Translations under genes and position numbers: made by a program | Shown: piece after piece, positions 1 through 64,000 of the stretch | How the letters are laid out: each line of letters starts with the position of its first letter | Numbering within the stretch: position 1 is the stretch's first letter | Origin: Shigella phage Sf20 | Sequence record: MF327006 | Strand: one strand, 5' to 3' | Length of the DNA stretch: 64,000 bases | The notes under the pieces: model-generated | The model's database searches: none | What the model was told of the DNA's origin: nothing | The model's input: only the letters and a program-made list of their open reading frames with translations

Positions 1-675
1 ACGCAGCCATTGCAGAGTATCTTCTTCGCAAACATCCTCACGCCCTGAGCATGTAATGATACGATAACCATTATCACGATACAGTTTAAGCATTTCGATC
101 ACTTGCGGACGCGGTTTATCTTCTTTGACCTTTGTCCAGTCAAACGGATGACGACCGCCCTTATCCGCTAATGTCCCATCAATATCAAAGATCACCGCTT
201 TCGGTAGCATGGTATTCGGTTTGTATACTTCTTGACCCATATATTCCTGCATCAGATAAAATTGGTTACGCAAATGAGAAAGTGGAATTGCTTTCTCGCC
301 GCGATAGAAATTACGTTTCTTTAGTGTCTCAAACGGTTCATTGAACACTTGTTCAGTATACACCGCGTTAAATTCTTTTGCAAGTTCTTTGTAGAATACA
401 CGATGTTTTTCTTTCAGGTTGGTATCAGAGATAATGAGACTCAATCCGCGTGATAGAGTCTCACGAGCAATCATTCTCTGAATAGACTCTACCAGCTTTT
501 CTTTTTCCTTAGTATACTTGTATTTCAAAAGTGAGTCAACACCAAACAACATAAGACGAAGATCATCACGATTCACATTACGATAATTACTAAACCGTTT
601 ACATGTTTCCATAGCCCATGTAGTTTTACCGGACCCAGAACAACCAACGGTTAAAATCACTTCACATTTCGGCAT
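1..675 (-). CDS. pseT: polynucleotide 5'-kinase/3'-phosphatase, N-terminal ~225 aa (gene runs past window start)
   Basis: Hand-translated minus strand: MPKCEVILTVGCSGSGKTTW... (P-loop kinase) then ...AVIFDIDGTLADKGG (HAD DxDGT motif), T4 Pnk-like; ATG at 673-675 overlaps upstream stop (TAATG). Confidence 0.85.
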   Translation of the reverse strand, partial: MPKCEVILTVGCSGSGKTTWAMETCKRFSNYRNVNRDDLRLMLFGVDSLLKYKYTKEKEKLVESIQRMIARETLSRGLSLIISDTNLKEKHRVFYKELAKEFNAVYTEQVFNEPFETLKKRNFYRGEKAIPLSHLRNQFYLMQEYMGQEVYKPNTMLPKAVIFDIDGTLADKGGRHPFDWTKVKEDKPRPQVIEMLKLYRDNGYRIITCSGREDVCEEDTLQWLR

Positions 676-1127
676 TATTTCTCCTTCGGTTTGCACCGTT
701 CCTCATTAAGTTCTTTGCGATAATAACACATGATCAACTTACTTTCAAGTGTATATCTCTTGATATCCGCAAGCCAGACTCTGAATTTTTGGGAGTCCTC
801 CCACGACATAGAAACTCTAGGTTTACCGTCTATTGTATCCACTTTCAGGTCAATGTCAACTTTTTCTATTGGTGCTGGTAGTGGTGGATGTAATTTCGGT
901 TCCTGTGAATAATGGTCCATTGTACACGAAGAAAGAGCAAATACAATAGGCACAGCGAAGACATGGATTATGGCGGTCTGAAAATTCTTATGTGCTTTCT
1001 TAAACAACCAGTGTATCACGAAAATTGAAAACACCATAAGGATAATAATGCTTGCACCTATCCCCAGATAATCAACCAGATTAAAATTGCTTATCTGCTC
1101 TTGCGTAGGCAATATTTCTATGCTCAT
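675..1127 (-). CDS. putative o-spanin-like membrane/lipoprotein
   Basis: ORF track; SD AAAGGAGG; hydrophobic segments, lipobox-like FALSSC, Pro-rich region PPLPAP; position next to pseT as T4 pseT.2/pseT.3 spanins. Confidence 0.4.
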   Translation of the reverse strand: MSIEILPTQEQISNFNLVDYLGIGASIIILMVFSIFVIHWLFKKAHKNFQTAIIHVFAVPIVFALSSCTMDHYSQEPKLHPPLPAPIEKVDIDLKVDTIDGKPRVSMSWEDSQKFRVWLADIKRYTLESKLIMCYYRKELNEERCKPKEK

Positions 1128-1447
1128 TTAGTAGCCTCCTTTAATTCTTCGGTAAACTCCTTAAATGAATCATTAAGCTGTTTCTCTACCAACTTGGGTT
1201 TTTGTGCTACTACATATCCTCGTGTAGCGTCTTTCATTGCTTTGTTTTGTTCTTCTGCAAACTTAGTTCTTATTCCGTACATCTCCTTTTGTAGTGAGTC
1301 TACAACCTTCATCTTTTCATCTGTCTTTTTCTTATACTCTGTAAATTCCTGATTCAGTCGATCTACCTCCTTTTTATTTTCCCACCACATATTGCCACCT
1401 ACCCCCAGCAACACAGATATGATAACAATGTATATCAGCTTTGACAT
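1124..1447 (-). CDS. putative i-spanin-like protein (N-terminal TM helix + charged coiled-coil-like periplasmic region)
   Basis: ORF track ORF trimmed to ATG at 1445-1447 (MSKLIYIVIISVLLGVGG...); stop overlaps next start (ATGA). Confidence 0.4.
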   Translation of the reverse strand: MSKLIYIVIISVLLGVGGNMWWENKKEVDRLNQEFTEYKKKTDEKMKVVDSLQKEMYGIRTKFAEEQNKAMKDATRGYVVAQKPKLVEKQLNDSFKEFTEELKEATK

Positions 1448-1457
1448 ATTACCCCCA

Positions 1458-1485
1458 ACGACAAAAGGCGGGGAACTAGCCCCGC
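1458..1485 (-). terminator. candidate intrinsic terminator downstream of rnlA
   Basis: Minus-sense hairpin GCGGGG-CUAGUU-CCCCGC followed by CUUUUGU. Confidence 0.35.
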
Positions 1486-1491
1486 TTATTA

Positions 1492-2661
1492 TTACCAATC
1501 AATCTTATCAGCCGGAATCAGTTTCTTATAATTCCGTAGATAGTAAGTTTTCATTGAAGCCAGAATACGGTCATAATCAAGACCATCAAATGCAATCATC
1601 AGACACATGAAAATATATGCTTGTGCATCACCGTGTTTACGTGATTCGATAGTCGCATTTGATGCATATGTCTTTCTGTCTTCTCCCGCGTGTGCGTTAT
1701 AAAATTCTGTTGCTGTCGTGAAGGCATTGCGAAGAATAGACCTGAATGCTTCCTCGAATAGCTCGATTCGTTCCAGTGCTTCCGGTTCGCCTTCATATGC
1801 AGCACGCAAATCATCGGTTTCGCTTTCTACGACATAGTAGATCAGGTTATTAGGAAACATCGATGTGTTTTTAATGTTATGCACACCAATATACCATTCA
1901 CTCTTCACTTTGAACAGTTGACCGTCTTTAGTGCGTGCAACAATTCCTTCGATACCTTCTGCGGTCCGAACTTCATCAAGAATATTGCTAAAACGCGCTG
2001 AATCAACCTGTAGCGCATTTACCAGATGAGGACGTAGGATTGCGTCAGCAAATAGCATTTGATGCGGTACGTACTCTCCTGTGACGTTATGGCGTACATT
2101 CAGAAGTGTTAGCGACGGTTCAGAATATTCTACAACAATTCGGTTGCTGGGTGCTGTATATTCAAAGTTGAAAGTATAATCAGACCCAATATCAGCAATC
2201 TTAGCGCGTAGATCCGCATACTTCTCTGAATACAGAAGACCGTTTGCTCTCTCTGCCTGGCTTGAGTACAAGGCCGCTTTAGACTTCAACTGAACATAGC
2301 CGTTATCAATGTATGTGCTTACTAGACTACCGTCCATTTTGTCCATGACCATTTCCACATCTTCCGGCTTAAAGCGAGCGCGATCATTCTCACCCAAATT
2401 AAAAAACTTCTCCATAGGACGAGATGCGATGCGGACCGGACGACCTTTATCGTCAATTTCAAACATGATCCCGCGACACTCTAACGCATCTGGTTTATTC
2501 CACATTTCAGGTTTGCTCAAGTACAGATAGCTAAAAATGCGCATACGGGTTTGCATCGCCGTAATTTCATCTTTGTAATAGAACGTATCAGATCCGTCAC
2601 ATAGTGCCATCAGATTTTTGAACAATGCTAAAACTTTTTTGTTGTTTTCTTTTGTTGACAT
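1492..2661 (-). CDS. rnlA: RNA ligase 1
   Basis: 389 aa; NLMALC...RIFSYLY...RPVRIASRPMEKFFNL...FNFEYTAPSNRIV... strongly T4 gp63-like; ATG at 2659-2661. Confidence 0.9.
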   Translation of the reverse strand: MSTKENNKKVLALFKNLMALCDGSDTFYYKDEITAMQTRMRIFSYLYLSKPEMWNKPDALECRGIMFEIDDKGRPVRIASRPMEKFFNLGENDRARFKPEDVEMVMDKMDGSLVSTYIDNGYVQLKSKAALYSSQAERANGLLYSEKYADLRAKIADIGSDYTFNFEYTAPSNRIVVEYSEPSLTLLNVRHNVTGEYVPHQMLFADAILRPHLVNALQVDSARFSNILDEVRTAEGIEGIVARTKDGQLFKVKSEWYIGVHNIKNTSMFPNNLIYYVVESETDDLRAAYEGEPEALERIELFEEAFRSILRNAFTTATEFYNAHAGEDRKTYASNATIESRKHGDAQAYIFMCLMIAFDGLDYDRILASMKTYYLRNYKKLIPADKIDW

Positions 2662-3058
2662 AATTTGTGTTCCATTCTGGTTTAAATTTGGTGATCAAAA
2701 CAGGTTCTTCGATATCGGCAGTGCTTATAATATCTTTACCCGTTGGATTCTCAATATATAACTCAAAGCACTGGCGGTAATAGAATGTTACTGTCTTACC
2801 TTCCTCTAGCGCCTTATGAATATTCTTACTCTTGCGAGTATCCGCTGTTGGTGTTTGTCTGTTAATGCTAGTCCGGTAATAATTGATCCGCTTTCTGAGA
2901 TTGACAGTCTGACCAATATATACCAGTTCATCATCAACAACAATAGCGTAAAGAACATTTAAACGGTTCTTCTGAGGCGGCAGAATCACATCACCATCTT
3001 TACACTCTAAACATGAATATTTAACGAATCCATAGTTTTCTATTAGCTCATTAATCAT
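2597..3058 (-). CDS. denA: endonuclease II (GIY-YIG family)
   Basis: YGFVKYSCLE...NVLYAIVVDDELVYIGQTVNLRKRINYYRT matches T4 EndoII GIY-YIG core; SD GAGGAAAGG; 3' end overlaps rnlA start by ~65 nt. Confidence 0.8.
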   Translation of the reverse strand: MINELIENYGFVKYSCLECKDGDVILPPQKNRLNVLYAIVVDDELVYIGQTVNLRKRINYYRTSINRQTPTADTRKSKNIHKALEEGKTVTFYYRQCFELYIENPTGKDIISTADIEEPVLITKFKPEWNTNYVNKRKQQKSFSIVQKSDGTM

Positions 3059-3108
3059 TATCCTTTCCTCACGTCACAACAAAGGCGGGATTTCTCCCGC
3101 CCACCTTA

Positions 3109-3507
3109 TTAACTTTCCAGAATATCGCGAGCTTCGTTACGATCCTTGATGATTTTCAAGACAAATTCCAGTTTTTCTTTGTTCAGCGTTCCATTTTCCA
3201 TTGCTTCTTTGACGGTAAACACTCCGCCACCTTGCCCGTATACAGTGACAGTGATTTCACCTAACATCGTGGTATGAAAACCGCCAATTTTCGGTGATTC
3301 GAAAGAAACAATTACCTCGCGAACAGTATTACCGTCGTTGATTTCTGAGAGGGTAATGTCGTTTTTGTAGGCGGTTGCTTTAACCATACGGATCAGCATA
3401 GTCTGATCTGGGGAGATGGTCATTTTGTCCATTGCATGTTGCAATGCAGCGTAACCGAAAACTTTAACGAAGTCCAGAACGTCTTTGCGAGTTTGAAATT
3501 TAATCAT
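3109..3507 (-). CDS. hypothetical protein
   Basis: ORF track 132 aa; SD AAGGAG; preceded by promoter+stem-loop cassette. Confidence 0.5.
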   Translation of the reverse strand: MIKFQTRKDVLDFVKVFGYAALQHAMDKMTISPDQTMLIRMVKATAYKNDITLSEINDGNTVREVIVSFESPKIGGFHTTMLGEITVTVYGQGGGVFTVKEAMENGTLNKEKLEFVLKIIKDRNEARDILES

Positions 3508-3540
3508 CTTGATACTCCTTAGTTGTTTTGGTATGGGAGT

Positions 3541-3569
3541 ATCTTACTACTCCCGTGATATGCTGTCAA
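3541..3569 (-). promoter_or_regulatory. sigma70-type early promoter with stem-loop (PeSL-like)
   Basis: Minus sense TTGACA-N17-TAAGAT; -10 lies in hairpin GGGAGTA...TACTCCC. Confidence 0.55.
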
Positions 3570-3577
3570 CTGCTTTT

Positions 3578-3727
3578 TTATGCAACCGCAAACATCAACA
3601 TTTGAACATTCTTGGCTGTCTGGCTTTCAAAGTTCTGACATTCTTTGATAATGTCCTCTACTTTCTCGCCGGAGATCTCCGCGTAAGTTTCGATTGCCAT
3701 TTTCAGTACCGCGTCAAAGTTGTTCAT
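3578..3727 (-). CDS. small hypothetical protein (~49 aa, below ORF-track cutoff)
   Basis: Hand-translated MNNFDAVLKMAIETYAEISGEKVEDIIKECQNFESQTAKNVQMLMFAVA; SD AAGGAG; flanked by promoter cassettes. Confidence 0.35.
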   Translation of the reverse strand: MNNFDAVLKMAIETYAEISGEKVEDIIKECQNFESQTAKNVQMLMFAVA

Positions 3728-3765
3728 TTGATTCTCCTTAAAGTGTATTTCGTTTCGATGGGGGT

Positions 3766-3794
3766 ATATTACTACCCCCGTTTCATGCTGTCAA
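3766..3794 (-). promoter_or_regulatory. sigma70-type early promoter with stem-loop (PeSL-like)
   Basis: Minus sense TTGACA-N17-TAATAT; hairpin GGGGGTAGTAATATACCCC. Confidence 0.55.
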
Positions 3795-4013
3795 CTACTT
3801 TTTAATGACAAGTTCGAATTTTGCTACCTTGCGTCCTCGTTTATTGAAAGCAACCCACGGACGGTTTTCAATGTAGAACAATTCTTCACCAATAATGAAT
3901 ACTGGCTGATTGTAAAGGCGACCCATCAGGTCACGCTGGCGAATGGTAGTAGATTCGTATACTTCGCCTACTACAAAGTGCTTGCTGATAGAGTCGGTGC
4001 AAGTAAATTTCAT
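3795..4013 (-). CDS. hypothetical protein
   Basis: ORF track 72 aa; SD AAGGAG; own promoter cassette. Confidence 0.45.
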   Translation of the reverse strand: MKFTCTDSISKHFVVGEVYESTTIRQRDLMGRLYNQPVFIIGEELFYIENRPWVAFNKRGRKVAKFELVIKK

Positions 4014-4046
4014 TTTGATTCTCCTTTGTTTCGTTTCGATGGGGGT

Positions 4047-4075
4047 ATATTACTACCCCCGTTATTCAGTGTCAA
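4047..4075 (-). promoter_or_regulatory. sigma70-type early promoter with stem-loop (PeSL-like)
   Basis: Minus sense TTGACA-N17-TAATAT; near-identical copy of the 3766-3794 element. Confidence 0.55.
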
Positions 4076-4082
4076 CTACTTT

Positions 4083-4301
4083 TTACTTGTTGTATTCATT
4101 CCACCATTGGGTTAGCTTATCAATTATTTTTGTGTTTCTATCCAACTTCTCCCACCGTTTTCTAGGGTTTATCAACCGGAATAGGTAAGGTGTACTTGTT
4201 AAGTGAACTCGGTCAATGTAGTGATTGATGTACTGCTTTTCGATTCTAAGTTTCATCTTTTTACGATGAAAATATGCAATGACTTGTTCTTCTGTTTCCA
4301 T
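4083..4301 (-). CDS. hypothetical protein
   Basis: ORF track 72 aa; own promoter. Confidence 0.45.
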   Translation of the reverse strand: METEEQVIAYFHRKKMKLRIEKQYINHYIDRVHLTSTPYLFRLINPRKRWEKLDRNTKIIDKLTQWWNEYNK

Positions 4302-4325
4302 ATGTTCCTCCGTTTCGATGTGCGT

Positions 4326-4354
4326 ATTATGCTATGGTAAGATCAGATTGTCAA
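4326..4354 (-). promoter_or_regulatory. sigma70-type early promoter
   Basis: Minus sense TTGACA-N17-CATAAT. Confidence 0.5.
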
Positions 4355-4363
4355 CACCCAATA

Positions 4364-4392
4364 ACAAAAAAAGTCGCCACTATGGGCGACTT
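4364..4392 (-). terminator. intrinsic terminator downstream of the HAD-like gene
   Basis: Minus-sense hairpin AAGUCGCC-CAUAGU-GGCGACUU followed by UUUUUUGUUAUU. Confidence 0.55.
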
Positions 4393-4402
4393 TGAACAAA
4401 CA

Positions 4403-4879
4403 TTAATCATGACCGTGATTTGCAATATCCGCTCGCGTCTTATCTTTGTGATTTCCTACGTCAAAGACACGATAACCATTTTCACGCAAAACTTTAATCA
4501 CTTCTGGGTTATCCTCAAAGACTCCGACAACTTCATCTTTATCAAAGGATTTAATTACCTCTAATTTGATGTGATAGTCTTTACGGGAATCGGTACGGCC
4601 TCTCATAAAGATTTTATCAAAACACACCCCGTTAGAAATCAACCAATCAATTGTTTCCATGTAAGCATGTGAACTTCGTCCGGTGAGGATGTAAATCAAA
4701 TGCCCGTTGTCGGAAAGAGCATTAATAACACGAATTACATCGTAAATGGGGGAATCTCCCCCACATGCCTTGTTATATTCGATCCATGACTCGACTTTAT
4801 CAAGATTTTCGGTTGGCATCTTTGCTAGTCGATGTGTTGGATCTGTGATTGTAAAATCTAAATCGACAAAATATATCAT
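4403..4879 (-). CDS. HAD-superfamily phosphatase-like protein (possible nucleotidase)
   Basis: FVDLDFT (DxDxT), YILTGRS, GVFEDNP motifs; start overlaps nrdB stop (ATGA). Confidence 0.5.
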   Translation of the reverse strand: MIYFVDLDFTITDPTHRLAKMPTENLDKVESWIEYNKACGGDSPIYDVIRVINALSDNGHLIYILTGRSSHAYMETIDWLISNGVCFDKIFMRGRTDSRKDYHIKLEVIKSFDKDEVVGVFEDNPEVIKVLRENGYRVFDVGNHKDKTRADIANHGHD

Positions 4880-6036
4880 AGATATTTCCCGAATCGGTTG
4901 TAGTCATCGTCTGTTAAATCGGTATTAACCTGAGATACCAGATACATAATCTCTACTTCCTGCGCTGCATTCTGTACTTCGTCAGAGTTCAACCATTTAC
5001 GCATCCACGGTAACGGATGACGACGAACACTAAACGGGCTTTTCAGTCCGGCAGCACGCATACGGGAATCTGCCAGGTATTCTACATAGGTTTTCAGAAT
5101 TTCCGGTGACAGGTTAGGAATTGCCCCCATTGCGAATAGGTGGTCTACCCATTCTTTTTCTTGCTCGACAACATCCAGAAAGATTTTCGTTGCTTCGCCT
5201 TCAAGTTCTTCCGCAATCTGTTTCCACTCATCACCATCAACCCCCGTTTGCCATTGACGAATAATGTATTGTGTGCCTTTTAAGTGAAGTTGTTCATCAC
5301 GCGCAATAAATTTCATGATCTTCGCGTTACCTTCCAGTAAACCACGTTCGGCAAAGCTGAAAGTACATGCAAAGGACACATAAAAACGAATTGCTTCCAG
5401 TGCATTGACGCAGTGTGCACACAGATAAATCGAAGCCATCAGATCTCGTTTTGTATCTTCAAAAAATCTTCTTGCATCATCTAATGCTGTCTGGTCGTCT
5501 CGTTCTTCCCAATAGCGGAGATCTTCTTTTGCATTCTCATACTTACGAATCCAATAAAGAACATCATCATAATATTTCCCGATAGATTCCGCTCGCTTCA
5601 TGATAGCAGGGTTATCGATGATCTGGTCGAACTCACTAGCCGGATCAATGAAACAGTTACGCATAATGTGTGTATAGCTTCGGCTATGAATCGTTTCGCT
5701 GAATGTCCATGTTTGCAACCATGTATCGAGAGTTGGATCAGATACAATTGGACCAAATGCTGCGGACGGTGCGCGACCTTGAATAGAATCAAGTAATGTC
5801 TGATACTTCAAGTTTTCAGTAAAGAAACGCTTTTCAACGTCACCCATATTAAGATATTGAATGCGGTCGGTTGCAAGTGAAATTTCTTCTGGACGCCAGA
5901 AAAATGACAATTGCTTTTCGATCAGTTCTTCAAATACTTGATGACGCTGAATATCATAGCGAGCGATACCCAACCCACTACCCAGAAACATTGGTTCGTT
6001 CATAATATCAACATGTTCGCGGTTAAATACGCTCAT
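4876..6036 (-). CDS. nrdB: ribonucleotide reductase beta subunit
   Basis: 386 aa, class Ia R2-like, uninterrupted (no intron); SD GAGGTG. Confidence 0.9.
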   Translation of the reverse strand: MSVFNREHVDIMNEPMFLGSGLGIARYDIQRHQVFEELIEKQLSFFWRPEEISLATDRIQYLNMGDVEKRFFTENLKYQTLLDSIQGRAPSAAFGPIVSDPTLDTWLQTWTFSETIHSRSYTHIMRNCFIDPASEFDQIIDNPAIMKRAESIGKYYDDVLYWIRKYENAKEDLRYWEERDDQTALDDARRFFEDTKRDLMASIYLCAHCVNALEAIRFYVSFACTFSFAERGLLEGNAKIMKFIARDEQLHLKGTQYIIRQWQTGVDGDEWKQIAEELEGEATKIFLDVVEQEKEWVDHLFAMGAIPNLSPEILKTYVEYLADSRMRAAGLKSPFSVRRHPLPWMRKWLNSDEVQNAAQEVEIMYLVSQVNTDLTDDDYNRFGKYL

Positions 6037-6051
6037 TAATTCACCTCACTA

Positions 6052-6219
6052 TCACTTTTTAACACAAAAGAACTTAGTATTTCTGTTTATTTCGTTATCC
6101 TGTTGCAATTCCTGCACGGCTTCAAAACAGCTTTGATGTGATGAAAACTCCACGCTGGTAACAGTTCCTTTATTATATGATCCTACGCTAACGGAAAGCA
6201 ATAACCATAATGTAGCCAT
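6052..6219 (-). CDS. small hypothetical protein (55 aa), paralog of the next gene
   Basis: Hand-translated MATLWLLLSVSVGSYNKGTVTSVEFSSHQSCFEAVQELQQDNEINRNTKFFCVKK; coupled start (TAATG). Confidence 0.35.
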   Translation of the reverse strand: MATLWLLLSVSVGSYNKGTVTSVEFSSHQSCFEAVQELQQDNEINRNTKFFCVKK

Positions 6220-6392
6220 TAGTTCACCTTTTGTTTTTCAACGCAATATAGATTCATAAAGCGTTTATTGTCTTCGCGGATAATCTCGCGAGCTTTAACG
6301 CAATCCTGCTTTGTTGCAAACTCAATGATTGACATATTTCCGTAATTATACATTGAATTGCTTATTGCAATCAATAACCATACAGTAGCCAT
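6219..6392 (-). CDS. small hypothetical protein (57 aa), paralog of the previous gene
   Basis: Hand-translated MATVWLLIAISNSMYNYGNMSIIEFATKQDCVKAREIIREDNKRFMNLYCVEKQKVN; coupled start. Confidence 0.35.
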   Translation of the reverse strand: MATVWLLIAISNSMYNYGNMSIIEFATKQDCVKAREIIREDNKRFMNLYCVEKQKVN

Positions 6393-6559
6393 TATCCTAC
6401 AACCTCAAAACATTTATCATCGGGAAGAATAACCCATTCTACGCCGTATTCATCCTCAACGTAGTAGCAAGTCCCATCATATCGAGCCTCATATACATTA
6501 CCGACAACAAAGCTATCAGCTAGCTCAAAATCTACAGCAACACATTTTAATTTGGTCAT
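6392..6559 (-). CDS. small hypothetical protein
   Basis: ORF track ORF trimmed to ATG at 6557-6559 with SD GAGGA (track start lies inside the promoter). Confidence 0.4.
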   Translation of the reverse strand: MTKLKCVAVDFELADSFVVGNVYEARYDGTCYYVEDEYGVEWVILPDDKCFEVVG

Positions 6560-6590
6560 AATAAAATCCTCACTTGTTTTTGATGGTTGT

Positions 6591-6619
6591 ATTATAGCGG
6601 GGATTTCTCCCCGCGTCAA
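6591..6619 (-). promoter_or_regulatory. sigma70-type early promoter with spacer stem-loop
   Basis: Minus sense TTGACG-N17-TATAAT; spacer forms GCGGGGA-GAAA-TCCCCGC. Confidence 0.55.
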
Positions 6620-6627
6620 CACTTATT

Positions 6628-8871
6628 TTACAGCTTGCAAGATGAGCACTCGCTAGCGTCTTCCGTACCATCTGCACCGTCGCGAACGTTCGCATAATAC
6701 AGGGTTTTCAGACCGTAATATTGAGCAAACAACATATCATCTAACACATCAGCAATATCGACTTTACCAGTCTTATAAGTGCTTGGATCGTATGATGTAT
6801 TGGAACTAATCGCCTGATCCACAAACTTCTGCATGATCGCTGCCAGTGTCAGATAGGGCTTGTTACCTTTCTTGATCAGTGTCCAAAGCAGGTCAATAAC
6901 ATCAGCATTATTCTCTACGTTCGGAATAACCTGATTAAATTGCCCTTCTTTCGATCCTTTAACCGATACAATCCCGCGAGGCGGTTCAATACCGTTTGTG
7001 CTGTTAGATACCTGAGAAGACGACTCACAAGGCATCAGAGCCGAAAGCGTACTATTACGAATGCCATATTTTTTCAGGTCTTCGCGCAGTTCTTCCCAAT
7101 CCATCTCATACACAGGATCAACCAGTTCATCTACTGTCTTTTTGTACCAGTCGATAGGCAGTTCACCGCGTCCATAACGTGTTTCGTGCATCAGTTCGCA
7201 AGCACCCTTCTCTTTAGCCAGTTGCACACTAGCCTTAATCAGAGCATATTGCAAGCGTTCAAACGTTTTATGCGTAAACTCGTTAGCGTCTTCATATGTG
7301 AAGAAATTATCCGCTAGATATGACGCAAAGTTAGTCACACCAACACCCAGAGAGCGACGTTTTTTGGCTGTCAGAGCTTGTTCTACAGGATAATCCTGAT
7401 AATCTAACAGGTTGTCAAGTGCACGCACCATAACCATAGCAATGCGTTCTACTTCTTCCATGTTTTCGATATCGAAATTACCTAAAACATATGCTGCCAA
7501 AGTACATAGGCTAATTTCTGAATCATCACGACCCATCGGTTTTGTAGGCAGAGCAATTTCACAACACAGGTTAGATTGTTTAATCGGTGCTACATTACGA
7601 ATAAACGCCCCGTGATTGTTCATGTTGTCTGTGAACGTTGGGTAGATTCGACCAGTGTTAAAACGTTCAATTGCCACCGCTAAAAACAGGTCTTCGGCTT
7701 TAACACGAGTTTTACGAACACTCGGATCTTTTTCCAGTTTTTCGTAAAGCTGGCGGAAACCTTCCTCATCTCGGAAGTATAGATCCCACAACAAGCCACC
7801 TGCAATATCTGGACTAAACAGAGTAATGTAATCCCGTTTAAGGAATCGCTCTACCATCAGGTTATTAATCTGTACGCCGTAGTCAAGATGGCGAATGCGG
7901 TTATCTTCCACGCCCTTATTGTTCTTTAACACAATCAGACTTTCAAACTCTAAATGCCACATTGGGTAATAGAGTGTCGCTGCCCCGCCACGAATACCGC
8001 CTTGTGAGCATGACTTAACGGCAGTCTGAAAATGTTTCCAGAATGGGATAACGCCAGTATGACGAACTTCACCATGCCCGATCTTAGATCCTTCCGCGCG
8101 AATCATGCCAGCGTTGATACCGATACCAGCACGCTTGCTAATATACTTAATGATTGCATTTGCGGTTTCATTAATACCCTGCAATGAGTCATCACTTTCA
8201 ATCACCACACACGAACTAAATTGGCGTGTTGGAGTACGCACACCCGCCATAATCGGAGTAGGCAGAGAGATTTGCTTATTCGCAACAGCATTATAAAAAT
8301 CAATCACATGTTCAAGTCGATTTTCTGTCTCTTCTTGATGCAAGCACATACCGATCAGCATATACGCAAATTGCGGTGTTTCAATGATTTTCTTAGTGCT
8401 GCGATCCTGAACAAGATATTTCTCTTTTAACTGCATCGCACCAGCATAGGTCATTTTAAAATCAAGTTTATGGTCGATGAATTTCTCCAGATATTCCACT
8501 TCTTCACGGGAATACTTTTGCAGAATTTCGCGATCATATTTTCCGGTTGCAATATTACGCTCAATATGGCTGTAAAAATCAATCGGTTGGAATTGACCGT
8601 ATACTGATTTGCGAAGCGCGAACATTGCAAGGTTACTTGCTACATATTGATAATCGGGTGTTTCTACAGTGATGTTATCTGCGGCGACCTTAATCAATAC
8701 TTTCTGGATATCATTGGTAGACATACCTTCTGTCAGAAGTGGTTCAACCATATCAAACAATTCATATGGATCAACGTTATGACCTTCGGCTGCCGCTTCC
8801 AGAATTTTCATCACTTTTTCTTTTTCAAACGGAACAGTCAGACCGGAAGACTTAACAACATTTTTAATCAT
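6628..8871 (-). CDS. nrdA: ribonucleotide reductase alpha subunit
   Basis: 747 aa; ATP-cone N-terminus, C-terminal CSSCKL-type tail; SD GAGGT. Confidence 0.95.
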   Translation of the reverse strand: MIKNVVKSSGLTVPFEKEKVMKILEAAAEGHNVDPYELFDMVEPLLTEGMSTNDIQKVLIKVAADNITVETPDYQYVASNLAMFALRKSVYGQFQPIDFYSHIERNIATGKYDREILQKYSREEVEYLEKFIDHKLDFKMTYAGAMQLKEKYLVQDRSTKKIIETPQFAYMLIGMCLHQEETENRLEHVIDFYNAVANKQISLPTPIMAGVRTPTRQFSSCVVIESDDSLQGINETANAIIKYISKRAGIGINAGMIRAEGSKIGHGEVRHTGVIPFWKHFQTAVKSCSQGGIRGGAATLYYPMWHLEFESLIVLKNNKGVEDNRIRHLDYGVQINNLMVERFLKRDYITLFSPDIAGGLLWDLYFRDEEGFRQLYEKLEKDPSVRKTRVKAEDLFLAVAIERFNTGRIYPTFTDNMNNHGAFIRNVAPIKQSNLCCEIALPTKPMGRDDSEISLCTLAAYVLGNFDIENMEEVERIAMVMVRALDNLLDYQDYPVEQALTAKKRRSLGVGVTNFASYLADNFFTYEDANEFTHKTFERLQYALIKASVQLAKEKGACELMHETRYGRGELPIDWYKKTVDELVDPVYEMDWEELREDLKKYGIRNSTLSALMPCESSSQVSNSTNGIEPPRGIVSVKGSKEGQFNQVIPNVENNADVIDLLWTLIKKGNKPYLTLAAIMQKFVDQAISSNTSYDPSTYKTGKVDIADVLDDMLFAQYYGLKTLYYANVRDGADGTEDASECSSCKL

Positions 8872-8940
8872 ATTACCTCACTTCATATTTTAGCAGGAAC
8901 AAGTTTATCCTCCATATTGGGGGCTTTCGCCCCCCTTTGT

Positions 8941-10173
8941 TTATACTGCCATTTGAGCGGTGATTGCTGGATGGCTTTGATAGTTGTGAATTTTAAAGTC
9001 TTTCGGAGTCTTTGTCAATACCTCATCTAAAGATTTAAATTCCGGCAACTCAATTGTTGGTTTATCAAACGGAACACGGCTTAACTGTTCCATAACTTGA
9101 TCAAAGTGGTTTTTGTAAATGTGAGTATCTCCACCAGAGAAAATCAGTTCTCCTACCTCAAGATCACACATTTTCGCTATGATGTGAGTTAACAGCGCAT
9201 AGCTGGCGACGTTAAAGGGCAAGCCCAAAAAGCTATCTACGCTTCTCTGAAACCACATGCAAGATAGTTTACCTTCATTGACATAGAATTGCACGAAAGG
9301 ATGACATACACCTAATACAGCATTATGTGTTCCTTGTACGTTCCATGAGTCAATGATGATACGTCGATCCGTTGGATTGTTTTTAATTTGTTCAATCACG
9401 TTTTGTAACTGGTCTTCCCAAATCTTCGGGCGATAGACATATTCTTCATCGTCTTTAGTGCTCGATGTGTCTACGTCCATACTAGCAAAGATCGTGGTAT
9501 CTGGTGCTAAAATATCCCCACCCAGATAATCACTATCAAGCAGATAACCGAAATAACCATCATCTACCCATTCCTGGAATCCCCACAAGCAATATGCATC
9601 ATTAACAAAATTAGATTGAGTCTTCCAGTGATCGGCTACTAAGAATTGATTATATTCAGAATCAAACTCTTCATAACGCATACCACGCCAGATAGCACAT
9701 AAACGGTCTTCTGTGTCATTGGTTGGCGTAAAGTCTTCTACCCACGGGTGTTTAAATGTATGTGTATATTTGCTCTTAACGCGCTTAATTTTGATTTCAC
9801 CATGTGGATGAATCGGTTTGCGTCGCCACGCCATACCATACATATTGCCGACATTATAACCATTGAATCGCAAAGGATTCTTTTCTTTCATATCAAGACA
9901 GTTGCCGCGCCAAATGTCGAAGGCTTCTTCGTCAAACTTGCCGCGTGTAATTTCTTGTAAGCGACGGCGATCAAGTGATCCCTCCATAAACCATAGCAAC
10001 TCGCCAATTACAGAGGCTGTAGCCATCTTTTTAGTGGTCAGTAAGGGGAAACCCTTGCTTAAGTCAATTCGCATTTCTGCACCGAATTTAGAGAGCGTAC
10101 CTACCCCCGTGCGGTCTTCACGAGGCCAGCCATTATCAAGAACATCACGCAACAGTTTCAAATATTCTTTCAT
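8941..10173 (-). CDS. td: thymidylate synthase with ~130-aa internal insertion
   Basis: DRTGVGT, TTKK, ELLWF, RRIIIDSWNV, CHPFVQFY, LGLPFNVASYALL ThyA motifs; 410 aa versus ~265-290 typical. Confidence 0.85.
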   Translation of the reverse strand: MKEYLKLLRDVLDNGWPREDRTGVGTLSKFGAEMRIDLSKGFPLLTTKKMATASVIGELLWFMEGSLDRRRLQEITRGKFDEEAFDIWRGNCLDMKEKNPLRFNGYNVGNMYGMAWRRKPIHPHGEIKIKRVKSKYTHTFKHPWVEDFTPTNDTEDRLCAIWRGMRYEEFDSEYNQFLVADHWKTQSNFVNDAYCLWGFQEWVDDGYFGYLLDSDYLGGDILAPDTTIFASMDVDTSSTKDDEEYVYRPKIWEDQLQNVIEQIKNNPTDRRIIIDSWNVQGTHNAVLGVCHPFVQFYVNEGKLSCMWFQRSVDSFLGLPFNVASYALLTHIIAKMCDLEVGELIFSGGDTHIYKNHFDQVMEQLSRVPFDKPTIELPEFKSLDEVLTKTPKDFKIHNYQSHPAITAQMAV

Positions 10174-10408
10174 CCCACTTCCCCTTTTTCTTTGCTTTCT
10201 TACGCAGTTTTGCTACTGTCTCGCTAATGTTAATAAAAATATCGTCTGGACCGAATACAGTAACAGGTCTTGATATATCGCTATTTTCTTGTACAGGAAA
10301 CCATGACGCTTTCGATTCATCATAGAGATATTGCAACCCGTAAAGATCTTCTGCTACTGCGTAGTTTTCATGGGTTGCCGACCATAATCGAATAATATTG
10401 ATTTTCAT
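10145..10408 (-). CDS. hypothetical protein
   Basis: ORF track ORF trimmed to ATG at 10406-10408 (MKINIIRLW...); 3' end overlaps td start. Confidence 0.4.
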   Translation of the reverse strand: MKINIIRLWSATHENYAVAEDLYGLQYLYDESKASWFPVQENSDISRPVTVFGPDDIFINISETVAKLRKKAKKKGKWDERIFETVA

Positions 10409-10500
10409 TATTGTTCCCGTCCGCAGTGTAAACACCGACTACCAGCAAACATCAAAGATTCACCACAATGTTTGCACTCATAATCTGTCAGAATTTTCAT
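10408..10500 (-). CDS. zinc-ribbon micro-protein (30 aa)
   Basis: Hand-translated MKILTDYECKHCGESLMFAGSRCLHCGREQ (CxxC...CxxC); between frd stop and next start. Confidence 0.25.
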   Translation of the reverse strand: MKILTDYECKHCGESLMFAGSRCLHCGREQ

Positions 10501-10501
10501 G

Positions 10502-11071
10502 TTACGCCTTCTTACGTTCTAAAATTTGTTCGCTGATCAGGTAATCATCAAGGAAGTAATTATGTTCTTCTTTTGTTGCAAAGTCAAAATATAATTCCTG
10601 AATCATTTCCTTAGAGATACCAACATCATATTCGAACGGATCATTAATTCCTGCTCGTTGAACATACGTTAACACAATACGGTCCGCAAAGTCAACCGCT
10701 TTTTCAATCAGGGAAGGTCCGCCGATAACACTTACCAAACCTTGCGTTTTCTCTAGGGCTTTTAACAGATCCTTCAATTCAATTCCAGTATACACATCAG
10801 GTTGGTCGCCGTTTTTAGCTTTCGGTTCTGGCTTGTTGGTATCGGTGCTAACAACCACATTCAAACGTCCCCAAAGTGCTTTAGGCAGACTTTCAAAGGT
10901 ATTGCGTCCCATTACTACCGCAGAAAAATCAACCTCGCCAATAGTGCGCATTTTAAAGTTTTCCATGTCCTTTTTGATTGGACGCCCCCACGGTAAACCG
11001 CCTTTAAAACCAAAAGCCCAATTTTCATCTGACATTTTAGTGTCACCAATCGCAAATACACATTGAATCAT
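10502..11071 (-). CDS. frd: dihydrofolate reductase
   Basis: 189 aa; AFGFKGGLPWGRP...VMGRNTFESLP...VIGG DHFR motifs. Confidence 0.85.
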   Translation of the reverse strand: MIQCVFAIGDTKMSDENWAFGFKGGLPWGRPIKKDMENFKMRTIGEVDFSAVVMGRNTFESLPKALWGRLNVVVSTDTNKPEPKAKNGDQPDVYTGIELKDLLKALEKTQGLVSVIGGPSLIEKAVDFADRIVLTYVQRAGINDPFEYDVGISKEMIQELYFDFATKEEHNYFLDDYLISEQILERKKA

Positions 11072-11086
11072 AATATAAATCTCCCA

Positions 11087-11416
11087 TCAAATCAGTTTGA
11101 AATAGTTTTCGTTTACATTTTCTTCTGTGATTGCTGTCTTAAATTCTTGACCGTTATCCGGTGTGATGAAATAACGGTCAGAATAATCACGAAAACGTTT
11201 TAAGTGAGATACCCCAACATTAACACCATTTTCCCAAAAACGAAAGGTAATCATTTTTGGTTCATATCGATAGTCGCTGGTTAACACAGTACCATCACCG
11301 CGACGGGCTTCATAAACCGTAATACATTCACGATTAGCGGCTTTAAGACATTCTTCAATAGTGCCGCACGAGATAATACTTAATTTTTCATCTACGATTT
11401 GTTCTACAGTCCACAT
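11087..11416 (-). CDS. hypothetical protein
   Basis: ORF trimmed to ATG at 11414-11416 with SD GAGAGGA. Confidence 0.45.
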   Translation of the reverse strand: MWTVEQIVDEKLSIISCGTIEECLKAANRECITVYEARRGDGTVLTSDYRYEPKMITFRFWENGVNVGVSHLKRFRDYSDRYFITPDNGQEFKTAITEENVNENYFKLI

Positions 11417-11447
11417 AATATAATCCTCTCTTTGTTTCGATATGTGC

Positions 11448-11475
11448 ATTATACACTATTGCGTTACGCTGTCAA
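11448..11475 (-). promoter_or_regulatory. sigma70-type early promoter
   Basis: Minus sense TTGACA-N16-TATAAT. Confidence 0.55.
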
Positions 11476-12273
11476 CTCTTTTTCAAAAGATTTTACGATA
11501 TACATTAAATTTCTAATTTCGGACGGTGGGATTGTCTCTGTCCACCCGTCCGGCATAACTTTTTGCGATACGTGGCGTGTTTTATTACTAAGTTTTTGTC
11601 GAACAATACCCTCTAATTTTAGGGGTATGTTTCCATCTTTAGTTGTTAACGTATGGAATATAAAGTGACGAACGGAAGACACGCTGGATTGCTGTTTCAT
11701 CCTTTCCTCGGCTTTTTTGTTAGTGATTCCGAACTTATACCCGACAATACAACCCCAATTATCAACCAGTTTTTGTATATAAAAGGTTCCTGGTTTTCTT
11801 TTATCATAACCTCCTTTTTGAGTGGGACATTTCGGACACTGCATATCATCTAAAGATGCGACATATTTGCCATGAACGCAGCAATCCATACTTAGATTCT
11901 TTTCTCTTGCATTAATATACCCATTAATAAATCCATTGGATTTTACTTTTTCATTATGAGAACAAAATTCATCAATTCGTATATTTGCTGATATAACATT
12001 TTTTCTTCTCATTCGTTCCATCCAACATTCTTGACAACCACCTCCCCCATTTTTAAGTATATCGATAGTGGTTAATTTTTGCTTGTGGTTTGGATTTAAT
12101 CCACAAGCAATTTTAATTTTAGATCGTACACCAGACCACTCATAGAATCCCAAATATATCATATCTCCGCTTTTTATTTTTGGCGAATTTAATGCTTCAT
12201 TTTCAATCTCAATTGGAGATTTTGAATTATAGTAATGGATATATTCTATATCTTTAGCAAATCTGGTGTTCAT
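11464..12273 (-). CDS. Cys-rich protein with possible C-terminal GIY-YIG-like (T5orf172-like) fold
   Basis: ORF trimmed to ATG 12271-12273 with SD GGAGGA; CQEC, CCVHG, CPKCP clusters; C-terminal FYIQKL...VGYKFGIT...ERMKQ. Confidence 0.45.
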   Translation of the reverse strand: MNTRFAKDIEYIHYYNSKSPIEIENEALNSPKIKSGDMIYLGFYEWSGVRSKIKIACGLNPNHKQKLTTIDILKNGGGGCQECWMERMRRKNVISANIRIDEFCSHNEKVKSNGFINGYINAREKNLSMDCCVHGKYVASLDDMQCPKCPTQKGGYDKRKPGTFYIQKLVDNWGCIVGYKFGITNKKAEERMKQQSSVSSVRHFIFHTLTTKDGNIPLKLEGIVRQKLSNKTRHVSQKVMPDGWTETIPPSEIRNLMYIVKSFEKELTA

Positions 12274-12300
12274 TTTGTCCTCCGTTGTTTCTATGCTTGC

Positions 12301-12328
12301 ATTATACATTATCTCGGATCAGTGTCAA
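12301..12328 (-). promoter_or_regulatory. sigma70-type early promoter
   Basis: Minus sense TTGACA-N16-TATAAT. Confidence 0.55.
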
Positions 12329-12342
12329 CACCTTTTTCATAA

Positions 12343-12371
12343 AAATTTAGGCAATAAAAAAGCCTCCCCTT
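12343..12371 (-). terminator. intrinsic terminator downstream of gene 32
   Basis: Minus-sense hairpin GCCUCCCC-GAA-GGGGAGGC followed by UUUUUUAUU. Confidence 0.7.
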
Positions 12372-12391
12372 CGGGGAGGCTATAAAATTCA

Positions 12392-13360
12392 TCACATCGC
12401 TAACAGAGAGTCCAGGTCATCCAGATCAGAAGCGGAGGAAGTACCGCCACCCAGGTCCAGAGATGCCATCAGGTCATCAGCGGAAGAATCTAACGCCGTG
12501 CTAGCTGCATTAATACCAACTACAGTGCTAGCTGCGGTCATACCAGAATCGAATGCATTCATCTGTGCGTCAAAATCGTCAAGCTGGCTGTTAATCGCTG
12601 CCGCAGCACTGGAAGCCGCAGCACCAGCTACCATAGAAACGCCCATAGTTTTCTTAAATTTGGTTTCCAGTTCATCGAACGGTTTAAACTGGCTAGGCGC
12701 TACAATCTCACTCAGATCAACCATGTTTTCCATCAGATATTTCTGATATGCTTCGTCTTCAATTTTCGGAAGCTGTGATTGCTGCATGAAACGAGAATCA
12801 TCATAGTTCTGGTGTTTATCAACCTTCTTAGCTTTCAGGAGGAAGTTAGCACCAGAGAACACACAAGTTACATCGACCGGAACTTCGCCCATATCGGTAT
12901 TCACGTTAACCATTGCAACGATCTTATCATAAATTTTCTGACCGAAGCGGAATTTGAATACCTTACCTTCATTTTCTGGTGCTTGAGGATCTTTCAGTAC
13001 CAGAATATTTGCGTAGTAAGACGCTTTACGCTTAATCAGTTGCCATTCGGTTTTATCGGTATTGTACAGGTCTTTTTCGTTAATATATTTGCACACAGGG
13101 CAAGAATCAAAATCACCGTGGGTGCTGGAGCAGTTTTCCCAATACCATTTACCATTAACTTTGAAGGAATGGTTTACCAGTTTCACAATCGGCAGACCGT
13201 CTTCTGTCTTAGACGGCAGGAAGCGAATCAGTGCTTCACCGTTACCTGCTGCATCAGTCTTAATCTTCCACTCTTTCGGATCTTCTTTGGAGAAACCGTT
13301 GCCACCTTTCAGTGCGGCCAGTTGAGCTTGCAGTTTGGAAGAATCTTGGCGTTTAAACAT
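12392..13360 (-). CDS. 32: single-stranded DNA-binding protein
   Basis: [19 protein letters not shown] zinc site, [18 protein letters not shown], acidic C-terminus DLDDLDSLL; ATG at 13358-13360. Confidence 0.95.
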
Positions 13361-13396
13361 ATTCACTATTCCTTCTTTTGATTGATTTACTAGACT

Positions 13397-13424
13397 ATTA
13401 TACAGATTTAAATTTACTTGTCAA
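13397..13424 (-). promoter_or_regulatory. sigma70-type promoter upstream of gene 32
   Basis: Minus sense TTGACA-N16-TATAAT. Confidence 0.5.
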
Positions 13425-14101
13425 CTATTTGTTTCGGCTTTTAATTGAGATATTTCTTTACACTCTTTAACTACTTTAACAAATAATGCTCTTGCTTTTG
13501 CGGCGTCAATAACAAGTAGTTTCTTGTACGCCTTCATTTTAACACTATAAGTTTGCCAAATCAAGTCTTTGGCTACCTTATCGTGTTCGTCGATTATATT
13601 TAGAAAGCTATCTAACAACATAAACGACTCAAACGATATAATCCGATTTTGCAGTAGTTTAAAAATACCGCTTGTTTCGGTTGCGGGATTATATGTAATT
13701 AGCTCTTTAAGAGTAACCCCGCGTTTCTCGGAGAAGTATACCAGACTTTTAATGTCATCGTCAAATCGTGTTGCTGCATCGGTTATCTTTCCTATGTATT
13801 CCATATAAAAGCCGTATGCGTCAACATCAGTGATTTCACCTACCCATGCATCGGTATTAGCTACCAGATTGCTTAGGAATAGGAAGTATAATTCTCTTAG
13901 ATTGTACTTTTCCGCTAATTTTGCGAAATAATACTTATCTCTGCGTTTATTGAATGCGGCATCAGACAACCGCATCCTCCAATTGTATTTTACGCAATCA
14001 TAACGCCCGTTCATGTGAGCTTTCATCATGCAATATAACATATACACAGATTTAGCATTAATTCGCATATCTGGATCTGGAGGAAGACGGTTTCTGATCA
14101 T
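13421..14101 (-). CDS. 59: helicase loader
   Basis: 226 aa; KSVYMLYCMMKAHMNGRYDCVKYNWRMRLSDAAFNKRRDKYYF... matches T4 gp59. Confidence 0.85.
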   Translation of the reverse strand: MIRNRLPPDPDMRINAKSVYMLYCMMKAHMNGRYDCVKYNWRMRLSDAAFNKRRDKYYFAKLAEKYNLRELYFLFLSNLVANTDAWVGEITDVDAYGFYMEYIGKITDAATRFDDDIKSLVYFSEKRGVTLKELITYNPATETSGIFKLLQNRIISFESFMLLDSFLNIIDEHDKVAKDLIWQTYSVKMKAYKKLLVIDAAKARALFVKVVKECKEISQLKAETNS

Positions 14102-14110
14102 ACATACCCC

Positions 14111-14380
14111 TTAAATATCGAGAGTGTTGGTCGGTTCGTCGATCACTCCCTTCCTGAGCGTTCTATTTACTATACATTCTTGTGTGATCTTGTCAATAAT
14201 GGACACCGGAATATACTTCTGATAGTGACCATATTCTATAGAGTTTTCCTCTACAAACTGAGTTGTCGCTTCAAGATAAGTCAATCCCTCTTCAACAACC
14301 AGTTTTTCGATTGCAAGACCGTTTGCTGTTTTATTCGCGGCTTTTACCGCATGTTCATTAAGCATTGAACACCCGATCAT
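14111..14380 (-). CDS. 33: late transcription co-activator
   Basis: IEKLVVEEGLTYLEATTQFVEENSI...NTLDI resembles T4 gp33; start uncertain (14380 or 14365). Confidence 0.65.
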   Translation of the reverse strand: MIGCSMLNEHAVKAANKTANGLAIEKLVVEEGLTYLEATTQFVEENSIEYGHYQKYIPVSIIDKITQECIVNRTLRKGVIDEPTNTLDI

Positions 14381-14633
14381 AGAGTTCTACCGCTTCATCG
14401 CGTTCTGCTTCGAAGGTTTCGCGCTGTTGCTGGTGATACAGTTTAAACAGAATGCCCCACATTTTACCATCTACGCCTAATTCTTCTTTAGCACGCTGTT
14501 TGATCTCTTTGATCTTATCGCCATATGCTTCTTGAATGGTTTTCTGATCGCTGGCTTCTTTAATCAGTTGTGCCAGGGTGTTTCCGTGCACTGCTTCGTC
14601 AAATACTACTTTTTCTTTTTTCTGTTCAGTCAT
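14358..14633 (-). CDS. dsbA: putative dsDNA-binding protein DsbA
   Basis: 91 aa; positional match between 33 and rnh; SD AGAGGG. Confidence 0.5.
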   Translation of the reverse strand: MTEQKKEKVVFDEAVHGNTLAQLIKEASDQKTIQEAYGDKIKEIKQRAKEELGVDGKMWGILFKLYHQQQRETFEAERDEAVELYDRVFNA

Positions 14634-14637
14634 AATA

Positions 14638-15237
14638 TTAACCCTCTTTAGTCATTAATTGAAAACCACGTTCAGCTTTTGATATTTCGCTAGGACTTAA
14701 ATCGTCACCAACATATCCTAGCATCATTTCTCGGATAATGTCAAGTGCTTTTTCATCACCTGATTTTAACTCGAACTCAAGTTCATAATGAGCAGTGTCG
14801 CCCAATCCTTCGCCTACTTTGCCATAATAGAAAGTGTCTTTGCACATTTCCACTATACCACAACCCATATCTAGAGTCAATGACTTGCGATATGTCATTA
14901 CTTGCATTATTGCAGTGATATAGTCGGAGTTTACCCCTAGACAATCAATAAAATGGACGAACTCATCCCAATTTGAAAATGTCATTTCCTCGCGGTTGAA
15001 TAGTCCAGATTCATTATCACCCATTTTGACCATGATCTCTGATTTTCTACAGTCAAGTCGTGCATAAATTCCTTTTTGACGTAGCGCATGATCTTCGGTA
15101 TCATAATAAAATTCGTGTTTTAATATGTTATCTCGGTCTAATAGATTGTACCCGTCATACATTGCCACCCACAAATCACAGATTGTTTCTACACCATCCT
15201 GTGAATGGGCATAGTATTTTAATTCAAGTTCTTTCAT
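14638..15237 (-). CDS. CYTH-domain protein (triphosphate tunnel metalloenzyme; CyaB/YgiF-like)
   Basis: N-terminal ELELKY (ExExK), EFYYDTEDHALRQKGIYARL, YELEFELKSGD, SKAERGFQLMT; ATG at 15235-15237. Confidence 0.6.
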   Translation of the reverse strand: MKELELKYYAHSQDGVETICDLWVAMYDGYNLLDRDNILKHEFYYDTEDHALRQKGIYARLDCRKSEIMVKMGDNESGLFNREEMTFSNWDEFVHFIDCLGVNSDYITAIMQVMTYRKSLTLDMGCGIVEMCKDTFYYGKVGEGLGDTAHYELEFELKSGDEKALDIIREMMLGYVGDDLSPSEISKAERGFQLMTKEG

Positions 15238-15247
15238 ATGTCAACCC

Positions 15248-16195
15248 TTAGAACTCACCAATTTTCTGCAACATTTTAACTAACGCATTTGTTACAAAAT
15301 AGTTATAAATTTTACCGCGTGGTGCTGGTTTAGATTTCTCCCATGCTAACAAAATTTCATATTCGATGTTATCAGGAATAAATTCAAAATCAATAAGTTC
15401 GCGGTTTTCGTCAAAGCGTCGTGCTTCTTCCTCTGTCATCAAAGACTTTGGATCTTCGGCATCGAAAATTTGCTCTAACCATTTGGTTGCAATTGGTTTA
15501 GCTCTTTCTCCTTCCAGTCGTGAGATAATGAAATCACTACGGCACTTGATCGAAGCCACACCGTCTTTTGCGTCACCCTTAACACATTTTACCATAAGGT
15601 CTTTGTAAGGGCTACCATATTTGCATTTCTTCCATGCTTTCTGTACTGGTGCCCACTGTTTCACATTTTTGTATTTGTGTAACTGTGTGTAGTCACCATC
15701 GCCGGAGTTGATTAGCACCTGGCGACCTTCTACAGAAAACTTTTTAGTTAACACAGCGATTATATCATCCGCTTCAACTTTGTCAACCTTAATAACGTGA
15801 TAAGGCATGTTCTCTTTAAACTCTTCGGTGATCTTATTGATCGCAGCAAAGATCATCTCCCAATCACGCGGATCTGCGTCTCGTTTTTCCTTACGGTTGC
15901 GTTTATAGTAAGGTGCGATATCACGTCGCCAGTAACCTTTGCTTGAATCAAAGGCAAGTACCGTAATTGGGTATTGCTCTTTGAATTTTGTCATATTATA
16001 ACGCATGGTGTCAAGGATAAGATGACGAATCATGCCTTCATTAATAGGATCTTCCGGTTTAAAGGTATGCGAGATAGTAGCAATCATAAGCTGCGACATA
16101 TCAATCAAATGCACACCTTCCGGCAGTTTATCTTCTGGATCATCAAAAAAATCATTAAGTGTAGCGGTAGTTTTTGTAAACGGGTTATACGTCAT
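15248..16195 (-). CDS. rnh: RNase H / 5'-3' exonuclease (FEN-1 family)
   Basis: 315 aa; acidic clusters VEADDIIAVL, NSGDGDYTQL; SD GGAGAG. Confidence 0.9.
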   Translation of the reverse strand: MTYNPFTKTTATLNDFFDDPEDKLPEGVHLIDMSQLMIATISHTFKPEDPINEGMIRHLILDTMRYNMTKFKEQYPITVLAFDSSKGYWRRDIAPYYKRNRKEKRDADPRDWEMIFAAINKITEEFKENMPYHVIKVDKVEADDIIAVLTKKFSVEGRQVLINSGDGDYTQLHKYKNVKQWAPVQKAWKKCKYGSPYKDLMVKCVKGDAKDGVASIKCRSDFIISRLEGERAKPIATKWLEQIFDAEDPKSLMTEEEARRFDENRELIDFEFIPDNIEYEILLAWEKSKPAPRGKIYNYFVTNALVKMLQKIGEF

Positions 16196-16197
16196 AA

Positions 16198-16383
16198 TTA
16201 AGTTCTCTCCACTCTCACAACAACATATTCGCCAAACGAGTTAGATACTTCACGATCATACCCGTATTTCTCCATAACTCGCAGAATTGCATTGTTTAAT
16301 TCGGCACGGAAATAATTATAATCCTTATCAGGGATTCTGTCAACTACCCATTTTGCACCTTCTGACAAATCAACTTTAACCAT
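16198..16383 (-). CDS. hypothetical protein
   Basis: ORF track 61 aa; coupled to rnh. Confidence 0.4.
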   Translation of the reverse strand: MVKVDLSEGAKWVVDRIPDKDYNYFRAELNNAILRVMEKYGYDREVSNSFGEYVVVRVERT

Positions 16384-16421
16384 AATATATCATCCTCTTT
16401 TGTTTCTATCAAGCCTCATTT

Positions 16422-16429
16422 TATAAATA
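16422..16429 (+). promoter_or_regulatory. T4-type late promoter (TATAAATA) for gene 34
   Basis: Exact TATAAATA ~28 nt upstream of the gene 34 ATG. Confidence 0.6.
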
Positions 16430-16457
16430 TGAACATACTATAAAAGGAGACCCAATA

Positions 16458-19400
16458 ATGGCAGATTTTTCTCAACATTTCAAGGCCACATTTGGCTTTG
16501 ACGCTGGTAATGAAAAGGTCGTCAATGTAGCATTGGCTGATAAGAATGTCAACACCGATGCGGTCAACGTTGAATTTTTCAATTACCATAATGGTATTAC
16601 TCAGTATGACACAACTCGCGGTTATGATCAATACGGAACTACAATCTATCAAAACCGTCCGTATTATGCAAAAGAAGATATCACAAAGCCAGCAGGTGAT
16701 TTTGACCCGACTAAATGGCAAGCACTGCGCACGGACCCACGTTGGGATTATATTGCAGCAACTTCCGGTGATACTCCTTTAAAGTCTGGTGATTATATCG
16801 CAGCAGATGGTCAATTTGCAAACTTGACTTTCTCTATGCCAACTAAACCAGCAGAGGGAGACACTATAACAGTAAAAGATATCGGTGGCAAGTGTGGTGT
16901 TAACGAATTATCGTTCTTGAGTTCAGGACATGAGTTTTACCATAACGGTAATGTGTATAACCGAAAATGGTATTGCACTACCCCGTATGCAATGAACTAT
17001 TTCATCTTTGTTCGTAATCGTTGGCATGTTTATCAGACGGGAACAGAGCCGCGCGGTGTGTACGCACAGCCAGCGATTGATGCTATTCAAATGCAGAATG
17101 GTGATCAGGTATTTCGTCGTAGTTCGTTGGGTAATATTACCTTAGTGCTTCCTAAGTTTGCCAACAATGGCGACATGATCCAGACTACAGACCTTGACGG
17201 ATTAACCGCAACCAACCACGTTACGGTTAAAGTTCATGAGCACGCAGAAGAACAATCAATTGGCACGTCCGGTCTAAAAGAGATTATCGGTAAGCGTAGC
17301 GGTCATGGTGTATTCATCTTTGACAAGACGGAAAACTTATGGCGTTTGTGGGATGGTGATCAGTCTGTTCGTCTTAAACCGATCATCGATGACACTCGCT
17401 TGCAACCTAATAGCTATGTTGCTGTATTTGGTGATCGTGATGTTACTCTGACGCTGCCGACCAATGTCGAGCCGGGTGATCGTATTCAAGTTTCTATGCA
17501 GTATATGCACGGAAACCAGAATTGCCGTATTATCACCGCCACAGAGGATACAAAAATCCTTATGCCGAAAAACATGGTTCAGTTTCCGAAGCGTAGCGAG
17601 TACCCATTCAACGGGACCGACACATGGAAGGAAGTGTCTGAATTGTCGTTCAATGCGGCTAGTGATTATGTACCTTATCTGGAGTTCTCTTATTCAGAAG
17701 GTGATGATGGTAAGAAATACTGGTTGGTGGCACATGCTCACCCGATTGTAGAACGAGTAGATCCGACTCGTAAAGATCGTGTTGGTGTAATTGCACTGGC
17801 TACCCAGGATGAAACAAACAAAAACCATGAAGAGAATCCTAGCGACGAAGTTGCGGTAACACCAAAAATGCTGGCTAATAAAACCGCCAACGAAACTCGA
17901 CGCGGTATTGCTCGCATTGCGACTCAAGCGGAAACGCATCAAGATACTGGTTCCAACTTCCTGGATGATGTTATCGTTACGCCTAAAAAGTTAAATGACT
18001 GTGTTGCTACCGAAGCCCGTCGTGGCGTGATGGAAATTGCAACCCAGCACGAAACCAATGAAGGTTTAGACGATACCCGCGCTATTACTCCTAAGAAATT
18101 AGAAGAACGTCGCGCTTCCGAAGATCTCGCTGGTATTGCTGAAATTGTTCAGGCTGGCGGTAGTGCTGCCGCTCGACGTGGCGAAGCTGGTACAGGGATC
18201 TATAACATCAACGACCATGTTAAAATTGTTACGCCACAAAACATCAACGAAGTCAAGGCGACCGAAACTTCCCGTGGTGTTGGCTATCTGGCAACTGACG
18301 CGGAAGTGCAAGGGGCTACAGAATCAACCCCGCAAGATGCTTTACTAATCACGACTCGCACGCTAACGAAACGTACTGCTACCGAATCGCGCACTGGTAT
18401 CGCTGAAATTGCAACTCAGGAAGAAACAAACTTAGGTCAAAGTGATAGCCATATCATCACGCCTAAAAAGCTGCATACTCGCCGCGCAACGGAAACTTTA
18501 CATGGTTTAGCAGAAATTGCAACTCAACCGGAATTTGACGCAGGTCTTGACGATGCTCGCATTTCTACCCCATTGAAGATTAAAACCTTCTTTGAGAATG
18601 CACAGCGTTTGAAAGTAGATCCGACTCAGGGGCTTAACCTTACTGGTGATTTGTGGCAAGGTATCATGATCAGCGGTCTGGATGCAACCGAAGACACAAA
18701 AGGTGTCGCTAAAGTTGCTACTACTCAGCTTACGGATGCTGGTCAAGATGATACTACAATCATCACGCCTAAAAAGCTGCAAGGCAAAAAGGCAACCGAA
18801 GGTAAAGAAGGTATTATCCGAGTTGGTACTCAAGCCGAAACCGTGGCTGGTGCACTGGCTAATGTAGCAATTTCTCCGAAGAACTTCAAATATGTTGTTC
18901 AGACAGAGGATACATGGAAAGCAACCGAATCGCGTCGTGGCTTCTTGAAAGTTGCTACTCAGGAAAACTGTTTTGTTGGTGATAATCTGCAAGGTTCTAC
19001 TCAAGAACTAGGAAACTACCAGCATGACGGAATTGCTGTTACCCCGAAAGGATTAAACTACGCACTTGCTAATTTCTTACCTAAGATGGCAACCGCTCAG
19101 AATAGTTTGAAATTGGGTAACGTAGAGGCCGCTAAATGGGCGCGTAGAGACATTGACCAGACCATAGAGAGCAATTACACGTTTAATAAAAAAGTTAACG
19201 TGAAGGGCGATTTAGAGTGCTTAAAATCAGGTTCCTTTGAAACTCTGTCTGTGACTAAGAACTCGACCGATGTTCCGAGTAATGGTCATCTGGTGTTGGG
19301 TGAGCGTGGAGTTGACGGTCACACCGGAATTACTCTGCATGGCACAACCGCATCGGAAGGCATGAAAAACTCTTGGTCGATTATCGTTGGTGGTACGGGA

Positions 19401-20530
19401 ACAGCGCAAGTTGTTGATAGTGATGCTATCGCTTTCGGTAAAATCAATGATGGTGGAGTCGTTGAGCATTACGCCTTTGCTATGAAACACAATGGCGACG
19501 CGACAGCATATAGAGACTTTATTGCAGGTCGTAACCTGTATGCGAAACAAGGCGGTTTATACATTGTTGACCAGTCTAATCCGGCAATGACTCGTTCCCC
19601 AGATGGTATGCTGAATATCGGTCACGGTGGAAGTGTTAACATCAAGGCAGGTCATCAAACGTTAACTACAGAGATCGCCGGACAGAAATATCAGATCGTA
19701 CACGCAGGAAACGCTGACGAAGTTCTTAACCGTCAGTTTGTTAAGAATGCTGGCGATACAATGGTCGGTAAGCTGACTATGGATAATGCGCCTATTGTTT
19801 CTGTTAAGCATGAAGCTAGCGCGGCAACCGCTCCGGCAATCGGTAACATCGGTTTCTGGAATATGCGAGTTACTACCCAGAACATCAAAGAAACTTATCC
19901 AGAGAAGAAAAACGGTACTCTGATGCAATGGGGTACTGACGCGGACGGGCTTACCCAGCTTTGGTCCCCTGATGGTACTCATAAACATTATATCCGTTCC
20001 GGTACTGGCGGGGACAGAAATATCAGATCGTACACGCAGGAAACGCTGACGAAGTTCTTAACCGTCAGTTTGTTAAGAATGCTGGCGATACAATGGTCGG
20101 TAAGCTGACTATGGATAATGCGCCTATTGTTTCTGTTAAGCATGAAGCTAGCGCGGCAACCGCTCCGGCAATCGGTAACATCGGTTTCTGGAATATGCGA
20201 GTTACTACCCAGAACATCAAAGAAACTTATCCAGAGAAGAAAAACGGTACTCTGATGCAATGGGGTACTGACGCGGACGGGCTTACCCAGCTTTGGTCCC
20301 CTGATGGTACTCATAAACATTATATCCGTTCCGGTACTGGCGGTCAATGGACCGCATGGGGTGAAATTTACACCAAACAGAACAAACCTACCGCTCAGGA
20401 AATCGGGGCAGTAGTTGCAGAAGGTGGTTTAATGAACTCTATGACGGTTCGTGATTGGATCAAAGTTGGTAATGTTAAAATCATCGCCAATAATCTGACT
20501 CGTACCGTAGACTTTATCTGGGAAGACTAA
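16458..20530 (+). pseudogene. 34: long tail fiber proximal subunit, reading frame broken by a 332-bp tandem duplication
   Basis: N-terminus matches T4 gp34; frame 0 stops at 20108 just after the duplication junction; native C-terminus continues in frame +2 to 20530; removing one copy gives a 1246-aa ORF. Confidence 0.85.
19680..20343 (+). repeat. perfect direct tandem duplication, 2 x 332 bp
   Basis: 19680-20011 identical to 20012-20343 by eye; 332 is not a multiple of 3. Confidence 0.85.
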
Positions 20531-20563
20531 TTAAAGGGGGCGAAAGCCCCCTATGGGGTTATT

Positions 20564-21703
20564 ATGACACAAGATATAGAATTACGCAACACTGGAATTA
20601 GGTTTGCGCATTTCGACGAAGACTCTGCGACATTTACCAGCATTTCAGAAAATAACTCTGTGATGTATAAGCTGGAAGTGCGCGGATCTAATGCGGATTC
20701 TACCAAACCAGCAAGGATTAGATTTAATGGAGTGGAGATCGTTGGCGCTGGCTATGAAAATGGCCTAAATTTGAAAGTTCTTACTCCAACTGGACAACTA
20801 CACGAAGAAAAGGTATTCTATGGTCGCGGTGCTGTTTTGGCAATGCGTGATTATCTTTCTTTGCTGAAAGGTGATTATATCATTGCGATGGCAACTCATG
20901 GAGAATTGTTTGCAGATCCGATAAGTGATGTTGTATTTTCTAAGATGGGATCTGTATCATTCCCGAATCACATTTTGTTACAGCAAATGCCTCGTGTATC
21001 ATATGCAGCAATTTATTCTACTAAAATGGGTAAAATTGTGTGCGAAGGGATGCAAGCGACCCACGGGGAAGGACAAGATTCATCTATACAAATTGAGAAG
21101 GTTTATGATACTATAGATGATCTTGCTATAACAGGAACACCACAACGATTTTTAGATTATCCGGTTGAGTATGTTAGCGAAGATGCCGAACATTTCGAGC
21201 TAATACAATGGCCTCATGATGAGATCAGCGCACCACTTGAATATTTTAACATAAAGGCAGGTGACAAACTATCATTATCATTTGAATTGTTCCGTGATAG
21301 TGCCGCAGCCGCAGCCAACGTAACAGCGCGTTTCTATCACAACTATTTTACTGATGGACAATACAAAACTGGCGTTCGATACAATGCCAGCAAAAAAGAT
21401 CAATGGGAAAAGTTTGAAGCCGTCTATACCGTGCCGGAAGGTGTCGATAGTGTAGTAACTGGTTGTATCAGATATCCAACCAACTCAAATGAAGGTATTG
21501 TTAAAATTAGAAACATACTAATAACGCCGATCAGTGGAGTCGTCAAAACTACTGGTCCTACTTCATTTGGTGTTAATGGTGTTAGAACAACTCATATTCA
21601 GGATAACGGTGATTTTACTAACCCTGTAATGAGTCTTCTTAAGCTGCCTAGAGACAATAAACATATCACATCCAACAACTTTAAAGAGTTCGATGTTGAT
21701 TAA
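20564..21703 (+). CDS. 35: long tail fiber hinge connector
   Basis: 379 aa, size and position as T4 gp35. Confidence 0.75.
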   Translation: MTQDIELRNTGIRFAHFDEDSATFTSISENNSVMYKLEVRGSNADSTKPARIRFNGVEIVGAGYENGLNLKVLTPTGQLHEEKVFYGRGAVLAMRDYLSLLKGDYIIAMATHGELFADPISDVVFSKMGSVSFPNHILLQQMPRVSYAAIYSTKMGKIVCEGMQATHGEGQDSSIQIEKVYDTIDDLAITGTPQRFLDYPVEYVSEDAEHFELIQWPHDEISAPLEYFNIKAGDKLSLSFELFRDSAAAAANVTARFYHNYFTDGQYKTGVRYNASKKDQWEKFEAVYTVPEGVDSVVTGCIRYPTNSNEGIVKIRNILITPISGVVKTTGPTSFGVNGVRTTHIQDNGDFTNPVMSLLKLPRDNKHITSNNFKEFDVD

Positions 21704-21713
21704 CATTTTTAAC

Positions 21714-21745
21714 AAGCCGATCCATGTGGTCGGCTTTATTTTTAT
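21714..21745 (+). terminator. intrinsic terminator downstream of gene 35
   Basis: Hairpin AAGCCGAUCC-AUGU-GGUCGGCUU followed by UAUUUUUAU. Confidence 0.55.
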
Positions 21746-21864
21746 ACAGTTGGTTAAATTGTAACCAAAACGAAGAAAGATCTTTAGAATATAGAAAAGT
21801 TTGTTTCGGTTAAAAATTAGTCAGTGCCGTAGGCACGTCGCGAAGCGATATTTTGTTAACATTC

Positions 21865-21872
21865 TATAAATA
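21865..21872 (+). promoter_or_regulatory. T4-type late promoter (TATAAATA) for gene 36
   Basis: Exact TATAAATA 34 nt upstream of the gene 36 ATG. Confidence 0.6.
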
Positions 21873-21905
21873 CTCGGAACTATAACTAATTTTTGAGGTT
21901 ACTTT

Positions 21906-23396
21906 ATGGCAGATTTGAAACATGGATCTACTGTAGGCGGATCTCCCATTTGGACGCAAGGAAACTTGACGATCCAGCCAGCGGGGGATCAGCTTTTCTA
22001 CAAAGGTCATAAAATCTATACCGCTTTTGATAGACCTTCGGCTACCGATTTTGATGCTGTTAGTGCATCCGAAGGTGGCACATTTCAAAAGCAAGTTCAT
22101 TTCGAGGAAGGTTTAAGCGTAGGTAGCGCATCGGCTGGAGAAACCAAAAAGAATGGTATCTTTAAAGGTCAGAGCGACGCTGCTAATTTTGACGGCGTAA
22201 GCTGGGGTTTGCATTCATGGAAGTCAATCGGCTTTGTTAATGCCCGTGATGGCGTTATCATGGCGTATATTGACACCACAACGGGCGAATTTAAGTCTAA
22301 AGGGACTATCGAAGGGACAACCATTAAAGACACAGGTCAACGCGTCTATAGCCCTGTTAATAAACCAACGAATAATGATTTAGATTTGGTGTCTCGTCGC
22401 GGTGATACCCTAACAGGAACATATAATTTAAACACTGTCACTGTTAAACTATCGGTTGATTCGAAATTAATTGCAAGGGAACGTGATTTAATTAATTTTG
22501 ATGCGACTAAGATCTATTATGGTAACGTTCTTGATACGTTGGTCTTCCGAAGTAAAGATGAGCCTACCATTTTTGTTAATGGCAGAGAAGGTCGTTTTTA
22601 TCACACCAACAATAAACCAACTAAAGCCGATGTTGGGCTAGGCAATGTCACCAATGATGCACAGGTTAAACGTGCTGGTGATATTATGGAAGGTAACTTG
22701 CAAGCGCCTAGAATGTTGGCGACAAACGATCCTGCTGGTCCTAATGAATTGGTTCGTTTGAGCTACTTTGAGAGAAAATCAATGGTAGCAAATCCAACCA
22801 TCATTGGAAACGTTGATTGGAACACTCTTATTAATCGCGGTATCTATCGTGTGGAAAATGCTGGGTCGGGTACTAATAAACCGTCTGATAGCTATTATAA
22901 TGGCGTTTTGATGGTATATCGCCCAGAAGATGCGGTCGGTACTCGTCGAATTGTTCAGGTGTATTATCCTGAATCTATTGACCATCCGATGTGCTGGCGT
23001 TCGTGTTCTAATGAATCCTGGACTGCATGGAACTATGTAGATCACCGTAAATTAGCCGATATTCGCTATGTTAACGTAACTGGCGATACCATGACAGGAC
23101 CGTTAACTGTTCCGGCTGCAAATGGCGTTAGAACAGCTAAAACTAACTATAACGGGGATAACTGTTATGCGGCGTTAAGCGGTGCTGATGGCACTGCGAT
23201 GATTCACCGCATTAGTGATATTAAAGGGACCGAAAAGCTGGGGATCACCCACGACTCAAAGGTCGTGTTTTTCCGTTCTAGAAACAATACTCAAACCGTG
23301 GACCGCTATCAGCTTTATCATGAAGGTAATAAACCTACTCCGGCTGATGTTGGAGCGGTTCCACTTAATGCGGTGATTGATTTTGGTACTTTCTAA
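21906..23396 (+). CDS. 36: long tail fiber distal connector (extended form)
   Basis: N-terminus MADLKHGSTVGGSPIWTQGN matches T4 gp36; 496 aa versus ~221 in T4. Confidence 0.8.
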   Translation: MADLKHGSTVGGSPIWTQGNLTIQPAGDQLFYKGHKIYTAFDRPSATDFDAVSASEGGTFQKQVHFEEGLSVGSASAGETKKNGIFKGQSDAANFDGVSWGLHSWKSIGFVNARDGVIMAYIDTTTGEFKSKGTIEGTTIKDTGQRVYSPVNKPTNNDLDLVSRRGDTLTGTYNLNTVTVKLSVDSKLIARERDLINFDATKIYYGNVLDTLVFRSKDEPTIFVNGREGRFYHTNNKPTKADVGLGNVTNDAQVKRAGDIMEGNLQAPRMLATNDPAGPNELVRLSYFERKSMVANPTIIGNVDWNTLINRGIYRVENAGSGTNKPSDSYYNGVLMVYRPEDAVGTRRIVQVYYPESIDHPMCWRSCSNESWTAWNYVDHRKLADIRYVNVTGDTMTGPLTVPAANGVRTAKTNYNGDNCYAALSGADGTAMIHRISDIKGTEKLGITHDSKVVFFRSRNNTQTVDRYQLYHEGNKPTPADVGAVPLNAVIDFGTF

Positions 23397-23401
23397 TTTT
23401 A

Positions 23402-23426
23402 GCGGGGATTATCTCCCCGCTTTTCT
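23402..23426 (+). terminator. intrinsic terminator downstream of gene 36
   Basis: Hairpin GCGGGGA-UUAUC-UCCCCGC followed by UUUUCU. Confidence 0.5.
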
Positions 23427-23466
23427 AAATAATGTTATTCTAATAACCGTTTAAGGATTTTATAAA

Positions 23467-26406
23467 ATGGCAGATTTAAGCAGAATCCAATTTAAACGTA
23501 CTAGCACTAAAGGCCGTCGACCTGATGCTGGTACGATGAATCCGGGGGAATTGGCAATCAACCTTGCGGATCAATATCTTCTTACTAAAAATGATTCCGG
23601 TGCTATTATCAATTTAAGTTGTCCTCCGGTTTATGACCGCGATGTTACAATGGCAGGTAAGGTTAAAGGTAATAATTATATCTTAAGTAAAACCGCCAAC
23701 TATCTGGAAGATCAGACAGCGAGAGACCTTAACTACTTTGGTGCTTTCCGTACCAATGGTCTTGACGGTTTTCTCGAACTCACGCTAAACGTTCCTCATT
23801 CTTCTGGTGTTCAGCATGGTCGAGGATTTACTTTCCAGTATGGACACACAGGAAACCGTGTAGAAACTTATGGTTATAATAAAGAAGGACAAAAAGCATT
23901 TAGCTATAAAATGTATCATGAAGGTGATAAACCTACCCCATCGGAATTGAACGTTTATAGCAAACAAGAAGTTGACCGTATGTTTGTTAAAACCGTTAAA
24001 CTTGCTACAGTTCCTGTTGATATCGTTGACGGTTATTTTAAATTAGCAACTGCAATGATTCCGCAAAACGGTCGTAGTGTATTTTTCCGTATTCATGGTG
24101 GTAACGGATATAACGTTACCGCATACGATCAAGTTGATATTGTAGAAATTGTTATTCGCAGTGGAAATAATCGTCCTAAAGGTGTTAACGTTATTGCATA
24201 CCGACGAAATACAAACAAATCATTTGATGTTTTGGCTGTTAATACTTCTGGTGATAACTATGATATCTACGTGAAATATCAGCGTTACACTGATAACGTT
24301 ATTGTTGAATTTGGTAAAAGTGTTGATGTTGATCTGGTAGTCCATGACGTTCCCGACTTTGTTGTTGATCGTCCTGCTGGCGATAATGTTATTGGCGGTC
24401 GCGCGGTAACTCTTTTCAACACAGAAAATAAACGTGGTGTGTTGAGTTTTGACGATAACACACAAAATAGTTATGATATTGTTCACTTGAGTAATGATAA
24501 AGGTACTGGTCGGAAATATATTCGTAAATTCCGCAGTAACTATAATGAAATGATCTGGCATGAGACGGTTCAAGGTTCTACCTATCGACTCGCCACGGGT
24601 AGTACCGATGCTCAGGAGATTCTAACCGTTGAATCTGTTAGCTCAATTGCTGGAACTCATAAAGGTAATATTATTTCTGGACGTATGCTGTTAAATGGCG
24701 GTAGTAATGTTATTACCTTGCGGCGTCCTGCTGGTCAATCCAACCATATTGCGTTTCAAGATAATCGTACTGGAGATATTACCCGTCAAGGATGGATCGG
24801 TTATGCCAATGCTGATACTAACATTTTTGAATGGTATAGTGATGTAGGTGGCAGTTCTATTCGTCAACATATTGACGGACAGATCGAACTTGCAACCGGT
24901 AACACAAAACGCGTTTATACTAACGCTCAATTCATCTCAATGAATAGCGACGCCTACCGCATGCTCTACGGTAATTATGGTGCATTCTGGCGTAATGACG
25001 GCGTTAAAGTTTATCTTCTTTCTACTGCCGAAAATGATAAATTGGGCGGGTGGAATGCCTATCGTCCATTCATTTATGATTTAACTTCCGGTAACGTTCA
25101 ATTAGGCGGTGATGGTAACGAAGAAGCATTAACGTTAGAACGTGCTTCTCGTGCCGCTCGATTTAGTAATGACGTTTACATTAAGAAAGGGCTTTTGACT
25201 TTCGACGCTGGTCGTGCTGGATCTCGCGATTATATTCGATTTAATCATTGGGGTGATAGCAATAATGCTCGTGATAACGTTTTGTACATAGAAGATAGTC
25301 AAGGCCGACATTTTAGTACAGAACGTGCGATGGGTACTGGTGCTCTTAAAGCATACTTCTTAGGCGATCTTGAAGTCGGTGGTAAGTTTACTTGGGGTAA
25401 AAATACAGCTACATCTAGCTTTAATATCCGTGCATGGGGTGCTGATGCTCGTAAACAGGTATTAGAATGTGCTGATGAAAGCGGTTGGCATTGGTATACC
25501 CAACGACCGGGCGGTCCTGGTACTGATGCAATTGAATTTTCTATTAACGGTACGGTTAAGCCTAAAGCAATTCATACTGGCGGCAATATCACTATCAACG
25601 GTGCTGATATTGAGTTTAAACGCGCTGGCAATAAGCATTTATGGTTTAGAGATCCAAACGGATTAGAATTGGGTTTGATTTATTGTGATGATGCTGGTGT
25701 TATTCGTGTCCGTGGTGAGAAGTCGACCGAAGTGTGGAAATTCTCGGCAAAACAGATTCATTTAGAAACGGGTACTGCTGGTAACGGTGTTGGTTTAATC
25801 CGTGGTGCAGTTGGTGGTGGTGCGTGGACTCAATGGAGAGACCGTGGTACTGGCTTACAGGTTGACTGCCAACAATCAGAAAACTCAGCACACAACATAT
25901 GGCGAGCGACTCATCAAGGTAAGTACCATCTTGCAGCAATGGGTGTTCATGCATCTGGTGGTAGTGTTGCTAATACCGTTGTTCGCTTACATGTTCATGA
26001 CTCAAACTATGATTTCACTGCTGTTGGTGACTTCACCGCAGGTCGTAACGGTTCGTTTAACGATGTGTACATTCGTTCTGATGCTCGCCTTAAAATCAAC
26101 AAGGAAGAGTATAAAGAGAATGCCACCGATAAAGTTAATCGCTTAACTGTATACACCTATGACAAGGTTAAATCTTTAACCGACCGTACTGTCATTGCTC
26201 ATGAAGTTGGCATTATCGCACAGGATCTTGAGAAAGAATTGCCGGAAGCAGTAACAACCTCGAAGATCGGAGACGGTGATACACCAGAAGAGATCTTAAC
26301 AATTTCTAACTCTGCTGTCAACGCTCTTTTAATTAAGGCGTTTCAGGAAATGAGCGAAGAATTGAAAGCCGTTAAAGCTGAACTAGCGGAACTTAAAAAG
26401 AATTAA
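23467..26406 (+). CDS. 37: long tail fiber distal subunit with C-terminal intramolecular chaperone (S74-like) domain
   Basis: N-terminus MADLSRIQFKRTS...GELAINLAD matches gp37; C-terminal SDARLK motif (Ser codon 26077-26079) plus coiled-coil tail. Confidence 0.8.
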   Translation: MADLSRIQFKRTSTKGRRPDAGTMNPGELAINLADQYLLTKNDSGAIINLSCPPVYDRDVTMAGKVKGNNYILSKTANYLEDQTARDLNYFGAFRTNGLDGFLELTLNVPHSSGVQHGRGFTFQYGHTGNRVETYGYNKEGQKAFSYKMYHEGDKPTPSELNVYSKQEVDRMFVKTVKLATVPVDIVDGYFKLATAMIPQNGRSVFFRIHGGNGYNVTAYDQVDIVEIVIRSGNNRPKGVNVIAYRRNTNKSFDVLAVNTSGDNYDIYVKYQRYTDNVIVEFGKSVDVDLVVHDVPDFVVDRPAGDNVIGGRAVTLFNTENKRGVLSFDDNTQNSYDIVHLSNDKGTGRKYIRKFRSNYNEMIWHETVQGSTYRLATGSTDAQEILTVESVSSIAGTHKGNIISGRMLLNGGSNVITLRRPAGQSNHIAFQDNRTGDITRQGWIGYANADTNIFEWYSDVGGSSIRQHIDGQIELATGNTKRVYTNAQFISMNSDAYRMLYGNYGAFWRNDGVKVYLLSTAENDKLGGWNAYRPFIYDLTSGNVQLGGDGNEEALTLERASRAARFSNDVYIKKGLLTFDAGRAGSRDYIRFNHWGDSNNARDNVLYIEDSQGRHFSTERAMGTGALKAYFLGDLEVGGKFTWGKNTATSSFNIRAWGADARKQVLECADESGWHWYTQRPGGPGTDAIEFSINGTVKPKAIHTGGNITINGADIEFKRAGNKHLWFRDPNGLELGLIYCDDAGVIRVRGEKSTEVWKFSAKQIHLETGTAGNGVGLIRGAVGGGAWTQWRDRGTGLQVDCQQSENSAHNIWRATHQGKYHLAAMGVHASGGSVANTVVRLHVHDSNYDFTAVGDFTAGRNGSFNDVYIRSDARLKINKEEYKENATDKVNRLTVYTYDKVKSLTDRTVIAHEVGIIAQDLEKELPEAVTTSKIGDGDTPEEILTISNSAVNALLIKAFQEMSEELKAVKAELAELKKN

Positions 26407-26448
26407 GGAAAACTCCCAGGGAAGGGAAACTACTAAGGAGAAACGGCT

Positions 26449-26688
26449 ATGGTCTATAATATCGTCATTGGTGCTTTGTCTAGTTTCGGAATGAAACTAT
26501 TGTCAAAGTTAATTAGTGAAAAGATGCTCACTAAAATTTTCTTCTATTGCGCTCGTCGTCTTGCGGCCTATACCAATACGCCAATTGATGATCGTTTTGT
26601 GGAAGAACTTTATAAGGAGTTTAATAAAGATCAGTCAGAAGATAGTAACGAGCAAGATAAACCTAGTGATAGTCAACTACCTAAATAA
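26449..26688 (+). CDS. hypothetical small protein in the position of gene 38
   Basis: ORF track 79 aa; SD AAGGAG; hydrophobic N-terminus, acidic C-terminus. Confidence 0.45.
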   Translation: MVYNIVIGALSSFGMKLLSKLISEKMLTKIFFYCARRLAAYTNTPIDDRFVEELYKEFNKDQSEDSNEQDKPSDSQLPK

Positions 26689-26721
26689 GAGTACACTGTC
26701 ATAGTTATCTTAGGGCATTAT

Positions 26722-27378
26722 ATGCAAGTTTCTGAAAAAGGGAAAGACTTTGCTATCTCAAATGTCCTGCGCGCTATTTTCACAACTAAAAGCACGGAGT
26801 TGCTCGTACTTCGTGTTTTTGCTGCCGTCGTGTTGTCCATATTGGCATTTGTCGTTTATAGTAAAAACGAGTTATTTGCGCTTTATAAAGAGACTCGTTA
26901 TGAGACTTATGCTCACATTCTCCAGGTAGAGAAAGACCGCAATTTTGATAATGCAGCACAGGAGCAGTTACAGATAGTTCATGTGTCGGCTGATGCCGAT
27001 TTTTCTGCTGTTTTTAGTTTTCGTCCGAAAAACCTAAACTATTTTGTTGATTTGGTGGCATATGAAGGAAAGCTACCGCATACAATCGATGAAAAGAATT
27101 TAGGCGGATTCCCTATCAATAAAACGAGTGAAGAATATCGTAGACATCTTTTAGGTAAATCATATTTTACCGATAAAGATTTCCAGTATATTCCATCAAG
27201 AGAAAAGAAATTAGAGAATATCGATATAGGTTTCATGTATTCTTGTCCTATATTCAATCTCGATAATGTCTATTCTGGTAGTATCGCCATTTCATGGAAG
27301 AATAAACCGGATATTGACATTGAGAATTTAGATACTCTTTGCAATCAATCTGCCAGAATCCTCGGAAGGATTAGATAA
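26722..27378 (+). CDS. t: holin
   Basis: 218 aa; LQIVHVSADADFSAVFSFRPKNLNYFVDLVAYEGKLP...MYSCPIFNLDNVYSGSI matches T4 holin T. Confidence 0.9.
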   Translation: MQVSEKGKDFAISNVLRAIFTTKSTELLVLRVFAAVVLSILAFVVYSKNELFALYKETRYETYAHILQVEKDRNFDNAAQEQLQIVHVSADADFSAVFSFRPKNLNYFVDLVAYEGKLPHTIDEKNLGGFPINKTSEEYRRHLLGKSYFTDKDFQYIPSREKKLENIDIGFMYSCPIFNLDNVYSGSIAISWKNKPDIDIENLDTLCNQSARILGRIR

Positions 27379-27384
27379 CTTAAA

Positions 27385-27416
27385 GGGGAAGCCTTTCGGC
27401 CTCCCCTTCTTTTTAT
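27385..27416 (+). terminator. intrinsic terminator after the late tail-fiber/holin unit
   Basis: Hairpin GGGGAAGCC-UUUC-GGCCUCCCC (one mismatch) followed by UUCUUUUUAUU. Confidence 0.6.
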
Positions 27417-27661
27417 TGGCGCATAGAAGCCCCTGAATCACATTTTGACGCTGTATGATGAAAACATGTAGCGTACCAGTCATCGGCTTGTTTGTCTTCG
27501 TCAGAAAACGCGTAATTGCGTTGTATGCCGTTTTCTACTTTGACCAGTGCAATAGCTGTTTCTGGAAGATCAATCAATCGGACAAAATCACCGTCTTCCC
27601 ACTCCACACGGGCAATATCATAGCCCATCTCAAAGTATACAATCGCTTGTTCTAATTTCAT
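27413..27661 (-). CDS. DUF2829-like small protein (Tad2-family candidate)
   Basis: 82 aa; N-terminal AIVYFEMGYDIARVEW and C-terminal DEDKQADDWYA resemble the DUF2829 pattern; from memory. Confidence 0.4.
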   Translation of the reverse strand: MKLEQAIVYFEMGYDIARVEWEDGDFVRLIDLPETAIALVKVENGIQRNYAFSDEDKQADDWYATCFHHTASKCDSGASMRQ

Positions 27662-27987
27662 TCTGGAAACTTCCCGTAAACATTCTCTGCCAGCTTACGT
27701 GCATCTTTTACAATATCTTTCATATAATGACTATAATTTTTAGCTAGATCAATGATGCAATCAACAAAGAAGTAATAGCGTCGCAGTGCTACCAGCTCAA
27801 CATCTTCAAGATGACCATTTTCTCCAATCGCTGAAATATGTTTAAATTCCTTTCGGATCGCGTCCATCGCTACATTAACTTCTTTTATAATATCTTTCGT
27901 ATTATATGCACCTCGACTAATCAAAATTTTGGTTAGGTCTTCTGCTTTTTCGTGAAAGTTGTCAATTTCAAACTCGATCATAATCAC
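27658..27987 (-). CDS. hypothetical protein, paralog of 28096-28428
   Basis: ORF track 109 aa; C-terminal ...ENVYGKF shared with the paralog. Confidence 0.5.
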   Translation of the reverse strand: MIMIEFEIDNFHEKAEDLTKILISRGAYNTKDIIKEVNVAMDAIRKEFKHISAIGENGHLEDVELVALRRYYFFVDCIIDLAKNYSHYMKDIVKDARKLAENVYGKFPE

Positions 27988-28095
27988 CTCTCATAATTTC
28001 ACGCTGTTGTTTCAACATTTTTTCGTGGTTTGCTAATTCTATACCTTGTAATAGCATAACCAGTGCAATTTTCAATGATTCATCATCTTTCATAA

Positions 28096-28428
28096 TCAAA
28101 ATTTACCGAAAATATTCTCTGTCATAATTCTTGCTTCGTCGATTATTTTCGTCATGTTCATGGTGTAGTTATGATCATTTAGTGCTTTAATAACAACGAG
28201 CAAGGAATCTAAAAACACTCGATACCGGGTATATTCTACGCTATTTGTGAATACCGATGTTTTCTCTACTTTATCGATCAGATAGCCTAAAGCCGATAGC
28301 GCCTCGTTTACTTCCCTTGTTACTTTATCGGCGCTAAACAACACCGGATAAAGACGCGGTGTGATTAACCGCGCTGCCTCTTTCAATTCGGTCGCTTTCC
28401 ATGATTCATATTTGTCATAGTTAAACAT
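28096..28428 (-). CDS. hypothetical protein, paralog of 27658-27987
   Basis: ORF track 110 aa; C-terminal ...ENIFGKF. Confidence 0.5.
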   Translation of the reverse strand: MFNYDKYESWKATELKEAARLITPRLYPVLFSADKVTREVNEALSALGYLIDKVEKTSVFTNSVEYTRYRVFLDSLLVVIKALNDHNYTMNMTKIIDEARIMTENIFGKF

Positions 28429-28440
28429 TGTATAATCTCC

Positions 28441-28773
28441 TTACAGATGAAAACCTGTTACGATCACCGCATCGATCATACCGTTAGGAATAAACGGTTC
28501 GCCATCTTTTATTTCAACTTTGAATTGATGCCATTTCGCTAATACTTCTTCCGGTACACCCAGCGATTCAGCGTCTGCTTTAGTTTCATCCATAATCCAA
28601 CTAGGCTGCATGAGAGCATAGTTTACATAGTCCATTTCTGGGGTCATGTCATCAATGTTAATATATTTGCAGTTGACGCGTTTCAGAATTTCAAATTCTT
28701 TATTGTCAACCTGTACCATGTATAATTCAGTAGTTTCTGGAATCAGTTCCCACACAATCAGTACATTTTTCAT
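28441..28773 (-). CDS. hypothetical protein
   Basis: ORF track 110 aa. Confidence 0.45.
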   Translation of the reverse strand: MKNVLIVWELIPETTELYMVQVDNKEFEILKRVNCKYINIDDMTPEMDYVNYALMQPSWIMDETKADAESLGVPEEVLAKWHQFKVEIKDGEPFIPNGMIDAVIVTGFHL

Positions 28774-28781
28774 AGTTCACC

Positions 28782-29150
28782 TCACTTAACAAAGATTTTC
28801 TTTAATGCTTTCAGGATCGTTGCTTCCGGCGCTTCTTCCGGTGGAGGAAGCAATTCTACCACTTCCTCTTCCAACTCGATATAGTCTACCAGATATTCTA
28901 CATAGAATGCAAGTGCTTCCATGAAATTAGATGCTACATCCGATTCACCACACGCGCCTACATGCATTGTATAAACATCACTGCGATCAAGTTTGTGGAT
29001 GCTTCCCAGATAGTTTCGGTTATACCAGACTTCCCACACTTTCAACTTTCCGGTTTTTGTTGATGTTTTATAATCGGTTTCGTAATGATGTAATTGACGT
29101 TGCAGATCATTGATAATAACACATTTTTCGTAATTGTTTTGAATTTCCAT
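28782..29150 (-). CDS. hypothetical protein
   Basis: ORF track 122 aa. Confidence 0.45.
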   Translation of the reverse strand: MEIQNNYEKCVIINDLQRQLHHYETDYKTSTKTGKLKVWEVWYNRNYLGSIHKLDRSDVYTMHVGACGESDVASNFMEALAFYVEYLVDYIELEEEVVELLPPPEEAPEATILKALKKIFVK

Positions 29151-29160
29151 GATGCAATCC

Positions 29161-29352
29161 TCACTTATCGTTCAGAAGTTCTAAAACTTTCTGTCGTACT
29201 TTGTCAATATTAGTTGATTCAAAAACTGTACGGTATCCCCAGCTTTGACCGTATGAGCGGTTGCAATCTCCATATCCCCATTGTTCAACCTGATAGTATT
29301 CAAGGAATGGGTGCTGCCGAACTATGATACCATCGCGATTAAAAATTACCAT
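29161..29352 (-). CDS. hypothetical protein
   Basis: ORF track 63 aa. Confidence 0.4.
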   Translation of the reverse strand: MVIFNRDGIIVRQHPFLEYYQVEQWGYGDCNRSYGQSWGYRTVFESTNIDKVRQKVLELLNDK

Positions 29353-29375
29353 AATATAATCCTCACGTCAACAAC

Positions 29376-29663
29376 TTATTTTCGGTTGTGGTCACGATAT
29401 GTTTTAAAATATCCCTCGTACCACGGTAAAATATCTGGATTTTTACCACTATACAGACCTTTAACCATCATGTCAATAAGGCCATCTGGTGTTTGATAGT
29501 TTCCCGCTTTTATAAGCTCTCTGATTAAAATCTCTCTGTATATGTCTTTCGGATCTTCGTAATCAACTTGTATTGTGGTTGTGGTCTCATTCAATTTGGT
29601 TTCTGGAGTATCTCGGATCGCATCCCACCAATCTTTTGTGATCTTCATGTTATTGAATTGCAT
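29376..29663 (-). CDS. hypothetical protein
   Basis: ORF track 95 aa. Confidence 0.45.
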   Translation of the reverse strand: MQFNNMKITKDWWDAIRDTPETKLNETTTTIQVDYEDPKDIYREILIRELIKAGNYQTPDGLIDMMVKGLYSGKNPDILPWYEGYFKTYRDHNRK

Positions 29664-29674
29664 AATTTAACCTC

Positions 29675-30433
29675 TTACTTGCAAACGTATTGATCTACAT
29701 CAATTGCGCCACCGAATGTAGGATGACGTTTTTCGAATCGAATAGTTCCGTCGTTTGGTTCGAAAACGGAGTATTCATATAGATCTTTCTTGCCAACATT
29801 CTTATAAAACCCGCCTTTAGTCATAACGGTTTCTTGTACGTTTGCTTTGTGTACGTTGTATTCATCAATGTATACAAAATCAACCATCTTCCCATTTTTA
29901 ATGGTTACTTTAAGATCTCCTGGTTGGTTTCCATATTTTGCATACAGTGGGGCTTCTTTAATTTTGGTGGAAATTCCATCTTTCATACTCCACTCATAAC
30001 GAACGGTGCATTGATAGGTAAAAGTTTCGACCTTCGGTTCTTCTACCACTTTTGCTTCCTGTTTCGGTTGTTCTTCTTCAACCTTCGCAGAAGTCTCTGA
30101 ATAGCTTTCTGACGCGGTTTCTTCTTTAGGTAATACATTCATCAAGTTTTGGATTTGAGCGTTATATACAGCCTCCAGTGGCTGAATCTGCCCGATATTG
30201 ATCATTGTATCACGAACAGTTTTATTCCAGTTGCGTTGCTCTTGTTTAAGAGACGGATCAATCTTAACAGCCTTAACATACACCTCATGAAGTTTAGAGT
30301 CCAGTGCGGAGATAGACTCATTAGCACAAATAAACTTCTCTGATTTGGTAGTAGCTTTAGCGCAATCAAAGGACGCAGCGTTAGCACCGAAAGCAGTAGC
30401 AGAAAGAACGATAGCAGCGATAATGTTTTTCAT
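29675..30433 (-). CDS. secreted protein with DUF1311/LprI-like (lysozyme-inhibitor-like) N-terminal domain
   Basis: Signal peptide MKNIIAAIVLSATAFGANA; CAKATTKSEKFICANESISALDSKLHEVY...KQEQRNWNKTVRD; C-terminal Cys-flanked domain; own promoter. Confidence 0.55.
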   Translation of the reverse strand: MKNIIAAIVLSATAFGANAASFDCAKATTKSEKFICANESISALDSKLHEVYVKAVKIDPSLKQEQRNWNKTVRDTMINIGQIQPLEAVYNAQIQNLMNVLPKEETASESYSETSAKVEEEQPKQEAKVVEEPKVETFTYQCTVRYEWSMKDGISTKIKEAPLYAKYGNQPGDLKVTIKNGKMVDFVYIDEYNVHKANVQETVMTKGGFYKNVGKKDLYEYSVFEPNDGTIRFEKRHPTFGGAIDVDQYVCK

Positions 30434-30468
30434 AATATATTCCTCAGTGTTTTGTCTTGATGGGAGTA

Positions 30469-30497
30469 TCTTACTACTCCCTTAATCCGGTGTCAAC
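30469..30497 (-). promoter_or_regulatory. sigma70-type early promoter with stem-loop (PeSL-like)
   Basis: Minus sense TTGACA-N17-TAAGAT; hairpin GGGAGTAGTAAGATACTCCC. Confidence 0.55.
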
Positions 30498-30507
30498 TAC
30501 TTTTAAA

Positions 30508-30768
30508 TTATTTTCGCCATTCACCGGAAACAATAAAGTTTGTAAAGTGAACGTGGTCCGTGATAACGTCATTAAGTACCATATGCGGATATGCTTTAGT
30601 GTAATCACGTTTACGATCAGTCATCCAACCAACGAAAGTCGGTGCAAAGTACGGCACACCGTCAGATGATGCCATATTAAACCATTTATCAGCCATAAAT
30701 GCAGCCGCCCTAAGATTTTTAATTGAAGTAGTGCGACTAATTTCAAAAACTTTATCGGTAAAATTCAT
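30508..30768 (-). CDS. hypothetical protein
   Basis: ORF track 86 aa. Confidence 0.45.
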   Translation of the reverse strand: MNFTDKVFEISRTTSIKNLRAAAFMADKWFNMASSDGVPYFAPTFVGWMTDRKRDYTKAYPHMVLNDVITDHVHFTNFIVSGEWRK

Positions 30769-30980
30769 TTTAAGCCCCCCGCTCGTGCATTAATACGCAT
30801 TTTCTGCATAGCCATGATCTGGTTTACTGCTTCTTCTTTACGTTCTTGCGTGATAACGTGACCAGATTCCGTAAACTCTCCCGCAACTTCTTCTACGATC
30901 TCGCGAACTTGAGAACGTCCAAAGATGCGGTTTCCTTCGTAGCTCATAAATTCAGTCACTACTTGCTCGATAGATTTCAT
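30765..30980 (-). CDS. hypothetical protein
   Basis: ORF trimmed to ATG 30978-30980 with SD AAGGAG. Confidence 0.45.
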   Translation of the reverse strand: MKSIEQVVTEFMSYEGNRIFGRSQVREIVEEVAGEFTESGHVITQERKEEAVNQIMAMQKMRINARAGGLK

Positions 30981-31012
30981 GTGATTCTCCTTCTTTCGTT
31001 TGGTATGGGAGT

Positions 31013-31041
31013 ATAATACTACTCCCATTTCTTTACGTCAA
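31013..31041 (-). promoter_or_regulatory. sigma70-type early promoter with stem-loop (PeSL-like)
   Basis: Minus sense TTGACG-N17-TATTAT; hairpin GGGAGTAGTATTATACTCCC. Confidence 0.55.
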
Positions 31042-31044
31042 CAA

Positions 31045-31206
31045 CTATTTTAAATTATTTTCGACCTTCACCCATTCCGCGTATTCTTGCGCGGCTACTT
31101 TCGGATTTAGTCCGTCTTCGTACATTGCATCAAGTAATTCTTTGTCGGTGGGCTTATACCCTAGATAAGCCTCCACCTGATTTTTCCAAATTTTATACCA
31201 GTTCAT
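31045..31206 (-). CDS. small hypothetical protein
   Basis: ORF trimmed to ATG 31204-31206 (MNWYKIWKN...). Confidence 0.35.
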   Translation of the reverse strand: MNWYKIWKNQVEAYLGYKPTDKELLDAMYEDGLNPKVAAQEYAEWVKVENNLK

Positions 31207-31210
31207 ATTA

Positions 31211-31483
31211 TCACCAGTCAAGAGCGCGTGTCTCTGCGTCTTCCCATGCTTGATCCATAACAGCCTTGAAAACATATTCTAAAGTATCATCTTTAGAGAA
31301 TCCGAAGATTTTAGACGGAATATCTTCAATTGCTACTCCCGCAACTTCTGCATTACGCGCTTGACAATAATGCAACTCTAAGTTATCGAGATAGCGACCG
31401 CCTAATTTCTCCATATCATCCCAGCATTTCCAGTAACCTACTTTATTTGCAATTGCTAACACTTTGCTGTTTTCGTTGCTCAT
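31211..31483 (-). CDS. hypothetical protein
   Basis: ORF trimmed to ATG 31481-31483 with SD AAGGAG. Confidence 0.45.
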   Translation of the reverse strand: MSNENSKVLAIANKVGYWKCWDDMEKLGGRYLDNLELHYCQARNAEVAGVAIEDIPSKIFGFSKDDTLEYVFKAVMDQAWEDAETRALDW

Positions 31484-31514
31484 CTTTGATTCTCCTTTTG
31501 TTTGGTATGTGTGT

Positions 31515-31543
31515 ATTATGCGAGGCTGGATTCGTGAAGTCAA
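31515..31543 (-). promoter_or_regulatory. sigma70-type early promoter
   Basis: Minus sense TTGACT-N17-CATAAT. Confidence 0.5.
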
Positions 31544-31550
31544 CAACTTT

Positions 31551-31584
31551 TTAAAATAAAAAAGCCGACCACAAGGATCGGCTT
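31551..31584 (-). terminator. intrinsic terminator
   Basis: Minus-sense hairpin AAGCCGAUCC-UUGU-GGUCGGCUU followed by UUUUUAUUUU; near-identical to the plus-strand terminator at 21714-21736. Confidence 0.6.
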
Positions 31585-31593
31585 AATAATCAG

Positions 31594-31989
31594 TTACTTA
31601 CTAAATTTCTTTTTGGCTTCGTCTACCGCATGAGATGCCAGTACCGCAGCCGCATGTGCGCTTTTATCTGTGTTGCAGAGAACGCCCAGATAAACATCAC
31701 GCCAAAGTTTAATCATCTCGTAGATCATATCAATATCATTTTCTTGTTTGTTGGCGATGCTATTCGTCGTTATCTGGTAAGGTAACGGCTTGATCTGTAC
31801 TGGTTCCGCCATCGGGCTAATCGGTTTCGGATCAGTCATAATAGGTGCTGTTGTGGGTGGTGTTTTCCATACATCATTATTCCACGGTTTAATCGTTGTA
31901 TCGTAAAGTTTATAAGGATTTTTGTCTGGATTAACCATCCAGGCATGATGAGTACCCAAACCATTTGAAGTAATGCGTCGTTCAGTCAT
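31594..31989 (-). CDS. hypothetical protein
   Basis: ORF track 131 aa. Confidence 0.5.
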   Translation of the reverse strand: MTERRITSNGLGTHHAWMVNPDKNPYKLYDTTIKPWNNDVWKTPPTTAPIMTDPKPISPMAEPVQIKPLPYQITTNSIANKQENDIDMIYEMIKLWRDVYLGVLCNTDKSAHAAAVLASHAVDEAKKKFSK

Positions 31990-32191
31990 ACTTTCCCTCC
32001 AAAAATTCTTTCATCAAATAGTCTATCGTTGCTCTGTGTTCTGGTGTGTTTGTTATCTCTGCTAACTTGTTCAGAGATTCAATAGTGATCCGGTTGGCTT
32101 CTTCCATAGTCTCAAAGACCATCGGTACAATCTTTTTATTGTTGTACACGAAAGCCACATAACCGCCTTCTGGATATTCTTTCATAATCAA
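31982..32191 (-). CDS. hypothetical protein
   Basis: ORF track 69 aa; coupled to gene 52. Confidence 0.45.
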   Translation of the reverse strand: MIMKEYPEGGYVAFVYNNKKIVPMVFETMEEANRITIESLNKLAEITNTPEHRATIDYLMKEFLEGKYD

Positions 32192-33552
32192 CCCTTCTTA
32201 AGTTCTTTAAGATCTTTCTTATATTCCTTCATTGCGGTCGTCTTTGTCCAATACTCATATTCACTATGATGTTTATCGGCATCTTTGACCAGTCGATCAT
32301 ACTCTTCTTGAGTAACGCTATACAATGGCATAGAAACTAGCTTATCGGCGTATGGACGCAGTTTTTCATGTCCATTGATGGATTGCATTACCTCGGCCTT
32401 TTTCTTTCCCTGTAGTTCGATTTCGCCCTTAATTACAAGGTCGATAAATTCAGCTTTAGCCATTGCATAATTGTATGCTTCCAGTGTTTCCGCTTGCATC
32501 AATTCAATGCGTTTATCTACATAGCCTAATCGGATTTCGACGAATCGACGGATCAGATCGCTCGCTTTCTCGAATACTTCTACTAAACCACGTTCGTTAA
32601 CTACTACGATATTCTGGGCTACTAACTGCGTTAGTTTAAAATCCTTCATGATTTGCTCATGTCGAGCGGATTCATCTTCGCTTTTGAAATAATCACGTTT
32701 CAGTGTTACCTCAAATCTGAATCCGTCCTTAGAGCAACGGTCATTATACGATACAATCAGATCTTTTTCTTCCAGTGCATCCAGTACCGCTACATATTCT
32801 TCACGGTCGAACTTATAAGGAACTTCTGATATTGTCAGCTTAGTCTTGCCGTTTAGTTCATATGTACCCTCAAGAATAACACCATCGCGGTCATCGCGCG
32901 GGATAACTTTACCCGTGAATTTTGGGAATTGAACACTAGGTTCTTTATCCAGTTTTCCGGCAAGTGCTAGCTCTGTGCATTCAATGAGGCTTTCCAGTGA
33001 ATGCGGTAAAATGTCAGTTTTATACCCTGTAGCAATACCACTAATACCATTAGCCAATACCATTGGCACAACTGGCAAGTAGAACGCTGGCGGGATGTGT
33101 TCCAGATCTTCGTGCTTGGGTGCGCAATTCATATCTTTATAGATTTTAAAGAAGTTTTCATGCACACGAGCAAAGATATAACGTGCCGCACCTGCTTTCT
33201 GGACTAAACGAGATCCGAAGTTACCTTGACCGTCAAGCAGTGGAGTATTATTGCTCCATGTATTCGCCATGAGTGATCCGGCTTCTACGGCATTAGTTTC
33301 CCCGTGGTGATAACCCAACTCAGCAACACCAGATCCAATATCTGCCATCTTACGGAATTTCTTACGGTCGCCTTTACTCTTTTGTAAAGCACATTCCATA
33401 ACAAAGCGTTGCACTGGTTTAAGCCCATCCACTAATTGAGGAATCCCGCGTTCCTCGGCAGAATAGATCGCATATTCCTTAGCTTCATTATGTACAATGC
33501 TTTCAAGGCTGCGGTAAGTAAATGTGTTTACAATTTGACTAATTTTATCCAT
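32188..33552 (-). CDS. 52: DNA topoisomerase II medium subunit
   Basis: GIPQLVDGLKPVQRFV, AELGYHHGE, GNFGS, ARYIFARV motifs; ATG at 33550-33552 preferred over the track GTG start. Confidence 0.9.
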   Translation of the reverse strand: MDKISQIVNTFTYRSLESIVHNEAKEYAIYSAEERGIPQLVDGLKPVQRFVMECALQKSKGDRKKFRKMADIGSGVAELGYHHGETNAVEAGSLMANTWSNNTPLLDGQGNFGSRLVQKAGAARYIFARVHENFFKIYKDMNCAPKHEDLEHIPPAFYLPVVPMVLANGISGIATGYKTDILPHSLESLIECTELALAGKLDKEPSVQFPKFTGKVIPRDDRDGVILEGTYELNGKTKLTISEVPYKFDREEYVAVLDALEEKDLIVSYNDRCSKDGFRFEVTLKRDYFKSEDESARHEQIMKDFKLTQLVAQNIVVVNERGLVEVFEKASDLIRRFVEIRLGYVDKRIELMQAETLEAYNYAMAKAEFIDLVIKGEIELQGKKKAEVMQSINGHEKLRPYADKLVSMPLYSVTQEEYDRLVKDADKHHSEYEYWTKTTAMKEYKKDLKELKKG

Positions 33553-33559
33553 CTTCACC

Positions 33560-33922
33560 TCATACGCGCTTACAAATCACATTCTTTACTTTATCAGATT
33601 TATCAGCCCAATCCAATAGCCATTTTAACGGAAGGATTGAAACAATAAACGGGGCAGCAATCAAAGCAAACATGATACACCTGATAATCAGGAAAACGCA
33701 AGTGACAAAACTAGCGATAGTGATCCCGACAAAACAAAATACCATAGAAAACAGAGTAATGATATAGAAAGGCCAGAATACCCACTCCCGCATCTTAACT
33801 CCTTTGTATTCTCTGAATTGCTTAAAATCTACAAACAACTCTCGGATAGACGCGTACAGGACCGAAAAATCATCTTTCATTGCTCTGAATGAGCAATCTT
33901 CTATTTTAGAATGACCTAGCAT
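33560..33922 (-). CDS. small membrane protein
   Basis: ORF track 120 aa; two hydrophobic helices. Confidence 0.45.
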   Translation of the reverse strand: MLGHSKIEDCSFRAMKDDFSVLYASIRELFVDFKQFREYKGVKMREWVFWPFYIITLFSMVFCFVGITIASFVTCVFLIIRCIMFALIAAPFIVSILPLKWLLDWADKSDKVKNVICKRV

Positions 33923-33924
33923 TA

Positions 33925-34218
33925 TTAACCGCCTTTCATCATTGATACTGGAATTGTTTTCTGATTTGTGTATAATTGGCCTACTTCAATTTTTTCTTGA
34001 ATCACCACGACGTTACAATATCCACTGTCTTTAAGTTTTCTGATAATGACTCGCTTTTGTTCGTCGGTGATAGGGTTGACTGTTCTCACCAATTCACCGC
34101 AAATAATAGCACCATCTTTACAATTGCCAGTAACTTTCATGCTACGACCGTGAACAACAACCACATCACCGTAAATCACATTTTCGTCGTCGTATTTGGT
34201 AATAACCGTGACCGTCAT
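33925..34218 (-). CDS. hypothetical protein
   Basis: ORF track 97 aa. Confidence 0.45.
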   Translation of the reverse strand: MTVTVITKYDDENVIYGDVVVVHGRSMKVTGNCKDGAIICGELVRTVNPITDEQKRVIIRKLKDSGYCNVVVIQEKIEVGQLYTNQKTIPVSMMKGG

Positions 34219-34263
34219 AATGTATTCCCTCTAAGAAAGGCCGCGCAAAGCGGCCTATGTTTA

Positions 34264-34590
34264 TTATTGTTCTACAGTATAACCGTTGTTTTCAAGCCAT
34301 GCAATAACAATCTTTTCGCCAATTTCATCGAGCATTTCATCAGCGCCATATTCTTTGATGAAAATCGATGGATCGTTATTGCTTACTACGTGCTGGATCA
34401 CAACATGTTCAGGAATTGCGTCTAGCAGTTCGCTATGATCATACTCATTAACGATATCTTCAACACTAACATTATTAACCAAATCAACATCATCCATAGT
34501 CACAGTAACGCGGCCTGACGGACGCAATGAATATTGGCTACTTTCAACTTCAACATGTGCACTTTCGCAAGTAACTTTCATATCAACCAT
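34264..34590 (-). CDS. hypothetical acidic protein
   Basis: ORF track 108 aa. Confidence 0.45.
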   Translation of the reverse strand: MVDMKVTCESAHVEVESSQYSLRPSGRVTVTMDDVDLVNNVSVEDIVNEYDHSELLDAIPEHVVIQHVVSNNDPSIFIKEYGADEMLDEIGEKIVIAWLENNGYTVEQ

Positions 34591-34604
34591 AATTAATTCC
34601 TCTG

Positions 34605-35606
34605 TTAGTAATGGCTAAAACCTTCGGTTACATCTTCAACCACATAGTAACGATGACAGCGCATTTTGGCATTCGCATAATCTTTCGGGATACTTACAAC
34701 GTGACGCGGATCAACTTTACATTTAATGATTCGGCCTCGTCCACCGCCATAGTGCGGAATATAGTGTTTAGCTGCAACGTGGAGGCCATTAGAGCAAGTG
34801 CGATCATCATCTGGGTCCACGTCTTTACGCTTCATTTTAACCGTGCGACCTGGGCTATTATCAAACGTATGCGTAAAGAAATCTTTATAATCAACATCAA
34901 CACGTTTCCATGCATAGAAACAACCATCTTCCACGATCTCAATGTCGTTGTGCTCTAAGAAGTCAAACAGACGATCTACGGCCTTACGGCTAGGGTTTTT
35001 CTTGCACTTCTCAAAGAAGTTCAGATAGTGCGTATATGGCTTATTCTCTTTAATCGACTCCACAACTCGACGAGTCAGATTATTATCAAGAACAATATTA
35101 TGATAATACACAATACCATTTTCGATACGGAAAGCGCCGTGATAATATACTTCAACCGCTTTCTTAATGTCAATCAGCGTAATAGCTTTGATGAAATCAT
35201 TATGTTTAATCGCTTCCAGTGCTTCATTAAAGTTAACATGCGACGGATCAGCAGTATAAACAATGTCACCACATGTAATAGTAATAAACTTAGTTGAGGC
35301 TATTGCTACGATTTTTGAGGAAGTAGTCACGGGCTTTTTTGCGCGTTCACCTCCTTTTCCTTTACTGGTTTTACGGCGTGCTTTACGTTTTTCTAGTGCC
35401 TTGCGACCTTCCGCTACTGCGTCTTTCTGAATCAGTAATACACGGGAGGCAGTACGACGAGATACCCCAAATGCTGCCGCAAGTGCTTCGCGGGTAGTAA
35501 ACTTACCTTCGCCCCACTGTTTGGCCAGTTTGATTTGTTTCGCAGAATCCAGGCATTGAACGTTACGGTCAGAGACGGTGATTTTTGCTTTAGTCATAGT
35601 ATTCAT
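34605..35606 (-). CDS. rIIB: rIIB protein
   Basis: N-terminal HTH-like FTTREALAAAFGVSRRTASRVL; SRKAVDRLFDFLEHNDIEIVEDGCFYAWK; DPRHVVSIPKDYANAKMR; resembles T4 rIIB. Confidence 0.8.
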   Translation of the reverse strand: MNTMTKAKITVSDRNVQCLDSAKQIKLAKQWGEGKFTTREALAAAFGVSRRTASRVLLIQKDAVAEGRKALEKRKARRKTSKGKGGERAKKPVTTSSKIVAIASTKFITITCGDIVYTADPSHVNFNEALEAIKHNDFIKAITLIDIKKAVEVYYHGAFRIENGIVYYHNIVLDNNLTRRVVESIKENKPYTHYLNFFEKCKKNPSRKAVDRLFDFLEHNDIEIVEDGCFYAWKRVDVDYKDFFTHTFDNSPGRTVKMKRKDVDPDDDRTCSNGLHVAAKHYIPHYGGGRGRIIKCKVDPRHVVSIPKDYANAKMRCHRYYVVEDVTEGFSHY

Positions 35607-35659
35607 TCCTCTATTAGTTGGGCGACTATCGCCGCCCGATTCACATCATTATACCAGAA

Positions 35660-35790
35660 TTATTTTGCTTCTACAACCTTGCGGATTGTGCGGTCTGATA
35701 CATTATAGATTCGTGCCAGTTCGCCTTTAGTCAAGCCGCGAGCGTATTGTTTACGGATGGTTTCTTTCTGGATAGCGGTCAGTTTAGTCA
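35660..35790 (-). pseudogene. frame-broken HTH minigene (duplicate of the rIIB N-terminal module)
   Basis: ATG 35788-35790 with SD GAGGTGA gives MTKLTAIQKE then stop after 19 codons; -1 frame continues TIRKQYARGLTKGELARIYNVSDRTIRKVVEAK. Confidence 0.35.
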
Positions 35791-35802
35791 TAATATCACC
35801 TC

Positions 35803-37911
35803 TTAAAATTTAACATTCTTAACCAGTTTCATAAAGTCTTGTGCGCGTTTGTCATTATGCAGAATACGATACCAGTTATCGACAATATCATACAGTAACG
35901 GGCTATTCTCTTTAAACTTCGCACAAACTGCTTTAATTCGTTCGTTTGCTACCGTGAATTTTTCATCACAGATCTTTTTAGTTTCTTCGTCCATAATCCA
36001 ACGAGTACGAAGGAGTAACTTGGAAACCTCTTTATTATAATGACGACCGTACAGTCTGTCAATAAATTCTGGAACACAGCGTTCTAGTTCATCGTCATGA
36101 AACAACATAGTGATCACACCCAGATATTCGCCATACCCCAGATGATTGGTCTTAACCTTCTTAGCCAGACCAGCCAGCTTACCGCGAACAAATTCTAGCG
36201 CACATTCCAATTGTTCGTCAACGAGATATTTTTGTGTCTCGTTTCGAGTAATAATATACTTTGTTACCCCGAAGTAGTCAAGCGCCGTATGTAATGTATT
36301 TTCACTATAGATCGATTTACGACTACGGCTTTCGAATGCATCACCTACGCGGAACATGTGCAAGCCTGATAACTCGCGAATCTCTGCCGCTTTCATGTGA
36401 TGGCTGGTTTTGTGCCAACTATCACCAATCTTTTCCATGATATACACGTTAGGCAGCTTGGGAGTAGCTTCACGTTGTGTACGCTCGGTCTTCTCCGGCT
36501 TAACTGCTTTAGCACGCAGATCATCGGCCTCTGATACCTTAATCACGGTCATTTCAGAATCATCATAATACTGTTTGATGTACTCGAAAGTCTCCATATG
36601 TTTTTCGTTGTTCTGACGGAACACCAGTACCTTTTTATTGATTCCGTATTCCTGGACCATGCCGTTAAGAGTCAGTGCACGCAGTTTCGGTTTATCGGTA
36701 TCATCAATAAGACACGTAATATCTTCTTTATGCATCCATACAAAATGCGTAATGTTGTATTGACTGCTAACGAAAGCAGGGCGCAATTTGCTGATTGTGT
36801 GACGAGTACGATACAGAGTATACACCTGACCTTCTACGTCATTTGGCGAATCTTTACCAGCATTCACAAACTTATTATAGATTGCTACCGGATCATCCCA
36901 CTGCCCGATCTTACCCATCTTGCTAATAATATTGCGTTGAGTCGATGAATACTCGCTCATAAATTGCGCAAGTTTACGCTCTGTTTTAATGTTGGCGATC
37001 TTTTCTTTAACCTTTTCCAACATCATTTCATTGATTTCTGCAATGCGTTTTTCGATGTTCGCTTTAGTCTCAATTGACAAGTGAACTTCTTCACGCGATG
37101 GCATAAGGTCCAGATCACCCAACTCAAAATTAATGTAAATGGTCTGGTGCTGGCGGTTTACAGCTTCTAACCATGTTCCGCGAACATATTCATACGGGAT
37201 CGGATACTGGATCTTACCCATGATTGCATATACTACATATGAATCGTTATCACGCCCATTGCAAACATAATAATTATCAAAGCTAGGGAAATAATTAATT
37301 TCGATTGCATTGATATTAGGTTTGTGTTCCCCAAAATGACGAAGTACAAATTGTGCTTCTCGATGCCATGTCTGAATGTCTTTTTCTTTCACCGGAATAG
37401 TGATTTTCAGACCGTTGTCTTCATAGGTCGGTTCGTCGAAAATCTGCACCATTTTCGGCATCGAGTTTTGCACAAATGCCGTAAAGCCATAAGCGCGACC
37501 ATTGTAATAGTTTACGATTGTAAAGGTGTCGGTATAGCTATAAGCAGATTTCGCACCTAAACCAAAAGATCCGATATAATCATTAGTCTGGTCTTTTGTT
37601 GATTCAAAGTAAACCGTAAACAGTTGTTCTAATTCTTTCTTAGACGGAATACCAGTACCATAATCACGCACAGAAAAATACGGTTCGATTGCAGTCGGTA
37701 AATGAATATCAAACGGACGATCTAAGGTTCCGGCTTCTTTGTGAGTGTCGGTAGCATTGCACGAATACTCACGGACGCAAGCACGCTCACAATATTGATA
37801 AGTGTTCTTAGAAAGCACCATAAAAGCCTTGCTACTTGCTTTCAGTGAAAAATCAACCGCACCGCTCAAGTCACTGCCAAATACTTCTTCATTATCAATA
37901 TGCATTTTCAT
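35803..37911 (-). CDS. rIIA: rIIA protein
   Basis: 702 aa; GHKL-ATPase-like DYGTGIP...GSFGLGAKSAYS; position next to rIIB. Confidence 0.8.
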   Translation of the reverse strand: MKMHIDNEEVFGSDLSGAVDFSLKASSKAFMVLSKNTYQYCERACVREYSCNATDTHKEAGTLDRPFDIHLPTAIEPYFSVRDYGTGIPSKKELEQLFTVYFESTKDQTNDYIGSFGLGAKSAYSYTDTFTIVNYYNGRAYGFTAFVQNSMPKMVQIFDEPTYEDNGLKITIPVKEKDIQTWHREAQFVLRHFGEHKPNINAIEINYFPSFDNYYVCNGRDNDSYVVYAIMGKIQYPIPYEYVRGTWLEAVNRQHQTIYINFELGDLDLMPSREEVHLSIETKANIEKRIAEINEMMLEKVKEKIANIKTERKLAQFMSEYSSTQRNIISKMGKIGQWDDPVAIYNKFVNAGKDSPNDVEGQVYTLYRTRHTISKLRPAFVSSQYNITHFVWMHKEDITCLIDDTDKPKLRALTLNGMVQEYGINKKVLVFRQNNEKHMETFEYIKQYYDDSEMTVIKVSEADDLRAKAVKPEKTERTQREATPKLPNVYIMEKIGDSWHKTSHHMKAAEIRELSGLHMFRVGDAFESRSRKSIYSENTLHTALDYFGVTKYIITRNETQKYLVDEQLECALEFVRGKLAGLAKKVKTNHLGYGEYLGVITMLFHDDELERCVPEFIDRLYGRHYNKEVSKLLLRTRWIMDEETKKICDEKFTVANERIKAVCAKFKENSPLLYDIVDNWYRILHNDKRAQDFMKLVKNVKF

Positions 37912-37925
37912 AATATGATCCTCAC

Positions 37926-38183
37926 TTAATTAAAATCTTCTTTGTCCATCTCTGCGTAGATTACATCCCACGCCCATAAATCAATAAACGCATTATATGT
38001 CACGGTGCAATCGTTGTCAATCACTTCTTTCGCATATTTCTTGATGTTTTCGTAGGAAACTTGCGGATCAATTTTGTGTTTACGAAGGTGTGCATATTCA
38101 TACCTCAAACATTTCATAAACAGGTCCATCGATTTCTTTTCTCGATGACACTTGGCGATCAGAAAATCAAAACTTCGACTCAT
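37926..38183 (-). CDS. hypothetical protein
   Basis: ORF track 85 aa. Confidence 0.45.
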   Translation of the reverse strand: MSRSFDFLIAKCHREKKSMDLFMKCLRYEYAHLRKHKIDPQVSYENIKKYAKEVIDNDCTVTYNAFIDLWAWDVIYAEMDKEDFN

Positions 38184-38193
38184 TTTCTACTCC

Positions 38194-38388
38194 TTATACA
38201 TTTTCAATCACCCATTGCAGATGGGCTTCTGCGTCAACCAGTTCAGCGCGGCTTTTCTCTAAGCACTTGCTGTATTCTTTACGTTCCCAATCAGCAATTT
38301 TGTTTTTCAGGACTTCTTCATAGTAAGCAATTACGCCTTTCAGATCGGAAACTCTACGGCTTGCCAGTTCGATGTAATGGTTACGCAT
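38194..38388 (-). CDS. hypothetical protein
   Basis: ORF track 64 aa. Confidence 0.4.
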   Translation of the reverse strand: MRNHYIELASRRVSDLKGVIAYYEEVLKNKIADWERKEYSKCLEKSRAELVDAEAHLQWVIENV

Positions 38389-38575
38389 TTTGATTCTCCT
38401 TTGTTACTAGATAACGAATTTGGTCTTGCATTGCGATCAGTTCCCAGCGTGCTACTTTCATCATGGAAACCGACTCTTTGAACATAATATTAGCTTTTTC
38501 CTTATTCCCTGTCAAGTAGATTTCTGCAATTTTTTCACAAAATTTTTGAGTTTCTTCATTCTTAAACGGTTTCAT
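38381..38575 (-). CDS. hypothetical protein
   Basis: ORF trimmed to ATG 38573-38575. Confidence 0.4.
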   Translation of the reverse strand: MKPFKNEETQKFCEKIAEIYLTGNKEKANIMFKESVSMMKVARWELIAMQDQIRYLVTKENQNA

Positions 38576-38605
38576 ATAAGTCAACCTTTTGTTTTCGATG
38601 GGGAC

Positions 38606-38634
38606 ATTATGATATATCCCCGAACCAGTGTCAA
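38606..38634 (-). promoter_or_regulatory. sigma70-type early promoter with stem-loop
   Basis: Minus sense TTGACA-N17-CATAAT; GGGGA...TCCCC hairpin. Confidence 0.5.
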
Positions 38635-38641
38635 CAGATTT

Positions 38642-38941
38642 TTAATCTTTTTTCAATGCATCCATTACTCGCTCTGCGATCAGTTCTCGTAAGCACTGAT
38701 AACCATGATATTTGATGGCAATGTCACGCAGATCATTAACCAGTTCCCGTACTTCATGGTCTTTCAGATCGTCTCTGTATTTCGATTTAACCGTGTCTTT
38801 AGGTGGATTGTGGATAACCTGAAAACCTTGTTCTGCAATCACTGCGGCTTCGCGCTGGCGTTCATGCTGTACTGTATTTTTGATCAGGTCTGCTTCCATG
38901 AACTTTGCCATACTCATCATCATGTTATTCTTTTTGCTCAT
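38642..38941 (-). CDS. hypothetical protein
   Basis: ORF trimmed to ATG 38939-38941 with SD GAGGA. Confidence 0.45.
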   Translation of the reverse strand: MSKKNNMMMSMAKFMEADLIKNTVQHERQREAAVIAEQGFQVIHNPPKDTVKSKYRDDLKDHEVRELVNDLRDIAIKYHGYQCLRELIAERVMDALKKD

Positions 38942-38975
38942 TATTAAATCCTCATAAAAGAAAAGGGAGACTCCC

Positions 38976-39003
38976 ATTATAGAGAATCTCCCTTGTATGT
39001 CAA
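38976..39003 (-). promoter_or_regulatory. sigma70-type early promoter with stem-loop
   Basis: Minus sense TTGACA-N16-TATAAT, then GGGAGUCUCCC hairpin; overlaps the 3' end of gene 39. Confidence 0.5.
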
Positions 39004-39006
39004 GTG

Positions 39007-40830
39007 TTATGATTGCATCCAAATTTTGCGCTGATCTGCATCTTCACTATAGAGCAAATCGAATAGCTCTTTATAGTTTTCCGGTAACGTGATGATCTCC
39101 ATGACAGGATCGTTGATCACGCGATGATAGTCTGATTCTGTGAGCGATGCTAAACCTTTGATATATCGAATGTTGTAACCTTTGATATTATCTCGGTCGT
39201 TCTCGAAATCTTCTAGGTCATAATACCATCGAACATCATCACCTTTCTTTGGTTCAGCAATGATAATAGGTGTTTTGATAAACCGGATTCGTCCATCTTC
39301 GAACAATTCAGGCCAACGTGCAAAGAAAGAGATCAGACTAGGTTTAATAGACCCGATCCCGTCAGTATCAGCGTCGGTCATAATCGCAATATTTTTGTAT
39401 TGCATAACTTCCAATGCATCAACACCAAATTGCAAGCCAGTGATCGCCATGATGTTAAAAATTTCGGCGTTCTTAACGATCTTTGCCTCCGGTTGTTCCC
39501 ACGTTGTAAGAGTTTTGCCTCGCAACGGGAAACCGCCATGTAAATCTTGATCACGTACAGAGATCAGATAGTTGATCGCGGAATCACCTTCCGTCAAAAA
39601 CAGGGTAGTTTCTGCGTCAGTTCCAATAAGGTTAGCTTTAACGTGTTTTGCTACCTTAGCCCGTTTTGCTGCCTTTGCTGCCTTAGTCGCTGCCGCTTTA
39701 TCTGCTGCCTCTTTGCGTGCCAGGACTACAGCAATAATAGGCATGATAATGTTTTCTTTCTTCGCAATGACTTTAGCCAGCTTTTTAAAATCAAGATCAA
39801 TATGACGCTTGATATCACCAGTCGGGTTAGTCAAGCGTTCTTTTGTCTGTGAATCAAAACGAAGGTTAGGCAATTCACGAACAATAAGAATACAGGTCAA
39901 TCCAGATTTAACCGCAGCTTTAGTAACATCAACCTTATATTCTTTCTTGATTCGTTTTACAATCTCTTCACAAAGATCATCTGTCACATAATCAACGTGT
40001 GTTCCCCCGTTTTTGGTAAACAGACCGTTAGCAAAGGATACTGATTTAAAACCTTCTCCCTCGACCGCAGGAACTAGGGCAAGTGAAAAGTTTTTATCTT
40101 CAATGACAAACGGATCATCATTGTATAGTTTAGCATAATCCTTGAACTTACTAACAATACGTTTACCATTAAACTTAAACGTGATCTTAGGAAAGATTAC
40201 GCTCAATGATTGCAGACGATCATGAACAATATCTAAAACAGAGTTGTCCATCATATAACCTTCGAAGTGGTCGAAGTCTGGGCAAAATGTAACCTTTGTT
40301 CCCTTCAATTTTGATGGTTTTGATGACCATGTGATATTTTCAGCACCGTTTGTGCACTGTACGGTCATTTCTGTTTCGCCGTCACAGGTCACACCAGTAA
40401 ACCAATCGCTAAAGAAATTTGACAACGACGACCCCACACCGTTCATCCCTTGCGTTAATCGATTTGTATCATCAAAGTTAGACCCTGCTTTTGTTCGTGT
40501 CCATGCGGCTACAGGTTGCGGAATCTGCGTACCCTCTGGGGTAGTAACCATATGTTGAGGAATACCGCGACCATTGTCTGTTACCGTAACAATATTGTTT
40601 TGGATATCGACGCTAATCACATTGGCAAATTCAAAGTTAGTGCGGATCGCCTCGTCTACAGAGTTGTCGATGATCTCATCAATGATTTTAACCAGTCCAG
40701 GAACGTATGAAATTTTTGTCCATTTACCGAACAGGAAACGTTGATGTTCTTCGTAAGTTGTTGATCCTATATACATTCCTGCACGCTTAAGGACATGTTC
40801 ACGATCAGATAAAATGCGAAACTCACTCAT
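39007..40830 (-). CDS. 39: DNA topoisomerase II large (ATPase) subunit, unsplit 39+60 form
   Basis: 607 aa; GHKL ATPase N-terminus IDEIIDNSVDEA...TDNGRGIP; single continuous ORF. Confidence 0.85.
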   Translation of the reverse strand: MSEFRILSDREHVLKRAGMYIGSTTYEEHQRFLFGKWTKISYVPGLVKIIDEIIDNSVDEAIRTNFEFANVISVDIQNNIVTVTDNGRGIPQHMVTTPEGTQIPQPVAAWTRTKAGSNFDDTNRLTQGMNGVGSSLSNFFSDWFTGVTCDGETEMTVQCTNGAENITWSSKPSKLKGTKVTFCPDFDHFEGYMMDNSVLDIVHDRLQSLSVIFPKITFKFNGKRIVSKFKDYAKLYNDDPFVIEDKNFSLALVPAVEGEGFKSVSFANGLFTKNGGTHVDYVTDDLCEEIVKRIKKEYKVDVTKAAVKSGLTCILIVRELPNLRFDSQTKERLTNPTGDIKRHIDLDFKKLAKVIAKKENIIMPIIAVVLARKEAADKAAATKAAKAAKRAKVAKHVKANLIGTDAETTLFLTEGDSAINYLISVRDQDLHGGFPLRGKTLTTWEQPEAKIVKNAEIFNIMAITGLQFGVDALEVMQYKNIAIMTDADTDGIGSIKPSLISFFARWPELFEDGRIRFIKTPIIIAEPKKGDDVRWYYDLEDFENDRDNIKGYNIRYIKGLASLTESDYHRVINDPVMEIITLPENYKELFDLLYSEDADQRKIWMQS

Positions 40831-40929
40831 TATTAAACCTCTTCATAACATAACCATAACTTACTGCAACCGCCACAAAGACGGCTGCAACAATCATATT
40901 AAAAATTGAGTGATTGTCAAGTATATGAC

Positions 40930-41103
40930 TCATGACACGCGCACATTTTTATCATAGTACCCGCCATTAATCCCGCGCGGGGCAGTTAATCCCTGTTTGC
41001 ATTCTTTACCACATTCAGGGCATTCTGCCTTTTCACGCTCGGAAATTTTGCGGATTTTCTGAAATTGACCGTGTTCTTCACAAGAATAATCGTATAATGG
41101 CAT
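40930..41103 (-). CDS. FmdB-like zinc-ribbon small protein
   Basis: ORF trimmed to ATG 41101-41103: MPLYDYSCEEHGQFQ...CPECGKEC; coupled to dexA stop. Confidence 0.4.
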   Translation of the reverse strand: MPLYDYSCEEHGQFQKIRKISEREKAECPECGKECKQGLTAPRGINGGYYDKNVRVS

Positions 41104-41104
41104 A

Positions 41105-41773
41105 TTATCCCCTTTGTTTCTTAACTGAATTTGGATCTGGATTTTCTGGTAGGTCTTCCAGACCCATAGCATAACGTTGTGCATAGATTAGCATAAGAAT
41201 ATCGCGAGCGCAATCATGAATTGCATCATGTGCGATAAAACCATCTAGCGTACCCATTGGTAACGGACACTCACACATCCCGCGATGCATCAATGTACGC
41301 TCAATGGCGGTGCGAACATCTCGGATATTCCAGAATCGCACAGGTTCAAGGCTGAACGTCTCTCGTGTATTGTGTGCACGGCGGATCATATCAACTAGTA
41401 ACGGAATATCAAACGCATTACCGCGTGACCACAATACGGATTTAACCGGATCTACTCCTACGGCTTCACAGAATGCGTTAAAACGCGCTAAACCTTCTTT
41501 AGTTGATACTTCCGTACCATTTGTGATTAATTGCTTTCTCATGCCTTCTGAGGCGGTATTCTTCCACCATTCAACCACACCATGATCAAACACCCTTACA
41601 CCTTTCTGGGAAGGAATATCAAATTTTACCAGAAAGGAATTGTCAACCAGTTCTTTAAATGTAGGTGGATTGTGCGGATCTTCTTTAAATCCGATTGCCG
41701 CCATATTGATAACCGCCCCATCAGGCGGATAACCTAAACTTTCAAAGTCAATCATTAAATCCACTGGAAGCAT
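41105..41773 (-). CDS. dexA: exonuclease A (DEDDh 3'-5' exonuclease)
   Basis: ATG 41771-41773 with SD GGAGGA; MIDFESLG, HNTRETFSLEP, AHDAIHDCARD motifs. Confidence 0.8.
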   Translation of the reverse strand: MLPVDLMIDFESLGYPPDGAVINMAAIGFKEDPHNPPTFKELVDNSFLVKFDIPSQKGVRVFDHGVVEWWKNTASEGMRKQLITNGTEVSTKEGLARFNAFCEAVGVDPVKSVLWSRGNAFDIPLLVDMIRRAHNTRETFSLEPVRFWNIRDVRTAIERTLMHRGMCECPLPMGTLDGFIAHDAIHDCARDILMLIYAQRYAMGLEDLPENPDPNSVKKQRG

Positions 41774-41774
41774 T

Positions 41775-42017
41775 TTAAATATCCTCCGCGATATGCCGGA
41801 ACAACTCCAGATCGTTTTTATCCAGAATGAAACCGCTACAATCAATAATCCCGTTACCGTAATTATCGGTTAACAGTCGTTCCGTTGCCATGTATGCGCG
41901 TACTTTGTTGTTAAAATTCATTACATGTTGTGCATAGTCACAATGAATCTTTTGACGGTTCCACGCGACAATTGATTGTAGATGTATTACATTAGCCACA
42001 TTATTAATAACAACCAT
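41775..42017 (-). CDS. hypothetical protein
   Basis: ORF track 80 aa. Confidence 0.45.
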   Translation of the reverse strand: MVVINNVANVIHLQSIVAWNRQKIHCDYAQHVMNFNNKVRAYMATERLLTDNYGNGIIDCSGFILDKNDLELFRHIAEDI

Positions 42018-42196
42018 ATCAAAACCCTCGCTTAGTGAAATATTCGATCATTTTATTGATACATTCAGCTTCACTGTCGCCGGATACGTTCCATCCATAA
42101 TGACCCCAACTAAAACACATGGTAACAGTTCCATTGTGACGGCGTACCGTCACATCGTCAAATTCTGGGATACTTCGCATAATCATAATAATTTCC

Positions 42197-43588
42197 TCAA
42201 ATATAGTCTACTCGATACCGCGCACGGGTAACACCAACATATAATAACTGCATTGCCAATTCAAAGTCAACATTGTCTGTACACATGCAAGGGGTATACA
42301 GGAACACGCGGTCTACGCTGATCCCTTGTGACTTATGAATGGTGCAAGCTGGTAATGCTTTTACATTCAAGAACATACGCTTCATCGTCCAGAAGGAATC
42401 CCAATCTGGTTTAAATTTTGGATTCTCTTTCTTCATTTCGCGATATTGTCCGGCGACCGTATTCAGATAGATAGAGAAAATGTTCTTCTGACGTTGTTCT
42501 GTCAGAATGTTGATTTCTACTAAATCTGGTTTATCTGTAGTGATTCCGACTGCATCTAAACCGACTTTCTGATTTAGGATTTCTTTGTCTTCGTCATCAT
42601 CGACGCTTTCCACTTTCAGAGTATATCCTAAAACTGGTTGTGGATCTACCCCCGTGCAACGTAATGTAAATTCACGCGGTATAACCTCTTTAACCCGGAT
42701 CATCTCACCATTGTTAAAAATAACATTGGGAATTTTCTTCCCGCGTTCATCTCGCAGATATTCGATCAATGGTTCCTGAGTAACCAGAATTTCATCTACA
42801 ATCACTGGTTCATCGGTGTTATAAACGCGCTTACGCACAATTTCATTGAGTTTTTCGACGCTCTTGTTAGTGTAGGCCAGAATACGGTTTTCTAGAAGGT
42901 CTTCCGGCGTTTTAACAGCTTCAAAATAATGTTTCATGAACTCTGGCAGCGTTGAGCTATGGAATACACCCTCGTTGTCGCACTGCTTTTCAAATACCCA
43001 TTTACCATTACGGACAGCGGTCGCCACATCAATTATTGGCGCATTAGATCGTTTAATCTCTGTAAGTTCTACATTCTGAAACCTTTCATCGGTGAAGAAA
43101 GGAGAGATCGACGTTGCACCGCTCGGATCAACTGGTCGTAACTGGTACAGATCACCAACGGCAATAATAACAATTCGACCGTTGATACTCTTCATGAGAA
43201 TATCAAATAGTTTCTTATCGACCATACTCGCTTCATCAACAATGATGATCTGAACATCATCTAGCTTAGGAGTATCTTTTTGCTCAAATACTTGAGTATC
43301 TTCATAGTTGGTCGGGTTTAGTCGCAGTAGTGCATGTAAAGTAAATGCTTGACGACCTACCGCTTTACTCAAAACTTTTTTAGCCTGGTGGGTAGGCGTT
43401 GCCAAAACCACACCAGTTACCCCACGACGGACCATTTCCTGAACAATGAATTTCATCATTGCGGTTTTACCAGTACCCGCCGCACCACGGACAGTTGTAT
43501 GCTTCTTTTGTTCAATGCGTTTCATTAGAACATCAAAAGCATGTTTTTGCCCGTCTGTTAACATATCGAAAGTTAATACTCTGCTCAT
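42197..43588 (-). CDS. dda: Dda DNA helicase (SF1B)
   Basis: 463 aa; Walker A GAAGTGKT; IIVDEASMV; RPVD motifs. Confidence 0.85.
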   Translation of the reverse strand: MSRVLTFDMLTDGQKHAFDVLMKRIEQKKHTTVRGAAGTGKTAMMKFIVQEMVRRGVTGVVLATPTHQAKKVLSKAVGRQAFTLHALLRLNPTNYEDTQVFEQKDTPKLDDVQIIIVDEASMVDKKLFDILMKSINGRIVIIAVGDLYQLRPVDPSGATSISPFFTDERFQNVELTEIKRSNAPIIDVATAVRNGKWVFEKQCDNEGVFHSSTLPEFMKHYFEAVKTPEDLLENRILAYTNKSVEKLNEIVRKRVYNTDEPVIVDEILVTQEPLIEYLRDERGKKIPNVIFNNGEMIRVKEVIPREFTLRCTGVDPQPVLGYTLKVESVDDDEDKEILNQKVGLDAVGITTDKPDLVEINILTEQRQKNIFSIYLNTVAGQYREMKKENPKFKPDWDSFWTMKRMFLNVKALPACTIHKSQGISVDRVFLYTPCMCTDNVDFELAMQLLYVGVTRARYRVDYI

Positions 43589-43902
43589 TATCCTAAAATC
43601 CTCACCTTGCGAACACAGATAGTATTGAGTTCTCGCCGTACCCGTTCTTTTTCATATTCAGGAATTTTATATTCGATACCATCCCGAACAATTTCAGAAG
43701 ACCGGATTATGCCAAATTTTCGTTTAGGTACAACCTTGTATTTCGGTTCACCCGCCAATAGACTCTCACAATAATCTATCTGATCACACATTGACGCTAA
43801 CGCAGCATCATGTGTTTCGCAAGTTAGGACGCGACCTTTCGCGTCCACTGAGTATTGAAAGAATCCGTCTTTATCACGATAACATACAGCAAATACATGC
43901 AT
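43588..43902 (-). CDS. hypothetical protein
   Basis: ORF track 104 aa; coupled. Confidence 0.45.
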   Translation of the reverse strand: MHVFAVCYRDKDGFFQYSVDAKGRVLTCETHDAALASMCDQIDYCESLLAGEPKYKVVPKRKFGIIRSSEIVRDGIEYKIPEYEKERVRRELNTICVRKVRILG

Positions 43903-44657
43903 TATAAACCTACCTTCGCTTTCATCAATTCAATCCACGACGCATCAATCGGAAGCCCGTATTTCACGCGTTCTTTTTGTGCTGGCGTTAAGTTCTCATA
44001 CTTAGAAAGAGATTCAATCAAAACGCTGGTATATTTTAGCACGACTTCGGTATTGTTTGCAATAGCCTTAAGTTTTTCTTCTTTCTTGTTGATTTCGCTA
44101 AGGGCTTGCTTGAGATCTGCAATTTTCTGATAACGTTCTTCCATACGGAAGAGAGTATTTTTAATCGCTCGCTCGGCTGCCTCTGCTTTCTCCGGTTCGT
44201 TGTGCTTTTTGTGGCGCTCGATTGCTAACTTCTTTTCTTCGATGGCTATTTCCTGATTTTTGATGCGATTCTCGTTAAGTTCGATCCACTCGATGTACTT
44301 CGCACGTAGGGCAATTTCATCATCAGAAAGTTTACCGTTAGTTCCTAGTTCCTGGATCTCTTTAAGAGATTCGATAGTGTGATTGCCACGGAAAGAATTG
44401 TATTTCAGTTTAACCGGAATTACATTGCCATCAACATATCCCAGATTGCAATCAATGCGCTCTAAGGAGAGTCCATCATCACCTTCACCGAAAGCCTCAC
44501 CGGAATAGGCGCAATGAGTCTGTCGGTAAATGTTACGCACAGTGACTAAGCTCATAGAGAAGTCTTTGTTGCGACGTGAAGCACCAGCCATGATAGAGTT
44601 CAGCCGGAAAACAACCAGCGCCAATTCTTCGTTAGATTTAAAAGCAAACAGTTTCAT
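43902..44657 (-). CDS. HNH_3-like (possibly degenerate) endonuclease-fold protein with C-terminal coiled coil
   Basis: CAYSGEAFGEGDDGLSLERIDCNLGYVDGNVIPV...NSFRGN resembles the HNH_3 core with His replaced; SD AAGGAG. Confidence 0.4.
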   Translation of the reverse strand: MKLFAFKSNEELALVVFRLNSIMAGASRRNKDFSMSLVTVRNIYRQTHCAYSGEAFGEGDDGLSLERIDCNLGYVDGNVIPVKLKYNSFRGNHTIESLKEIQELGTNGKLSDDEIALRAKYIEWIELNENRIKNQEIAIEEKKLAIERHKKHNEPEKAEAAERAIKNTLFRMEERYQKIADLKQALSEINKKEEKLKAIANNTEVVLKYTSVLIESLSKYENLTPAQKERVKYGLPIDASWIELMKAKVGL

Positions 44658-44686
44658 AATTGATTCTCCTTAGTTGGCATGTGTGT

Positions 44687-44714
44687 ATTATTGTCTATCT
44701 GGTTTGTGCTGTCA
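44687..44714 (-). promoter_or_regulatory. sigma70-type early promoter (weak -10)
   Basis: Minus sense TTGACA-N17-AATAAT. Confidence 0.4.
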
Positions 44715-44718
44715 ACAC

Positions 44719-45222
44719 TTAAATTAAAGAAAATTTGTAAATCTCTATCAGATCGCCATTACACGCGTAAACTTCCTCGATCTCATCAAGGATCATGGTC
44801 GTCCCTGTCTTGTATATACACTCGCGCTCATCTGCCAACATAGCATACAAAGACAGTCGAGTAGTCGGATTGTCATACTCTTTAGACACCACTCGGTCAA
44901 TAGCATGTTCGTAATAATTCATGCAAGGCTTGGTAGGTTTTATTGCAATAATCTTTCCTGTTGCATAAACATCGGTTGCAAAGTCCTCTGCTGTTGATTG
45001 CAGTGGCGTAAAGCTCATAGGACGCTCTACAACGAAAGAATCACCAACAATTAAGGTATCCAGCTTACGGCCTTCTCTTTTGCTCACACCGCGATACAAG
45101 GCTTCATGATGCACTAACCGCTCAGTCTTTTCGATCAATCCATTAAGGATCGACATATCGATATTTTCTTTAGAGTTCATCACTTCATCAATGATGTTAA
45201 GTTCTTCTGGTGTAAATTGCAT
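44719..45222 (-). CDS. mono-ADP-ribosyltransferase (ModA/ModB-like)
   Basis: 167 aa; R-S-ExE signature: ALYRGVS, FTPLQST, ADERECI. Confidence 0.6.
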   Translation of the reverse strand: MQFTPEELNIIDEVMNSKENIDMSILNGLIEKTERLVHHEALYRGVSKREGRKLDTLIVGDSFVVERPMSFTPLQSTAEDFATDVYATGKIIAIKPTKPCMNYYEHAIDRVVSKEYDNPTTRLSLYAMLADERECIYKTGTTMILDEIEEVYACNGDLIEIYKFSLI

Positions 45223-45255
45223 AATAAAAAAGCCTCCAATCTTTCGACGGGAGGC

Positions 45256-45284
45256 ATAATAAAACCATTATAGAGTAGTGTCAA
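45256..45284 (-). promoter_or_regulatory. sigma70-type early promoter
   Basis: Minus sense TTGACA-N17-TATTAT. Confidence 0.4.
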
Positions 45285-45291
45285 CTAATTT

Positions 45292-45810
45292 TTAGTAGCC
45301 GCGTTCTTGACGGGCGAAGTTTTCAGCATTTTTCAGATAGTACAGAATAAAGAGTTCTTGAGCGTCAATACCCAGCGGGATCATCTTTGACAGAATGAAG
45401 TGGATCGCGTCCACAAATTCAAATTTCACTTCAAGCTGATCTTCTGGTGACAGTTCAGAGAATTTACGCGCTCGCGCTTCCCCGTGGTTCTTTTTCCACA
45501 TTTTCCAGATTGCACTTGCATCTTTACCATTGGACATTCCACCCAGCGATGTGTAAAGCTCTCGTGTTTCGTCTGCGATAGCGTCATCCATCCGTTGCAT
45601 CCAATCCAGCATTTCACCGCAAGTCTCTAGCTTAGTTGGATTTGGGACCCAATCAAATTTTTCGGATAGTGCAACCTGCAAACCAGTTTGCATTTCTAGC
45701 ATCACCTGAAACGGATCTTTACCTTCTGCAATCGCGTGATGATATGCGGCGATAGCCGCGTTAATATCTTTTTCGTTAACCAGACCAGCACAAGAATTAA
45801 ATTCTGACAT
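45292..45810 (-). CDS. 56: dCTPase/dUTPase (MazG-like)
   Basis: ATG 45808-45810 with SD GAGGTGA; ...FARQERGY C-terminus matches T4 gp56. Confidence 0.8.
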   Translation of the reverse strand: MSEFNSCAGLVNEKDINAAIAAYHHAIAEGKDPFQVMLEMQTGLQVALSEKFDWVPNPTKLETCGEMLDWMQRMDDAIADETRELYTSLGGMSNGKDASAIWKMWKKNHGEARARKFSELSPEDQLEVKFEFVDAIHFILSKMIPLGIDAQELFILYYLKNAENFARQERGY

Positions 45811-45824
45811 ATTCACCTCATTAA

Positions 45825-46853
45825 TTAAAATTTACAATATTTCATAAACCGCATTTTAGCCATCAGACCTTGTACGGTGTTCTCTTTGATATATTCCATG
45901 ATCTGGTCGCGTGTAGCGCCCTCGTCCTGAATCATGGCGTTAACGTCTTTAGAATGCCACGGGCAACGGTCCCACAATACAATCTTTTCCCCTGCATTGA
46001 TAAACTTTTCCAGTCGGTGCATTGTATCGGCAGACCGTGGTTCCGCATCAAGTACAAACACTCGCTGGTCTGGGAAAGGGATTTCATCTAATCCCAAAGT
46101 ACCGCCAGTAATTGCACACCCGTTATCAATAAACAATGAATCGATCGGACCTTCTAAGAAATACACTGGTTTACTCGGATCGGCGCGTTCAAGACCATAG
46201 ACCTTACTCGCTAACTCGTGAGTTTTAATCGTCATATATTTGGTCTTTCCGTAATCCTTTCTCAATGCTCGCCCCTGAATGGATTCTATCTTGTTCTCGC
46301 GGTTAAAGATAGGAATCACTAAACGTGGTTCAGGTTGTGGATTCTTGAAAGTATCAGCCTTAATGTGATTTGCTACCTTTTGCCATTCTCTCGTGAAATA
46401 CAGAAGATCCCATTTATCGTGAGGGATGCAACGATCACTGACATACTTTATTATAGGATGATTAGCCGGAAGAGTATCTAATCTCTCGCAGAAAGGCAAT
46501 GTTTGCACTTTCTTAATCTCCGGCTTTTCTACCTTTTTCAGTGGCTTGAACGTGGTGTTCTTGTGGTCGCCTTGTTCCTTCCGTCGTTCCATAAGCCATT
46601 CCCTGAATAGGTCCGGCTTATACTGTTTGAGAAATTCACCTAACGGCTGATTGTAGTTACAGTTGAAACAGCCGCAACGCAAACTATCCTTATAGGTATA
46701 GATACGGAATCGCGCTTGAGTATGATTTTTCTTTGAGTCACCGCAGATCGGACAACTACAGACCAGCGTAAATGAGCTAGTATGCAACCGTTTAAAATTT
46801 CGTTCGCCGTATATGGCTTTTTCCGCTATTTCATAATCTGCGTAGTAAATCAT
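45825..46853 (-). CDS. 61: DNA primase
   Basis: 342 aa; zinc ribbon CSCPICGDSKKN...CGCFNC; TOPRIM-like core. Confidence 0.85.
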   Translation of the reverse strand: MIYYADYEIAEKAIYGERNFKRLHTSSFTLVCSCPICGDSKKNHTQARFRIYTYKDSLRCGCFNCNYNQPLGEFLKQYKPDLFREWLMERRKEQGDHKNTTFKPLKKVEKPEIKKVQTLPFCERLDTLPANHPIIKYVSDRCIPHDKWDLLYFTREWQKVANHIKADTFKNPQPEPRLVIPIFNRENKIESIQGRALRKDYGKTKYMTIKTHELASKVYGLERADPSKPVYFLEGPIDSLFIDNGCAITGGTLGLDEIPFPDQRVFVLDAEPRSADTMHRLEKFINAGEKIVLWDRCPWHSKDVNAMIQDEGATRDQIMEYIKENTVQGLMAKMRFMKYCKF

Positions 46854-46862
46854 AATAACCTC

Positions 46863-47066
46863 TTATAGCTCAAATTTCATGAAAGTTCCTACACTTTCAT
46901 TTTCATTCTCTCCGTTTTCATCTAAGCCAAATTTGTAGACACTACCATCTGGCGATGTGTAAGAGAATACACGAAAACGGCCTACCGAATCAAGTTCTGT
47001 AAATTCATATTCTTTTCCGGCTTCAAAAAGTGCATATGTGCTTTTAAGACATTTCATCGTAATCAT
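46863..47066 (-). CDS. hypothetical protein
   Basis: ORF track 67 aa. Confidence 0.45.
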   Translation of the reverse strand: MITMKCLKSTYALFEAGKEYEFTELDSVGRFRVFSYTSPDGSVYKFGLDENGENENESVGTFMKFEL

Positions 47067-47214
47067 TTAAGCGCCACCGACAACAGGATGAGAACTACAC
47101 CAACATACATTGTGATCTCGGATAACTTTTCTGTTTTTGTTTTGTGTCCAGATAATCCGAAAACAACAACACCGACAATAGCGGACAGCAAGCCAACGAT
47201 AAACATGATGATAC

Positions 47215-47390
47215 TAAGCACCGTCTTTCTCCTTTTTGCGTTTTTCTTTACCCGCTACACTAGGTCCACGATTGGTAATAGATCCGCTCGTTTCACCTGC
47301 TGCGATCTTCTCAGGATTGCCGCCAGCATCGCCAGCGGTCATATCTTCTTTGAGTTTATTTTCTTCAACAAACTGTTTAAATCCAATCAT
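47215..47390 (-). CDS. small hypothetical protein (~58 aa, below ORF-track cutoff)
   Basis: Hand-translated MIGFKQFVEENKLKEDMTAGDAGG...; start overlaps upstream stop (ATGA); coordinates approximate. Confidence 0.25.
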
Positions 47391-47764
47391 AGAATAATCT
47401 CTTTCAGTAAGTCAACAATCTGGTCTTTCGTCAGTTTATCCTGATTCTCTACAATCTTGATAACACAAGCATTAACATCTTTTCGAGTCACGCGGGAGAT
47501 CGTTTTAATACGATGAAACGGTTCGTAGAAATATACTGCTTCATTATAGAGCGCAGCAATTTTTCGACGCATTTGATCTTTATCTGACAAGAAAACAAGT
47601 GCTGTTTTATGACCTTCTACACCAGCCACGTTATATAGTTCAGCAACACCCCAGCGACCTTCCGGTTCAATCATTCCGGCGTGTTTACCGTCGATAAAAA
47701 TAAGAATATCTCCGTTGAATGCGGTTTTGAATGCTACATCTTCCGGCGTAATCATATTTTTCAT
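47387..47764 (-). CDS. hypothetical protein
   Basis: ORF track 125 aa. Confidence 0.5.
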   Translation of the reverse strand: MKNMITPEDVAFKTAFNGDILIFIDGKHAGMIEPEGRWGVAELYNVAGVEGHKTALVFLSDKDQMRRKIAALYNEAVYFYEPFHRIKTISRVTRKDVNACVIKIVENQDKLTKDQIVDLLKEIIL

Positions 47765-47794
47765 AATATAGTCTCCTTAGAGTTTCATTATAGA

Positions 47795-48430
47795 TCAAGC
47801 GAATGTAGAAAGCAAACGTTTTGTTTCTTTCAGTTGTCGTTCAAGATCTTTGCGTTTCTCTTTAAGTTGCATTTTAGCATTATTTCGCTGTTTTTCAACA
47901 TCTTTATCAATATGCTTAGTCCAATTATCAATATCAGAATAAGTTGGCATACCCAATTCTAGACCTAATGCGGTTGGATACAGGGTAACAGTCCATAAAC
48001 CGCTAATCTTCTTAAATAGGTCGGGGTGTAGTGTACTATCTACATCTTCCGGTGTCAACTCTTTTTCTTCTTTCAGTGGTGGGATCTCGTCATATGGTTC
48101 CAGTGCATTTACTTTAATATCAGATACCTCATCAAAGAATCCGCGTACATCCGCAGGAAATACACAAGCAATTTCCCAACCGTGATCACGCAGAGAAGTA
48201 ATATTTTTCACTCCCCCACCATGTGTGATGATTGATGTGACATTGCCATCAAGGTCCACCGAATTTACGAGAAATGGCTTATCGTCTGTCAGATCATTAT
48301 AAAACTGTGCTTCGGCTGTAGTCATCTCCAGAAACAGATCTCGGATCGGACGACCATCAGGTGCGTTACCTTCCTTGAGAGTATAAAAGCGACTTACGAT
48401 CCATTTTGGCGGTAAAGCATTAGCGATCAT
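47795..48430 (-). CDS. hypothetical protein
   Basis: ORF track 211 aa. Confidence 0.5.
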   Translation of the reverse strand: MIANALPPKWIVSRFYTLKEGNAPDGRPIRDLFLEMTTAEAQFYNDLTDDKPFLVNSVDLDGNVTSIITHGGGVKNITSLRDHGWEIACVFPADVRGFFDEVSDIKVNALEPYDEIPPLKEEKELTPEDVDSTLHPDLFKKISGLWTVTLYPTALGLELGMPTYSDIDNWTKHIDKDVEKQRNNAKMQLKEKRKDLERQLKETKRLLSTFA

Positions 48431-48480
48431 GTTATATCTCCTATCAAATCATTCACCAGCGCCCCGTAGGGCGCATTTTA

Positions 48481-49893
48481 TTAGAAAGTCATGTTATTTG
48501 CTAGCTCGTCGAGTTTTTCTCGTTTCTCGGCTTGCTGTGCGCTTTGTGGTTTAACTTGTGCATTCTCCTGATCTGCGATCTGGTTTGGAACTTCATACCA
48601 ACGCTGATTGCCTTTTTTCACACCAACGTTAAACCGTGAATAATAGTTCTTATCACCGTAACGAGACTTGATCTGCTTCATGAGTTGAACGCCCATTTTA
48701 GCAAGGTCTTCGGTCTCGATAACACCCAACATAAAATCGGCTGTAGCCGGAAGACCTGCTGATTCAGCGGTATCACTCATGTTAAGGTCTGACGCATCCC
48801 AACCCGCGCGGGTAGTCTGTGCCGCAGTCCAACCAACAACATCCCACTTAACAAAAAATCCTCGCAGTTCTTCCGCAATCGCCTTAACTAGTGTGTAACT
48901 ATTTTCAGAGTATACACGCAAGCGAGACGATGCGCAAATCCCCAGATAGTCAACAATCACAACATCAGGTTTAAACTGTTTCTTGAGTCGCAATTCATTC
49001 ATTAACGCCTCAAAGTGATTGGAGTTCGCGCCACCAGTAGGATACTGCTTGATCATCAATTTTCCAACCGGACGATCTCCGATCTTCTTATTCTTAACAC
49101 GCTTCATACGTGCGGAATATTCCGCAAAAGAAACATTACCATTATCCAATTCATCTAATGTAATGTCAAGCAAGTTTGCGTCGATACGTTTGGCTACGAC
49201 ATGCTCTGCCATCTCCATTGAGATATACAATACATCATAACCACATTCCATATAATCCGCAGCAAGAGAACACAAGCCCAATGATTTGCCAACGTTTACA
49301 CCAGCAAGCAACACATTTAGCGTTTTTCTTTCCGCACCTCCTTTCGTGATTTTATTCAACATCGGCAGCTTAAACGGGATCTTATTCGCCTTAGTCTGAT
49401 ATAGCAAGAATCGTTTTTCGAAGTCATTAAACCAGTCATGACCTACATCAGAATCAAACGTAATGGATAGTGCTTCCTGCATGATCTCAGGAATAGCGCC
49501 CTCACCAGGCAATTTCTTATTCTGTTTCTCTTTTGGTAATTGTGCGTTCGCCTGAATCTCTAGCGCCCGTGACATTGCATTATACATGGCACGGTCACGA
49601 ATAAATTTTTCGGTTTCCTTCATTAACCAATCAAGGTCTTCCGGTGTATTCTCAAGCGAATCAAGAAGAGTTTTAGCCCCTTCATATGTTGTCTGATTGC
49701 CTCTCTCCTTGTCTAAAGCAATCTGTAATGCAGTTGGCGTAGGAATATTGGAATATTCGTCTACGTGCTTTTTAATCAGTTTATAAATCAGTTTTTCTTC
49801 GTCTTCGGTGAAGTAGTCCGCTTTAAGATGAGGCCATACATTCGTAAAGAATGTGCCATTGTAAATCAACTGTGAAAAGATAGTTTTAATCAT
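48481..49893 (-). CDS. 41: replicative DNA helicase (DnaB-like)
   Basis: 470 aa; Walker A GVNVGKS; start overlaps upstream stop (ATGA). Confidence 0.9.
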   Translation of the reverse strand: MIKTIFSQLIYNGTFFTNVWPHLKADYFTEDEEKLIYKLIKKHVDEYSNIPTPTALQIALDKERGNQTTYEGAKTLLDSLENTPEDLDWLMKETEKFIRDRAMYNAMSRALEIQANAQLPKEKQNKKLPGEGAIPEIMQEALSITFDSDVGHDWFNDFEKRFLLYQTKANKIPFKLPMLNKITKGGAERKTLNVLLAGVNVGKSLGLCSLAADYMECGYDVLYISMEMAEHVVAKRIDANLLDITLDELDNGNVSFAEYSARMKRVKNKKIGDRPVGKLMIKQYPTGGANSNHFEALMNELRLKKQFKPDVVIVDYLGICASSRLRVYSENSYTLVKAIAEELRGFFVKWDVVGWTAAQTTRAGWDASDLNMSDTAESAGLPATADFMLGVIETEDLAKMGVQLMKQIKSRYGDKNYYSRFNVGVKKGNQRWYEVPNQIADQENAQVKPQSAQQAEKREKLDELANNMTF

Positions 49894-50207
49894 ACGTAGC
49901 CCCCAACTACACGCATAACAAAGGTCTTGAGTTTATACCAGAAAGTTTCTTTTTTCAACTTTTCTTCTGCTTCTTTGATCTGCGCGGTTAACGCCTTGAT
50001 GACGTGAGGATATACCACATCACGATCTGACGGCGTGGAGTAGTCGACCACAATACCTTTAGTGTCTGGATCGTATTCAACATTATGAATATAGACAATA
50101 TGATGCTCTCCCTCTTCATCAACAATTATCAGTTCCTGAATAACTGTCTTCATTGCTTCTTGAATCAAGCCGTGTGCTTCTTCTAAACTCGTTGGTTTCT
50201 TATCCAT
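49890..50207 (-). CDS. hypothetical protein (gene 40 position)
   Basis: ORF track 105 aa; hydrophobic C-terminus. Confidence 0.45.
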   Translation of the reverse strand: MDKKPTSLEEAHGLIQEAMKTVIQELIIVDEEGEHHIVYIHNVEYDPDTKGIVVDYSTPSDRDVVYPHVIKALTAQIKEAEEKLKKETFWYKLKTFVMRVVGGYV

Positions 50208-50233
50208 AATATAATCCTCTCAGTAAAAATATC

Positions 50234-50262
50234 ATTTTACTACTTTAATTATTCTATGTCAA
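50234..50262 (-). promoter_or_regulatory. sigma70-type early promoter
   Basis: Minus sense TTGACA-N17-TAAAAT; overlaps the 3' end of the HNH gene. Confidence 0.5.
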
Positions 50263-50998
50263 CAAATTTCCAATTTGGAAAGTCTGGACTCATACAACGA
50301 CGCCGAACGGTTCCGCGCTCGTTTCCTAGTACCTTAGACACTTCCGATACGGATTTATATATCACACCATCAACAGATACAGCCTTTCGGTCTTTCCTGT
50401 TTTGGTTTTTGCTCTTTTCTCTTCTGGCTTCTACGTTCTCCGAATCATTCCATTGTCTCTTTGCTGTCTCACGGGAAGATATTGCCTTTTGTTCTTTAAC
50501 AATATCTTTAACGAGTTGTTCTTGTCCTGTTATCTTCGCCCACACATTAACAGACTGAATAGCATTAGCCTCACTCATTCCCCAGCGTTTACCGGATATA
50601 TTCTTACGACGCACGCGTAGAAATTCGTTAAAGACTTCTTCGCATTGGTGCATATAATCACGAAATCCATATTTCTTAGCCCATGCCTCTTTAATTGCAT
50701 CAGACATATTTTCGGCAATACGTCTACGCACCCATGCATACTCCTTATTATTTCGACCGTGACTGGTCATGCACATCATACGTGCAGCCATAAGAAGACC
50801 AACATTCTTAGGATACATTTTAGCTAACAATAAGTGAGCGGTAAAATGTTCCTCCGGTGTCAATGGAACGAGATTTTCTCGGTCATCCGTACCACCCATA
50901 CAACGCGGTTTAACGTGATGGATCTCTATGTATCCGGTCGGCTTCTCGCGGGTTCTTGCTCGTTCAATCAATCTTTCGTAATGTGCTTTGTAGTTCAT
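50249..50998 (-). CDS. HNH homing-endonuclease-like protein
   Basis: ATG 50996-50998 with SD GGAGGA; IEIHHVKPRCMGGTDDRENLVPLTPEEHFTAH; basic C-terminus. Confidence 0.7.
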   Translation of the reverse strand: MNYKAHYERLIERARTREKPTGYIEIHHVKPRCMGGTDDRENLVPLTPEEHFTAHLLLAKMYPKNVGLLMAARMMCMTSHGRNNKEYAWVRRRIAENMSDAIKEAWAKKYGFRDYMHQCEEVFNEFLRVRRKNISGKRWGMSEANAIQSVNVWAKITGQEQLVKDIVKEQKAISSRETAKRQWNDSENVEARREKSKNQNRKDRKAVSVDGVIYKSVSEVSKVLGNERGTVRRRCMSPDFPNWKFVDIE

Positions 50999-51009
50999 GT
51001 GATCCTCCA

Positions 51010-51035
51010 TATGAAAAAGGGGCATAAAGCCCCTT
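51010..51035 (-). terminator. candidate intrinsic terminator downstream of uvsX
   Basis: Minus-sense hairpin AAGGGGC-UUUAU-GCCCCUU then UUUCAU. Confidence 0.4.
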
Positions 51036-51049
51036 AACCGCCACTGATA

Positions 51050-52120
51050 TTATGCTAACATATCTTCTACTTCTTTGTCAACAGCTTCATCACTGATAAC
51101 TTGACCTAACTGATAGTGATCATTGATCGCTTTCTGGAAGTGTTCATTGGTCAGAAGTGGTTTCCAAAAATCAACACTATCCGTTTCTTTCGCTCGGAAC
51201 TTGCGTTCTTCGGTTTCCATTTCTCCTGTTTCAGCATTCAGGATTGAACGAGAATACCAACCATTCGACGGTTTAACAATCCAACCCAACTCGATAGCCA
51301 GTTCAAGTAATCCAGAGTAAGGATCAATACCACCGCTAAAGGTTACGCTAATAGGGAACTTCGATTTTTCTTTAACGGTTCGTGATTTTTCCGCATTCAG
51401 GATAAAATCATAACCAGTAATTTCGGTTCCTTCTTTCTGCTGACGACGGCTAATAATGAACACTTCGTTTGCACTGTACATACCACCAGTACCACCAGAC
51501 ATAATCTCTTTCGGATACAGAGACATTTCAGAGTAAGTATGGTTAATAGCGATGCACGGGATATCATTCATAGTCAGATAAGGTGTCATCATACGGAACA
51601 AGCCTTTAAGTGCTTTAGCTCGCGTCATATCCTGTGCGGATTTCTCATTAATCGCGTCTTCAACTTCTTTTTTACTTGCTAAGTTACCGATTGAGTCAAT
51701 AAAGATGATCACTTTATCTTCACGGGTAATTTGCTCAAGCTGGTTCATGATCTCAAATTTAAGTTCTTCGATGTTCTTGATTGGAACGTGCACCACGCGA
51801 TCAGGATCTACACCCATAGATGACAGATATGCGGAAGTAATACCAAACTCAGAATCAAAGAACAAGCAAGCCGCATCGGGATTCTGTTTCATGTATGCAC
51901 TAACACAAGTTAATCCCATGTTTGATTTAAAGTGCTTAGATGGACCAGCAAAGAAAATCAGACCAGATTGAAAGCCTTTTTTAAGATCGCCAGAAAACGC
52001 AATATTCAGCATCGGGATCTTAGTGCGAGTATTTGTTTTTTCGTTAAAGAAGCTGGATTTAGACAGTACCGCAGTAGTTTTCAGGGTAGAGTTCTTTTTC
52101 AGTTTTTCCAGTACAGACAT
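51050..52120 (-). CDS. uvsX: UvsX recombinase (RecA-like)
   Basis: 356 aa; FFNEKTNTRTKIPMLNIAFSG; Walker A GPSKHFKS. Confidence 0.9.
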   Translation of the reverse strand: MSVLEKLKKNSTLKTTAVLSKSSFFNEKTNTRTKIPMLNIAFSGDLKKGFQSGLIFFAGPSKHFKSNMGLTCVSAYMKQNPDAACLFFDSEFGITSAYLSSMGVDPDRVVHVPIKNIEELKFEIMNQLEQITREDKVIIFIDSIGNLASKKEVEDAINEKSAQDMTRAKALKGLFRMMTPYLTMNDIPCIAINHTYSEMSLYPKEIMSGGTGGMYSANEVFIISRRQQKEGTEITGYDFILNAEKSRTVKEKSKFPISVTFSGGIDPYSGLLELAIELGWIVKPSNGWYSRSILNAETGEMETEERKFRAKETDSVDFWKPLLTNEHFQKAINDHYQLGQVISDEAVDKEVEDMLA

Positions 52121-52131
52121 TATTAATACCT

Positions 52132-52359
52132 CTATTCAGTTAATCCGTAATACTTTAATTGCTTCATTGTTATTCGATCTTTGTAGTGCTCTTGAATTAA
52201 CTTTTTCATCGCATCAACATCGATCGTCACAAATACTTCGTTGCTGTGATTTCCGTGAACTTTCTTGAAATGCTCTATGCCTTCCTCACGTTCACGTTTA
52301 ATCTTTTCAATGTCTCTCATAATATATTTCTCACATTGGCGGGTATCGTAACCCAACAC
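52132..52359 (-). CDS. hypothetical protein
   Basis: ORF track 75 aa; only ORF between uvsX and 43. Confidence 0.4.
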   Translation of the reverse strand: MLGYDTRQCEKYIMRDIEKIKREREEGIEHFKKVHGNHSNEVFVTIDVDAMKKLIQEHYKDRITMKQLKYYGLTE

Positions 52360-52381
52360 CCGCCATTATACACACTTTATC

Positions 52382-55060
52382 TTAAATGTCAAACAGGTCC
52401 GTAAGCGATGCCACCTTTTCATATTGCAGCTTTGCAGCCGTGGTAATGTTCTCCAGTGGTTTGACGAAAGTCTTATTAAACAACAAAGGCCAGTCCAACC
52501 ACTTCAACACCTCTGATTCAATTTCTGGAGGAATACGAGTACCAGACAACCAACCAAAACAGATTTCTCCAAACGGATTTCGATCTTTCAGCGGTACAAT
52601 CATAACCTTCTCGCCTTCACGAATCGGATCTAGTCCGAATTTTCGAGCATTACGATTATAACACAATACACTCTTAACCGCATACGGACAACCCTTAATC
52701 GGATACCCGTTTGAATCGCTGTATTTCTGTAGGTTGTTTGCAGATGATACCGCAGCAACATCAAGATAGTCAAGTTTTCTAAATTCTTGCTCAAAAATAC
52801 CGTAGTATTCCTGCAATGACTCTTCACCTTCCTGCAACATACGGCGAATACATTCTTTCAGTGATTTCTGACATGCTTTAGGGGTGGAGCTACGTTGCGT
52901 TTCCAAGCCCATGATTTTTAGCTTAGGTTCAGCAAAGCGCGTTCCTTCCATATCCCAAACATTAAGAGCATAACGCTTTTTACCAGTCCAGAATCCACCG
53001 ATACCCGCAGATTTCAACGGAGGACCAGCAATTGCCTCTCGGTCCATAAACATCAAGTGCTCATAATTGTTCATGTACTCGCACAACTCGCGATATCCTT
53101 TGTCGATAATCGGTTCCATTCGATGTTTACCGAAATTATCAAGGAAGTCAACAAGTTTTTCGGTATCGTCGAAACGGTCTTCCCCGCCAACCTTATCAAC
53201 AACATTGTTAACCAGCACATAAACGGAGTCAGTATCACAATAACGAACATATGCAAAATCGGTTGTTCCGCAAAGCTCGTTTAAGTATTCGTTAATCTTA
53301 CGCTCAATCCACTGAATTGCAAGCTGACCGAACAGTGTGATCGCACTAGCGTTACGGAGATCATAAAAACGGAATTTAGGATTCCCCAACGCACCATAAA
53401 GGGAGTTGATCAAAACTTTTCGAGAAAGCTGGTTTGTATTGCACAAGATCGACTCGTCTTTACATTCTTCCAGCAATTTCTCTAAGGTATCTTTGCTTAA
53501 TTCAGAAAGCATCGATTTAAACGCTTCATCAAAGTCGTGACGCACTTCAACGCTATAGCTAATGGTTCCCCCATAAACATGATTTTCATCGTGTAGAATC
53601 GCTTTACATAGTTCAGCATTGCGATCACATGCCAACATCATGTTTTTGTACTGCTTACGCTGATCGAATACCTTTTTAATCTCAATCGGTACGATACCAT
53701 GAATATCTTTTCGATACATCCATCCGTTAGGCGAGCAAGAATACTCATCACTAGGACGTGGTGCAGTTTTATTGATATACTCGTGCATCGGTGCAGCATC
53801 AAAAGATCCGGCGATTGTTTCAGGCGAAATATTAACCTGTCGAATAATAGATGGATACAGACTTGTTAAGTCAAAGCTCATCATCCAACGGTAAGCATTA
53901 GGTACTGGCTCTTTTACAAATGCGCCCGGATAAGTCTGCTTAGGCTGTATCTTGTTCTCCGGTACTACTTTACCCTCAGCTTTCAGAGATCCGAAAATAA
54001 TAGCATCCCATACTTTCATCGGGTTATAAACATGGTTAAATTTAATCTTTGCATAGAAACATAGACTATACACAAGATCGATAAATCCACGCTTTTTATC
54101 AATCGCCAGCACACGATCAACGTCGCCGATGTTATAATCGATGTAAAGTTGATGGTTATCATCACGCAATTTCTTTAACGGACCATCATAATCAACCTTA
54201 CCGATTCCTGTCTCATATTCAGCAACATAATCTAACGCATATGTTGGTTGAGTCGTAAAGCTAAATTTCTTGTACAGGTCAATATAATCAAGGCTTTCGA
54301 TCCCCATGATCGTAAATGCTTCACGCTCGTTACCAAAATCATCCTGTGAGATTCGGGATTTAATCTTACCGCACGGGCTTAGACGGTTAGCGGTTCTACT
54401 TCCGAACTTATTACTGATACGTTTAATGATATATGGAATATCGAATGTTTCTGTGTTCCAGCCAGTGAAACCAACGGGTCGGTTTTCCTCAAAGAATCGG
54501 ATGTATTCTAACAGCAATTCATCTTCTGTGTCATAGAAGTTATAAACAACGCGCTCTACAATATCAGGTCGAAGAATAGACTTGCTAGATTCCCAGATTT
54601 CACCGTTTTTTCCTTTCAAATCAAATACAAAGAAACGATCATGTACGGAATCATAATGCGTAATTGCATCGATAGGATATTTCGCTTCTTCTGGTTTAGG
54701 AAATTCTGGGGCAGTGACCTCAATATCAACCCATGCTACACGGATTTTATTTCGGTCATATCGAATCTCGCCTTTATATGTATCGGACAGATAGGAGATG
54801 ATAAAATCATCCATCCCTAGTGCCTCCTGCCCCATTTCTCCCATCTTTTTACGCCATTTGTTGGCCTCGTTCATAGATGGGAATTTTTTAGCAATGCAAG
54901 GCTTGCCGTAGATATCTTTATAATTCGTAACCATACCAGGAGCGGCATGATGAAATAAAGTTGGCGTATATTCAACGTAACGCTCTTGTTCTTGTCCAGC
55001 ATCATCAATATAACGCTCGTAGATCTTATCACCCACTCGCTCACATGACAGAAAATACAT
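52382..55060 (-). CDS. 43: DNA polymerase (family B)
   Basis: ATG 55058-55060 with SD AAGGAG (track GTG extension rejected); DIEV exo motif, SLYPSII, YCDTDS. Confidence 0.95.
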   Translation of the reverse strand: MYFLSCERVGDKIYERYIDDAGQEQERYVEYTPTLFHHAAPGMVTNYKDIYGKPCIAKKFPSMNEANKWRKKMGEMGQEALGMDDFIISYLSDTYKGEIRYDRNKIRVAWVDIEVTAPEFPKPEEAKYPIDAITHYDSVHDRFFVFDLKGKNGEIWESSKSILRPDIVERVVYNFYDTEDELLLEYIRFFEENRPVGFTGWNTETFDIPYIIKRISNKFGSRTANRLSPCGKIKSRISQDDFGNEREAFTIMGIESLDYIDLYKKFSFTTQPTYALDYVAEYETGIGKVDYDGPLKKLRDDNHQLYIDYNIGDVDRVLAIDKKRGFIDLVYSLCFYAKIKFNHVYNPMKVWDAIIFGSLKAEGKVVPENKIQPKQTYPGAFVKEPVPNAYRWMMSFDLTSLYPSIIRQVNISPETIAGSFDAAPMHEYINKTAPRPSDEYSCSPNGWMYRKDIHGIVPIEIKKVFDQRKQYKNMMLACDRNAELCKAILHDENHVYGGTISYSVEVRHDFDEAFKSMLSELSKDTLEKLLEECKDESILCNTNQLSRKVLINSLYGALGNPKFRFYDLRNASAITLFGQLAIQWIERKINEYLNELCGTTDFAYVRYCDTDSVYVLVNNVVDKVGGEDRFDDTEKLVDFLDNFGKHRMEPIIDKGYRELCEYMNNYEHLMFMDREAIAGPPLKSAGIGGFWTGKKRYALNVWDMEGTRFAEPKLKIMGLETQRSSTPKACQKSLKECIRRMLQEGEESLQEYYGIFEQEFRKLDYLDVAAVSSANNLQKYSDSNGYPIKGCPYAVKSVLCYNRNARKFGLDPIREGEKVMIVPLKDRNPFGEICFGWLSGTRIPPEIESEVLKWLDWPLLFNKTFVKPLENITTAAKLQYEKVASLTDLFDI

Positions 55061-55092
55061 AATATAAACTCCTTCACTTACGAAAGACACTC

Positions 55093-55121
55093 ATTATAGG
55101 GGAATCGACTTAGTTTGTCAA
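55093..55121 (-). promoter_or_regulatory. sigma70-type promoter upstream of gene 43
   Basis: Minus sense TTGACA-N17-TATAAT, flanked by TAGGGG/CCCCTA inverted repeat. Confidence 0.5.
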
Positions 55122-55142
55122 TACCCCTATCCCATCAGTATC

Positions 55143-55505
55143 TTAGCGTCCGATCTGATATTTCTCGATCAGCGTCCACTCTTCTTTCTGTTTGAAAGAC
55201 AGTACACGGAAATTATTAACTTCGGTAGTTTCAAAATCACTATCAATCAGGGTACACAGATTCCACTGCGCCAGAAGTTTTGCAATGTTATTACGGCGTA
55301 ATTCATCTTCCCACGTCATTTTAACACTACGACCATCTAATTTCAACAACTCCTTGAAATGAACGATGTAATAGCGCCCCTTCTTCTGGAGAATATGACA
55401 AGACTGATACAGTGTCTTGTCTCGATTGTTGGCAATGCCGCAGCGGGTTAAAGTCTCCTTAATTTTAAGGAAGTTTTCGGGACTAATCAAATTAATTTCA
55501 ATCAT
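55143..55505 (-). CDS. regA: translational repressor RegA
   Basis: 120 aa; ETLTRCGIANNRDKTLYQSCHILQKKGRYYIVHFKE nearly identical in pattern to T4 RegA. Confidence 0.9.
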   Translation of the reverse strand: MIEINLISPENFLKIKETLTRCGIANNRDKTLYQSCHILQKKGRYYIVHFKELLKLDGRSVKMTWEDELRRNNIAKLLAQWNLCTLIDSDFETTEVNNFRVLSFKQKEEWTLIEKYQIGR

Positions 55506-55506
55506 T

Positions 55507-56085
55507 TTACCACCTTTCTATAATCTTTTTAAGTCGTTTCCTTTCTGTCTGATTCTTAGTAACACCCGCCAAAAGTTCATCGGTCGCATACGGTTTAATG
55601 TGCTTCAATAACTTGTCCATATATCCCTTTTCATTAGCCAAATCGAGATAAAACCGGGCGTCATCCATATTTACACAATATGCTTTCGCCACTGCCATTA
55701 AAACCAATTTTTGGTCCAATTCTTCTGTTAGTTTAGCCCATTTACCGTATCGTTTCCCCTTAGAAATACTCTGTAAGAGATAATCAAAATGCATTTGATC
55801 TGGGAGGCCATGACCGATTAAATTCATCACATACGCGCTATATAGGCAATCTGCGTGCTGGGAAAGAGCGGTGTTAATCCATCTCTGGTTATATGCAGAA
55901 TTGTTTCCCACATTAACGCGCTGTTTATCTAAGGTGATATGATCCATCAGAGCAAATAATGCATTGTCGGTTTTCTCGGTGAATGTGTCAGCTAATTCAG
56001 ACACCTTTTCCCAATCACGAGAGCGCCATGCAATTTCATGCTCGTTTAATTGTGTATCATCTTCACCGAAAAATTGACCTAACAT
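55507..56085 (-). CDS. 62: clamp loader small subunit
   Basis: 192 aa; QLNEHEIAWRSRDW...KRYGKWAKL matches gp62; coupled (TAATG). Confidence 0.85.
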   Translation of the reverse strand: MLGQFFGEDDTQLNEHEIAWRSRDWEKVSELADTFTEKTDNALFALMDHITLDKQRVNVGNNSAYNQRWINTALSQHADCLYSAYVMNLIGHGLPDQMHFDYLLQSISKGKRYGKWAKLTEELDQKLVLMAVAKAYCVNMDDARFYLDLANEKGYMDKLLKHIKPYATDELLAGVTKNQTERKRLKKIIERW

Positions 56086-57059
56086 TATACGAACTCCAAT
56101 TCAACCATTAATTGCATTAACAAAAAGACAATGTGAATCTCTTTATCAGCCGCGTGCGCAAACATCTGATTATTTTCACCGATAATCTCAGTGAGACGAA
56201 TAATAGAAGCTGGCTTAACTTGAGTATACAACTCATTATAAAGTTTCTTGACAAATTGAGCGTATGTATTGGTATAGCGTGGCGCGAGTTTACGCACATT
56301 AGCAAACTGTTTAGTTTTAAGTGCTTCCACCACATCGGTTACTTCGGTATTGCTACTTTCGATAACCATGCTCAATACGCCAGCATCAATTTTACCATGT
56401 TTAGCGTAGCGATCCAAAAGTTTCATTACGCGTCGGAAGTCTGGGAAGTTCTGCTTAACCAATTCCGCTAATACGCGCATTTCTTCTACTGGTATACCTT
56501 CTTTATCAAGAATTGCTTTACACCGGACGATCATTTCTTTCATCATGCGAAGCTGATCATCTTTAGTCGGAGATCCAAACGTGATGGGGTCAAAACGAGA
56601 TCGTAACGCTGGGATAATACCTTCTAGATCGTTTGCTGTGATAATGAATGTTACATTGTTTGAGTATGCCTCAGAGAAACTACGCAAGTGTCTTTGAGCG
56701 TCAGCCAACCCCGCTCGGTCATACTCATCGATAATAACAACTTTGCCTTTTTCTCGTTTTTCTTCATCGAGTGATACACTCTGCGCAAAGCGTGTAATCT
56801 CATCGCGGATAAAATCAATCTTACAATCTGCGCCGTTAACAAACAGATAATCAACACCCACATCTTCGCAAAGCGCCTTAGCAACGGTTGTTTTACCAGT
56901 ACCCGGCGATGGGCTATGCAGAATCATTGAAGGGATTCGGCCTTGCTTAACAATCTGCGCGAAGATCTTTTTATCTGCTTCCGGCAGAATACATTCAGAA
57001 ATTGATTTCGGACGGTATTTCTGTTCCCACTGAAACTCATTTTCATTAACACTCAGCAT
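56085..57059 (-). CDS. 44: clamp loader large subunit (AAA+)
   Basis: ATG 57057-57059 with SD GAGAGGTGA; EQKYRP, Walker A SPSPGTGKTT, IIDEYDR. Confidence 0.9.
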   Translation of the reverse strand: MLSVNENEFQWEQKYRPKSISECILPEADKKIFAQIVKQGRIPSMILHSPSPGTGKTTVAKALCEDVGVDYLFVNGADCKIDFIRDEITRFAQSVSLDEEKREKGKVVIIDEYDRAGLADAQRHLRSFSEAYSNNVTFIITANDLEGIIPALRSRFDPITFGSPTKDDQLRMMKEMIVRCKAILDKEGIPVEEMRVLAELVKQNFPDFRRVMKLLDRYAKHGKIDAGVLSMVIESSNTEVTDVVEALKTKQFANVRKLAPRYTNTYAQFVKKLYNELYTQVKPASIIRLTEIIGENNQMFAHAADKEIHIVFLLMQLMVELEFV

Positions 57060-57124
57060 ATAATCACCTCTCACAAATTACATCATTAAAACGGGGAGTA
57101 TTTACACTCCCCACAAACATTATA

Positions 57125-57811
57125 TTAGTCGGTGTAGCTGGAGTCAAGGTCACACGCGATCATATAAGATACGGTTTCACTTGCCAGCCATACAGCCTTA
57201 CGGCGAGTGAAGCTCAGTTTGTAATCGCCGAAGTCAGTAGCAACCAGTTTCATGTTATCTTTACGAATAAAGAAATGGAAGTCTGCGGTTCCGGTATATT
57301 CGCCCATATCAAGACAAAACATCTCATTAGGATTATTTTTGTCAATCTCTTCCCAACCTTTGATCATCAGACGACCATCAATCGGAAGAAATTCAAGGCG
57401 GTCCACTTTAAGCTGATTGCTCATTTTCATAAGCTGTTTCAGATCGTCGTTGCTCAGTTCGTAATCTACATCGCTTGCAGGTGGAGTAACTCGGCCTTTC
57501 GGTGATACGATAGCAGCAGCACTAGCACCAGGATAATTAATTTTCAGACGATCATTAGACACACGAATGTTTCCGGTGCGGTCATCAACCGTAATATCTG
57601 CTTCATCGCCCACCAGATTCAGAATGCCCAGGAAAGAGTTAAGATCATAGATCCCGATTTCGTGTTCCAGTTCTTGATTCAGAGTCGCTTCACCATATAC
57701 AACGTTTGTCATGTTTTTGGTGATTAGGACGTTTCCTTTTTTCAGGATGATACCTGGGTTAATAGCGGAAAAGTTTTTCAGGGTAGCAATGGTTTCTTTA
57801 GTCAGTTTCAT
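57125..57811 (-). CDS. 45: sliding clamp
   Basis: ATG 57809-57811 with SD AAAGGTGA; MKLTKETIATLKNFSAINPGI matches gp45. Confidence 0.9.
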   Translation of the reverse strand: MKLTKETIATLKNFSAINPGIILKKGNVLITKNMTNVVYGEATLNQELEHEIGIYDLNSFLGILNLVGDEADITVDDRTGNIRVSNDRLKINYPGASAAAIVSPKGRVTPPASDVDYELSNDDLKQLMKMSNQLKVDRLEFLPIDGRLMIKGWEEIDKNNPNEMFCLDMGEYTGTADFHFFIRKDNMKLVATDFGDYKLSFTRRKAVWLASETVSYMIACDLDSSYTD

Positions 57812-57841
57812 CAAATCACCTTTATCATGTTAATCAATTAA

Positions 57842-58219
57842 TTACGGGTTTACTTCGTGCTCATTTTGAATCTTTAGCATTCTTTCGATAAATTTTTTCT
57901 CGGCTTCCTTATCGGATGAGTGAGTATACTTCAATCCAATGTAAGCTGTCAAGTATTGTTGCAGAGCATAGACAGTAACAGGATTCTTTGCGGTCTTTTT
58001 GCCGTCGAGATATACCAGATCACCACGAACATCAAACGCAAGTTTACGACGAATCACATCATCAACAAATTTATCTAGGACAAAATACCACTCAATACAC
58101 TCTATCCCGTGACGGTAGTTCATTACATCATTATCTTTGATATAGTCAAACGGAATATGACATAATTTACTATTTTGTAGGATGAATAGCATTTGTTCTT
58201 TTAAGCTCATACGTTTCAT
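57842..58219 (-). CDS. hypothetical protein
   Basis: ORF track ORF; start uncertain (58219 or 58210). Confidence 0.4.
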   Translation of the reverse strand: MKRMSLKEQMLFILQNSKLCHIPFDYIKDNDVMNYRHGIECIEWYFVLDKFVDDVIRRKLAFDVRGDLVYLDGKKTAKNPVTVYALQQYLTAYIGLKYTHSSDKEAEKKFIERMLKIQNEHEVNP

Positions 58220-58223
58220 TCTA

Positions 58224-58601
58224 TCACTTCCCATCAGCAATTGCGATCAGACGAGTTACTACTACGCTAGCGGCTTCAATCAGCAGTTCATCAGTGTCAA
58301 TCTGATAACCCTTTTCGAGAATATCTTTACCACGAATGGTTTTAGCTCCTTTAGCAATTGAATCCTCGTAATACTTGCGCATTGCCGCGATCCATTCTTT
58401 TTGCACCATATCATCAATATGCGCGTATAGTTCAAAGCGTGCTTGCTGCGGGATAACCTTCATTTTAGCTTTCTCGCTTTCCGGCATTTGTAGTACCCAC
58501 GCTTTACGGATCTTGTTCATTGCTCGGTCAAATTCGAGGCTGGTTTTCTTGTTCTGAATGTCTGCTACAGTAATTTTAGCCAGGTTTGCGGAAGTAGTCA
58601 T
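58224..58601 (-). CDS. hypothetical protein (rpbA/45.2 neighbourhood)
   Basis: ORF trimmed to ATG 58599-58601 with SD GGAGA; identity by position only. Confidence 0.4.
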   Translation of the reverse strand: MTTSANLAKITVADIQNKKTSLEFDRAMNKIRKAWVLQMPESEKAKMKVIPQQARFELYAHIDDMVQKEWIAAMRKYYEDSIAKGAKTIRGKDILEKGYQIDTDELLIEAASVVVTRLIAIADGK

Positions 58602-58632
58602 AATATTAATCTCCAAAAATAAAATCAGTATA

Positions 58633-58863
58633 TCACGTTCTAAAGTTTGTTGCAACCCCAGCATCAGGGTAATCAAGTTTATCTAAGTTGGGGACCAGCA
58701 TAAACTCATGATGACGACAAGACAACATTTTTGTTATGTCTTCATCGCTGTATATGCTGTTTTTCATATCCCCCATACTAACTACATATTCTTCACCGGA
58801 ATATAGATTGATTAAGGTATACAATTCTAATTCCGGCTGCGTTACTCTGTCAAATGTTAACAT
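58633..58863 (-). CDS. hypothetical protein
   Basis: ORF track 76 aa. Confidence 0.4.
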   Translation of the reverse strand: MLTFDRVTQPELELYTLINLYSGEEYVVSMGDMKNSIYSDEDITKMLSCRHHEFMLVPNLDKLDYPDAGVATNFRT

Positions 58864-60532
58864 TCATTTCAGTGAATCGCCCACGTTTAACCATCTTGAG
58901 ATGACGGCTAAAATCATCAGGGTTATGGTCACGATGGCTGATAATATACACGTTATCATCTAACTTGTCAATGATGGAATCAAGTGCTTTTACGCCTTGA
59001 ACGTCCGTAGCCCCATCATAAATTTCGTCGAGTACCAACAAAGAAATATTAGTACCAGATACTTTACCAGCAACATCACGCCATGTAAAGAGCATCGCAA
59101 GGTCAATACGTGCTTTTTCGCCTTGACTGAATGATGTATACGAAAACGATTCACGCCCCCGTGATTTGATTGTTTCGTTAAACTCTTCATCTAGCGTAAA
59201 GATATAATCCGCTTCCATAATATCAAGATAATACGCAATCCGATCATTGAAATATGGAATATATTTCTTGACGATAGACGCCTTAACACCGGAATCCTTC
59301 AACATTTCTGTTACAAATCCACGGTGATATTTTTCAAGAACTAGCTTTGATTTTTCATTAGTAATCTCTACCAGTTCGTGTTCCAGTTTAGCAAGTTCTT
59401 CGGAATTGTCAACCCTTTCTTTTTGTAATTCCTGAATTGCTTTCTGGATCTGTTTAGCCCGACCTACAGATGCCGTTAAATTCGCTCTCTGTGACTCTAT
59501 AGCGCGTTTAATTTCCAAGACCTTAGTTTGTGCTGTCTGGAAAGAATTGGCCTTCTCCGCGTATTCTACGCGTTTCTCGTCAATCAGAGACAGTTTATGT
59601 TCTGCTTGTGCTTTTTGTTCGCGTACAGCTTGATCATTACCTTGAATGATCGGTTGTGTGCACGTAGGACAGACCCCGCCTTTCTCATGCATATGAATAA
59701 CACGGTCAAAGTTCTGGATCTGCGCACCAATCTGTGCGATAGCCGTATTAATTTTAGCCAATGCCGCGCTAGGATCTTCCGGCATAACAACAGCCAATAG
59801 CTCATCGGTCAAGCGCGTTTCTTCGGCTTTAAATGCTTTAGCCGATTCTACCTCTTTATCATACATATTCTGTAAACGCTGGATATTCTCGGCACTCGCC
59901 TTGCTAGCGTCTTCTATGTACTTTTTATGAGTGTTGATTTGTTGCTGAACGTGATTAGCTTTCATTTCCTGCATTTGGATATTCTGGGTAATCTCGCGCA
60001 CATACGCTTTATTCAGTTTATCCATTTCGCCTAGCGTAGCAATATCAAGCAAATCCTCTACCAGTTTACGGCGACCCGCTGCCGGAAGACTCATAAACGG
60101 AACATAACCAGCAGTGCCTAAAACAACGATCTGTTTGAAGCTGGCTAGGTTCATGCCTATGATACCTTCAAAATATTCCTGAAAGTCTTTGGTGCTTGCG
60201 CTCTCGTCGATCTTTTGACCGTCGCGATGCACTTCGAATACTTCCGGCTTTTGACCACGTTTGATATAAAACTCTTTCCCGTCCAGTTCAAACCAGACTT
60301 CGACTAACAGTTTCTTTTTGTTGACGCTGTTAATCAATTGGCCTTTCTTGATACTACGAAACGGTTTACCGAACAACACAAAGCAAAGCGCCTCGATCAT
60401 TGTTGATTTACCAGCACCGTTAACACCAGTGATTAGTGTCTTTTTGAATCCGTCTAGCTGAATCTCAACAGGTTCAGCACCCACGCTCATTATATTTTGA
60501 TAGCGCAAGGTTTTAAAATTTAACTTTGCCAT
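58850..60532 (-). CDS. 46: recombination nuclease ATPase subunit (Rad50/SbcC-like)
   Basis: ATG 60530-60532; Walker A GVNGAGKST; CPTC zinc hook; LVLDEIYDG; matches gp46. Confidence 0.9.
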   Translation of the reverse strand: MAKLNFKTLRYQNIMSVGAEPVEIQLDGFKKTLITGVNGAGKSTMIEALCFVLFGKPFRSIKKGQLINSVNKKKLLVEVWFELDGKEFYIKRGQKPEVFEVHRDGQKIDESASTKDFQEYFEGIIGMNLASFKQIVVLGTAGYVPFMSLPAAGRRKLVEDLLDIATLGEMDKLNKAYVREITQNIQMQEMKANHVQQQINTHKKYIEDASKASAENIQRLQNMYDKEVESAKAFKAEETRLTDELLAVVMPEDPSAALAKINTAIAQIGAQIQNFDRVIHMHEKGGVCPTCTQPIIQGNDQAVREQKAQAEHKLSLIDEKRVEYAEKANSFQTAQTKVLEIKRAIESQRANLTASVGRAKQIQKAIQELQKERVDNSEELAKLEHELVEITNEKSKLVLEKYHRGFVTEMLKDSGVKASIVKKYIPYFNDRIAYYLDIMEADYIFTLDEEFNETIKSRGRESFSYTSFSQGEKARIDLAMLFTWRDVAGKVSGTNISLLVLDEIYDGATDVQGVKALDSIIDKLDDNVYIISHRDHNPDDFSRHLKMVKRGRFTEMNVNI

Positions 60533-60776
60533 TAATCCACTCCGCAATCACACATTCCATAATATTAAATGCTAACACATCTTCATCAATGTTGTAAACA
60601 CTTGCCGCCTTCACTTTAACTAGTGTGTCTCTGCGATCTGGCAGCATGATCACATAATCCAGTGTCGCAGGATCATATGTCATAAAGGGATCAACATAAA
60701 TCCCTTTATTCAATGCCAGATATTCGCGAAGACCTTCTATAACCCTGTGTCTAAGGTAGGTCATCGATAGAATCAT
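60513..60776 (-). CDS. hypothetical protein
   Basis: ORF track 87 aa. Confidence 0.4.
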   Translation of the reverse strand: MILSMTYLRHRVIEGLREYLALNKGIYVDPFMTYDPATLDYVIMLPDRRDTLVKVKAASVYNIDEDVLAFNIMECVIAEWINGKVKF

Positions 60777-61369
60777 TTTAGTTTATGTTCCTCTAAAAAT
60801 TCTTCAATTTCACCTTGCAGGTCTTCCGCTTGTTGTTCCAGAATATCGCGAAATTCACCTACAGTCAAGCGGTAATCACACTTCACCAGTCGATGTGGGA
60901 GAATATACCCTTTATACATCGTCTCTGACGCTTCCAGGAATACCCCACTATGCATGACAGAGATCCAACCTGTTAGCGTCAATGGAGTATTCGGAAAATA
61001 ATATTTGCTGGATTGTTTCCACTGGACGAAAGCACCATATACAATCGGATTATATTCACCAACCACACTCTTAATAATGGATTCTACTTTGTCTTTTACA
61101 AAGTCGCCAATGTCCATAGTTACCATCAAATCCTGTGGATGAATCACTTTAAGGTAACGACGATAACCGTCATCATACCACATCTTAACCACTGGCTGAC
61201 CCCACATTTTAGCAATACGCGCTTTCAGATAGCCATAGATCGGATTCTTGCAATGTGATTGTTTTAGTGTGTATGTGTGCACCAATTTAATAAAATGTTC
61301 CATTACCAACAAATCAGAATCAGCCGCGACCATAGTCGTATTCATAATATGTTCCTCGTTCAATCTCAT
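60773..61369 (-). CDS. hypothetical protein
   Basis: ORF track 198 aa. Confidence 0.5.
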   Translation of the reverse strand: MRLNEEHIMNTTMVAADSDLLVMEHFIKLVHTYTLKQSHCKNPIYGYLKARIAKMWGQPVVKMWYDDGYRRYLKVIHPQDLMVTMDIGDFVKDKVESIIKSVVGEYNPIVYGAFVQWKQSSKYYFPNTPLTLTGWISVMHSGVFLEASETMYKGYILPHRLVKCDYRLTVGEFRDILEQQAEDLQGEIEEFLEEHKLK

Positions 61370-61637
61370 ATTGTTTCAGGTCTTCTAAAAGTTCATCCAC
61401 TGCTTGTTTCAGCACATGACGCAGCGTAAAGTAATAGCTTTCATCAAATTCTATTTCCGCGCGAGGAATAGAGCGAAACTTACACTTAACGGTAGTATCG
61501 GTGAGTCGCTTTTCGACCATCATCCGAACTTCTTCATGCTCTTTGGAATACCATACATCAACGGAGATCCCCTTGCGTCGAGCAAACATAGGCAACGCTG
61601 CATTAAATTCCATTACTTTTTGTGCAAGTGTTTTCAT
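61320..61637 (-). CDS. hypothetical protein
   Basis: ORF track 105 aa. Confidence 0.4.
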   Translation of the reverse strand: MKTLAQKVMEFNAALPMFARRKGISVDVWYSKEHEEVRMMVEKRLTDTTVKCKFRSIPRAEIEFDESYYFTLRHVLKQAVDELLEDLKQYEIERGTYYEYDYGRG

Positions 61638-61897
61638 CGTACAGACCCCATAGATCCACGCGCAATAACATTCTGGGTAATATCAGCAACCTTACGGGAT
61701 ATGATGTTTGTTAGCCCCTCTTTGGTGATATTTTCACGATCAAATGGGATTTCGTCATGAGTCCATAAACCATAGTTAGACCGAAATGATAGCATATACT
61801 GACCATCTCGCACAACCTCAAATACATGGATCTTAGTGAATTTCGACAAACCTTCGTTGATTTCTTTCAGTGCATTAGTAATCATAACAACCTCCAA
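61634..61897 (-). CDS. hypothetical protein
   Basis: ORF track 87 aa; SD GGAGG. Confidence 0.45.
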   Translation of the reverse strand: MEVVMITNALKEINEGLSKFTKIHVFEVVRDGQYMLSFRSNYGLWTHDEIPFDRENITKEGLTNIISRKVADITQNVIARGSMGSVR

Positions 61898-61911
61898 TCA
61901 ATTTTTTAGAG

Positions 61912-61940
61912 AGTATAACGGGGATTTCTCCCCGCGTCAA
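61912..61940 (-). promoter_or_regulatory. sigma70-type early promoter with spacer stem-loop
   Basis: Minus sense TTGACG-N17-TATACT; same GCGGGGA-GAAA-TCCCCG hairpin as at 6597-6614. Confidence 0.5.
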
Positions 61941-62966
61941 CTAACTTTTTGCGTTATTTACTTCGGCTAAAAGTTCATCAGAAATACGCTTGACCGCCGC
62001 AAGTTCTTCCGGTTCTAGGTTTTGTTCTTCCAGATATTCATAGACCATCTGAATAGTGCTTTTAACTTCAATAACACTTGTTTCCTGTGATGCGCTACTC
62101 TCCAGTTTATGGACCACTTTTAGCTTGTGTACAACGGCCTCTAACGCGCTTTCTAACTTAGTTAATCCATTATCAGCGACCGTTGCGATAAGACGCACAC
62201 TAAGCCCCTTAAAGCGTTCTACATCGATTTTATCATCTGACGGGTAAGTGATACGCACATGATAAGTTTTGTCATTCTGGATAAACTCTTTTTTGTGTGT
62301 ATCGGTATCGAATACCCAAAAACCACGCGGATCGTTTTCGTCACCAGCCGTTAGTGTGTATGGTGTACCAATATACGTTACGTTACCGCCATCGCTGATA
62401 GTATGAAAATGACCAGAAAACACTTCACGGTATTTCTTGAGGAAGTCCGCGCTATAACCTTCGGATTTTAGCCCTTTATAGAAATAGTAACCGGACAATT
62501 CCCAATGGCCTACACAATATTCGCTGAATGAGTTTTGAATAAACTCTAAAATCTCTGATTTATTGTCATCACAAAACCACGGGAACAGATCAAATGATAC
62601 ACCATCAAAGGTAACTGTTTCCGGTTTATCGATAACCTTAATGCAATCATACTGGCTTAACACTTCACGCGGTGCGTTAGGCTGGATCTTGTTTCGTTTA
62701 AACATATCATGATTCCCGACCGTGGTATAACAAGTAATATCAGCCTCTTCCAGTAACGGGATGACCTTAGTACGGTTAAATTTCATGGTTTCATGGGTAA
62801 TTGCTTTTCGGCAATCAAACCAATCCCCTGTTTGAATCCATGTCTTAATATTATGCTCTTTGGAGTATTCAACCGCTTTCTTGATGGTATCAAGAATATA
62901 CTCATGCACCCACGGATCATCGCCACCGATACCAGTATGCAGATCACCTAAAAGCAAAATTTTCAT
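61941..62966 (-). CDS. 47: recombination nuclease subunit (Mre11/SbcD-like)
   Basis: 341 aa; LLGDLH, GDWFD, GNHD, GHFH phosphoesterase motifs. Confidence 0.9.
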   Translation of the reverse strand: MKILLLGDLHTGIGGDDPWVHEYILDTIKKAVEYSKEHNIKTWIQTGDWFDCRKAITHETMKFNRTKVIPLLEEADITCYTTVGNHDMFKRNKIQPNAPREVLSQYDCIKVIDKPETVTFDGVSFDLFPWFCDDNKSEILEFIQNSFSEYCVGHWELSGYYFYKGLKSEGYSADFLKKYREVFSGHFHTISDGGNVTYIGTPYTLTAGDENDPRGFWVFDTDTHKKEFIQNDKTYHVRITYPSDDKIDVERFKGLSVRLIATVADNGLTKLESALEAVVHKLKVVHKLESSASQETSVIEVKSTIQMVYEYLEEQNLEPEELAAVKRISDELLAEVNNAKS

Positions 62967-63010
62967 AGTCTCTTCCTCTCTTCGTTTTCGATGCTCTCAC
63001 TATATCACAG

Positions 63011-63034
63011 AAAAATAAAAAGGGAAACCCCTTT
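63011..63034 (-). terminator. candidate intrinsic terminator
   Basis: Minus-sense hairpin AAAGGG-GUUU-CCCUUU followed by UUAUUUUU. Confidence 0.4.
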
Positions 63035-63056
63035 CAGAGTCTCCCTTATAAAGCCA

Positions 63057-63344
63057 TTACAGCATACTTAATACCGTTTGCCGTGTACTAACCCACATAG
63101 CAGAAAGCAGTTCTGGCGTGTGTGGCTGTTTGTAGATATCACGTAATTTTCCGATCGCGTAGATATACGCATCACGATTATCATCGATGATAGCTTGTTC
63201 AGCCCACCGCTTAAGGCGTGCAATCTCTCGCGAGTTCTTACGCAAGATCTTTTCCGCTTTCTTAGCGGCTTTAGCCTCTAGTTCTGCTTGTACTTTGTCT
63301 ACTTCATTCACTGCAATCTGGTCATGCTGTTCATCGTAAGTCAT
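63057..63344 (-). CDS. hypothetical protein
   Basis: ORF track 95 aa. Confidence 0.45.
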   Translation of the reverse strand: MTYDEQHDQIAVNEVDKVQAELEAKAAKKAEKILRKNSREIARLKRWAEQAIIDDNRDAYIYAIGKLRDIYKQPHTPELLSAMWVSTRQTVLSML

Positions 63345-63345
63345 G

Positions 63346-63579
63346 TTATTTTACCTCTGGGATATAATCAATTATTAAAGAAAATTCATCTTCTGATACA
63401 TTATAGCTATGTGAGATTGTACCCGTAAAGACCTCAAGATCCGGTGATTTGATATTGCACGGATCGATAATCACCGGAACGCCGCAATCTCTCAAAAATA
63501 ATTTGGCGAAATACGGCACGAGGTCAGTTTCAAACTCTGCTTCTTCCAGCAAACGGGAAATGTTAATTTTCAATCTCAT
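63346..63579 (-). CDS. hypothetical protein
   Basis: ORF track 77 aa. Confidence 0.45.
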
Positions 63580-64000
63580 AAAATTGGTCCAGGCTAGGCA
63601 ATTCCTCGGTCAATACATCTTCAACCTTTGGCGCTTTCGGTTTATTGACCGATTCCTCGTAGTTGTTGATTTTATCGTAAATGTCCTGTATGAATGCCTC
63701 ATCAGCAATCTGGCACATATCAGCGTCGCGTTCGTCATATACATGATGCACAAAATATTTGTATTTTGCGGCTGTCGCTGTTCTCTCTTTTTTAATGCGC
63801 TGTACAAAAGCATTAAAGCACGCTTGCGTGATGTAAGCATGAGGATTTTTATACTTTGTCTCGTCAAAATTAATCAAACCCTTGACCGCCGCTTCGATTC
63901 CGTCGTCGATCATTTCTTCGCGCCATGTTTGACTATAACCAGAAAAGTTAAAACGACGTGATAGATTTTTAGAGATTTGCATAATTGCAAGGCCGATTTG
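63563..64000 (-). CDS. 55: late-promoter sigma factor, C-terminal ~145 aa (N-terminus beyond window end)
   Basis: [25 protein letters not shown]...[30 protein letters not shown] matches T4 gp55; frame stays open to 64000. Confidence 0.85.

What the first reader, a model, noticed from the sequence alone, without database searches (positions are those of the whole stretch)
3508..4402. Array of near-identical promoter plus stem-loop cassettes, each driving a tiny gene
Four consecutive cassettes (minus-sense TTGACA-N17-TAnnAT with the -10 inside hairpins such as GGGGGTAGTAATATACCCC or GGGAGTAGTAAGATACTCCC) each precede a 49-132 aa ORF, then a terminator at 4364-4392. Similar cassettes recur at 6591, 11448, 12301, 13397, 30469, 31013, 31515, 38606, 38976, 44687, 45256, 50234, 55093 and 61912. 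This matches the PeSL elements described for RB49-like phages and proposed to mediate modular gene shuffling.
Basis: partly seen in the sequence, partly recalled or inferred. Interest (0 to 1): 0.5.

Follow-up and report, generated by a model that had tools for sequence, protein, structure and literature searches.

The report
Known PeSL promoter–hairpin cassettes, RB49-like phage
This is a run of four small early-gene expression cassettes (strong host-type promoter plus a hairpin plus a ribosome-binding site) of the already described PeSL kind in an RB49-like coliphage; it is ordinary for this phage group, and related genomes show whole genes gained, lost or swapped here with the joins inside the cassettes.

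Summary
The window is a Krischvirus (RB49-like) genome, 99.3% identical to RB49 at this locus. Coordinates 3508-4402 are the four intergenic spacers and three of the genes of RB49 ORF225c-228c, on the minus strand. Three spacers are one cassette type: A-tract, TTGACA, N17, TAAGAT or TAATAT, with the -10 box in the loop of a G-run/C-run hairpin, then a conserved leader, GGAG and ATG. The fourth is a different subclass: a canonical terminator followed by TTGACA-N17-CATAAT. These four promoters and the two flanking terminators were predicted in RB49 in 2006. The cassette class was described and partly tested as PeSLs in 2010 and 2014. Comparison with 58 Krischvirus records shows 18 that appear to differ here by whole cassette-plus-gene units; in the five representatives aligned, every junction lies inside a cassette, at different positions. 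That fits homologous recombination between cassettes. One caveat: the three inner hairpins have no U-tract and are not predicted intrinsic terminators, so their "terminator" role is inferred from a test on a different PeSL. Novelty: already known. Interest is low.

The parts
3083..3102 (-). Canonical terminator-like hairpin GGGCGGGAGAAATCCCGCCT followed by TTGTTGTG. It closes the array after ORF225c, before denA.
   Evidence: TransTerm terminator 'denA<--RB49ORF225c' at RB49 131015-131032, which is window 3084-3101. Annotated as a terminator in GEC-3S.
3109..3507 (-). ORF225c homologue, 132 aa, an ORFan (PHROG 10173, unknown function, no Pfam match).
3508..3577 (-). Cassette c1 (PeSL 226/225). 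A-tract; -35 TTGACA at 3564-3569; -10 TAAGAT at 3541-3546; hairpin at 3535-3554 with the -10 in its loop and 3' arm; inferred transcription start at A3534; GGAG at 3515-3518.
   Evidence: hairpin is the centroid structure, z = -2.66. RB49 Pe:131514. Promoter annotated in GEC-3S.
3578..3727 (-). ORF226c homologue, 49 aa, an ORFan (PHROG 21179). Absent from the JSE/ECD7 and phiS classes of genome.
3728..3794 (-). Cassette c2 (PeSL 227/226). -35 at 3789-3794, directly abutting the TAG stop of ORF227c; -10 TAATAT at 3766-3771; hairpin GGGGGTAGTAATATACCCCC at 3760-3779; inferred start at A3759.
   Evidence: RB49 Pe:131739.
3795..4013 (-). ORF227c homologue, 72 aa, an ORFan (PHROG 14957). Absent from ELT3 and, by coverage class, AV108.
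   Evidence: Variant codons: 15 synonymous, 3 nonsynonymous.
4014..4082 (-). Cassette c3 (PeSL 228/227). -35 at 4070-4075; -10 TAATAT at 4047-4052; hairpin at 4041-4060; inferred start at A4040. Shares a 35-nt exact block with c2.
   Evidence: RB49 Pe:132020.
4083..4301 (-). ORF228c homologue, 72 aa, an ORFan (PHROG 18672). Replaced by two unrelated 55-aa ORFs in ELT4 and E26 and, by coverage class, 011D4.
4302..4402 (-). Cassette c4 (PeSL 229/228), the subclass with the stem-loop upstream of the -35. Terminator hairpin AAAGTCGCC-CATAGT-GGCGACTTT at 4370-4393 plus a T-run; -35 TTGACA at 4349-4354; -10 CATAAT at 4326-4331; inferred start at A4319.
   Evidence: RB49 Pe:132299 and TransTerm terminator 132303-132320. 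GEC-3S annotates both a promoter and a terminator here.
30434..31584 (-). A second array with the same architecture. A terminator-plus-promoter cassette (hairpin 31562-31584, promoter 31515-31543) is followed by two cassettes with the -10 in the hairpin loop (31013-31041 and 30468-30496), the same sequence family as c1-c3.
6591..6632 (-). [quoted passage not shown] In phage Delraymugoa this element is present twice, flanking an 853-bp cytosine-methyltransferase insert that the window lacks.

Best explanation
The region is a tandem array of four PeSL (promoter-early stem-loop) cassettes of an RB49-like phage. Each expresses one small, unrelated ORFan early in infection.

1. Promoter. Each cassette carries a strong host sigma-70 promoter: an A-rich UP-like tract that overlaps the end of the upstream gene, then TTGACA, N17 and a -10 box. 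Transcription probably starts at the A of the conserved CAT(C/A)(G/C)AAAC motif, 7 nt after the -10. It yields a short, C/A-rich, unstructured leader with a GGAG Shine-Dalgarno sequence. The motif is shown in the sequence; promoter activity and the start site are inferred from published RB49 work.

2. Hairpin. The G-run/C-run hairpin lies upstream of that start. It is therefore absent from the cassette's own transcript and forms only in RNA reading through from the upstream gene. It most likely attenuates read-through or marks or stabilises the 3' end of that RNA, so each gene is insulated from its neighbours. This step is inferred. The two outer hairpins (4370-4393 and 3083-3102) are canonical intrinsic terminators. 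The three inner ones lack a U-tract, so any termination there must be non-canonical or partial.

3. Recombination. Because the roughly 70-nt cassettes are direct repeats with 8-35-nt exact blocks, the phage's general homologous-recombination machinery can cross over between them. That deletes, inserts or swaps whole promoter-plus-gene modules without breaking neighbouring genes. The junctions are shown comparatively here; the enzymology and the mini-circle intermediates are inferred from Arbiol et al. 2010.
For: Identity:
- The locus is 99.3% identical to RB49 and lies between denA and ORF229c/nrdB.

Promoters:
- The extended motif occurs 11 times against 0.67 expected, all on the early-gene strand.
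- 21 of 23 non-coding sense-strand TTGAC sites have a correctly spaced -10.
- All four sites are listed as RB49 early promoters (Pe:131514, 131739, 132020 and 132299). Nolan et al. 2006 state that the consensus agrees with 5'-end mapping.
- GEC-3S annotates four promoters here.
- Arbiol et al. 2010 showed strong lacZ expression from PeSL206/205 and selection of down-mutations in the -35 or -10 of cloned PeSLs.

Hairpins:
- The hairpin is the centroid structure in all folds, at -10 to -14 kcal/mol.
- Stem sequences differ between PeSL subclasses while the hairpins persist.
- One stem pair is found as A-U, G-C and G.U in different copies.
- Every hairpin with non-Watson-Crick pairs is more stable as sense RNA than as antisense RNA.
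- The stem-loop of PeSL211/210, which also lacks a U-run, reduced downstream lacZ as much as rrnB T1 did.

Cargo:
- The four ORFs are unrelated to each other.
- They fall in PHROG families of unknown function with no Pfam match.
- They evolve with 24 synonymous against 6 nonsynonymous variant codons.

Shuffling:
- 18 of 58 Krischvirus records fall into coverage classes that differ at this locus.
- One representative of each class was aligned: JSE and phiS (ORF226c absent), ELT3 (ORF227c absent), and ELT4 and E26 (ORF228c replaced by two other ORFs).
- Every junction lies inside a cassette and at a different place: the UP/-35 region, the shared hairpin block, or the leader/Shine-Dalgarno region.
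- Delraymugoa's methyltransferase insert is flanked by two copies of one PeSL.
Against: - There are no transcript data for this phage or for these four sites. The RB49 5'-mapping paper (Desplats et al. 2002) could not be read.
- The three inner hairpins have no U-tract. Neither the scan here nor TransTerm calls them terminators.
- Fold z-scores are modest, -1.5 to -2.8.
- Covariation rests on a single pair (28 of 500 shuffles reach the observed score).
- Whole-gene indels must have intergenic ends to be viable, and in this genome almost every early intergenic spacer is a promoter cassette. Proximity of indels to PeSLs is therefore partly trivial; only junctions within shared homology, and flanking duplicate cassettes, are informative.
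- Other indels in the same window are due to a homing endonuclease rather than PeSLs.
- Only one genome per architecture class was aligned; the rest are inferred from BLAST coverage and span.
Confidence: 0.87

Rival explanations
1. These are ordinary early promoters whose resemblance reflects only shared constraint on promoter, leader and ribosome-binding site. The indels arise by any recombination and survive simply because only intergenic breakpoints are viable. The cassettes have no role as mobile linkers, and the hairpins are incidental.
For: A related promoter core, without the hairpin, occurs in other large viral contigs. Nearly all early intergenic spacers carry such a promoter, so indel ends would fall next to them anyway. 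Some indels in the window are homing-endonuclease events.
Against: Junctions are not merely intergenic. They lie within blocks shared by the two parental cassettes and produce chimeric cassettes in JSE, ELT3 and phiS. The Delraymugoa insert is flanked by a duplicated PeSL. Hairpins persist with different stem sequences and one compensated pair. Published inverse-PCR junctions map inside PeSLs.
Confidence: 0.1
2. The inner hairpins that enclose the -10 box are not terminators. They act on read-through RNA as 3'-end stabilisers or barriers to exonucleases or RNase E, or they mark processing sites. The array would then be transcribed polycistronically as well as from each promoter, with the hairpins setting the half-lives of the segments.
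For: No U-tract follows the stems (AUCGAAAC or AUACCAAA). Neither scan calls them terminators. The structures favour the sense strand. The published lacZ reduction does not distinguish termination from processing or decay.
Against: The only functional test, on PeSL211/210, whose stem-loop also lacks a U-run, gave an effect as strong as rrnB T1 and was interpreted as termination. There are no RNA-end data either way.
Confidence: 0.25
3. The Gn-loop-Cn inverted repeats are DNA-level sites: a cruciform or folded single strand recognised by a dedicated phage protein that targets recombination. That would make the array an integron-like cassette system. Alternatively they are operators for a dimeric regulator that shuts off early promoters.
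For: The authors themselves raise this possibility. The repeat overlaps the -10 box and discriminator, where a bound protein would block RNA polymerase. Circular cassette intermediates have been reported.
Against: Junction positions are scattered over the cassette rather than falling at one fixed point (published junctions likewise). Stem sequences differ widely between PeSLs, which argues against a single sequence-specific binder. G.U pairs, which would be A.C mismatches on the other strand, favour a sense-strand fold over a symmetric duplex site. Arbiol et al. 2010 report that no integrase or recombinase beyond the usual T4-type recombination machinery has been identified in RB49/phi1.
Confidence: 0.05
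4. The array arose by tandem duplication of one gene-plus-promoter unit, and the repeats are simply paralogous duplicates.
For: The repeat spacing is regular at 225 and 281 nt, and two of the ORFs have the same length of 72 aa.
Against: The four proteins share no detectable similarity (all BLASTP E-values above 0.06 with 2-residue words) and fall in four different PHROG families. Similarity stops at the cassette edges.
Confidence: 0.02

Closest known systems
PeSLs (promoter-early stem-loops) of coliphages RB49 and phi1 (Arbiol et al. 2010, Genome Biol Evol 2:140, PMC2839356; Comeau et al. 2014, PMC4122927)
   Same: The genus is the same and the locus is orthologous to RB49 ORF225c-228c. The cassettes share the AT-rich tract with the upstream stop codon, TTGACA-N17 and a -10 box, a Gn-loop-Cn stem-loop, GGAG and ATG. 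They sit upstream of ORFans, and gene content varies with junctions inside the elements. c1-c3 belong to the described subclass in which the stem-loop overlaps the -10. RB49 PeSL205/204 has nearly the same hairpin. c4 belongs to the subclass with the stem-loop upstream of the -35.
   Different: Nothing essential differs. These four were not among the PeSLs tested experimentally, and RB49 and phi1 do not differ at this locus. The variation seen here, in JSE, ELT3, ELT4, E26 and phiS, comes from genomes the 2010 comparison of RB49 and phi1 did not use.
Early promoters (Pe) of T4-like phages, as catalogued by Nolan et al. 2006 (Virol J 3:30, PMC1524935)
   Same: An A-rich UP-like tract, a -35 and a -10 box, C residues at -3 to -1, and placement 5' of novel ORFs. 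The four sites are in the paper's RB49 list. A related promoter core occurs in other large viral contigs.
   Different: RB49-type promoters have TTGACA rather than T4's GTTTAC. The promoter catalogue does not consider the stem-loop or the recombination role.
Rho-independent (intrinsic) terminators
   Same: The hairpins at 4370-4393 and 3083-3102 have G+C-rich stems followed by T-runs and are called terminators by two programs.
   Different: The three inner hairpins have G+C-rich 7-bp stems but no U-tract, so they fail a defining feature.
Integron gene cassettes (attC sites with an IntI integrase)
   Same: Arrays of small, unrelated, mostly unknown-function ORFs are separated by imperfect inverted repeats. 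Circular cassette intermediates have been reported for PeSLs. The authors of the 2010 paper draw the analogy themselves.
   Different: Arbiol et al. 2010 report that no integrase has been identified in RB49/phi1. Every cassette has its own promoter rather than sharing one Pc. Crossover points are dispersed across the homology rather than falling at a fixed site.
Lambdoid-phage 'morons' (Hendrix et al. 2000)
   Same: A single accessory gene is bracketed by its own promoter and terminator.
   Different: Here the genes have the same orientation as their neighbours, their G+C content equals that of the genome (0.402 against 0.407), and the conserved flanking regulatory sequences are themselves the recombination substrate.

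Membership tests
PeSL (RB49/phi1 type) | Near-consensus sigma-70 promoter TTGACA-N17-TATAAT | tested here: met
   TTGACA-N17 is followed by TAAGAT, TAATAT, TAATAT and CATAAT in the four cassettes. The extended motif occurs 11 times against 0.67 expected.
PeSL (RB49/phi1 type) | [quoted passage not shown] | tested here: met
   The tracts read AAAAAGTAG|TTGACA, with TAG being the stop of ORF227c; TAAAAAGTAGTTGACA after ORF228c; and TAAAAAAGCAGTTGACA after ORF226c.
PeSL (RB49/phi1 type) | Stable stem-loop, typically Gn-loop-Cn, in one of five positions relative to the promoter | tested here: met
   c1-c3 have 7-bp stems enclosing the -10 box, at -10.4 to -12.5 kcal/mol. c4 has a 9-bp stem upstream of the -35.
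PeSL (RB49/phi1 type) | Shine-Dalgarno sequence and start codon of the downstream gene at the 3' end of the element | tested here: met
   GGAG lies 7-8 nt before ATG in all four cassettes.
PeSL (RB49/phi1 type) | Located in a hyperplastic region, immediately upstream of ORFans | tested here: met
   The four ORFs have no Pfam match and fall in PHROG families of unknown function. Gene content at the locus differs in 18 of 58 related records, by coverage class.
PeSL (RB49/phi1 type) | Indels and replacements between related phages with crossovers inside the elements | tested here: met
   Alignment A1 shows the junctions of JSE, phiS, ELT3, ELT4 and E26 all inside cassettes. A duplicated PeSL flanks the Delraymugoa insert.
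PeSL (RB49/phi1 type) | Early promoter activity in vivo | not testable with these tools
   Reporter assays are published for other PeSLs. These four are predicted early promoters, and Nolan et al. 2006 say the consensus matches 5'-end mapping.
PeSL (RB49/phi1 type) | The stem-loop attenuates or terminates upstream transcription | not testable with these tools
   This has been published only for the PeSL211/210 stem-loop. By sequence, c4 qualifies as an intrinsic terminator and c1-c3 do not.
PeSL (RB49/phi1 type) | Formation of circular 'mini-circles' by recombination between neighbouring PeSLs | not testable with these tools
   This needs inverse PCR on infected cells. The 35-nt exact repeat, 281 nt apart, between c2 and c3 is a plausible substrate.
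Intrinsic terminator | G+C-rich hairpin immediately followed by a U-tract | tested here: not met
   For c1-c3 the 3' tails are ATACCAAAA or ATCGAAACG, and neither the scan nor TransTerm calls them. The feature is met for the hairpins at 4370-4393 and 3083-3102.
Integron cassette array | Site-specific crossover at a fixed position of the repeat, catalysed by a cognate integrase | tested here: not met
   Junctions fall in the UP/-35 region, the hairpin block or the leader/Shine-Dalgarno region in different genomes. Arbiol et al. 2010 report that no integrase has been identified in RB49/phi1; I did not search for one myself.
Moron | Base composition unlike the rest of the genome; no conserved flanking linkers | tested here: not met
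   G+C is 0.402 for the array against 0.407 for the window. The flanks are conserved repeats.

The most novel reading that the evidence does not exclude
The G-run/C-run hairpins that enclose the -10 box may not be transcription terminators at all. They could be strand-specific folded signals recognised by an unidentified phage factor that targets recombination to cassette boundaries. The ORFan arrays of Krischviruses would then be an integron-like gene-capture system in a strictly lytic phage. My data do not exclude this, but they lean against it: crossover points are dispersed and stem sequences are heterogeneous.
Probability: 0.05. Interest if true: 0.6.

Novelty: already known. Interest (0 to 1): 0.14.

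Why it matters
For annotation, it means these spacers should be labelled as early promoters or PeSLs and the tiny ORFs accepted as real early genes. It adds little new biology. The element class, its presence in RB49-type phages, the four promoters at this exact locus and the shuffling hypothesis are all published.

The modest added value is comparative. With 58 Krischvirus records available, against two in 2010, this 1.2-kb array turns out to be a clean natural example of the proposed mechanism. It shows three kinds of whole-module change and at least two different junctions for the loss of one gene, all inside cassette homology.

It also sharpens an open point. The commonest hairpin subclass lacks a U-tract, so its assumed terminator function still needs a direct test.

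Tried and rejected
- An Rfam scan of 2900-4900 at E<=1 gave only two chance-level hits on the other strand, so no known RNA family is present.
- A generic sigma-70 scan of 1-8000 was not enriched (24 found against 21.1 expected). Only the extended cassette motif is informative.
- An IMG/VR scan used a pattern that fixes the UP/-35 region and the loop but leaves the stem free. It returned only 12 stretches. The hairpin version appears only in contigs that carry these same cassettes (one is the length of phage ECD7); seven other contigs share only the promoter core. This was too few sequences for a strong covariation test.
- Covariation within the subclass with the -10 in the loop rests on one variable pair out of seven, which is weak.
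- Fold z-scores for single cassettes are unimpressive, -1.5 to -2.8.
- The tandem-duplication (paralogue) idea was rejected by all-against-all BLASTP.
- The moron idea was rejected on base composition.
- I could not read Desplats et al. 2002, which reports RB49 5'-end mapping, or the supplement of Arbiol et al. 2010 that lists the 51 RB49 PeSLs. That these four are on the authors' list is therefore inferred, not verified.
- My first automatic gene model wrongly preferred a spurious plus-strand ORF over the small genes. I replaced it with annotation transferred from phage Delraymugoa.
- I did not use the large protein-homology, structure-prediction or metagenome searches. The cargo proteins are not what the finding is about.
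Full report
**What the window is.** Region 3000-5000 matches 58 phage records, all Krischvirus (RB49-like T4-type coliphages). The best matches are Delraymugoa at 99.7% and RB49 at 99.3%. In RB49 coordinates the finding covers ORF225c-228c, four small hypothetical genes. They lie between denA and ORF229c, a HAD-type phosphatase related to polynucleotide kinase that sits next to nrdB. All are on the minus strand.

**The observation.** Read on the minus strand, the region is an array. It starts with a terminator hairpin (4370-4393) and a T-run. Then come a promoter and a 72-aa ORF, a promoter-hairpin cassette and a 72-aa ORF, a cassette and a 49-aa ORF, and a cassette and a 132-aa ORF. A second terminator-like hairpin (3083-3102) closes the array before denA.
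- Cassettes c1-c3 read A-tract, TTGACA, N17, TAAGAT or TAATAT. The -10 box sits in the loop and 3' arm of GGGAGTA-GTAAGA-TACTCCC or GGGGGTA-GTAATA-TACCCCC. Then follow CAT(C/A)(G/C)AAAC, GGAG and ATG.
- c4 is a different design: a canonical terminator, then TTGACA-N17-CATAAT.
- c1-c3 are 68-77% identical to each other, and c2 and c3 share a 35-nt exact block. c4 is 45-50% identical to the others.
- Two more members of the c1-c3 family lie at 30437-30507 and 30982-31052. They sit in a second array with the same head-terminator architecture.

**Is it more than chance?**
- AGTTGACA-N17-TANNAT with at most one mismatch occurs 11 times, all on the minus strand, against 0.67 expected.
- I transferred gene annotation from Delraymugoa. 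On that model, 21 of 23 sense-strand TTGAC sites not buried in coding sequence have a -10-like hexamer at 16-18 nt, against 2.1 expected.
- 20 sites have a promoter, a Shine-Dalgarno sequence and an annotated ATG, and 16 of those have a hairpin of -8 kcal/mol or better nearby.
- A loose generic promoter scan is not enriched.
Hairpins lie between the -35 and -10 (6591, 61912), around the -10 (38606, 38976), around the -35 (55093), upstream (12301, 31515) or downstream (45256). Sites 11448, 13397 and 44687 have no convincing hairpin, and 50234 has only a weak one.
- Site 50234 lies inside the 3' end of an inserted HNH homing-endonuclease gene.

**What is already published.**
- Arbiol et al. 2010 (PMC2839356) defined PeSLs in RB49 and phi1 with exactly these parts. 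They described five subclasses by stem-loop position and counted about 51 per genome, mostly upstream of ORFans in hyperplastic regions. They reported promoter activity and a terminator-like effect in lacZ reporters, and inverse-PCR evidence for mini-circles formed by recombination between PeSLs.
- Comeau et al. 2014 summarise the RB49 type as a Gn-loop-Cn stem-loop with TTGACA-N17-TATAAT.
- Nolan et al. 2006 list RB49 early promoters Pe:131514, 131739, 132020 and 132299. With the offset of 127931, these correspond to window 3583, 3808, 4089 and 4368, the four cassettes.
- The same paper lists TransTerm terminators at RB49 131015-131032 and 132303-132320, the two outer hairpins, and none at the three inner hairpins.
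- The GEC-3S GenBank record annotates four promoters and two terminators at the same places.
- RB49 PeSL205/204 and 193/192 belong to the same subclass with the -10 in the loop.

**New comparative evidence at this locus.** Among the 58 records, 40 have the full four-gene array. By BLAST coverage and span, 13 fall in classes that lack ORF226c, 2 in a class that lacks ORF227c, and 3 in classes that replace ORF228c. The counts include six GenBank/RefSeq duplicate pairs. I aligned one representative of each class.
- phiS joins the end of ORF227c to cassette c1 within the shared AAAAAG-N-AGTTGACA block.
- JSE, and ECD7-type contigs, keep the c2-type spacer, hairpin and leader and switch to the c1 sequence at the Shine-Dalgarno region. 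ORF226c has therefore been lost through at least two different junctions.
- ELT3 keeps the c3 spacer and switches to c2 within the 35-nt shared block.
- ELT4 and E26 carry two unrelated 55-aa ORFs instead of ORF228c. The borders lie in the leader after CATCGAAAC and in the next A-tract, and the inserted segment has its own variant hairpin.
- Elsewhere, Delraymugoa has an 853-bp methyltransferase insert flanked by two copies of the PeSL found at window 6591-6632, and an extra gene at the PeSL near 31049.
- The dispersed junction positions fit homologous recombination over short homology, not a site-specific crossover.

**The cargo.**
- The four ORFs are unrelated to each other.
- They have no Pfam match and fall in four PHROG families of unknown function.
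- Variant codons are 24 synonymous against 6 nonsynonymous, with no stop codons, across the aligned genomes. They are real genes.
- Their G+C content equals that of the genome.

**The hairpins.**
- They are the centroid structures of the cassette RNAs, although z-scores are modest.
- One stem pair occurs as A-U, G-C and G.U in different copies.
- Every PeSL hairpin in the window that contains non-Watson-Crick pairs is clearly more stable as sense RNA than as antisense RNA. That suggests a sense-strand fold.
- The inferred start is the A seven nucleotides after the -10 box, with C residues at -3 to -1 as in the RB49 logo of Nolan et al. 2006. It lies just 3' of the stem, so the hairpin can form only in read-through RNA.
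- The three inner hairpins have no U-tract. Their terminator function is an extrapolation from one tested PeSL of another subclass, whose stem-loop also lacks a U-run.

**Verdict.** The finding is already known, and interest is low. The main open question is what the hairpins without U-tracts actually do.

Noticed in passing
window 19680-20343 (+ strand, gene 34, long tail fibre proximal subunit): A perfect 332-bp tandem duplication (19680-20011 equals 20012-20343). The length is not a multiple of 3, so it frameshifts gene 34: one ORF runs 16458-20108 and the remainder 20093-20530. All 58 Krischvirus records lack the duplication. It may be an assembly artefact or a defective variant.
   Followed up: partly
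window 50249-51025 (- strand): An inserted homing-endonuclease gene (HNH motif plus an I-TevI-type DNA-binding domain) lies between the recombination (RecA-type) gene and the head-vertex chaperone gene. It is present in only 4 of 57 related records. The promoter-like site at 50234 lies in its 3' end.
   Followed up: partly
window 6591-6632 compared with L002 6540-7560 (Delraymugoa): Delraymugoa carries an 853-bp gene annotated as a DNA methyltransferase that the window and RB49 lack. It is flanked by two copies of the PeSL GTTGACGCGGGGAGAAATCCCCGCTATAAT.
   Followed up: partly
window 11464-12270 (- strand): A 268-aa ORF with no Pfam match occupies the place of a 542-aa gene annotated as an endonuclease in Delraymugoa. 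The replaced segment begins at the start codon, just after the promoter at 12301-12328. Only the last roughly 100 nt are homologous (83% identity).
   Followed up: no
window 45232-45255 (- strand): The hairpin GCCTCC...GGAGGC followed by T6 lies downstream of the -10 box at 45256-45261. Its 3' arm contains the Shine-Dalgarno sequence of the next gene, and the predicted start falls inside its 5' arm. Read-through RNA would therefore be terminated or translationally masked, while the promoter's own transcript would not.
   Followed up: no
window 40861-40893 and 52337-52365 (- strand): Strong hairpins sit in the 5' leader downstream of near-consensus promoters (-17.6 and -21.4 kcal/mol as sense RNA, against -7.9 and -13.1 as antisense, with 4 and 2 G.U pairs). 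They may be leader RNA structures rather than PeSL stem-loops.
   Followed up: no
whole window, minus strand, coding regions: TTGAC followed by a -10-like hexamer at 16-18 nt is also over-represented inside coding sequence on the sense strand (36 of 103 sites against 9.4 expected). Of 35 such sites, 11 lie within 100 nt of the next start codon, so many promoters are probably embedded in the 3' ends of upstream genes. The rest are unexplained.
   Followed up: partly
window 42014-42071: A 58-bp segment aligns to two places in Delraymugoa, which has about 180 extra bases here (a 177-nt ORF). This is a small indel with no obvious promoter cassette at the junction.
   Followed up: no

What the first reader, a model, noticed from the sequence alone, without database searches (positions are those of the whole stretch)
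8941..10173. Intron-less thymidylate synthase with a ~130-aa internal insertion
The td ORF has all ThyA catalytic motifs but is 410 aa. An extra segment (IKIKRVKSKYTHTFKHPW ... EEYVYRPKIWE) sits at the variable small-domain site between the GMAWRRKP and IDQLQNVIEQIKNNP regions. It lacks intein boundary residues. T4 td instead carries a group I intron; here the ORF is continuous.
Basis: partly seen in the sequence, partly recalled or inferred. Interest (0 to 1): 0.45.

Follow-up and report, generated by a model that had tools for sequence, protein, structure and literature searches.

The report
Endonuclease fossil inside phage thymidylate synthase
This phage's thymidylate synthase carries, in frame and apparently unspliced, the worn-down remnant of a selfish homing-endonuclease domain lodged in one surface loop, and intact-looking versions of the same module sit at the same loop in about a hundred other phage thymidylate synthase clusters.

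Summary
A 410-aa ThyA ORF lies at 8941-10173 on the minus strand. About 133 extra residues (aa 121-253) sit between YGMAWRRKP and DQLQNV. The window is a Krischvirus (RB49-like), and all 58 relatives keep the long gene.

The site is not the L. casei small-domain site. It is the hairpin loop after the YGxQWR motif (E. coli 102-109).

The insert is not a ThyA elaboration. It is a truncated copy of the divergent HNH-like domain of "IPA-HNH"/HNH-AP2 phage homing endonucleases such as ICP1 gp59 (hhalign 95.4%, E 2e-8).

Longer copies (190-285 aa) occupy the same loop in ThyAs of jumbo Klebsiella phages, Vibrio phage D181 and at least 71 metagenomic clusters. Nearly all of them keep an invariant LDKD motif. 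Near-identical ThyA cores exist with and without the module.

The window's copy has lost both flanking sub-modules, LDKD (now LDSD), the Cys positions and the helix of the ββα unit. Even so, it folds confidently (pLDDT about 90+) on a β-stalk and is under purifying selection (ω about 0.12-0.3).

No intein or intron signals were found. Best reading: an in-frame, unspliced, catalytically dead endonuclease fossil inside an active enzyme. Exaptation is not excluded.

The parts
8941..10173 (-). td (thyA) CDS, 410 aa plus stop
   Evidence: ORF list. Pfam PF00303 E 1e-84. NCBIfam thymidylate synthase. 58 Krischvirus orthologues.
9823..10173 (-). ThyA core, N-terminal part (aa 1-117), ending in YGMAWR
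   Evidence: Aligns to E. coli ThyA 1-82 and onward. Invariant R21, E58, Y112, W116 and R117 in the family alignment.
9415..9813 (-). Whole inserted segment (aa 121-253, 133 aa)
   Evidence: Unmatched by any ThyA in the PDB. tblastn links it to the KP13-7 ThyA insert (E 5e-12) and to the D181 ThyA chimera, which its record annotates as 'HNH endonuclease'. hhalign to free-standing IPA-HNH-type proteins: 95.4%, E 1.9e-8.
9784..9822 (-). β-stalk, ascending strand (aa 118-130, RKPIHPHGEIKIK)
   Evidence: AF2 strand E118-130 with pLDDT above 85. The motif xPHGxxxIxRK is conserved in nearly all chimeric ThyAs.
9442..9783 (-). Remnant HNH-like domain proper (aa 131-244): helices 153-169, 181-193, 199-204 and β-hairpin 210-213/228-231
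   Evidence: AF2 model, pLDDT about 90+ except aa 171-180. Aligns to the helical core plus ββ of long inserts and free-standing proteins. ω 0.12-0.3.
9643..9660 (-). Variable loop SEYNQF (aa 172-177), site of an in-frame 4-codon indel among Krischvirus
   Evidence: Protein alignment of 7 Krischvirus Td proteins. It falls in the lowest-confidence block of the model, pLDDT 74.
9562..9600 (-). DAYCLWGFQEWVD (aa 192-204), a segment specific to ThyA-resident copies of the module
   Evidence: Present in long and short ThyA inserts, and absent (gapped) in the 7 free-standing proteins. Invariant within short forms.
9529..9540 (-). LDSD (aa 212-215), the degenerate counterpart of the family's invariant LDKD at the end of β1 of the ββα unit
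   Evidence: Motif table. LDKD is kept in 69/71 ThyA chimeras and 45/46 free-standing representatives.
9412..9441 (-). β-stalk, descending strand (aa 245-254, YVYRPKIWED), rejoining ThyA at DQLQNV
   Evidence: AF2 strand E245-254. The motif V/YxRPxIxxDQ is conserved in the chimeras.
8944..9414 (-). ThyA core, C-terminal part (aa 254-410), including the catalytic Cys290 (9304..9306)
   Evidence: Aligns to E. coli 110-264. Invariant C290, H291, R310, S311, D313, N321, H351 and Y353. The whole model superposes on E. coli ThyA with TM 0.93, normalised to the target.

Best explanation
The extra 133 residues are a molecular fossil of a homing-endonuclease gene that inserted in frame into td.

What the original element was. 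It was a module of the IPA-HNH / HNH-AP2 class. It comprised a small N-terminal β-barrel, a helical domain ending in a ββα (HNH-like) unit with an invariant LDKD motif, and a small C-terminal β-β-α module. It landed in the tip of a surface β-hairpin of ThyA (E. coli 102-109), directly after the YGxQWR motif.

How it is expressed. It is translated as part of the enzyme and is not removed by RNA or protein splicing. This is inferred from the sequence and the model, not shown on protein. The hairpin strands are extended into a two-stranded stalk that holds the module away from the ThyA core, and the core remains a complete and presumably active thymidylate synthase.

What has happened in this lineage. 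In the Krischvirus lineage the module has decayed. Both flanking sub-modules, the LDKD lysine, the Cys positions and the helix of the ββα unit are gone, so it can no longer cut or home (inferred).

Why it persists. What remains is a helical core of about 115 aa plus a β-hairpin that still folds. I infer that it is retained for three reasons. Only a very precise in-frame deletion could remove it without damaging the hairpin. A misfolding insert would harm an important enzyme, which explains the purifying selection. An occupied loop no longer offers the empty target site to related endonucleases.
For: Homology. The window insert matches the KP13-7 ThyA insert (E 5e-12; reciprocal hits to RB49-type td at 2e-12 to 3e-11). 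The KP13-7 insert matches ICP1 gp59 (3e-11). It also matches PHROG 'HNH endonuclease' families 2081, 953 and 374 (1.7e-33, 1e-25 and 2e-20). A direct profile-profile comparison of short inserts against free-standing proteins gives 95.4%, E 1.9e-8. ICP1 gp59 is a founding member of the IPA-HNH HEG family, which has a divergent N-terminal HNH domain plus AP2 (PMC10448857). HNH-AP2 HEGs are tabulated in RB49, JSE, RB16 and RB43 (PMC2993671).

Mobility signature. The P0024 core is 92% identical to the insert-free P0056. Their contigs are syntenic, and DNA homology (77-81%) is interrupted exactly at the loop. Insert-bearing ThyAs are not monophyletic on the core. Three different ThyA scaffolds carry the module at the same loop. 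71 of 148 new representatives are ThyA chimeras broken at ThyA profile position about 115.

Decay. LDKD, G[NS]xxYS, CxF and the helix Asn are invariant in free-standing proteins and in 17 of the 18 long copies tabulated, and all are degenerate in the 8 short forms.

Translated and constrained. ω is 0.12-0.3, and the only indel is in frame. The full-length model has pLDDT 93.5 and pTM 0.91 with a β-stalk.

Core intact. The catalytic residues are invariant and TM is 0.93 to E. coli ThyA.

Not spliced. There is no Rfam hit. There are no Hint/intein Pfam domains. The residue after the insert is Asp.

Against: Several observations point to more than an inert passenger. Purifying selection on the remnant is real. 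The remnant has been retained across relatives down to about 51% identity (P0006, on a T4-like 169-kb contig). It was trimmed independently to the same sub-structure in two lineages. A motif specific to ThyA-resident copies, LWGFQEWVD, is strongly conserved.

The direction of change (gain or loss) at the polymorphic loop is not resolved, because the occupied and empty alleles compared are only 77-87% identical in DNA.

The absence of splicing is inferred from sequence and model, not shown on protein.
Confidence: 0.6

Rival explanations
1. Exapted domain. The insert has the same origin (an endonuclease-derived insert), but the remnant now has a function selected for the phage. Examples would be a docking surface in the T4-type dNTP-synthetase complex or replisome, nucleic-acid binding (ThyA autoregulation), or modulation of ThyA activity.
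For: ω is 0.12-0.3 over the domain. The remnant is retained in all 58 Krischvirus genomes and in relatives down to about 51% identity. It was trimmed convergently to the same core in two lineages. The segment DxYxLWGFQEWVD is conserved only in ThyA-resident copies. The high pTM of 0.91 suggests a fixed orientation relative to the core.
Against: All of these observations are also expected for a domain that merely has to fold without disturbing an important enzyme. ω in the insert is about ten times higher than in the core among close relatives. The most conserved family motifs are lost rather than repurposed. No partner or ligand is indicated by any search.
Confidence: 0.3
2. Live element. The window's Td is still a bifunctional enzyme whose insert cuts insert-less td alleles and drives homing.
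For: Long relatives keep every conserved motif and are sporadically distributed. In JSE/GEC-3S a recombination boundary lies about 20 nt from the insert's 3' junction.
Against: The window copy has LDSD in place of LDKD. It has lost the helix of the ββα unit, the Cys positions and both flanking modules. The insert is fixed in all 58 genomes rather than sporadic.
Confidence: 0.04
3. Removed before the enzyme matures. The insert would be an atypical intein, an unrecognised intron, or a translational bypass element.
For: T4 td has a group I intron and phage ThyX genes host inteins, so td-type genes do attract splicing elements.
Against: The region has no Rfam hit at E<=1. The frame is open, and substitution and indels show codon-level constraint. 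There are no Hint domains and no terminal His-Asn, and the +1 residue is Asp. AF2 builds the flanks into one continuous β-hairpin with pLDDT of about 85-98.
Confidence: 0.03
4. Lineage-specific elaboration of ThyA's own variable small domain, unrelated to mobile elements.
For: ThyA has known variable insert sites, and some insert-free relatives have 25-35-aa loops at this same position.
Against: This is a different site from the L. casei small-domain insert. The insert is significantly homologous to free-standing phage proteins outside ThyA. Near-identical cores exist with and without it.
Confidence: 0.03

Closest known systems
IPA-HNH / HNH-AP2 free-standing homing endonucleases (e.g. ICP1 gp59, gp209; Barth, Dunham & Seed 2023, PMC10448857; Magnani et al. 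2004, as cited there)
   Same: The helical-plus-ββ(α) domain is homologous. They live in phages next to or within essential nucleotide-metabolism and replication genes. The HNH-like fold is equally divergent and is not seen by Pfam.
   Different: Those are separate genes with a C-terminal AP2 domain. Here the module is an internal, in-frame part of ThyA, has no AP2 domain, and in the window has lost the invariant LDKD motif and the helix.
Inteins with homing-endonuclease domains, and mini-inteins as their decayed form
   Same: Both are in-frame insertions of a selfish element into a conserved site of an essential enzyme. The endonuclease part decays over time. Distribution is sporadic across host-protein phylogeny.
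   Different: There is no Hint splicing domain, no nucleophile or His-Asn junctions, and the +1 residue is Asp. The insert is predicted to stay in the mature protein as a permanent domain.
T4 td group I intron carrying I-TevI
   Same: The host gene (td) and the general logic are the same: a mobile endonuclease exploits a conserved td sequence.
   Different: That is an RNA-level element at a different site in td, encoding a GIY-YIG enzyme, and it is spliced out. Here there is no intron and the element is translated within Td.
Known ThyA length variants: the L. casei/Enterococcus small-domain insert (about 50 aa) and the eukaryotic inserts
   Same: They are surface insertions that ThyA tolerates.
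   Different: The L. casei insert is at another site. Those inserts are short and have no homologues outside ThyA. This one is a foreign, independently folding domain.
PacI and other minimal ββα-Me (HNH) nucleases
   Different: Sequence identity is 9% and the score is marginal. The family has Lys where HNH enzymes have the catalytic His. The window copy lacks the α-helix of the motif.

Membership tests
Thymidylate synthase ThyA (PF00303) | Sequence match above the curated threshold over the whole profile | tested here: met
   284 bits against a cut-off of 24.3. The two stretches together cover profile positions 1-266. TIGR03284 scores 283.5 against 108.35.
Thymidylate synthase ThyA (PF00303) | Catalytic residues (E. 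coli numbering: Cys146-His147, Arg21, Arg126'/127', Arg166, Ser167, Asp169, Asn177, His207, Tyr209, Glu58, Tyr94) | tested here: met
   R21, E58, Y112, R270, C290, H291, R310, S311, D313, N321, H351 and Y353 are invariant, and R271 is nearly invariant (at least 90%), in the 39-sequence alignment.
Thymidylate synthase ThyA (PF00303) | Complete ThyA fold | tested here: met
   Foldseek against E. coli ThyA structures gives TM 0.91-0.93, normalised to the 264-residue target.
Thymidylate synthase ThyA (PF00303) | dUMP to dTMP activity | not testable with these tools
   Inferred from intact residues and a core ω of 0.01-0.17.
IPA-HNH / HNH-AP2 homing endonucleases | Homology to the family's divergent N-terminal HNH-like domain | tested here: met
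   hhalign of short inserts against free-standing proteins including ICP1 gp59 gives 95.4%, E 1.9e-8 over 66 columns. A tblastn chain supports it. PHROG 2081, 953 and 374 match the long inserts.
IPA-HNH / HNH-AP2 homing endonucleases | ββα-Me structural unit | tested here: not met
IPA-HNH / HNH-AP2 homing endonucleases | Invariant motifs LDKD, G[NS]xxYS, CxF and helix Asn | tested here: not met
   The window has LDSD, GGDILA, TIF and no helix Asn. The motifs are kept in 69/71 ThyA chimeras and 45/46 free-standing representatives.
IPA-HNH / HNH-AP2 homing endonucleases | C-terminal AP2 DNA-binding domain | tested here: not met
   No AP2 domain is found in the window Td or in the long inserts. 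Long inserts instead have a small β-β-α module, and the window has lost that too.
IPA-HNH / HNH-AP2 homing endonucleases | Free-standing gene with sporadic presence or absence | tested here: not met
   The insert is internal to td and fixed in all 58 Krischvirus records. Presence/absence polymorphism is seen only for long relatives.
IPA-HNH / HNH-AP2 homing endonucleases | Site-specific DNA cleavage and homing | not testable with these tools
   No biochemical data were found for any member.
Inteins | Hint splicing domain, with an N-terminal Cys/Ser/Ala, a C-terminal His-Asn and a Cys/Ser/Thr at +1 | tested here: not met
   There are no Pfam Hint or intein hits. The junctions are ...WRRKP|IHPHG and ...RPKIWE|DQL. 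The flanks form one β-hairpin in the model.
Group I/II introns | Ribozyme structure interrupting the reading frame | tested here: not met
   cmscan of 8500-10600 on both strands gives no match at E<=1. The ORF is continuous, with codon-level constraint.
L. casei-type ThyA small-domain insert | Insert located between IWDEWA and GxLGxxYGxQWR | tested here: not met
   The window insert follows YGMAWRRKP. P0126 aligns to the Enterococcus, S. aureus and L. casei structures through their small-domain insert and carries the module separately downstream.

The most novel reading that the evidence does not exclude
The long relatives of this insert represent a third way for a homing endonuclease to live inside an essential gene. 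There is neither intron nor intein. The nuclease is inserted in frame, unspliced, at the tip of a surface hairpin, so that the chimeric ThyA is at once the metabolic enzyme and the endonuclease that cuts empty td alleles. ThyA would be the privileged, perhaps the only, host of this lifestyle. The Krischvirus Td of this window would be its domesticated or decayed end state.
Probability: 0.3. Interest if true: 0.8.

Novelty: new variant of a known kind. Interest (0 to 1): 0.6.

Why it matters
Homing endonucleases are thought to survive inside essential genes only by hiding in self-splicing introns or inteins, or by sitting between genes. Here the evidence indicates that an endonuclease-type module can be tolerated as a permanent, translated domain in a surface loop of a central metabolic enzyme. 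All stages of its life cycle are visible in public data: intact-looking, partly deleted, and fossil.

This gives a concrete and testable system. One could take the 517-aa KP13-7/phiKp_21 ThyA and the 410-aa RB49-type Td and ask whether in-frame, unspliced homing exists.

It explains a 20-year-old oddity of RB49-type genomes, namely a 410-aa Td. It corrects misannotations, since ThyA chimeras are labelled 'HNH endonuclease' and the reverse also occurs.

It also identifies a ThyA loop that accepts insertions of up to about 285 aa, which is of practical interest for protein engineering.

Tried and rejected
- Insert alone against Pfam (E<=10), NCBIfam and PDB sequences: no hits. PHROGs gave only a faint hit (E 0.27), which turned out to point the right way.
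- Word-indexed search with the insert alone found nothing, not even self. The same tool with an insert profile returned few proteins. tblastn against phage genomes and the exhaustive HMM search were what worked.
- Profile of the inserts against PDB sequences: nothing meaningful.
- My initial guess, from memory of the W..M..RC motif, was that the insert matched the DNA-binding part of HNH endonucleases. I revised this. The literature and the fold assign this region to the divergent HNH-like domain itself.
- Alignment A3 (free-standing P0127 against full-length chimeras) forced spurious C-terminal matches, so I did not use it for modelling.
- Intein, intron, frameshift and terminal-fusion readings were rejected.
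- I searched the 64-kb window for a second copy of the module, as a possible donor. There is none.
- Literature searches for a prior description of the Td insert found none in the held library. The original RB49 genome paper (PMC135041) is not held, so I cannot exclude that it remarks on the long td.
Full report
**1. The observation**

The ORF at 8941..10173 is real but lies on the minus strand. It has 410 codons and an ATG start. The plus-strand translation of the interval is full of stops.

It sits in a T4-type nucleotide-metabolism cluster, all on the minus strand: nrdA at 6628-8871, td, a 96-aa ORF overlapping the td start, frd (DHFR) at 10502-11071, two further ORFs, and gene 32 at 12392-13366.

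Pfam Thymidylat_synt matches in two stretches (E 1.1e-84). Against solved structures, E. coli ThyA residues 1-82 align to residues 1-82 and residues 110-264 align to 254-410.

The YGMAWR motif (aa 112-117) matches E. coli YGKQWR. So the extra material is aa 121-253 (window 9415..9813), replacing the 7-8-residue loop WPTPDGRHI of E. coli. One search confirms the E. coli registration independently.

The window is a Krischvirus (RB49-like). All 58 related phage records carry the full-length gene at 90-98% DNA identity. That excludes a frameshift or an assembly artefact.

**2. Where the insert sits**

It is not at the L. casei 'small-domain' site. In solved Enterococcus, S. aureus and L. casei enzymes, the roughly 50-aa small-domain insert lies between IWDEWA and GxLGxxYGxQWR, which is upstream of that motif. 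The window's insert lies downstream of it.

One metagenomic ThyA (P0126) has a small-domain insert of that type and, separately, the module discussed below after QWRKW. The site is a β-hairpin loop. Some insert-free relatives have 25-35-aa loops there.

**3. What the insert is**

Searched alone, the insert has no Pfam, NCBIfam or PDB-sequence match. It has only a faint PHROG 'HNH endonuclease' hit (E 0.27).

tblastn against phage genomes was decisive. The insert matches an internal part of the 517-aa thyA of jumbo Klebsiella phage KP13-7 (E 5e-12). It also matches a Vibrio phage D181 gene annotated 'HNH endonuclease' (E 3e-5), which is itself a 477-aa ThyA with a larger insert at the same loop. 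Weaker matches go to small free-standing phage genes annotated HNH endonuclease or DNA-binding protein.

The longer inserts match three PHROG 'HNH endonuclease' families strongly (1.7e-33, 1e-25 and 2e-20). With the KP13-7 insert as query, tblastn finds 2,035 places in 1,447 phage records. These include:
- ICP1 gp59, directly after the DNA polymerase gene;
- a gene between primase and polymerase in Vibrio phage D391;
- one between two 'DNA packaging' ORFs in Yersinia phage fPS-26;
- one after 'DNA polymerase part I' in phage alia;
- one near exonuclease and thyA in Vibrio phage K470.

These free-standing proteins are 174-273 aa and have no significant Pfam match (only sub-threshold hits).

Barth, Dunham & Seed (2023, PMC10448857) define ICP1 gp59, gp115/116 and gp209 as 'IPA-HNH' homing endonucleases. 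These have an N-terminal HNH domain so divergent that only HHsearch detects it, plus a C-terminal AP2 domain. The authors count 431 of them in 240 phage genomes, preferentially next to DNA polymerase, RNR and terminase genes. Petrov et al. (2010, PMC2993671) list 'HNH-AP2' HEGs in RB49, JSE, RB43 and RB16.

A direct profile-profile comparison of the eight short (window-type) inserts against seven free-standing proteins, with no long intermediates, gives 95.4% probability and E 1.9e-8 over 66 columns. Homology of the window insert to this endonuclease family is therefore established.

**4. Structure**

The full-length window Td, modelled with a 39-sequence alignment, gives mean pLDDT 93.5 and pTM 0.91. 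Its core superposes on E. coli ThyA at TM 0.91-0.93, normalised to the 264-residue target.

The insert is a well-ordered domain. Two long strands (118-130 and 245-254) form a stalk. On it sit helices 153-169, 181-193 and 199-204 and a β-hairpin (210-213, 228-231). Only residues 171-180 are weak (pLDDT 74).

The complete 245-aa module of P0012 (a KP13-7-type ThyA, the cluster named for Klebsiella phage phiKp_21), modelled alone, gives pLDDT 92 and pTM 0.87. It comprises:
- an N-terminal β-module (strands 39-71);
- the same helical core;
- a ββα unit (strands 162-164 and 179-181, helix 183-190);
- a small C-terminal β-β-α module.

BFVD gives another viral ThyA chimera as the top hit (564 aa, E 6e-17). 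Dozens of small phage proteins follow, some named homing or HNH endonuclease. The fold evidence is weak on its own but agrees with the published HHsearch assignment.

**5. A family of chimeric ThyAs, and mobility**

The full-length search returned about 25 clusters of 401-613-aa ThyAs ranking above ordinary 276-304-aa enzymes. The exhaustive profile search found 23,033 representative clusters with the module at E<=1e-3, and 7,937 at E<=1e-10. I classified the best 148 new ones:

| Class | Number | [LIVM]DKD kept |
|---|---|---|
| ThyA chimeras, interrupted at ThyA profile position about 115 | 71 | 69/71 |
| Small free-standing proteins | 46 | 45/46 |
| Proteins with two tandem modules | 31 | 29/31 |

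No other host protein appeared. This ranking is biased towards ThyA, because the profile was built from ThyA-resident copies.

Insert-bearing enzymes are not one clade on the ThyA core:
- The P0024 (552 aa) core is 92% identical to insert-free P0056.
- The nearest core to P0022 is also insert-free.
- P0126 has a bacterial-type scaffold.

The P0024 and P0056 contigs are syntenic (237/238-aa ORF, 98-aa ORF, DHFR, ThyA). Their DNA aligns at 77% over 1.8 kb up to the loop and at 81% after it. A 28-aa loop in one is replaced by a 281-aa module in the other. This pattern is expected of an element that enters, or is precisely lost from, one specific site. The alleles are too diverged to give the direction or the exact boundaries.

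**6. State of the window's copy**

In the alignment of all forms, the motifs LDKD, G[NS]xxYS, CxF and a helix Asn are invariant in the 7 free-standing proteins and in 17 of 18 long inserts. All 8 short forms have lost them:

| Short form | Sequence at the LDKD position |
|---|---|
| Window | LDSD |
| P0002 | LDCD |
| P0003 | LTQK |
| P0004 | LSCD |
| P0005 | LSCK |
| P0006 | LSLV |
| P0009 | LDKN |
| P0013 | LNKS |

The window copy also lacks the N-terminal β-module, the C-terminal module, the Cys positions (RC..., VCxRW, TCxF) and the α-helix of the ββα unit. Whatever the intact module does, the window's copy has lost the family's most conserved features.

The remnant is nevertheless not drifting freely. 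Among seven Krischvirus td genes, ω in the domain is about 0.12-0.3, against 0.01-0.17 in the core. The only length change is an in-frame 4-codon indel in the low-confidence loop.

Short forms arose at least twice. P0009 and P0013 have cores 68-72% identical to the KP13-7-type long forms but only 50-54% identical to the window group. Both lineages retained the same helical core plus hairpin.

The short form also occurs in a more distant T4-like phage contig (P0006, 51% identity, 169 kb, frd-td-nrdA-nrdB synteny).

A 10-residue segment, DxYxLWGFQE[W/F/Y]VD, is conserved in all ThyA-resident copies and absent from free-standing ones.

**7. Alternatives excluded**

- Intron: there are no Rfam matches at E<=1 on either strand of 8500-10600, and the frame is open and evolves codon-wise.
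- Intein: there is no Hint domain, the junctions lack a nucleophile and His-Asn, the +1 residue is Asp, and the flanks form one continuous β-hairpin in the model.
- Terminal fusion or frameshift: excluded.
- A donor copy in the window: none found.

**8. Interpretation**

Shown:
- The insert is internal, in frame, conserved and well folded in silico.
- It is homologous to the HNH-like domain of a described HEG family.
- Larger, motif-complete copies sit at the same loop in many ThyAs, with presence/absence polymorphism.
- The window copy is truncated and has lost the invariant motifs.
- The ThyA core is intact.

Inferred:
- The element entered td as an in-frame HEG and stays in the mature protein.
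- The window copy is catalytically dead.
- It persists because only a precise deletion is tolerated, because it must fold, and possibly because it blocks re-invasion.

Not resolved:
- Whether IPA-HNH modules are really nucleases. I found no biochemistry, and the motif has Lys where HNH enzymes have His.
- Whether the long ThyA chimeras are active homing enzymes.
- Whether the remnant has acquired a new role.

I put 0.6 on the 'inactive fossil/passenger' reading, 0.3 on exaptation, and about 0.1 on everything else.

**9. Novelty**

Databases annotate the 410-aa Td without comment. I found no paper in the held library that describes the insert or ThyA-endonuclease chimeras. The original RB49 genome paper is not held.

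The endonuclease family is known, and so is the idea that HEGs invade conserved sites of essential genes. What is new is the mode: an in-frame, apparently unspliced internal domain in a metabolic enzyme, recurring at one loop, with a visible decay series. I class it as a new variant of a known kind.

Noticed in passing
window 11464..12309 (-): A 281-aa ORF between the frd region and gene 32 matches PHROG 681 'endonuclease' (E 2e-46) and has no Pfam hit. It is full-length in only 3 phage records (ELT4, MIZ4, MIZ5), whereas td is in 58. Other Krischvirus genomes share only its last 107 nt or so and annotate a GIY-YIG nuclease there. It looks like a sporadic free-standing homing endonuclease at a variable locus about 1.3 kb from td.
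   Followed up: partly
window about 9096..9393 (-) (td gene nt about 781-1078): In phages JSE and GEC-3S, td is 93-100% identical to the window up to and including the insert. A divergent patch of about 300 nt (47-82% identity) then begins about 20 nt after the insert's 3' junction, and identity returns to 98-100%. So a recombination boundary coincides with the insert edge (also visible as a high core dS).
   Followed up: partly
window 9643..9660 (-): An in-frame 4-codon indel polymorphism (SEYNQF/SEYNLF versus YI/CI) occurs among Krischvirus Td proteins. It falls exactly in the least confident loop of the insert model.
   Followed up: yes
L002 1910-3343 (Vibrio phage D181, CAM0023654.1): This gene is annotated 'HNH endonuclease' but is a 477-aa thymidylate synthase with the module inserted (Pfam PF00303, E 1.9e-47). 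It is a misannotation caused by the embedded domain.
   Followed up: yes
L007 1965-2639 (Vibrio phage BT-1011, QWX10202.1): A 224-aa free-standing module protein is annotated 'portal protein'. It has a weak I-HmuI NUMOD-like C-terminus and is probably misannotated.
   Followed up: partly
P0131, P0136, P0138, P0142 and 27 others: 31 of the 148 best new representatives are 331-724-aa proteins; most carry two tandem copies of the module, and none has a ThyA part.
   Followed up: no
P0019 (613 aa), P0122 (490 aa, truncated): These ThyA chimeras carry an additional N-terminal extension of about 95 aa of unknown nature upstream of the ThyA core.
   Followed up: no
window 10145..10435 (-): A 96-aa ORF (PHROG 16012, unknown function) overlaps the td start codon region by 29 nt, which suggests translational coupling. 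The same arrangement is annotated in RB49, JSE and others.
   Followed up: no
L003 2372-2968 (phage alia gp039): This free-standing module protein, with an AP2-like C-terminus, lies directly after an ORF annotated 'DNA polymerase I, part I'. That suggests a split polymerase gene with a resident HEG.
   Followed up: no

What the first reader, a model, noticed from the sequence alone, without database searches (positions are those of the whole stretch)
11464..12273. Cys-rich protein with a possible GIY-YIG-like module between frd and gene 32
This 269-aa product has several Cys clusters (CQEC, CCVHG, CPKCP) suggesting zinc ribbons, followed by FYIQKL...VGYKFGIT...ERMKQ, which resembles GIY-YIG/T5orf172-type nuclease folds. 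It has its own consensus promoter and sits where T4 carries frd.1-frd.3 and mobile endonucleases.
Basis: inference. Interest (0 to 1): 0.4.

Follow-up and report, generated by a model that had tools for sequence, protein, structure and literature searches.

The report
Zinc-finger T5orf172-type homing endonuclease gene
This gene in an RB49-like (T4-type) coliphage most likely encodes a selfish, site-specific DNA-cutting enzyme made of two zinc fingers and a GIY-YIG-superfamily nuclease; it belongs to an already described family, so it is a well-supported but ordinary find.

Summary
The window is a Krischvirus (RB49-like) phage.

**Protein.** It matches PHROG 681 "endonuclease" (E 2.5e-46). It belongs to the published family of putative homing endonucleases that combine CapR-type zinc fingers with a C-terminal T5orf172/MUG113 nuclease of the GIY-YIG clan. 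Members include T5.141, RB49p240 and ICP1 genes.

**Limits of the fold evidence.**
- The query itself hits no Pfam model.
- The link is transitive: 21 of 27 relatives hit MUG113 and 12 of 27 hit T5orf172.
- The confident AlphaFold model matches viral GIY-YIG/T5orf172 models.
- It matches no solved PDB structure significantly.

**Locus.** The slot between gene 32 and the frd.1-like gene varies among 58 related genomes. It is empty, holds an unrelated 109-aa ORF, holds longer alleles with more fingers, or holds this short allele (3 genomes; two carry frameshifts).

**Cassette.** It has its own perfect sigma-70 promoter. It is bounded by ~70-bp promoter repeats of the PeSL type. The last codons of the ORF encode the -35 box of the next promoter.

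**Verdict.** This is a new member of a known kind. Nuclease activity, target site and homing are untested.

The parts
12361..12381 (-). G+C-rich stem-loop terminator after gene 32. It forms the stem-loop half of a PeSL-type promoter/terminator cassette upstream of the endonuclease gene.
   Evidence: AGCCTCCCCGAAGGGGAGGCT followed by a T run, 9 pairs. The PeSL definition comes from PMC2839356.
12301..12328 (-). The gene's own early (sigma-70 consensus) promoter, TTGACA-N16-TATAAT.
   Evidence: 12/12 match. Six such sites occur in the window against 0.07 expected.
12279..12283 (-). Shine-Dalgarno GGAGG, 5 nt upstream of the ATG at 12273.
11464..12273 (-). 269-aa ORF encoding a putative zinc-finger/T5orf172-type endonuclease. 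The stop codon is included.
   Evidence: PHROG 681 'endonuclease', E 2.5e-46. AlphaFold2 mean pLDDT 91.6.
12019..12162 (-). Zinc finger 1 (aa 38-85). The inferred ligands are C57, H63, C80 and C83.
   Evidence: C57, C80 and C83 are invariant or nearly so. The unit maps onto the DUF4379 hit of T5.141. The model shows three strands, then the CxxC knuckle and a helix.
11824..11955 (-). Zinc finger 2 (aa 107-150). The inferred ligands are C131 or C132, H134, C146 and C149.
   Evidence: This unit maps onto the Pfam CapR homology-domain hits of RB49p240 (aa 318-369) and T5.141 (aa 79-137).
11467..11793 (-). C-terminal nuclease domain (aa 161-269) of the T5orf172/MUG113 branch of the GIY-YIG superfamily. 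K180, G182, R191, E221, G243, E246 and T247 are invariant.
   Evidence: The domain model has pLDDT 95.4 and pTM 0.87 with beta-beta-alpha-beta-alpha...alpha topology. BFVD gave 101 matches at E<=1e-3.
11448..11475 (-). Perfect early promoter of the downstream frd.1-like gene. Its -35 box and spacer are encoded by the last codons of the endonuclease ORF (GAG TTG ACA GCG TAA = E L T A stop).
   Evidence: The same arrangement is seen in RB49 and, in another reading frame, at the end of the unrelated small ORF of G5211.
11432..11502 (.). Downstream copy of the ~70-bp direct repeat that bounds the cassette.
   Evidence: 73-76% identity to 12285-12356, spacing 853-854. Also seen.
12285..12356 (.). 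Upstream copy of the ~70-bp direct repeat that bounds the cassette.
   Evidence: Genomes with the empty site carry a single chimeric copy.

Best explanation
The gene encodes a free-standing, sequence-directed DNA endonuclease of the 'CapR-type zinc finger + T5orf172' class, and it behaves as a homing endonuclease gene.

Proposed mechanism:
1. The gene is transcribed immediately after infection from its own sigma-70 consensus promoter. The promoter is shown; the timing is inferred.
2. The protein is a string of beads. Two treble-clef zinc fingers (aa 38-85 and 107-150) are joined by a long helix and would read a specific DNA sequence (inferred).
3. A C-terminal domain of about 110 aa from the T5orf172/MUG113 branch of the GIY-YIG superfamily would cut nearby DNA, using the invariant Arg191 and Glu221/Glu246 (inferred).
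4. In a mixed infection with a related Krischvirus that lacks this allele, the enzyme would cut the rival genome near the gene 32 / frd.1 region.
5. Recombinational repair from the carrier genome would then copy the cassette in.
6. The ~70-bp promoter repeats and the conserved 3' end of the ORF supply the homology for that exchange. They also supply it for nuclease-independent gain, loss and allele swapping.
For: Family membership:
- PHROG 681 'endonuclease' E 2.5e-46 over aa 16-266.
- Homologues include RB49p240, T5.141 and proteins named GIY-YIG nuclease by their sources.

Domains:
- Relatives hit Pfam CapR, DUF4379 and DUF723 zinc fingers. These hits map onto query aa 59-86 and 96-150.
- Among the C-terminal domains of 27 relatives, 21 hit MUG113, 12 hit T5orf172 and 3 hit GIY-YIG.
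- P0017, P0037 and P0088 pass the curated cut-offs.
- Invariant residues in the nuclease domain are K180, G182, R191, E221, G243, E246 and T247.

Structure:
- The AlphaFold2 models are confident, with pLDDT 91.6 for the full protein and 95.4 for the domain. The domain topology is beta-beta-alpha-beta-alpha...alpha.
- There are 101 significant BFVD matches. They include proteins annotated 'GIY-YIG domain-containing', 'Homing endonuclease' and 'T5 Orf172'.

Signatures of a selfish element:
- The site is empty in PHB13, JSE and others.
- It holds an unrelated 109-aa ORF in about 25 genomes.
- It holds longer alleles of about 338-541 aa in about 20 genomes.
- It holds this allele in only 3 genomes.
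- The MIZ4 and MIZ5 copies carry a -1 and a +1 frameshift.
- The ORF has 34.2% G+C against 40.7% for the window.
- It lies next to the essential gene 32.
- A paralogue sits at another site, between genes 2 and 3, in ECD7.

Literature:
- The family and these same signatures are described in PMC8096241 and PMC10448857.
- A T5orf172 domain has shown glutamate-dependent nuclease function in ICP1 Odn (PMC8263062).
Against: - The query alone matches no Pfam, NCBIfam or PADLOC model.
- Foldseek against the PDB gives nothing significant. The best probability is 0.47 for the GIY-YIG nuclease Slx1 at E 0.58.
- hhalign of the family profile against T4 I-TevI and SegG finds nothing.
- No co-conversion tract specific to carriers of this allele could be shown. 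The adjacent frd.1-like gene is equally conserved in carriers and non-carriers.
- An unrelated, non-nuclease ORF occupies the same slot with the same boundaries. Promoter-repeat recombination alone can therefore explain the polymorphism.
- The authors of PMC10448857 state that homing has not been shown experimentally for the T5orf172-type genes of ICP1 they analysed.
Confidence: 0.65

Rival explanations
1. The gene is a passenger of a PeSL (promoter-early/stem-loop) cassette. It moves only by ordinary homologous recombination between the promoter repeats. The nuclease serves the phage, for example by excluding competing phages or destroying satellites or host DNA, as ICP1 Odn does, rather than promoting its own spread.
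For: - The cassette is bounded by 70-bp promoter repeats.
- The empty site carries one chimeric repeat with the crossover near the Shine-Dalgarno.
- An unrelated 109-aa ORF occupies the identical slot.
- PeSL-mediated shuffling and mini-circles were demonstrated in RB49 and phi1 (PMC2839356).
- Odn shows that a T5orf172 nuclease can be put to defensive use.
Against: - The family shows the signatures that the literature treats as evidence of homing endonuclease genes: multiple insertion sites, frameshifted copies and positions next to essential genes.
- The gene has a patchy, low-frequency distribution, which argues against a strongly beneficial function.
Confidence: 0.17
2. The protein is a domesticated DNA-binding regulator. 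The zinc fingers bind a promoter, as the satellite protein CapR binds a -35 region or as I-TevI autorepresses its own promoter. Nuclease activity is lost or secondary.
For: - CapR-type fingers bind a -35 promoter element in ICP1 (PMC8096241).
- The gene sits between two consensus promoters.
Against: - The complete nuclease domain is retained with every family-invariant residue, whereas CapR aligns only with the N-terminal DNA-binding portion of such proteins.
- The gene is dispensable in most relatives.
Confidence: 0.08
3. The C-terminal domain is not a nuclease at all. T5orf172 was originally annotated as a DNA-binding domain, and the protein would have some other nucleic-acid-binding role.
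For: - No significant match to any solved GIY-YIG structure.
- No direct Pfam hit for the query.
- No similarity to I-TevI or SegG.
Against: - Family-level hits to three GIY-YIG-clan models.
- Invariant Arg and Glu residues.
- Among the non-significant PDB matches, the highest probability and the highest query-normalised TM-score (0.45) both belong to the GIY-YIG nuclease Slx1.
- Glutamate-dependent nuclease function of a T5orf172 domain in Odn.
Confidence: 0.05

Closest known systems
T5orf172-family putative homing endonucleases with CapR/DUF723/DUF4379 zinc-finger arrays (ICP1 gp121/130/165/174, T5.141; Netter 2021 PMC8096241, Barth 2023 PMC10448857)
   Same: - The architecture is the same: N-terminal repeated treble-clef zinc fingers and a C-terminal T5orf172/MUG113-type nuclease.
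- Sequence homology is direct (T5.141).
- The genomic signatures are the same: variable presence, frameshifted copies, and a position next to an essential gene.
- The same shuffling of finger arrays on a constant nuclease half is seen in the RB49-type alleles.
   Different: - This is a minimal two-finger version of 269 aa, against about 338-541 aa at the same locus.
- It is too divergent to hit the Pfam models directly.
- It resides in a T4-type (Krischvirus) genome, a group not discussed in those papers.
- It is embedded between PeSL-type promoter repeats.
RB49p240 and its alleles at the same locus (annotated 'endonuclease' in RefSeq; 'putative GIY-YIG nuclease family protein' in phage Skers)
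   Same: - They occupy the same slot between the frd.1-like gene and gene 32.
- They share the upstream PeSL and the last ~105 nt of the ORF at 94% nucleotide identity.
- They share the same C-terminal ...FEKELTA stop embedded in the downstream promoter.
   Different: - Protein identity is only about 37%, and 54% within the nuclease domain.
- RB49p240 has additional finger units.
- The window allele is therefore a replacement allele, not a deletion derivative.
T4 Seg-type free-standing GIY-YIG homing endonucleases (e.g. SegG between genes 32 and 59) and I-TevI
   Same: - It is a free-standing, intergenic, modular 'beads on a string' enzyme next to gene 32 in a T4-type genome.
- It belongs to the same superfamily through the Pfam clan.
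- I-TevI also contains a zinc finger in its DNA-binding part.
   Different: - The domain order is reversed; here the nuclease is C-terminal.
- No sequence or profile similarity is detectable.
- The canonical GIY and YIG tyrosine motifs are replaced by FYIQ and KFGIT.
PeSL cassettes of RB49/phi1 (Arbiol et al. 2010, PMC2839356)
   Same: - The upstream element has a G+C stem-loop terminator, an AT-rich tract and a consensus sigma-70 promoter.
- A variable ORF is flanked by two related promoter repeats.
- The insertion/deletion breakpoints fall inside the repeats.
   Different: - The downstream repeat has the promoter but no stem-loop, and it overlaps the coding 3' end.
- The cargo here is a putative nuclease rather than an ORFan.

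Membership tests
T5orf172/MUG113 branch of the GIY-YIG nuclease superfamily | Significant match of the protein itself to PF10544, PF13455 or PF01541 | tested here: not met
   At E<=10 the query hits only YkyB, at 0.14. The isolated domain also gave no clan hit at E<=1 (part A).
T5orf172/MUG113 branch of the GIY-YIG nuclease superfamily | Homology to proteins that do match those models (transitive membership) | tested here: met
   - Among 27 homologous domains, 21 hit MUG113, 12 hit T5orf172 and 3 hit GIY-YIG.
- P0017 scores MUG113 24.4 against a cut-off of 22.3, and T5orf172 20.2 against 20.
- P0088 scores MUG113 26.1, and P0037 scores T5orf172 20.9.
- The MUG113 hits map to query aa 179-229.
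T5orf172/MUG113 branch of the GIY-YIG nuclease superfamily | Conserved catalytic Arg in helix 1 and Glu after strand 3 | tested here: met
   R191, E221 and E246 are invariant in 27 domains and present in the query. Their equivalence to I-TevI R27/E75 and Odn E180 is inferred, not aligned here.
T5orf172/MUG113 branch of the GIY-YIG nuclease superfamily | GIY-YIG alpha/beta fold | tested here: inconclusive
   - The model topology beta-beta-alpha-beta-alpha...alpha fits the fold.
- BFVD matches include proteins annotated GIY-YIG and T5orf172, at E 1e-9 to 1e-6.
- Against the PDB the best results are only Slx1 (prob 0.47, E 0.58) and UvrC (E 0.91).
T5orf172/MUG113 branch of the GIY-YIG nuclease superfamily | Metal-dependent DNA cleavage | not testable with these tools
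   This needs biochemistry. The precedent is ICP1 Odn E180A (PMC8263062).
CapR / DUF4379 / DUF723 treble-clef zinc-finger DNA-binding domains | Match to PF21817, PF14311 or PF05265 | tested here: inconclusive
   The query has no direct hit. Relatives hit strongly, and those hits align to query aa 59-86 and 96-150.
CapR / DUF4379 / DUF723 treble-clef zinc-finger DNA-binding domains | Four conserved zinc ligands per unit (C/H pair plus CxxC) | tested here: met
   The ligand sets are C57/H63/C80/C83 and C131(132)/H134/C146/C149. C57, C80, C83, C131 and C149 are at least 90% conserved in 44 sequences.
Free-standing homing endonuclease gene | Presence/absence polymorphism at the same site among close relatives | tested here: met
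   The site is empty in PHB13, JSE, LF73P4, KMB43 and FL20. Other occupants are found elsewhere.
Free-standing homing endonuclease gene | Degenerate or frameshifted copies in some genomes | tested here: met
   MIZ4 and MIZ5 carry a -1 and a +1 indel that give stop codons between them. Sequencing error is not excluded.
Free-standing homing endonuclease gene | Co-conversion of flanking markers with the gene | tested here: inconclusive
   The flanks are no more similar among carriers than among non-carriers.
Free-standing homing endonuclease gene | Cleavage of the gene-less allele and super-Mendelian inheritance | not testable with these tools
   This needs in vitro cleavage assays and phage crosses.
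T4 Seg-type GIY-YIG homing endonucleases | N-terminal canonical GIY-YIG domain with similarity to I-TevI/Seg proteins | tested here: not met
   The nuclease is C-terminal. hhalign probability against I-TevI and SegG is below 1%.
PeSL mobile regulatory cassette | Stem-loop terminator plus AT-rich tract plus sigma-70 consensus promoter flanking a variable ORF on both sides | tested here: inconclusive
   - The upstream element is complete.
- The downstream element has the promoter repeat but no stem-loop.
- The indel breakpoints lie within the repeats.

The most novel reading that the evidence does not exclude
The zinc fingers of this family might recognise the early-promoter/PeSL sequences themselves. 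CapR binds a -35 element, and every allele at this locus ends inside a -35 box. The nuclease would then cut at PeSLs of rival genomes. It would be the long-sought 'helper' that drives PeSL-mediated cassette shuffling and mini-circle formation in RB49-like phages.
Probability: 0.05. Interest if true: 0.7.

Novelty: new member of a known kind. Interest (0 to 1): 0.27.

Why it matters
It adds a compact two-finger member to the T5orf172 zinc-finger endonuclease family, and places that family in T4-type (Krischvirus) coliphages. HEG biology is easy to test by crosses in these phages.

The locus is a natural allelic series with four states:
- empty
- an unrelated ORF
- several alleles with different finger arrays
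- this allele

It could be used to measure whether T5orf172 enzymes really home. By the account of the ICP1 study read here (PMC10448857), that had not been verified experimentally for its T5orf172-type genes. The locus could also separate nuclease-driven from repeat-driven cassette exchange.

Otherwise this is an expected kind of selfish gene in a phage genome.

Tried and rejected
1. Direct Pfam, NCBIfam, PADLOC and PDB-sequence searches with the query or the family profile gave no informative hit. The PPR hit is a repeat artefact.
2. Foldseek of the full-length model and the domain model against the PDB returned only noise (myosins). The GIY-YIG proteins Slx1 and UvrC appeared among the non-significant hits.
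3. hhalign of the nuclease-domain profile against T4 I-TevI and SegG found nothing. The gene is not filed as Seg-type.
4. I first read a ~99% identity block (11005-12204) shared with ELT4 and MIZ4 as a co-conversion tract. Comparison with non-carriers showed that the frd.1-like gene is equally conserved in all, so the inference was dropped.
5. The 281-aa reading from ATG 12309 was rejected because that ATG lies upstream of the -10 box.
6. No paralogue exists elsewhere in the 64-kb window.
7. A literature search for Krischvirus together with homing endonuclease found nothing specific to this gene.

Full report
**What is there**

The window is a Krischvirus (RB49-like T4-type coliphage). Region 10400-13500 is 93-97% identical to ELT4, MIZ4/5, RB49, phi1, GEC-3S and about 60 other records. 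The genes run on the minus strand in the order 59, 32 (12392-13366), the ORF in question (11464-12273), a frd.1-like gene (11087-11416), frd (10502-11071) and td. This matches T4's td-frd-frd.1..3-32-segG-59.

It is preceded by GGAGG, by a perfect TTGACA-N16-TATAAT promoter (12328-12301) and by the gene 32 terminator stem-loop (12381-12361). Perfect promoters of this form occur six times in the window against 0.07 expected.

**What the protein is**

The whole protein matches PHROG 681 'endonuclease' at E 2.5e-46. It matches no Pfam, NCBIfam or PADLOC model directly. Homologues were found by tblastn and by protein search. They include:
- RB49p240, 485 aa, at the same locus
- T5.141
- many Aeromonas, Vibrio and jumbo-phage proteins
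- an E. coli protein that UniRef names a GIY-YIG nuclease family protein

The relatives carry two to four Pfam CapR-homology, DUF4379 or DUF723 zinc-finger units. In the alignment these units fall on query aa 59-86 and 96-150. C57, C80, C83, C131 and C149 are conserved there in at least 90% of 44 sequences.

The C-terminal 110 aa form a separate domain. Of 27 diverse family members, 21 hit MUG113, 12 hit T5orf172 and 3 hit GIY-YIG. Three proteins pass Pfam's curated thresholds. K180, G182, R191, E221, G243, E246 and T247 are invariant. A profile of this domain finds 3,899 clusters at 50% identity with E<=1e-3. In the 150 best hits listed, the domain lies at or near the C-terminus.

**Structure**

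AlphaFold2 gives confident models: pLDDT 91.6 for the whole protein, and pLDDT 95.4 with pTM 0.87 for the domain. Each finger unit consists of three strands, a CxxC knuckle and a helix. The nuclease domain is beta-beta-alpha-beta-alpha...alpha, as in GIY-YIG enzymes.

Foldseek against predicted viral structures gives 101 significant matches. They include proteins annotated GIY-YIG domain-containing, homing endonuclease, T5 Orf172 domain and CapR homology domain. Against solved structures nothing is significant. The GIY-YIG nuclease Slx1 has the highest probability (0.47, TM 0.45), and UvrC's GIY-YIG domain also appears. Profile comparison with T4 I-TevI and SegG finds nothing.

Membership of the T5orf172/MUG113 branch therefore rests on transitive sequence homology, conserved residues and predicted-structure matches. 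It does not rest on a solved structure. The gene is not a Seg-type enzyme.

**The literature already describes this family**

- Netter et al. 2021 (PMC8096241) defined the CapR homology zinc finger. They linked it to ICP1 putative homing endonucleases with C-terminal T5orf172 domains and named T5 Orf141 as a relative.
- Barth et al. 2023 (PMC10448857) described the repeated finger arrays, the domain shuffling and the genomic signatures. They stated that homing had not been verified experimentally for ICP1's putative HEGs.
- Barth et al. 2021 (PMC8263062) showed glutamate-dependent nuclease function for the T5orf172 protein Odn.
- None of these papers mentions RB49-like phages.

**The locus**

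Among 58 Krischvirus records, the slot between the frd.1-like gene and gene 32 has at least four states:

| State | Genomes |
|---|---|
| Empty | PHB13, JSE, LF73P4, KMB43, FL20 |
| Unrelated 109-aa ORF with no Pfam hit | about 25, e.g. G5211, MIZ2 |
| RB49-type alleles of about 338-541 aa | about 20 |
| The window's short allele | 3 (ELT4, MIZ4, MIZ5) |

The copy in MIZ4 (and the apparently identical locus in MIZ5) has a -1 and a +1 indel that introduce stop codons. The RB49-type alleles share an identical C-terminal ~70 aa, but their finger arrays differ widely. The window allele shares only its last ~105 nt with them at the nucleotide level. The ORF has 34.2% G+C against 40.7% for the window. 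A family member sits at a different site, between genes 2 and 3, in ECD7.

**Cassette boundaries**

The cassette is bounded by direct repeats of about 70 bp, 11432-11502 and 12285-12356, which are 73-76% identical. Each repeat holds a perfect early promoter. The downstream promoter's -35 box and spacer are the ORF's last codons (GAG TTG ACA GCG TAA = ELTA stop). The same junction closes RB49p240 and, in another frame, the unrelated small ORF.

Empty-site genomes carry one chimeric repeat, with the crossover near the Shine-Dalgarno. The upstream element (stem-loop, AT-rich tract, consensus promoter) fits the PeSL cassettes shown to mediate modular shuffling in RB49 and phi1 (PMC2839356).

**Interpretation**

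The best-supported reading is a free-standing T5orf172-type homing endonuclease gene. Two zinc fingers would read the DNA and a C-terminal nuclease would cut it. The gene would be expressed early, and it would be exchanged through the flanking repeats.

Shown here:
- the gene itself
- its regulatory signals
- family homology
- conserved residues
- the confident model
- the polymorphism
- the repeat boundaries

Inferred:
- zinc and DNA binding
- catalysis
- the target site
- homing

The main rival is that mobility is purely repeat-mediated and the nuclease serves the phage. The unrelated ORF in the same slot supports this rival. So does the lack of a carrier-specific co-conversion tract (which overturned my first reading).

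**Verdict**

This is a new member of a known kind and of modest interest.

Noticed in passing
window 8941-10173 (-): The thymidylate synthase is 410 aa. The Pfam model matches in two stretches, the better-scoring one resuming at about aa 254 (profile position 110). By inference, an in-frame insertion of roughly 130-140 aa separates the two stretches. The same gene length (1233 nt) is annotated in RB49, MIZ4, ELT4 and MIZ2, whereas T4 td has a group I intron with I-TevI instead.
   Followed up: partly
L001 (MIZ4) 2577-3385; MIZ5 has an apparently identical locus (identical match statistics and coordinates): The MIZ4 copy of this endonuclease gene has a 1-nt deletion and a 1-nt insertion about 120 nt apart, which create stop codons. 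The record annotates only the 3' 549 nt as 'endonuclease'. This could be real decay or homopolymer sequencing error.
   Followed up: partly
window 13366-13432 and about 16401-16423: The window lacks two other endonuclease genes that ELT4 carries: a 597-nt HNH gene between genes 32 and 59 (also present in MIZ4), and a 564-nt 'homing endonuclease' next to gene 34. The region is therefore a cluster of variable endonuclease slots around gene 32.
   Followed up: partly
window 10105-10404: This patch covers the small ORFs between td and frd. The window differs there by about 15% from all five relatives compared, while the neighbouring sequence differs by 1-5%. It looks like a window-specific mosaic replacement.
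   Followed up: no
P0043, P0044, P0045 (metagenomic relatives): Related zinc-finger proteins lack the T5orf172-type domain. P0043 and P0044 have different, unaligned C-terminal sequence in its place, and P0045 carries PF18741. This suggests the finger array is reused with other effector domains.
   Followed up: no
L006 (ECD7) 1695-2729: A 344-aa member of the same family sits between late genes 2 and 3. It overlaps the end of gene 2 by 8 nt, and no promoter feature is annotated there. This is a second insertion site for the family in Krischvirus.
   Followed up: no
L005 (G5211) 873-1202: An unrelated 109-aa ORF with no Pfam match occupies the same slot in about 25 Krischvirus genomes. It also terminates inside the -35 box of the downstream promoter. 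Its function is unknown.
   Followed up: partly
window 11448, 12301, 13397, 15759, 38976, 52365 (all minus strand): There are six perfect TTGACA-N16-TATAAT sites against 0.07 expected by chance. Three of them bracket gene 32 and the endonuclease gene.
   Followed up: partly
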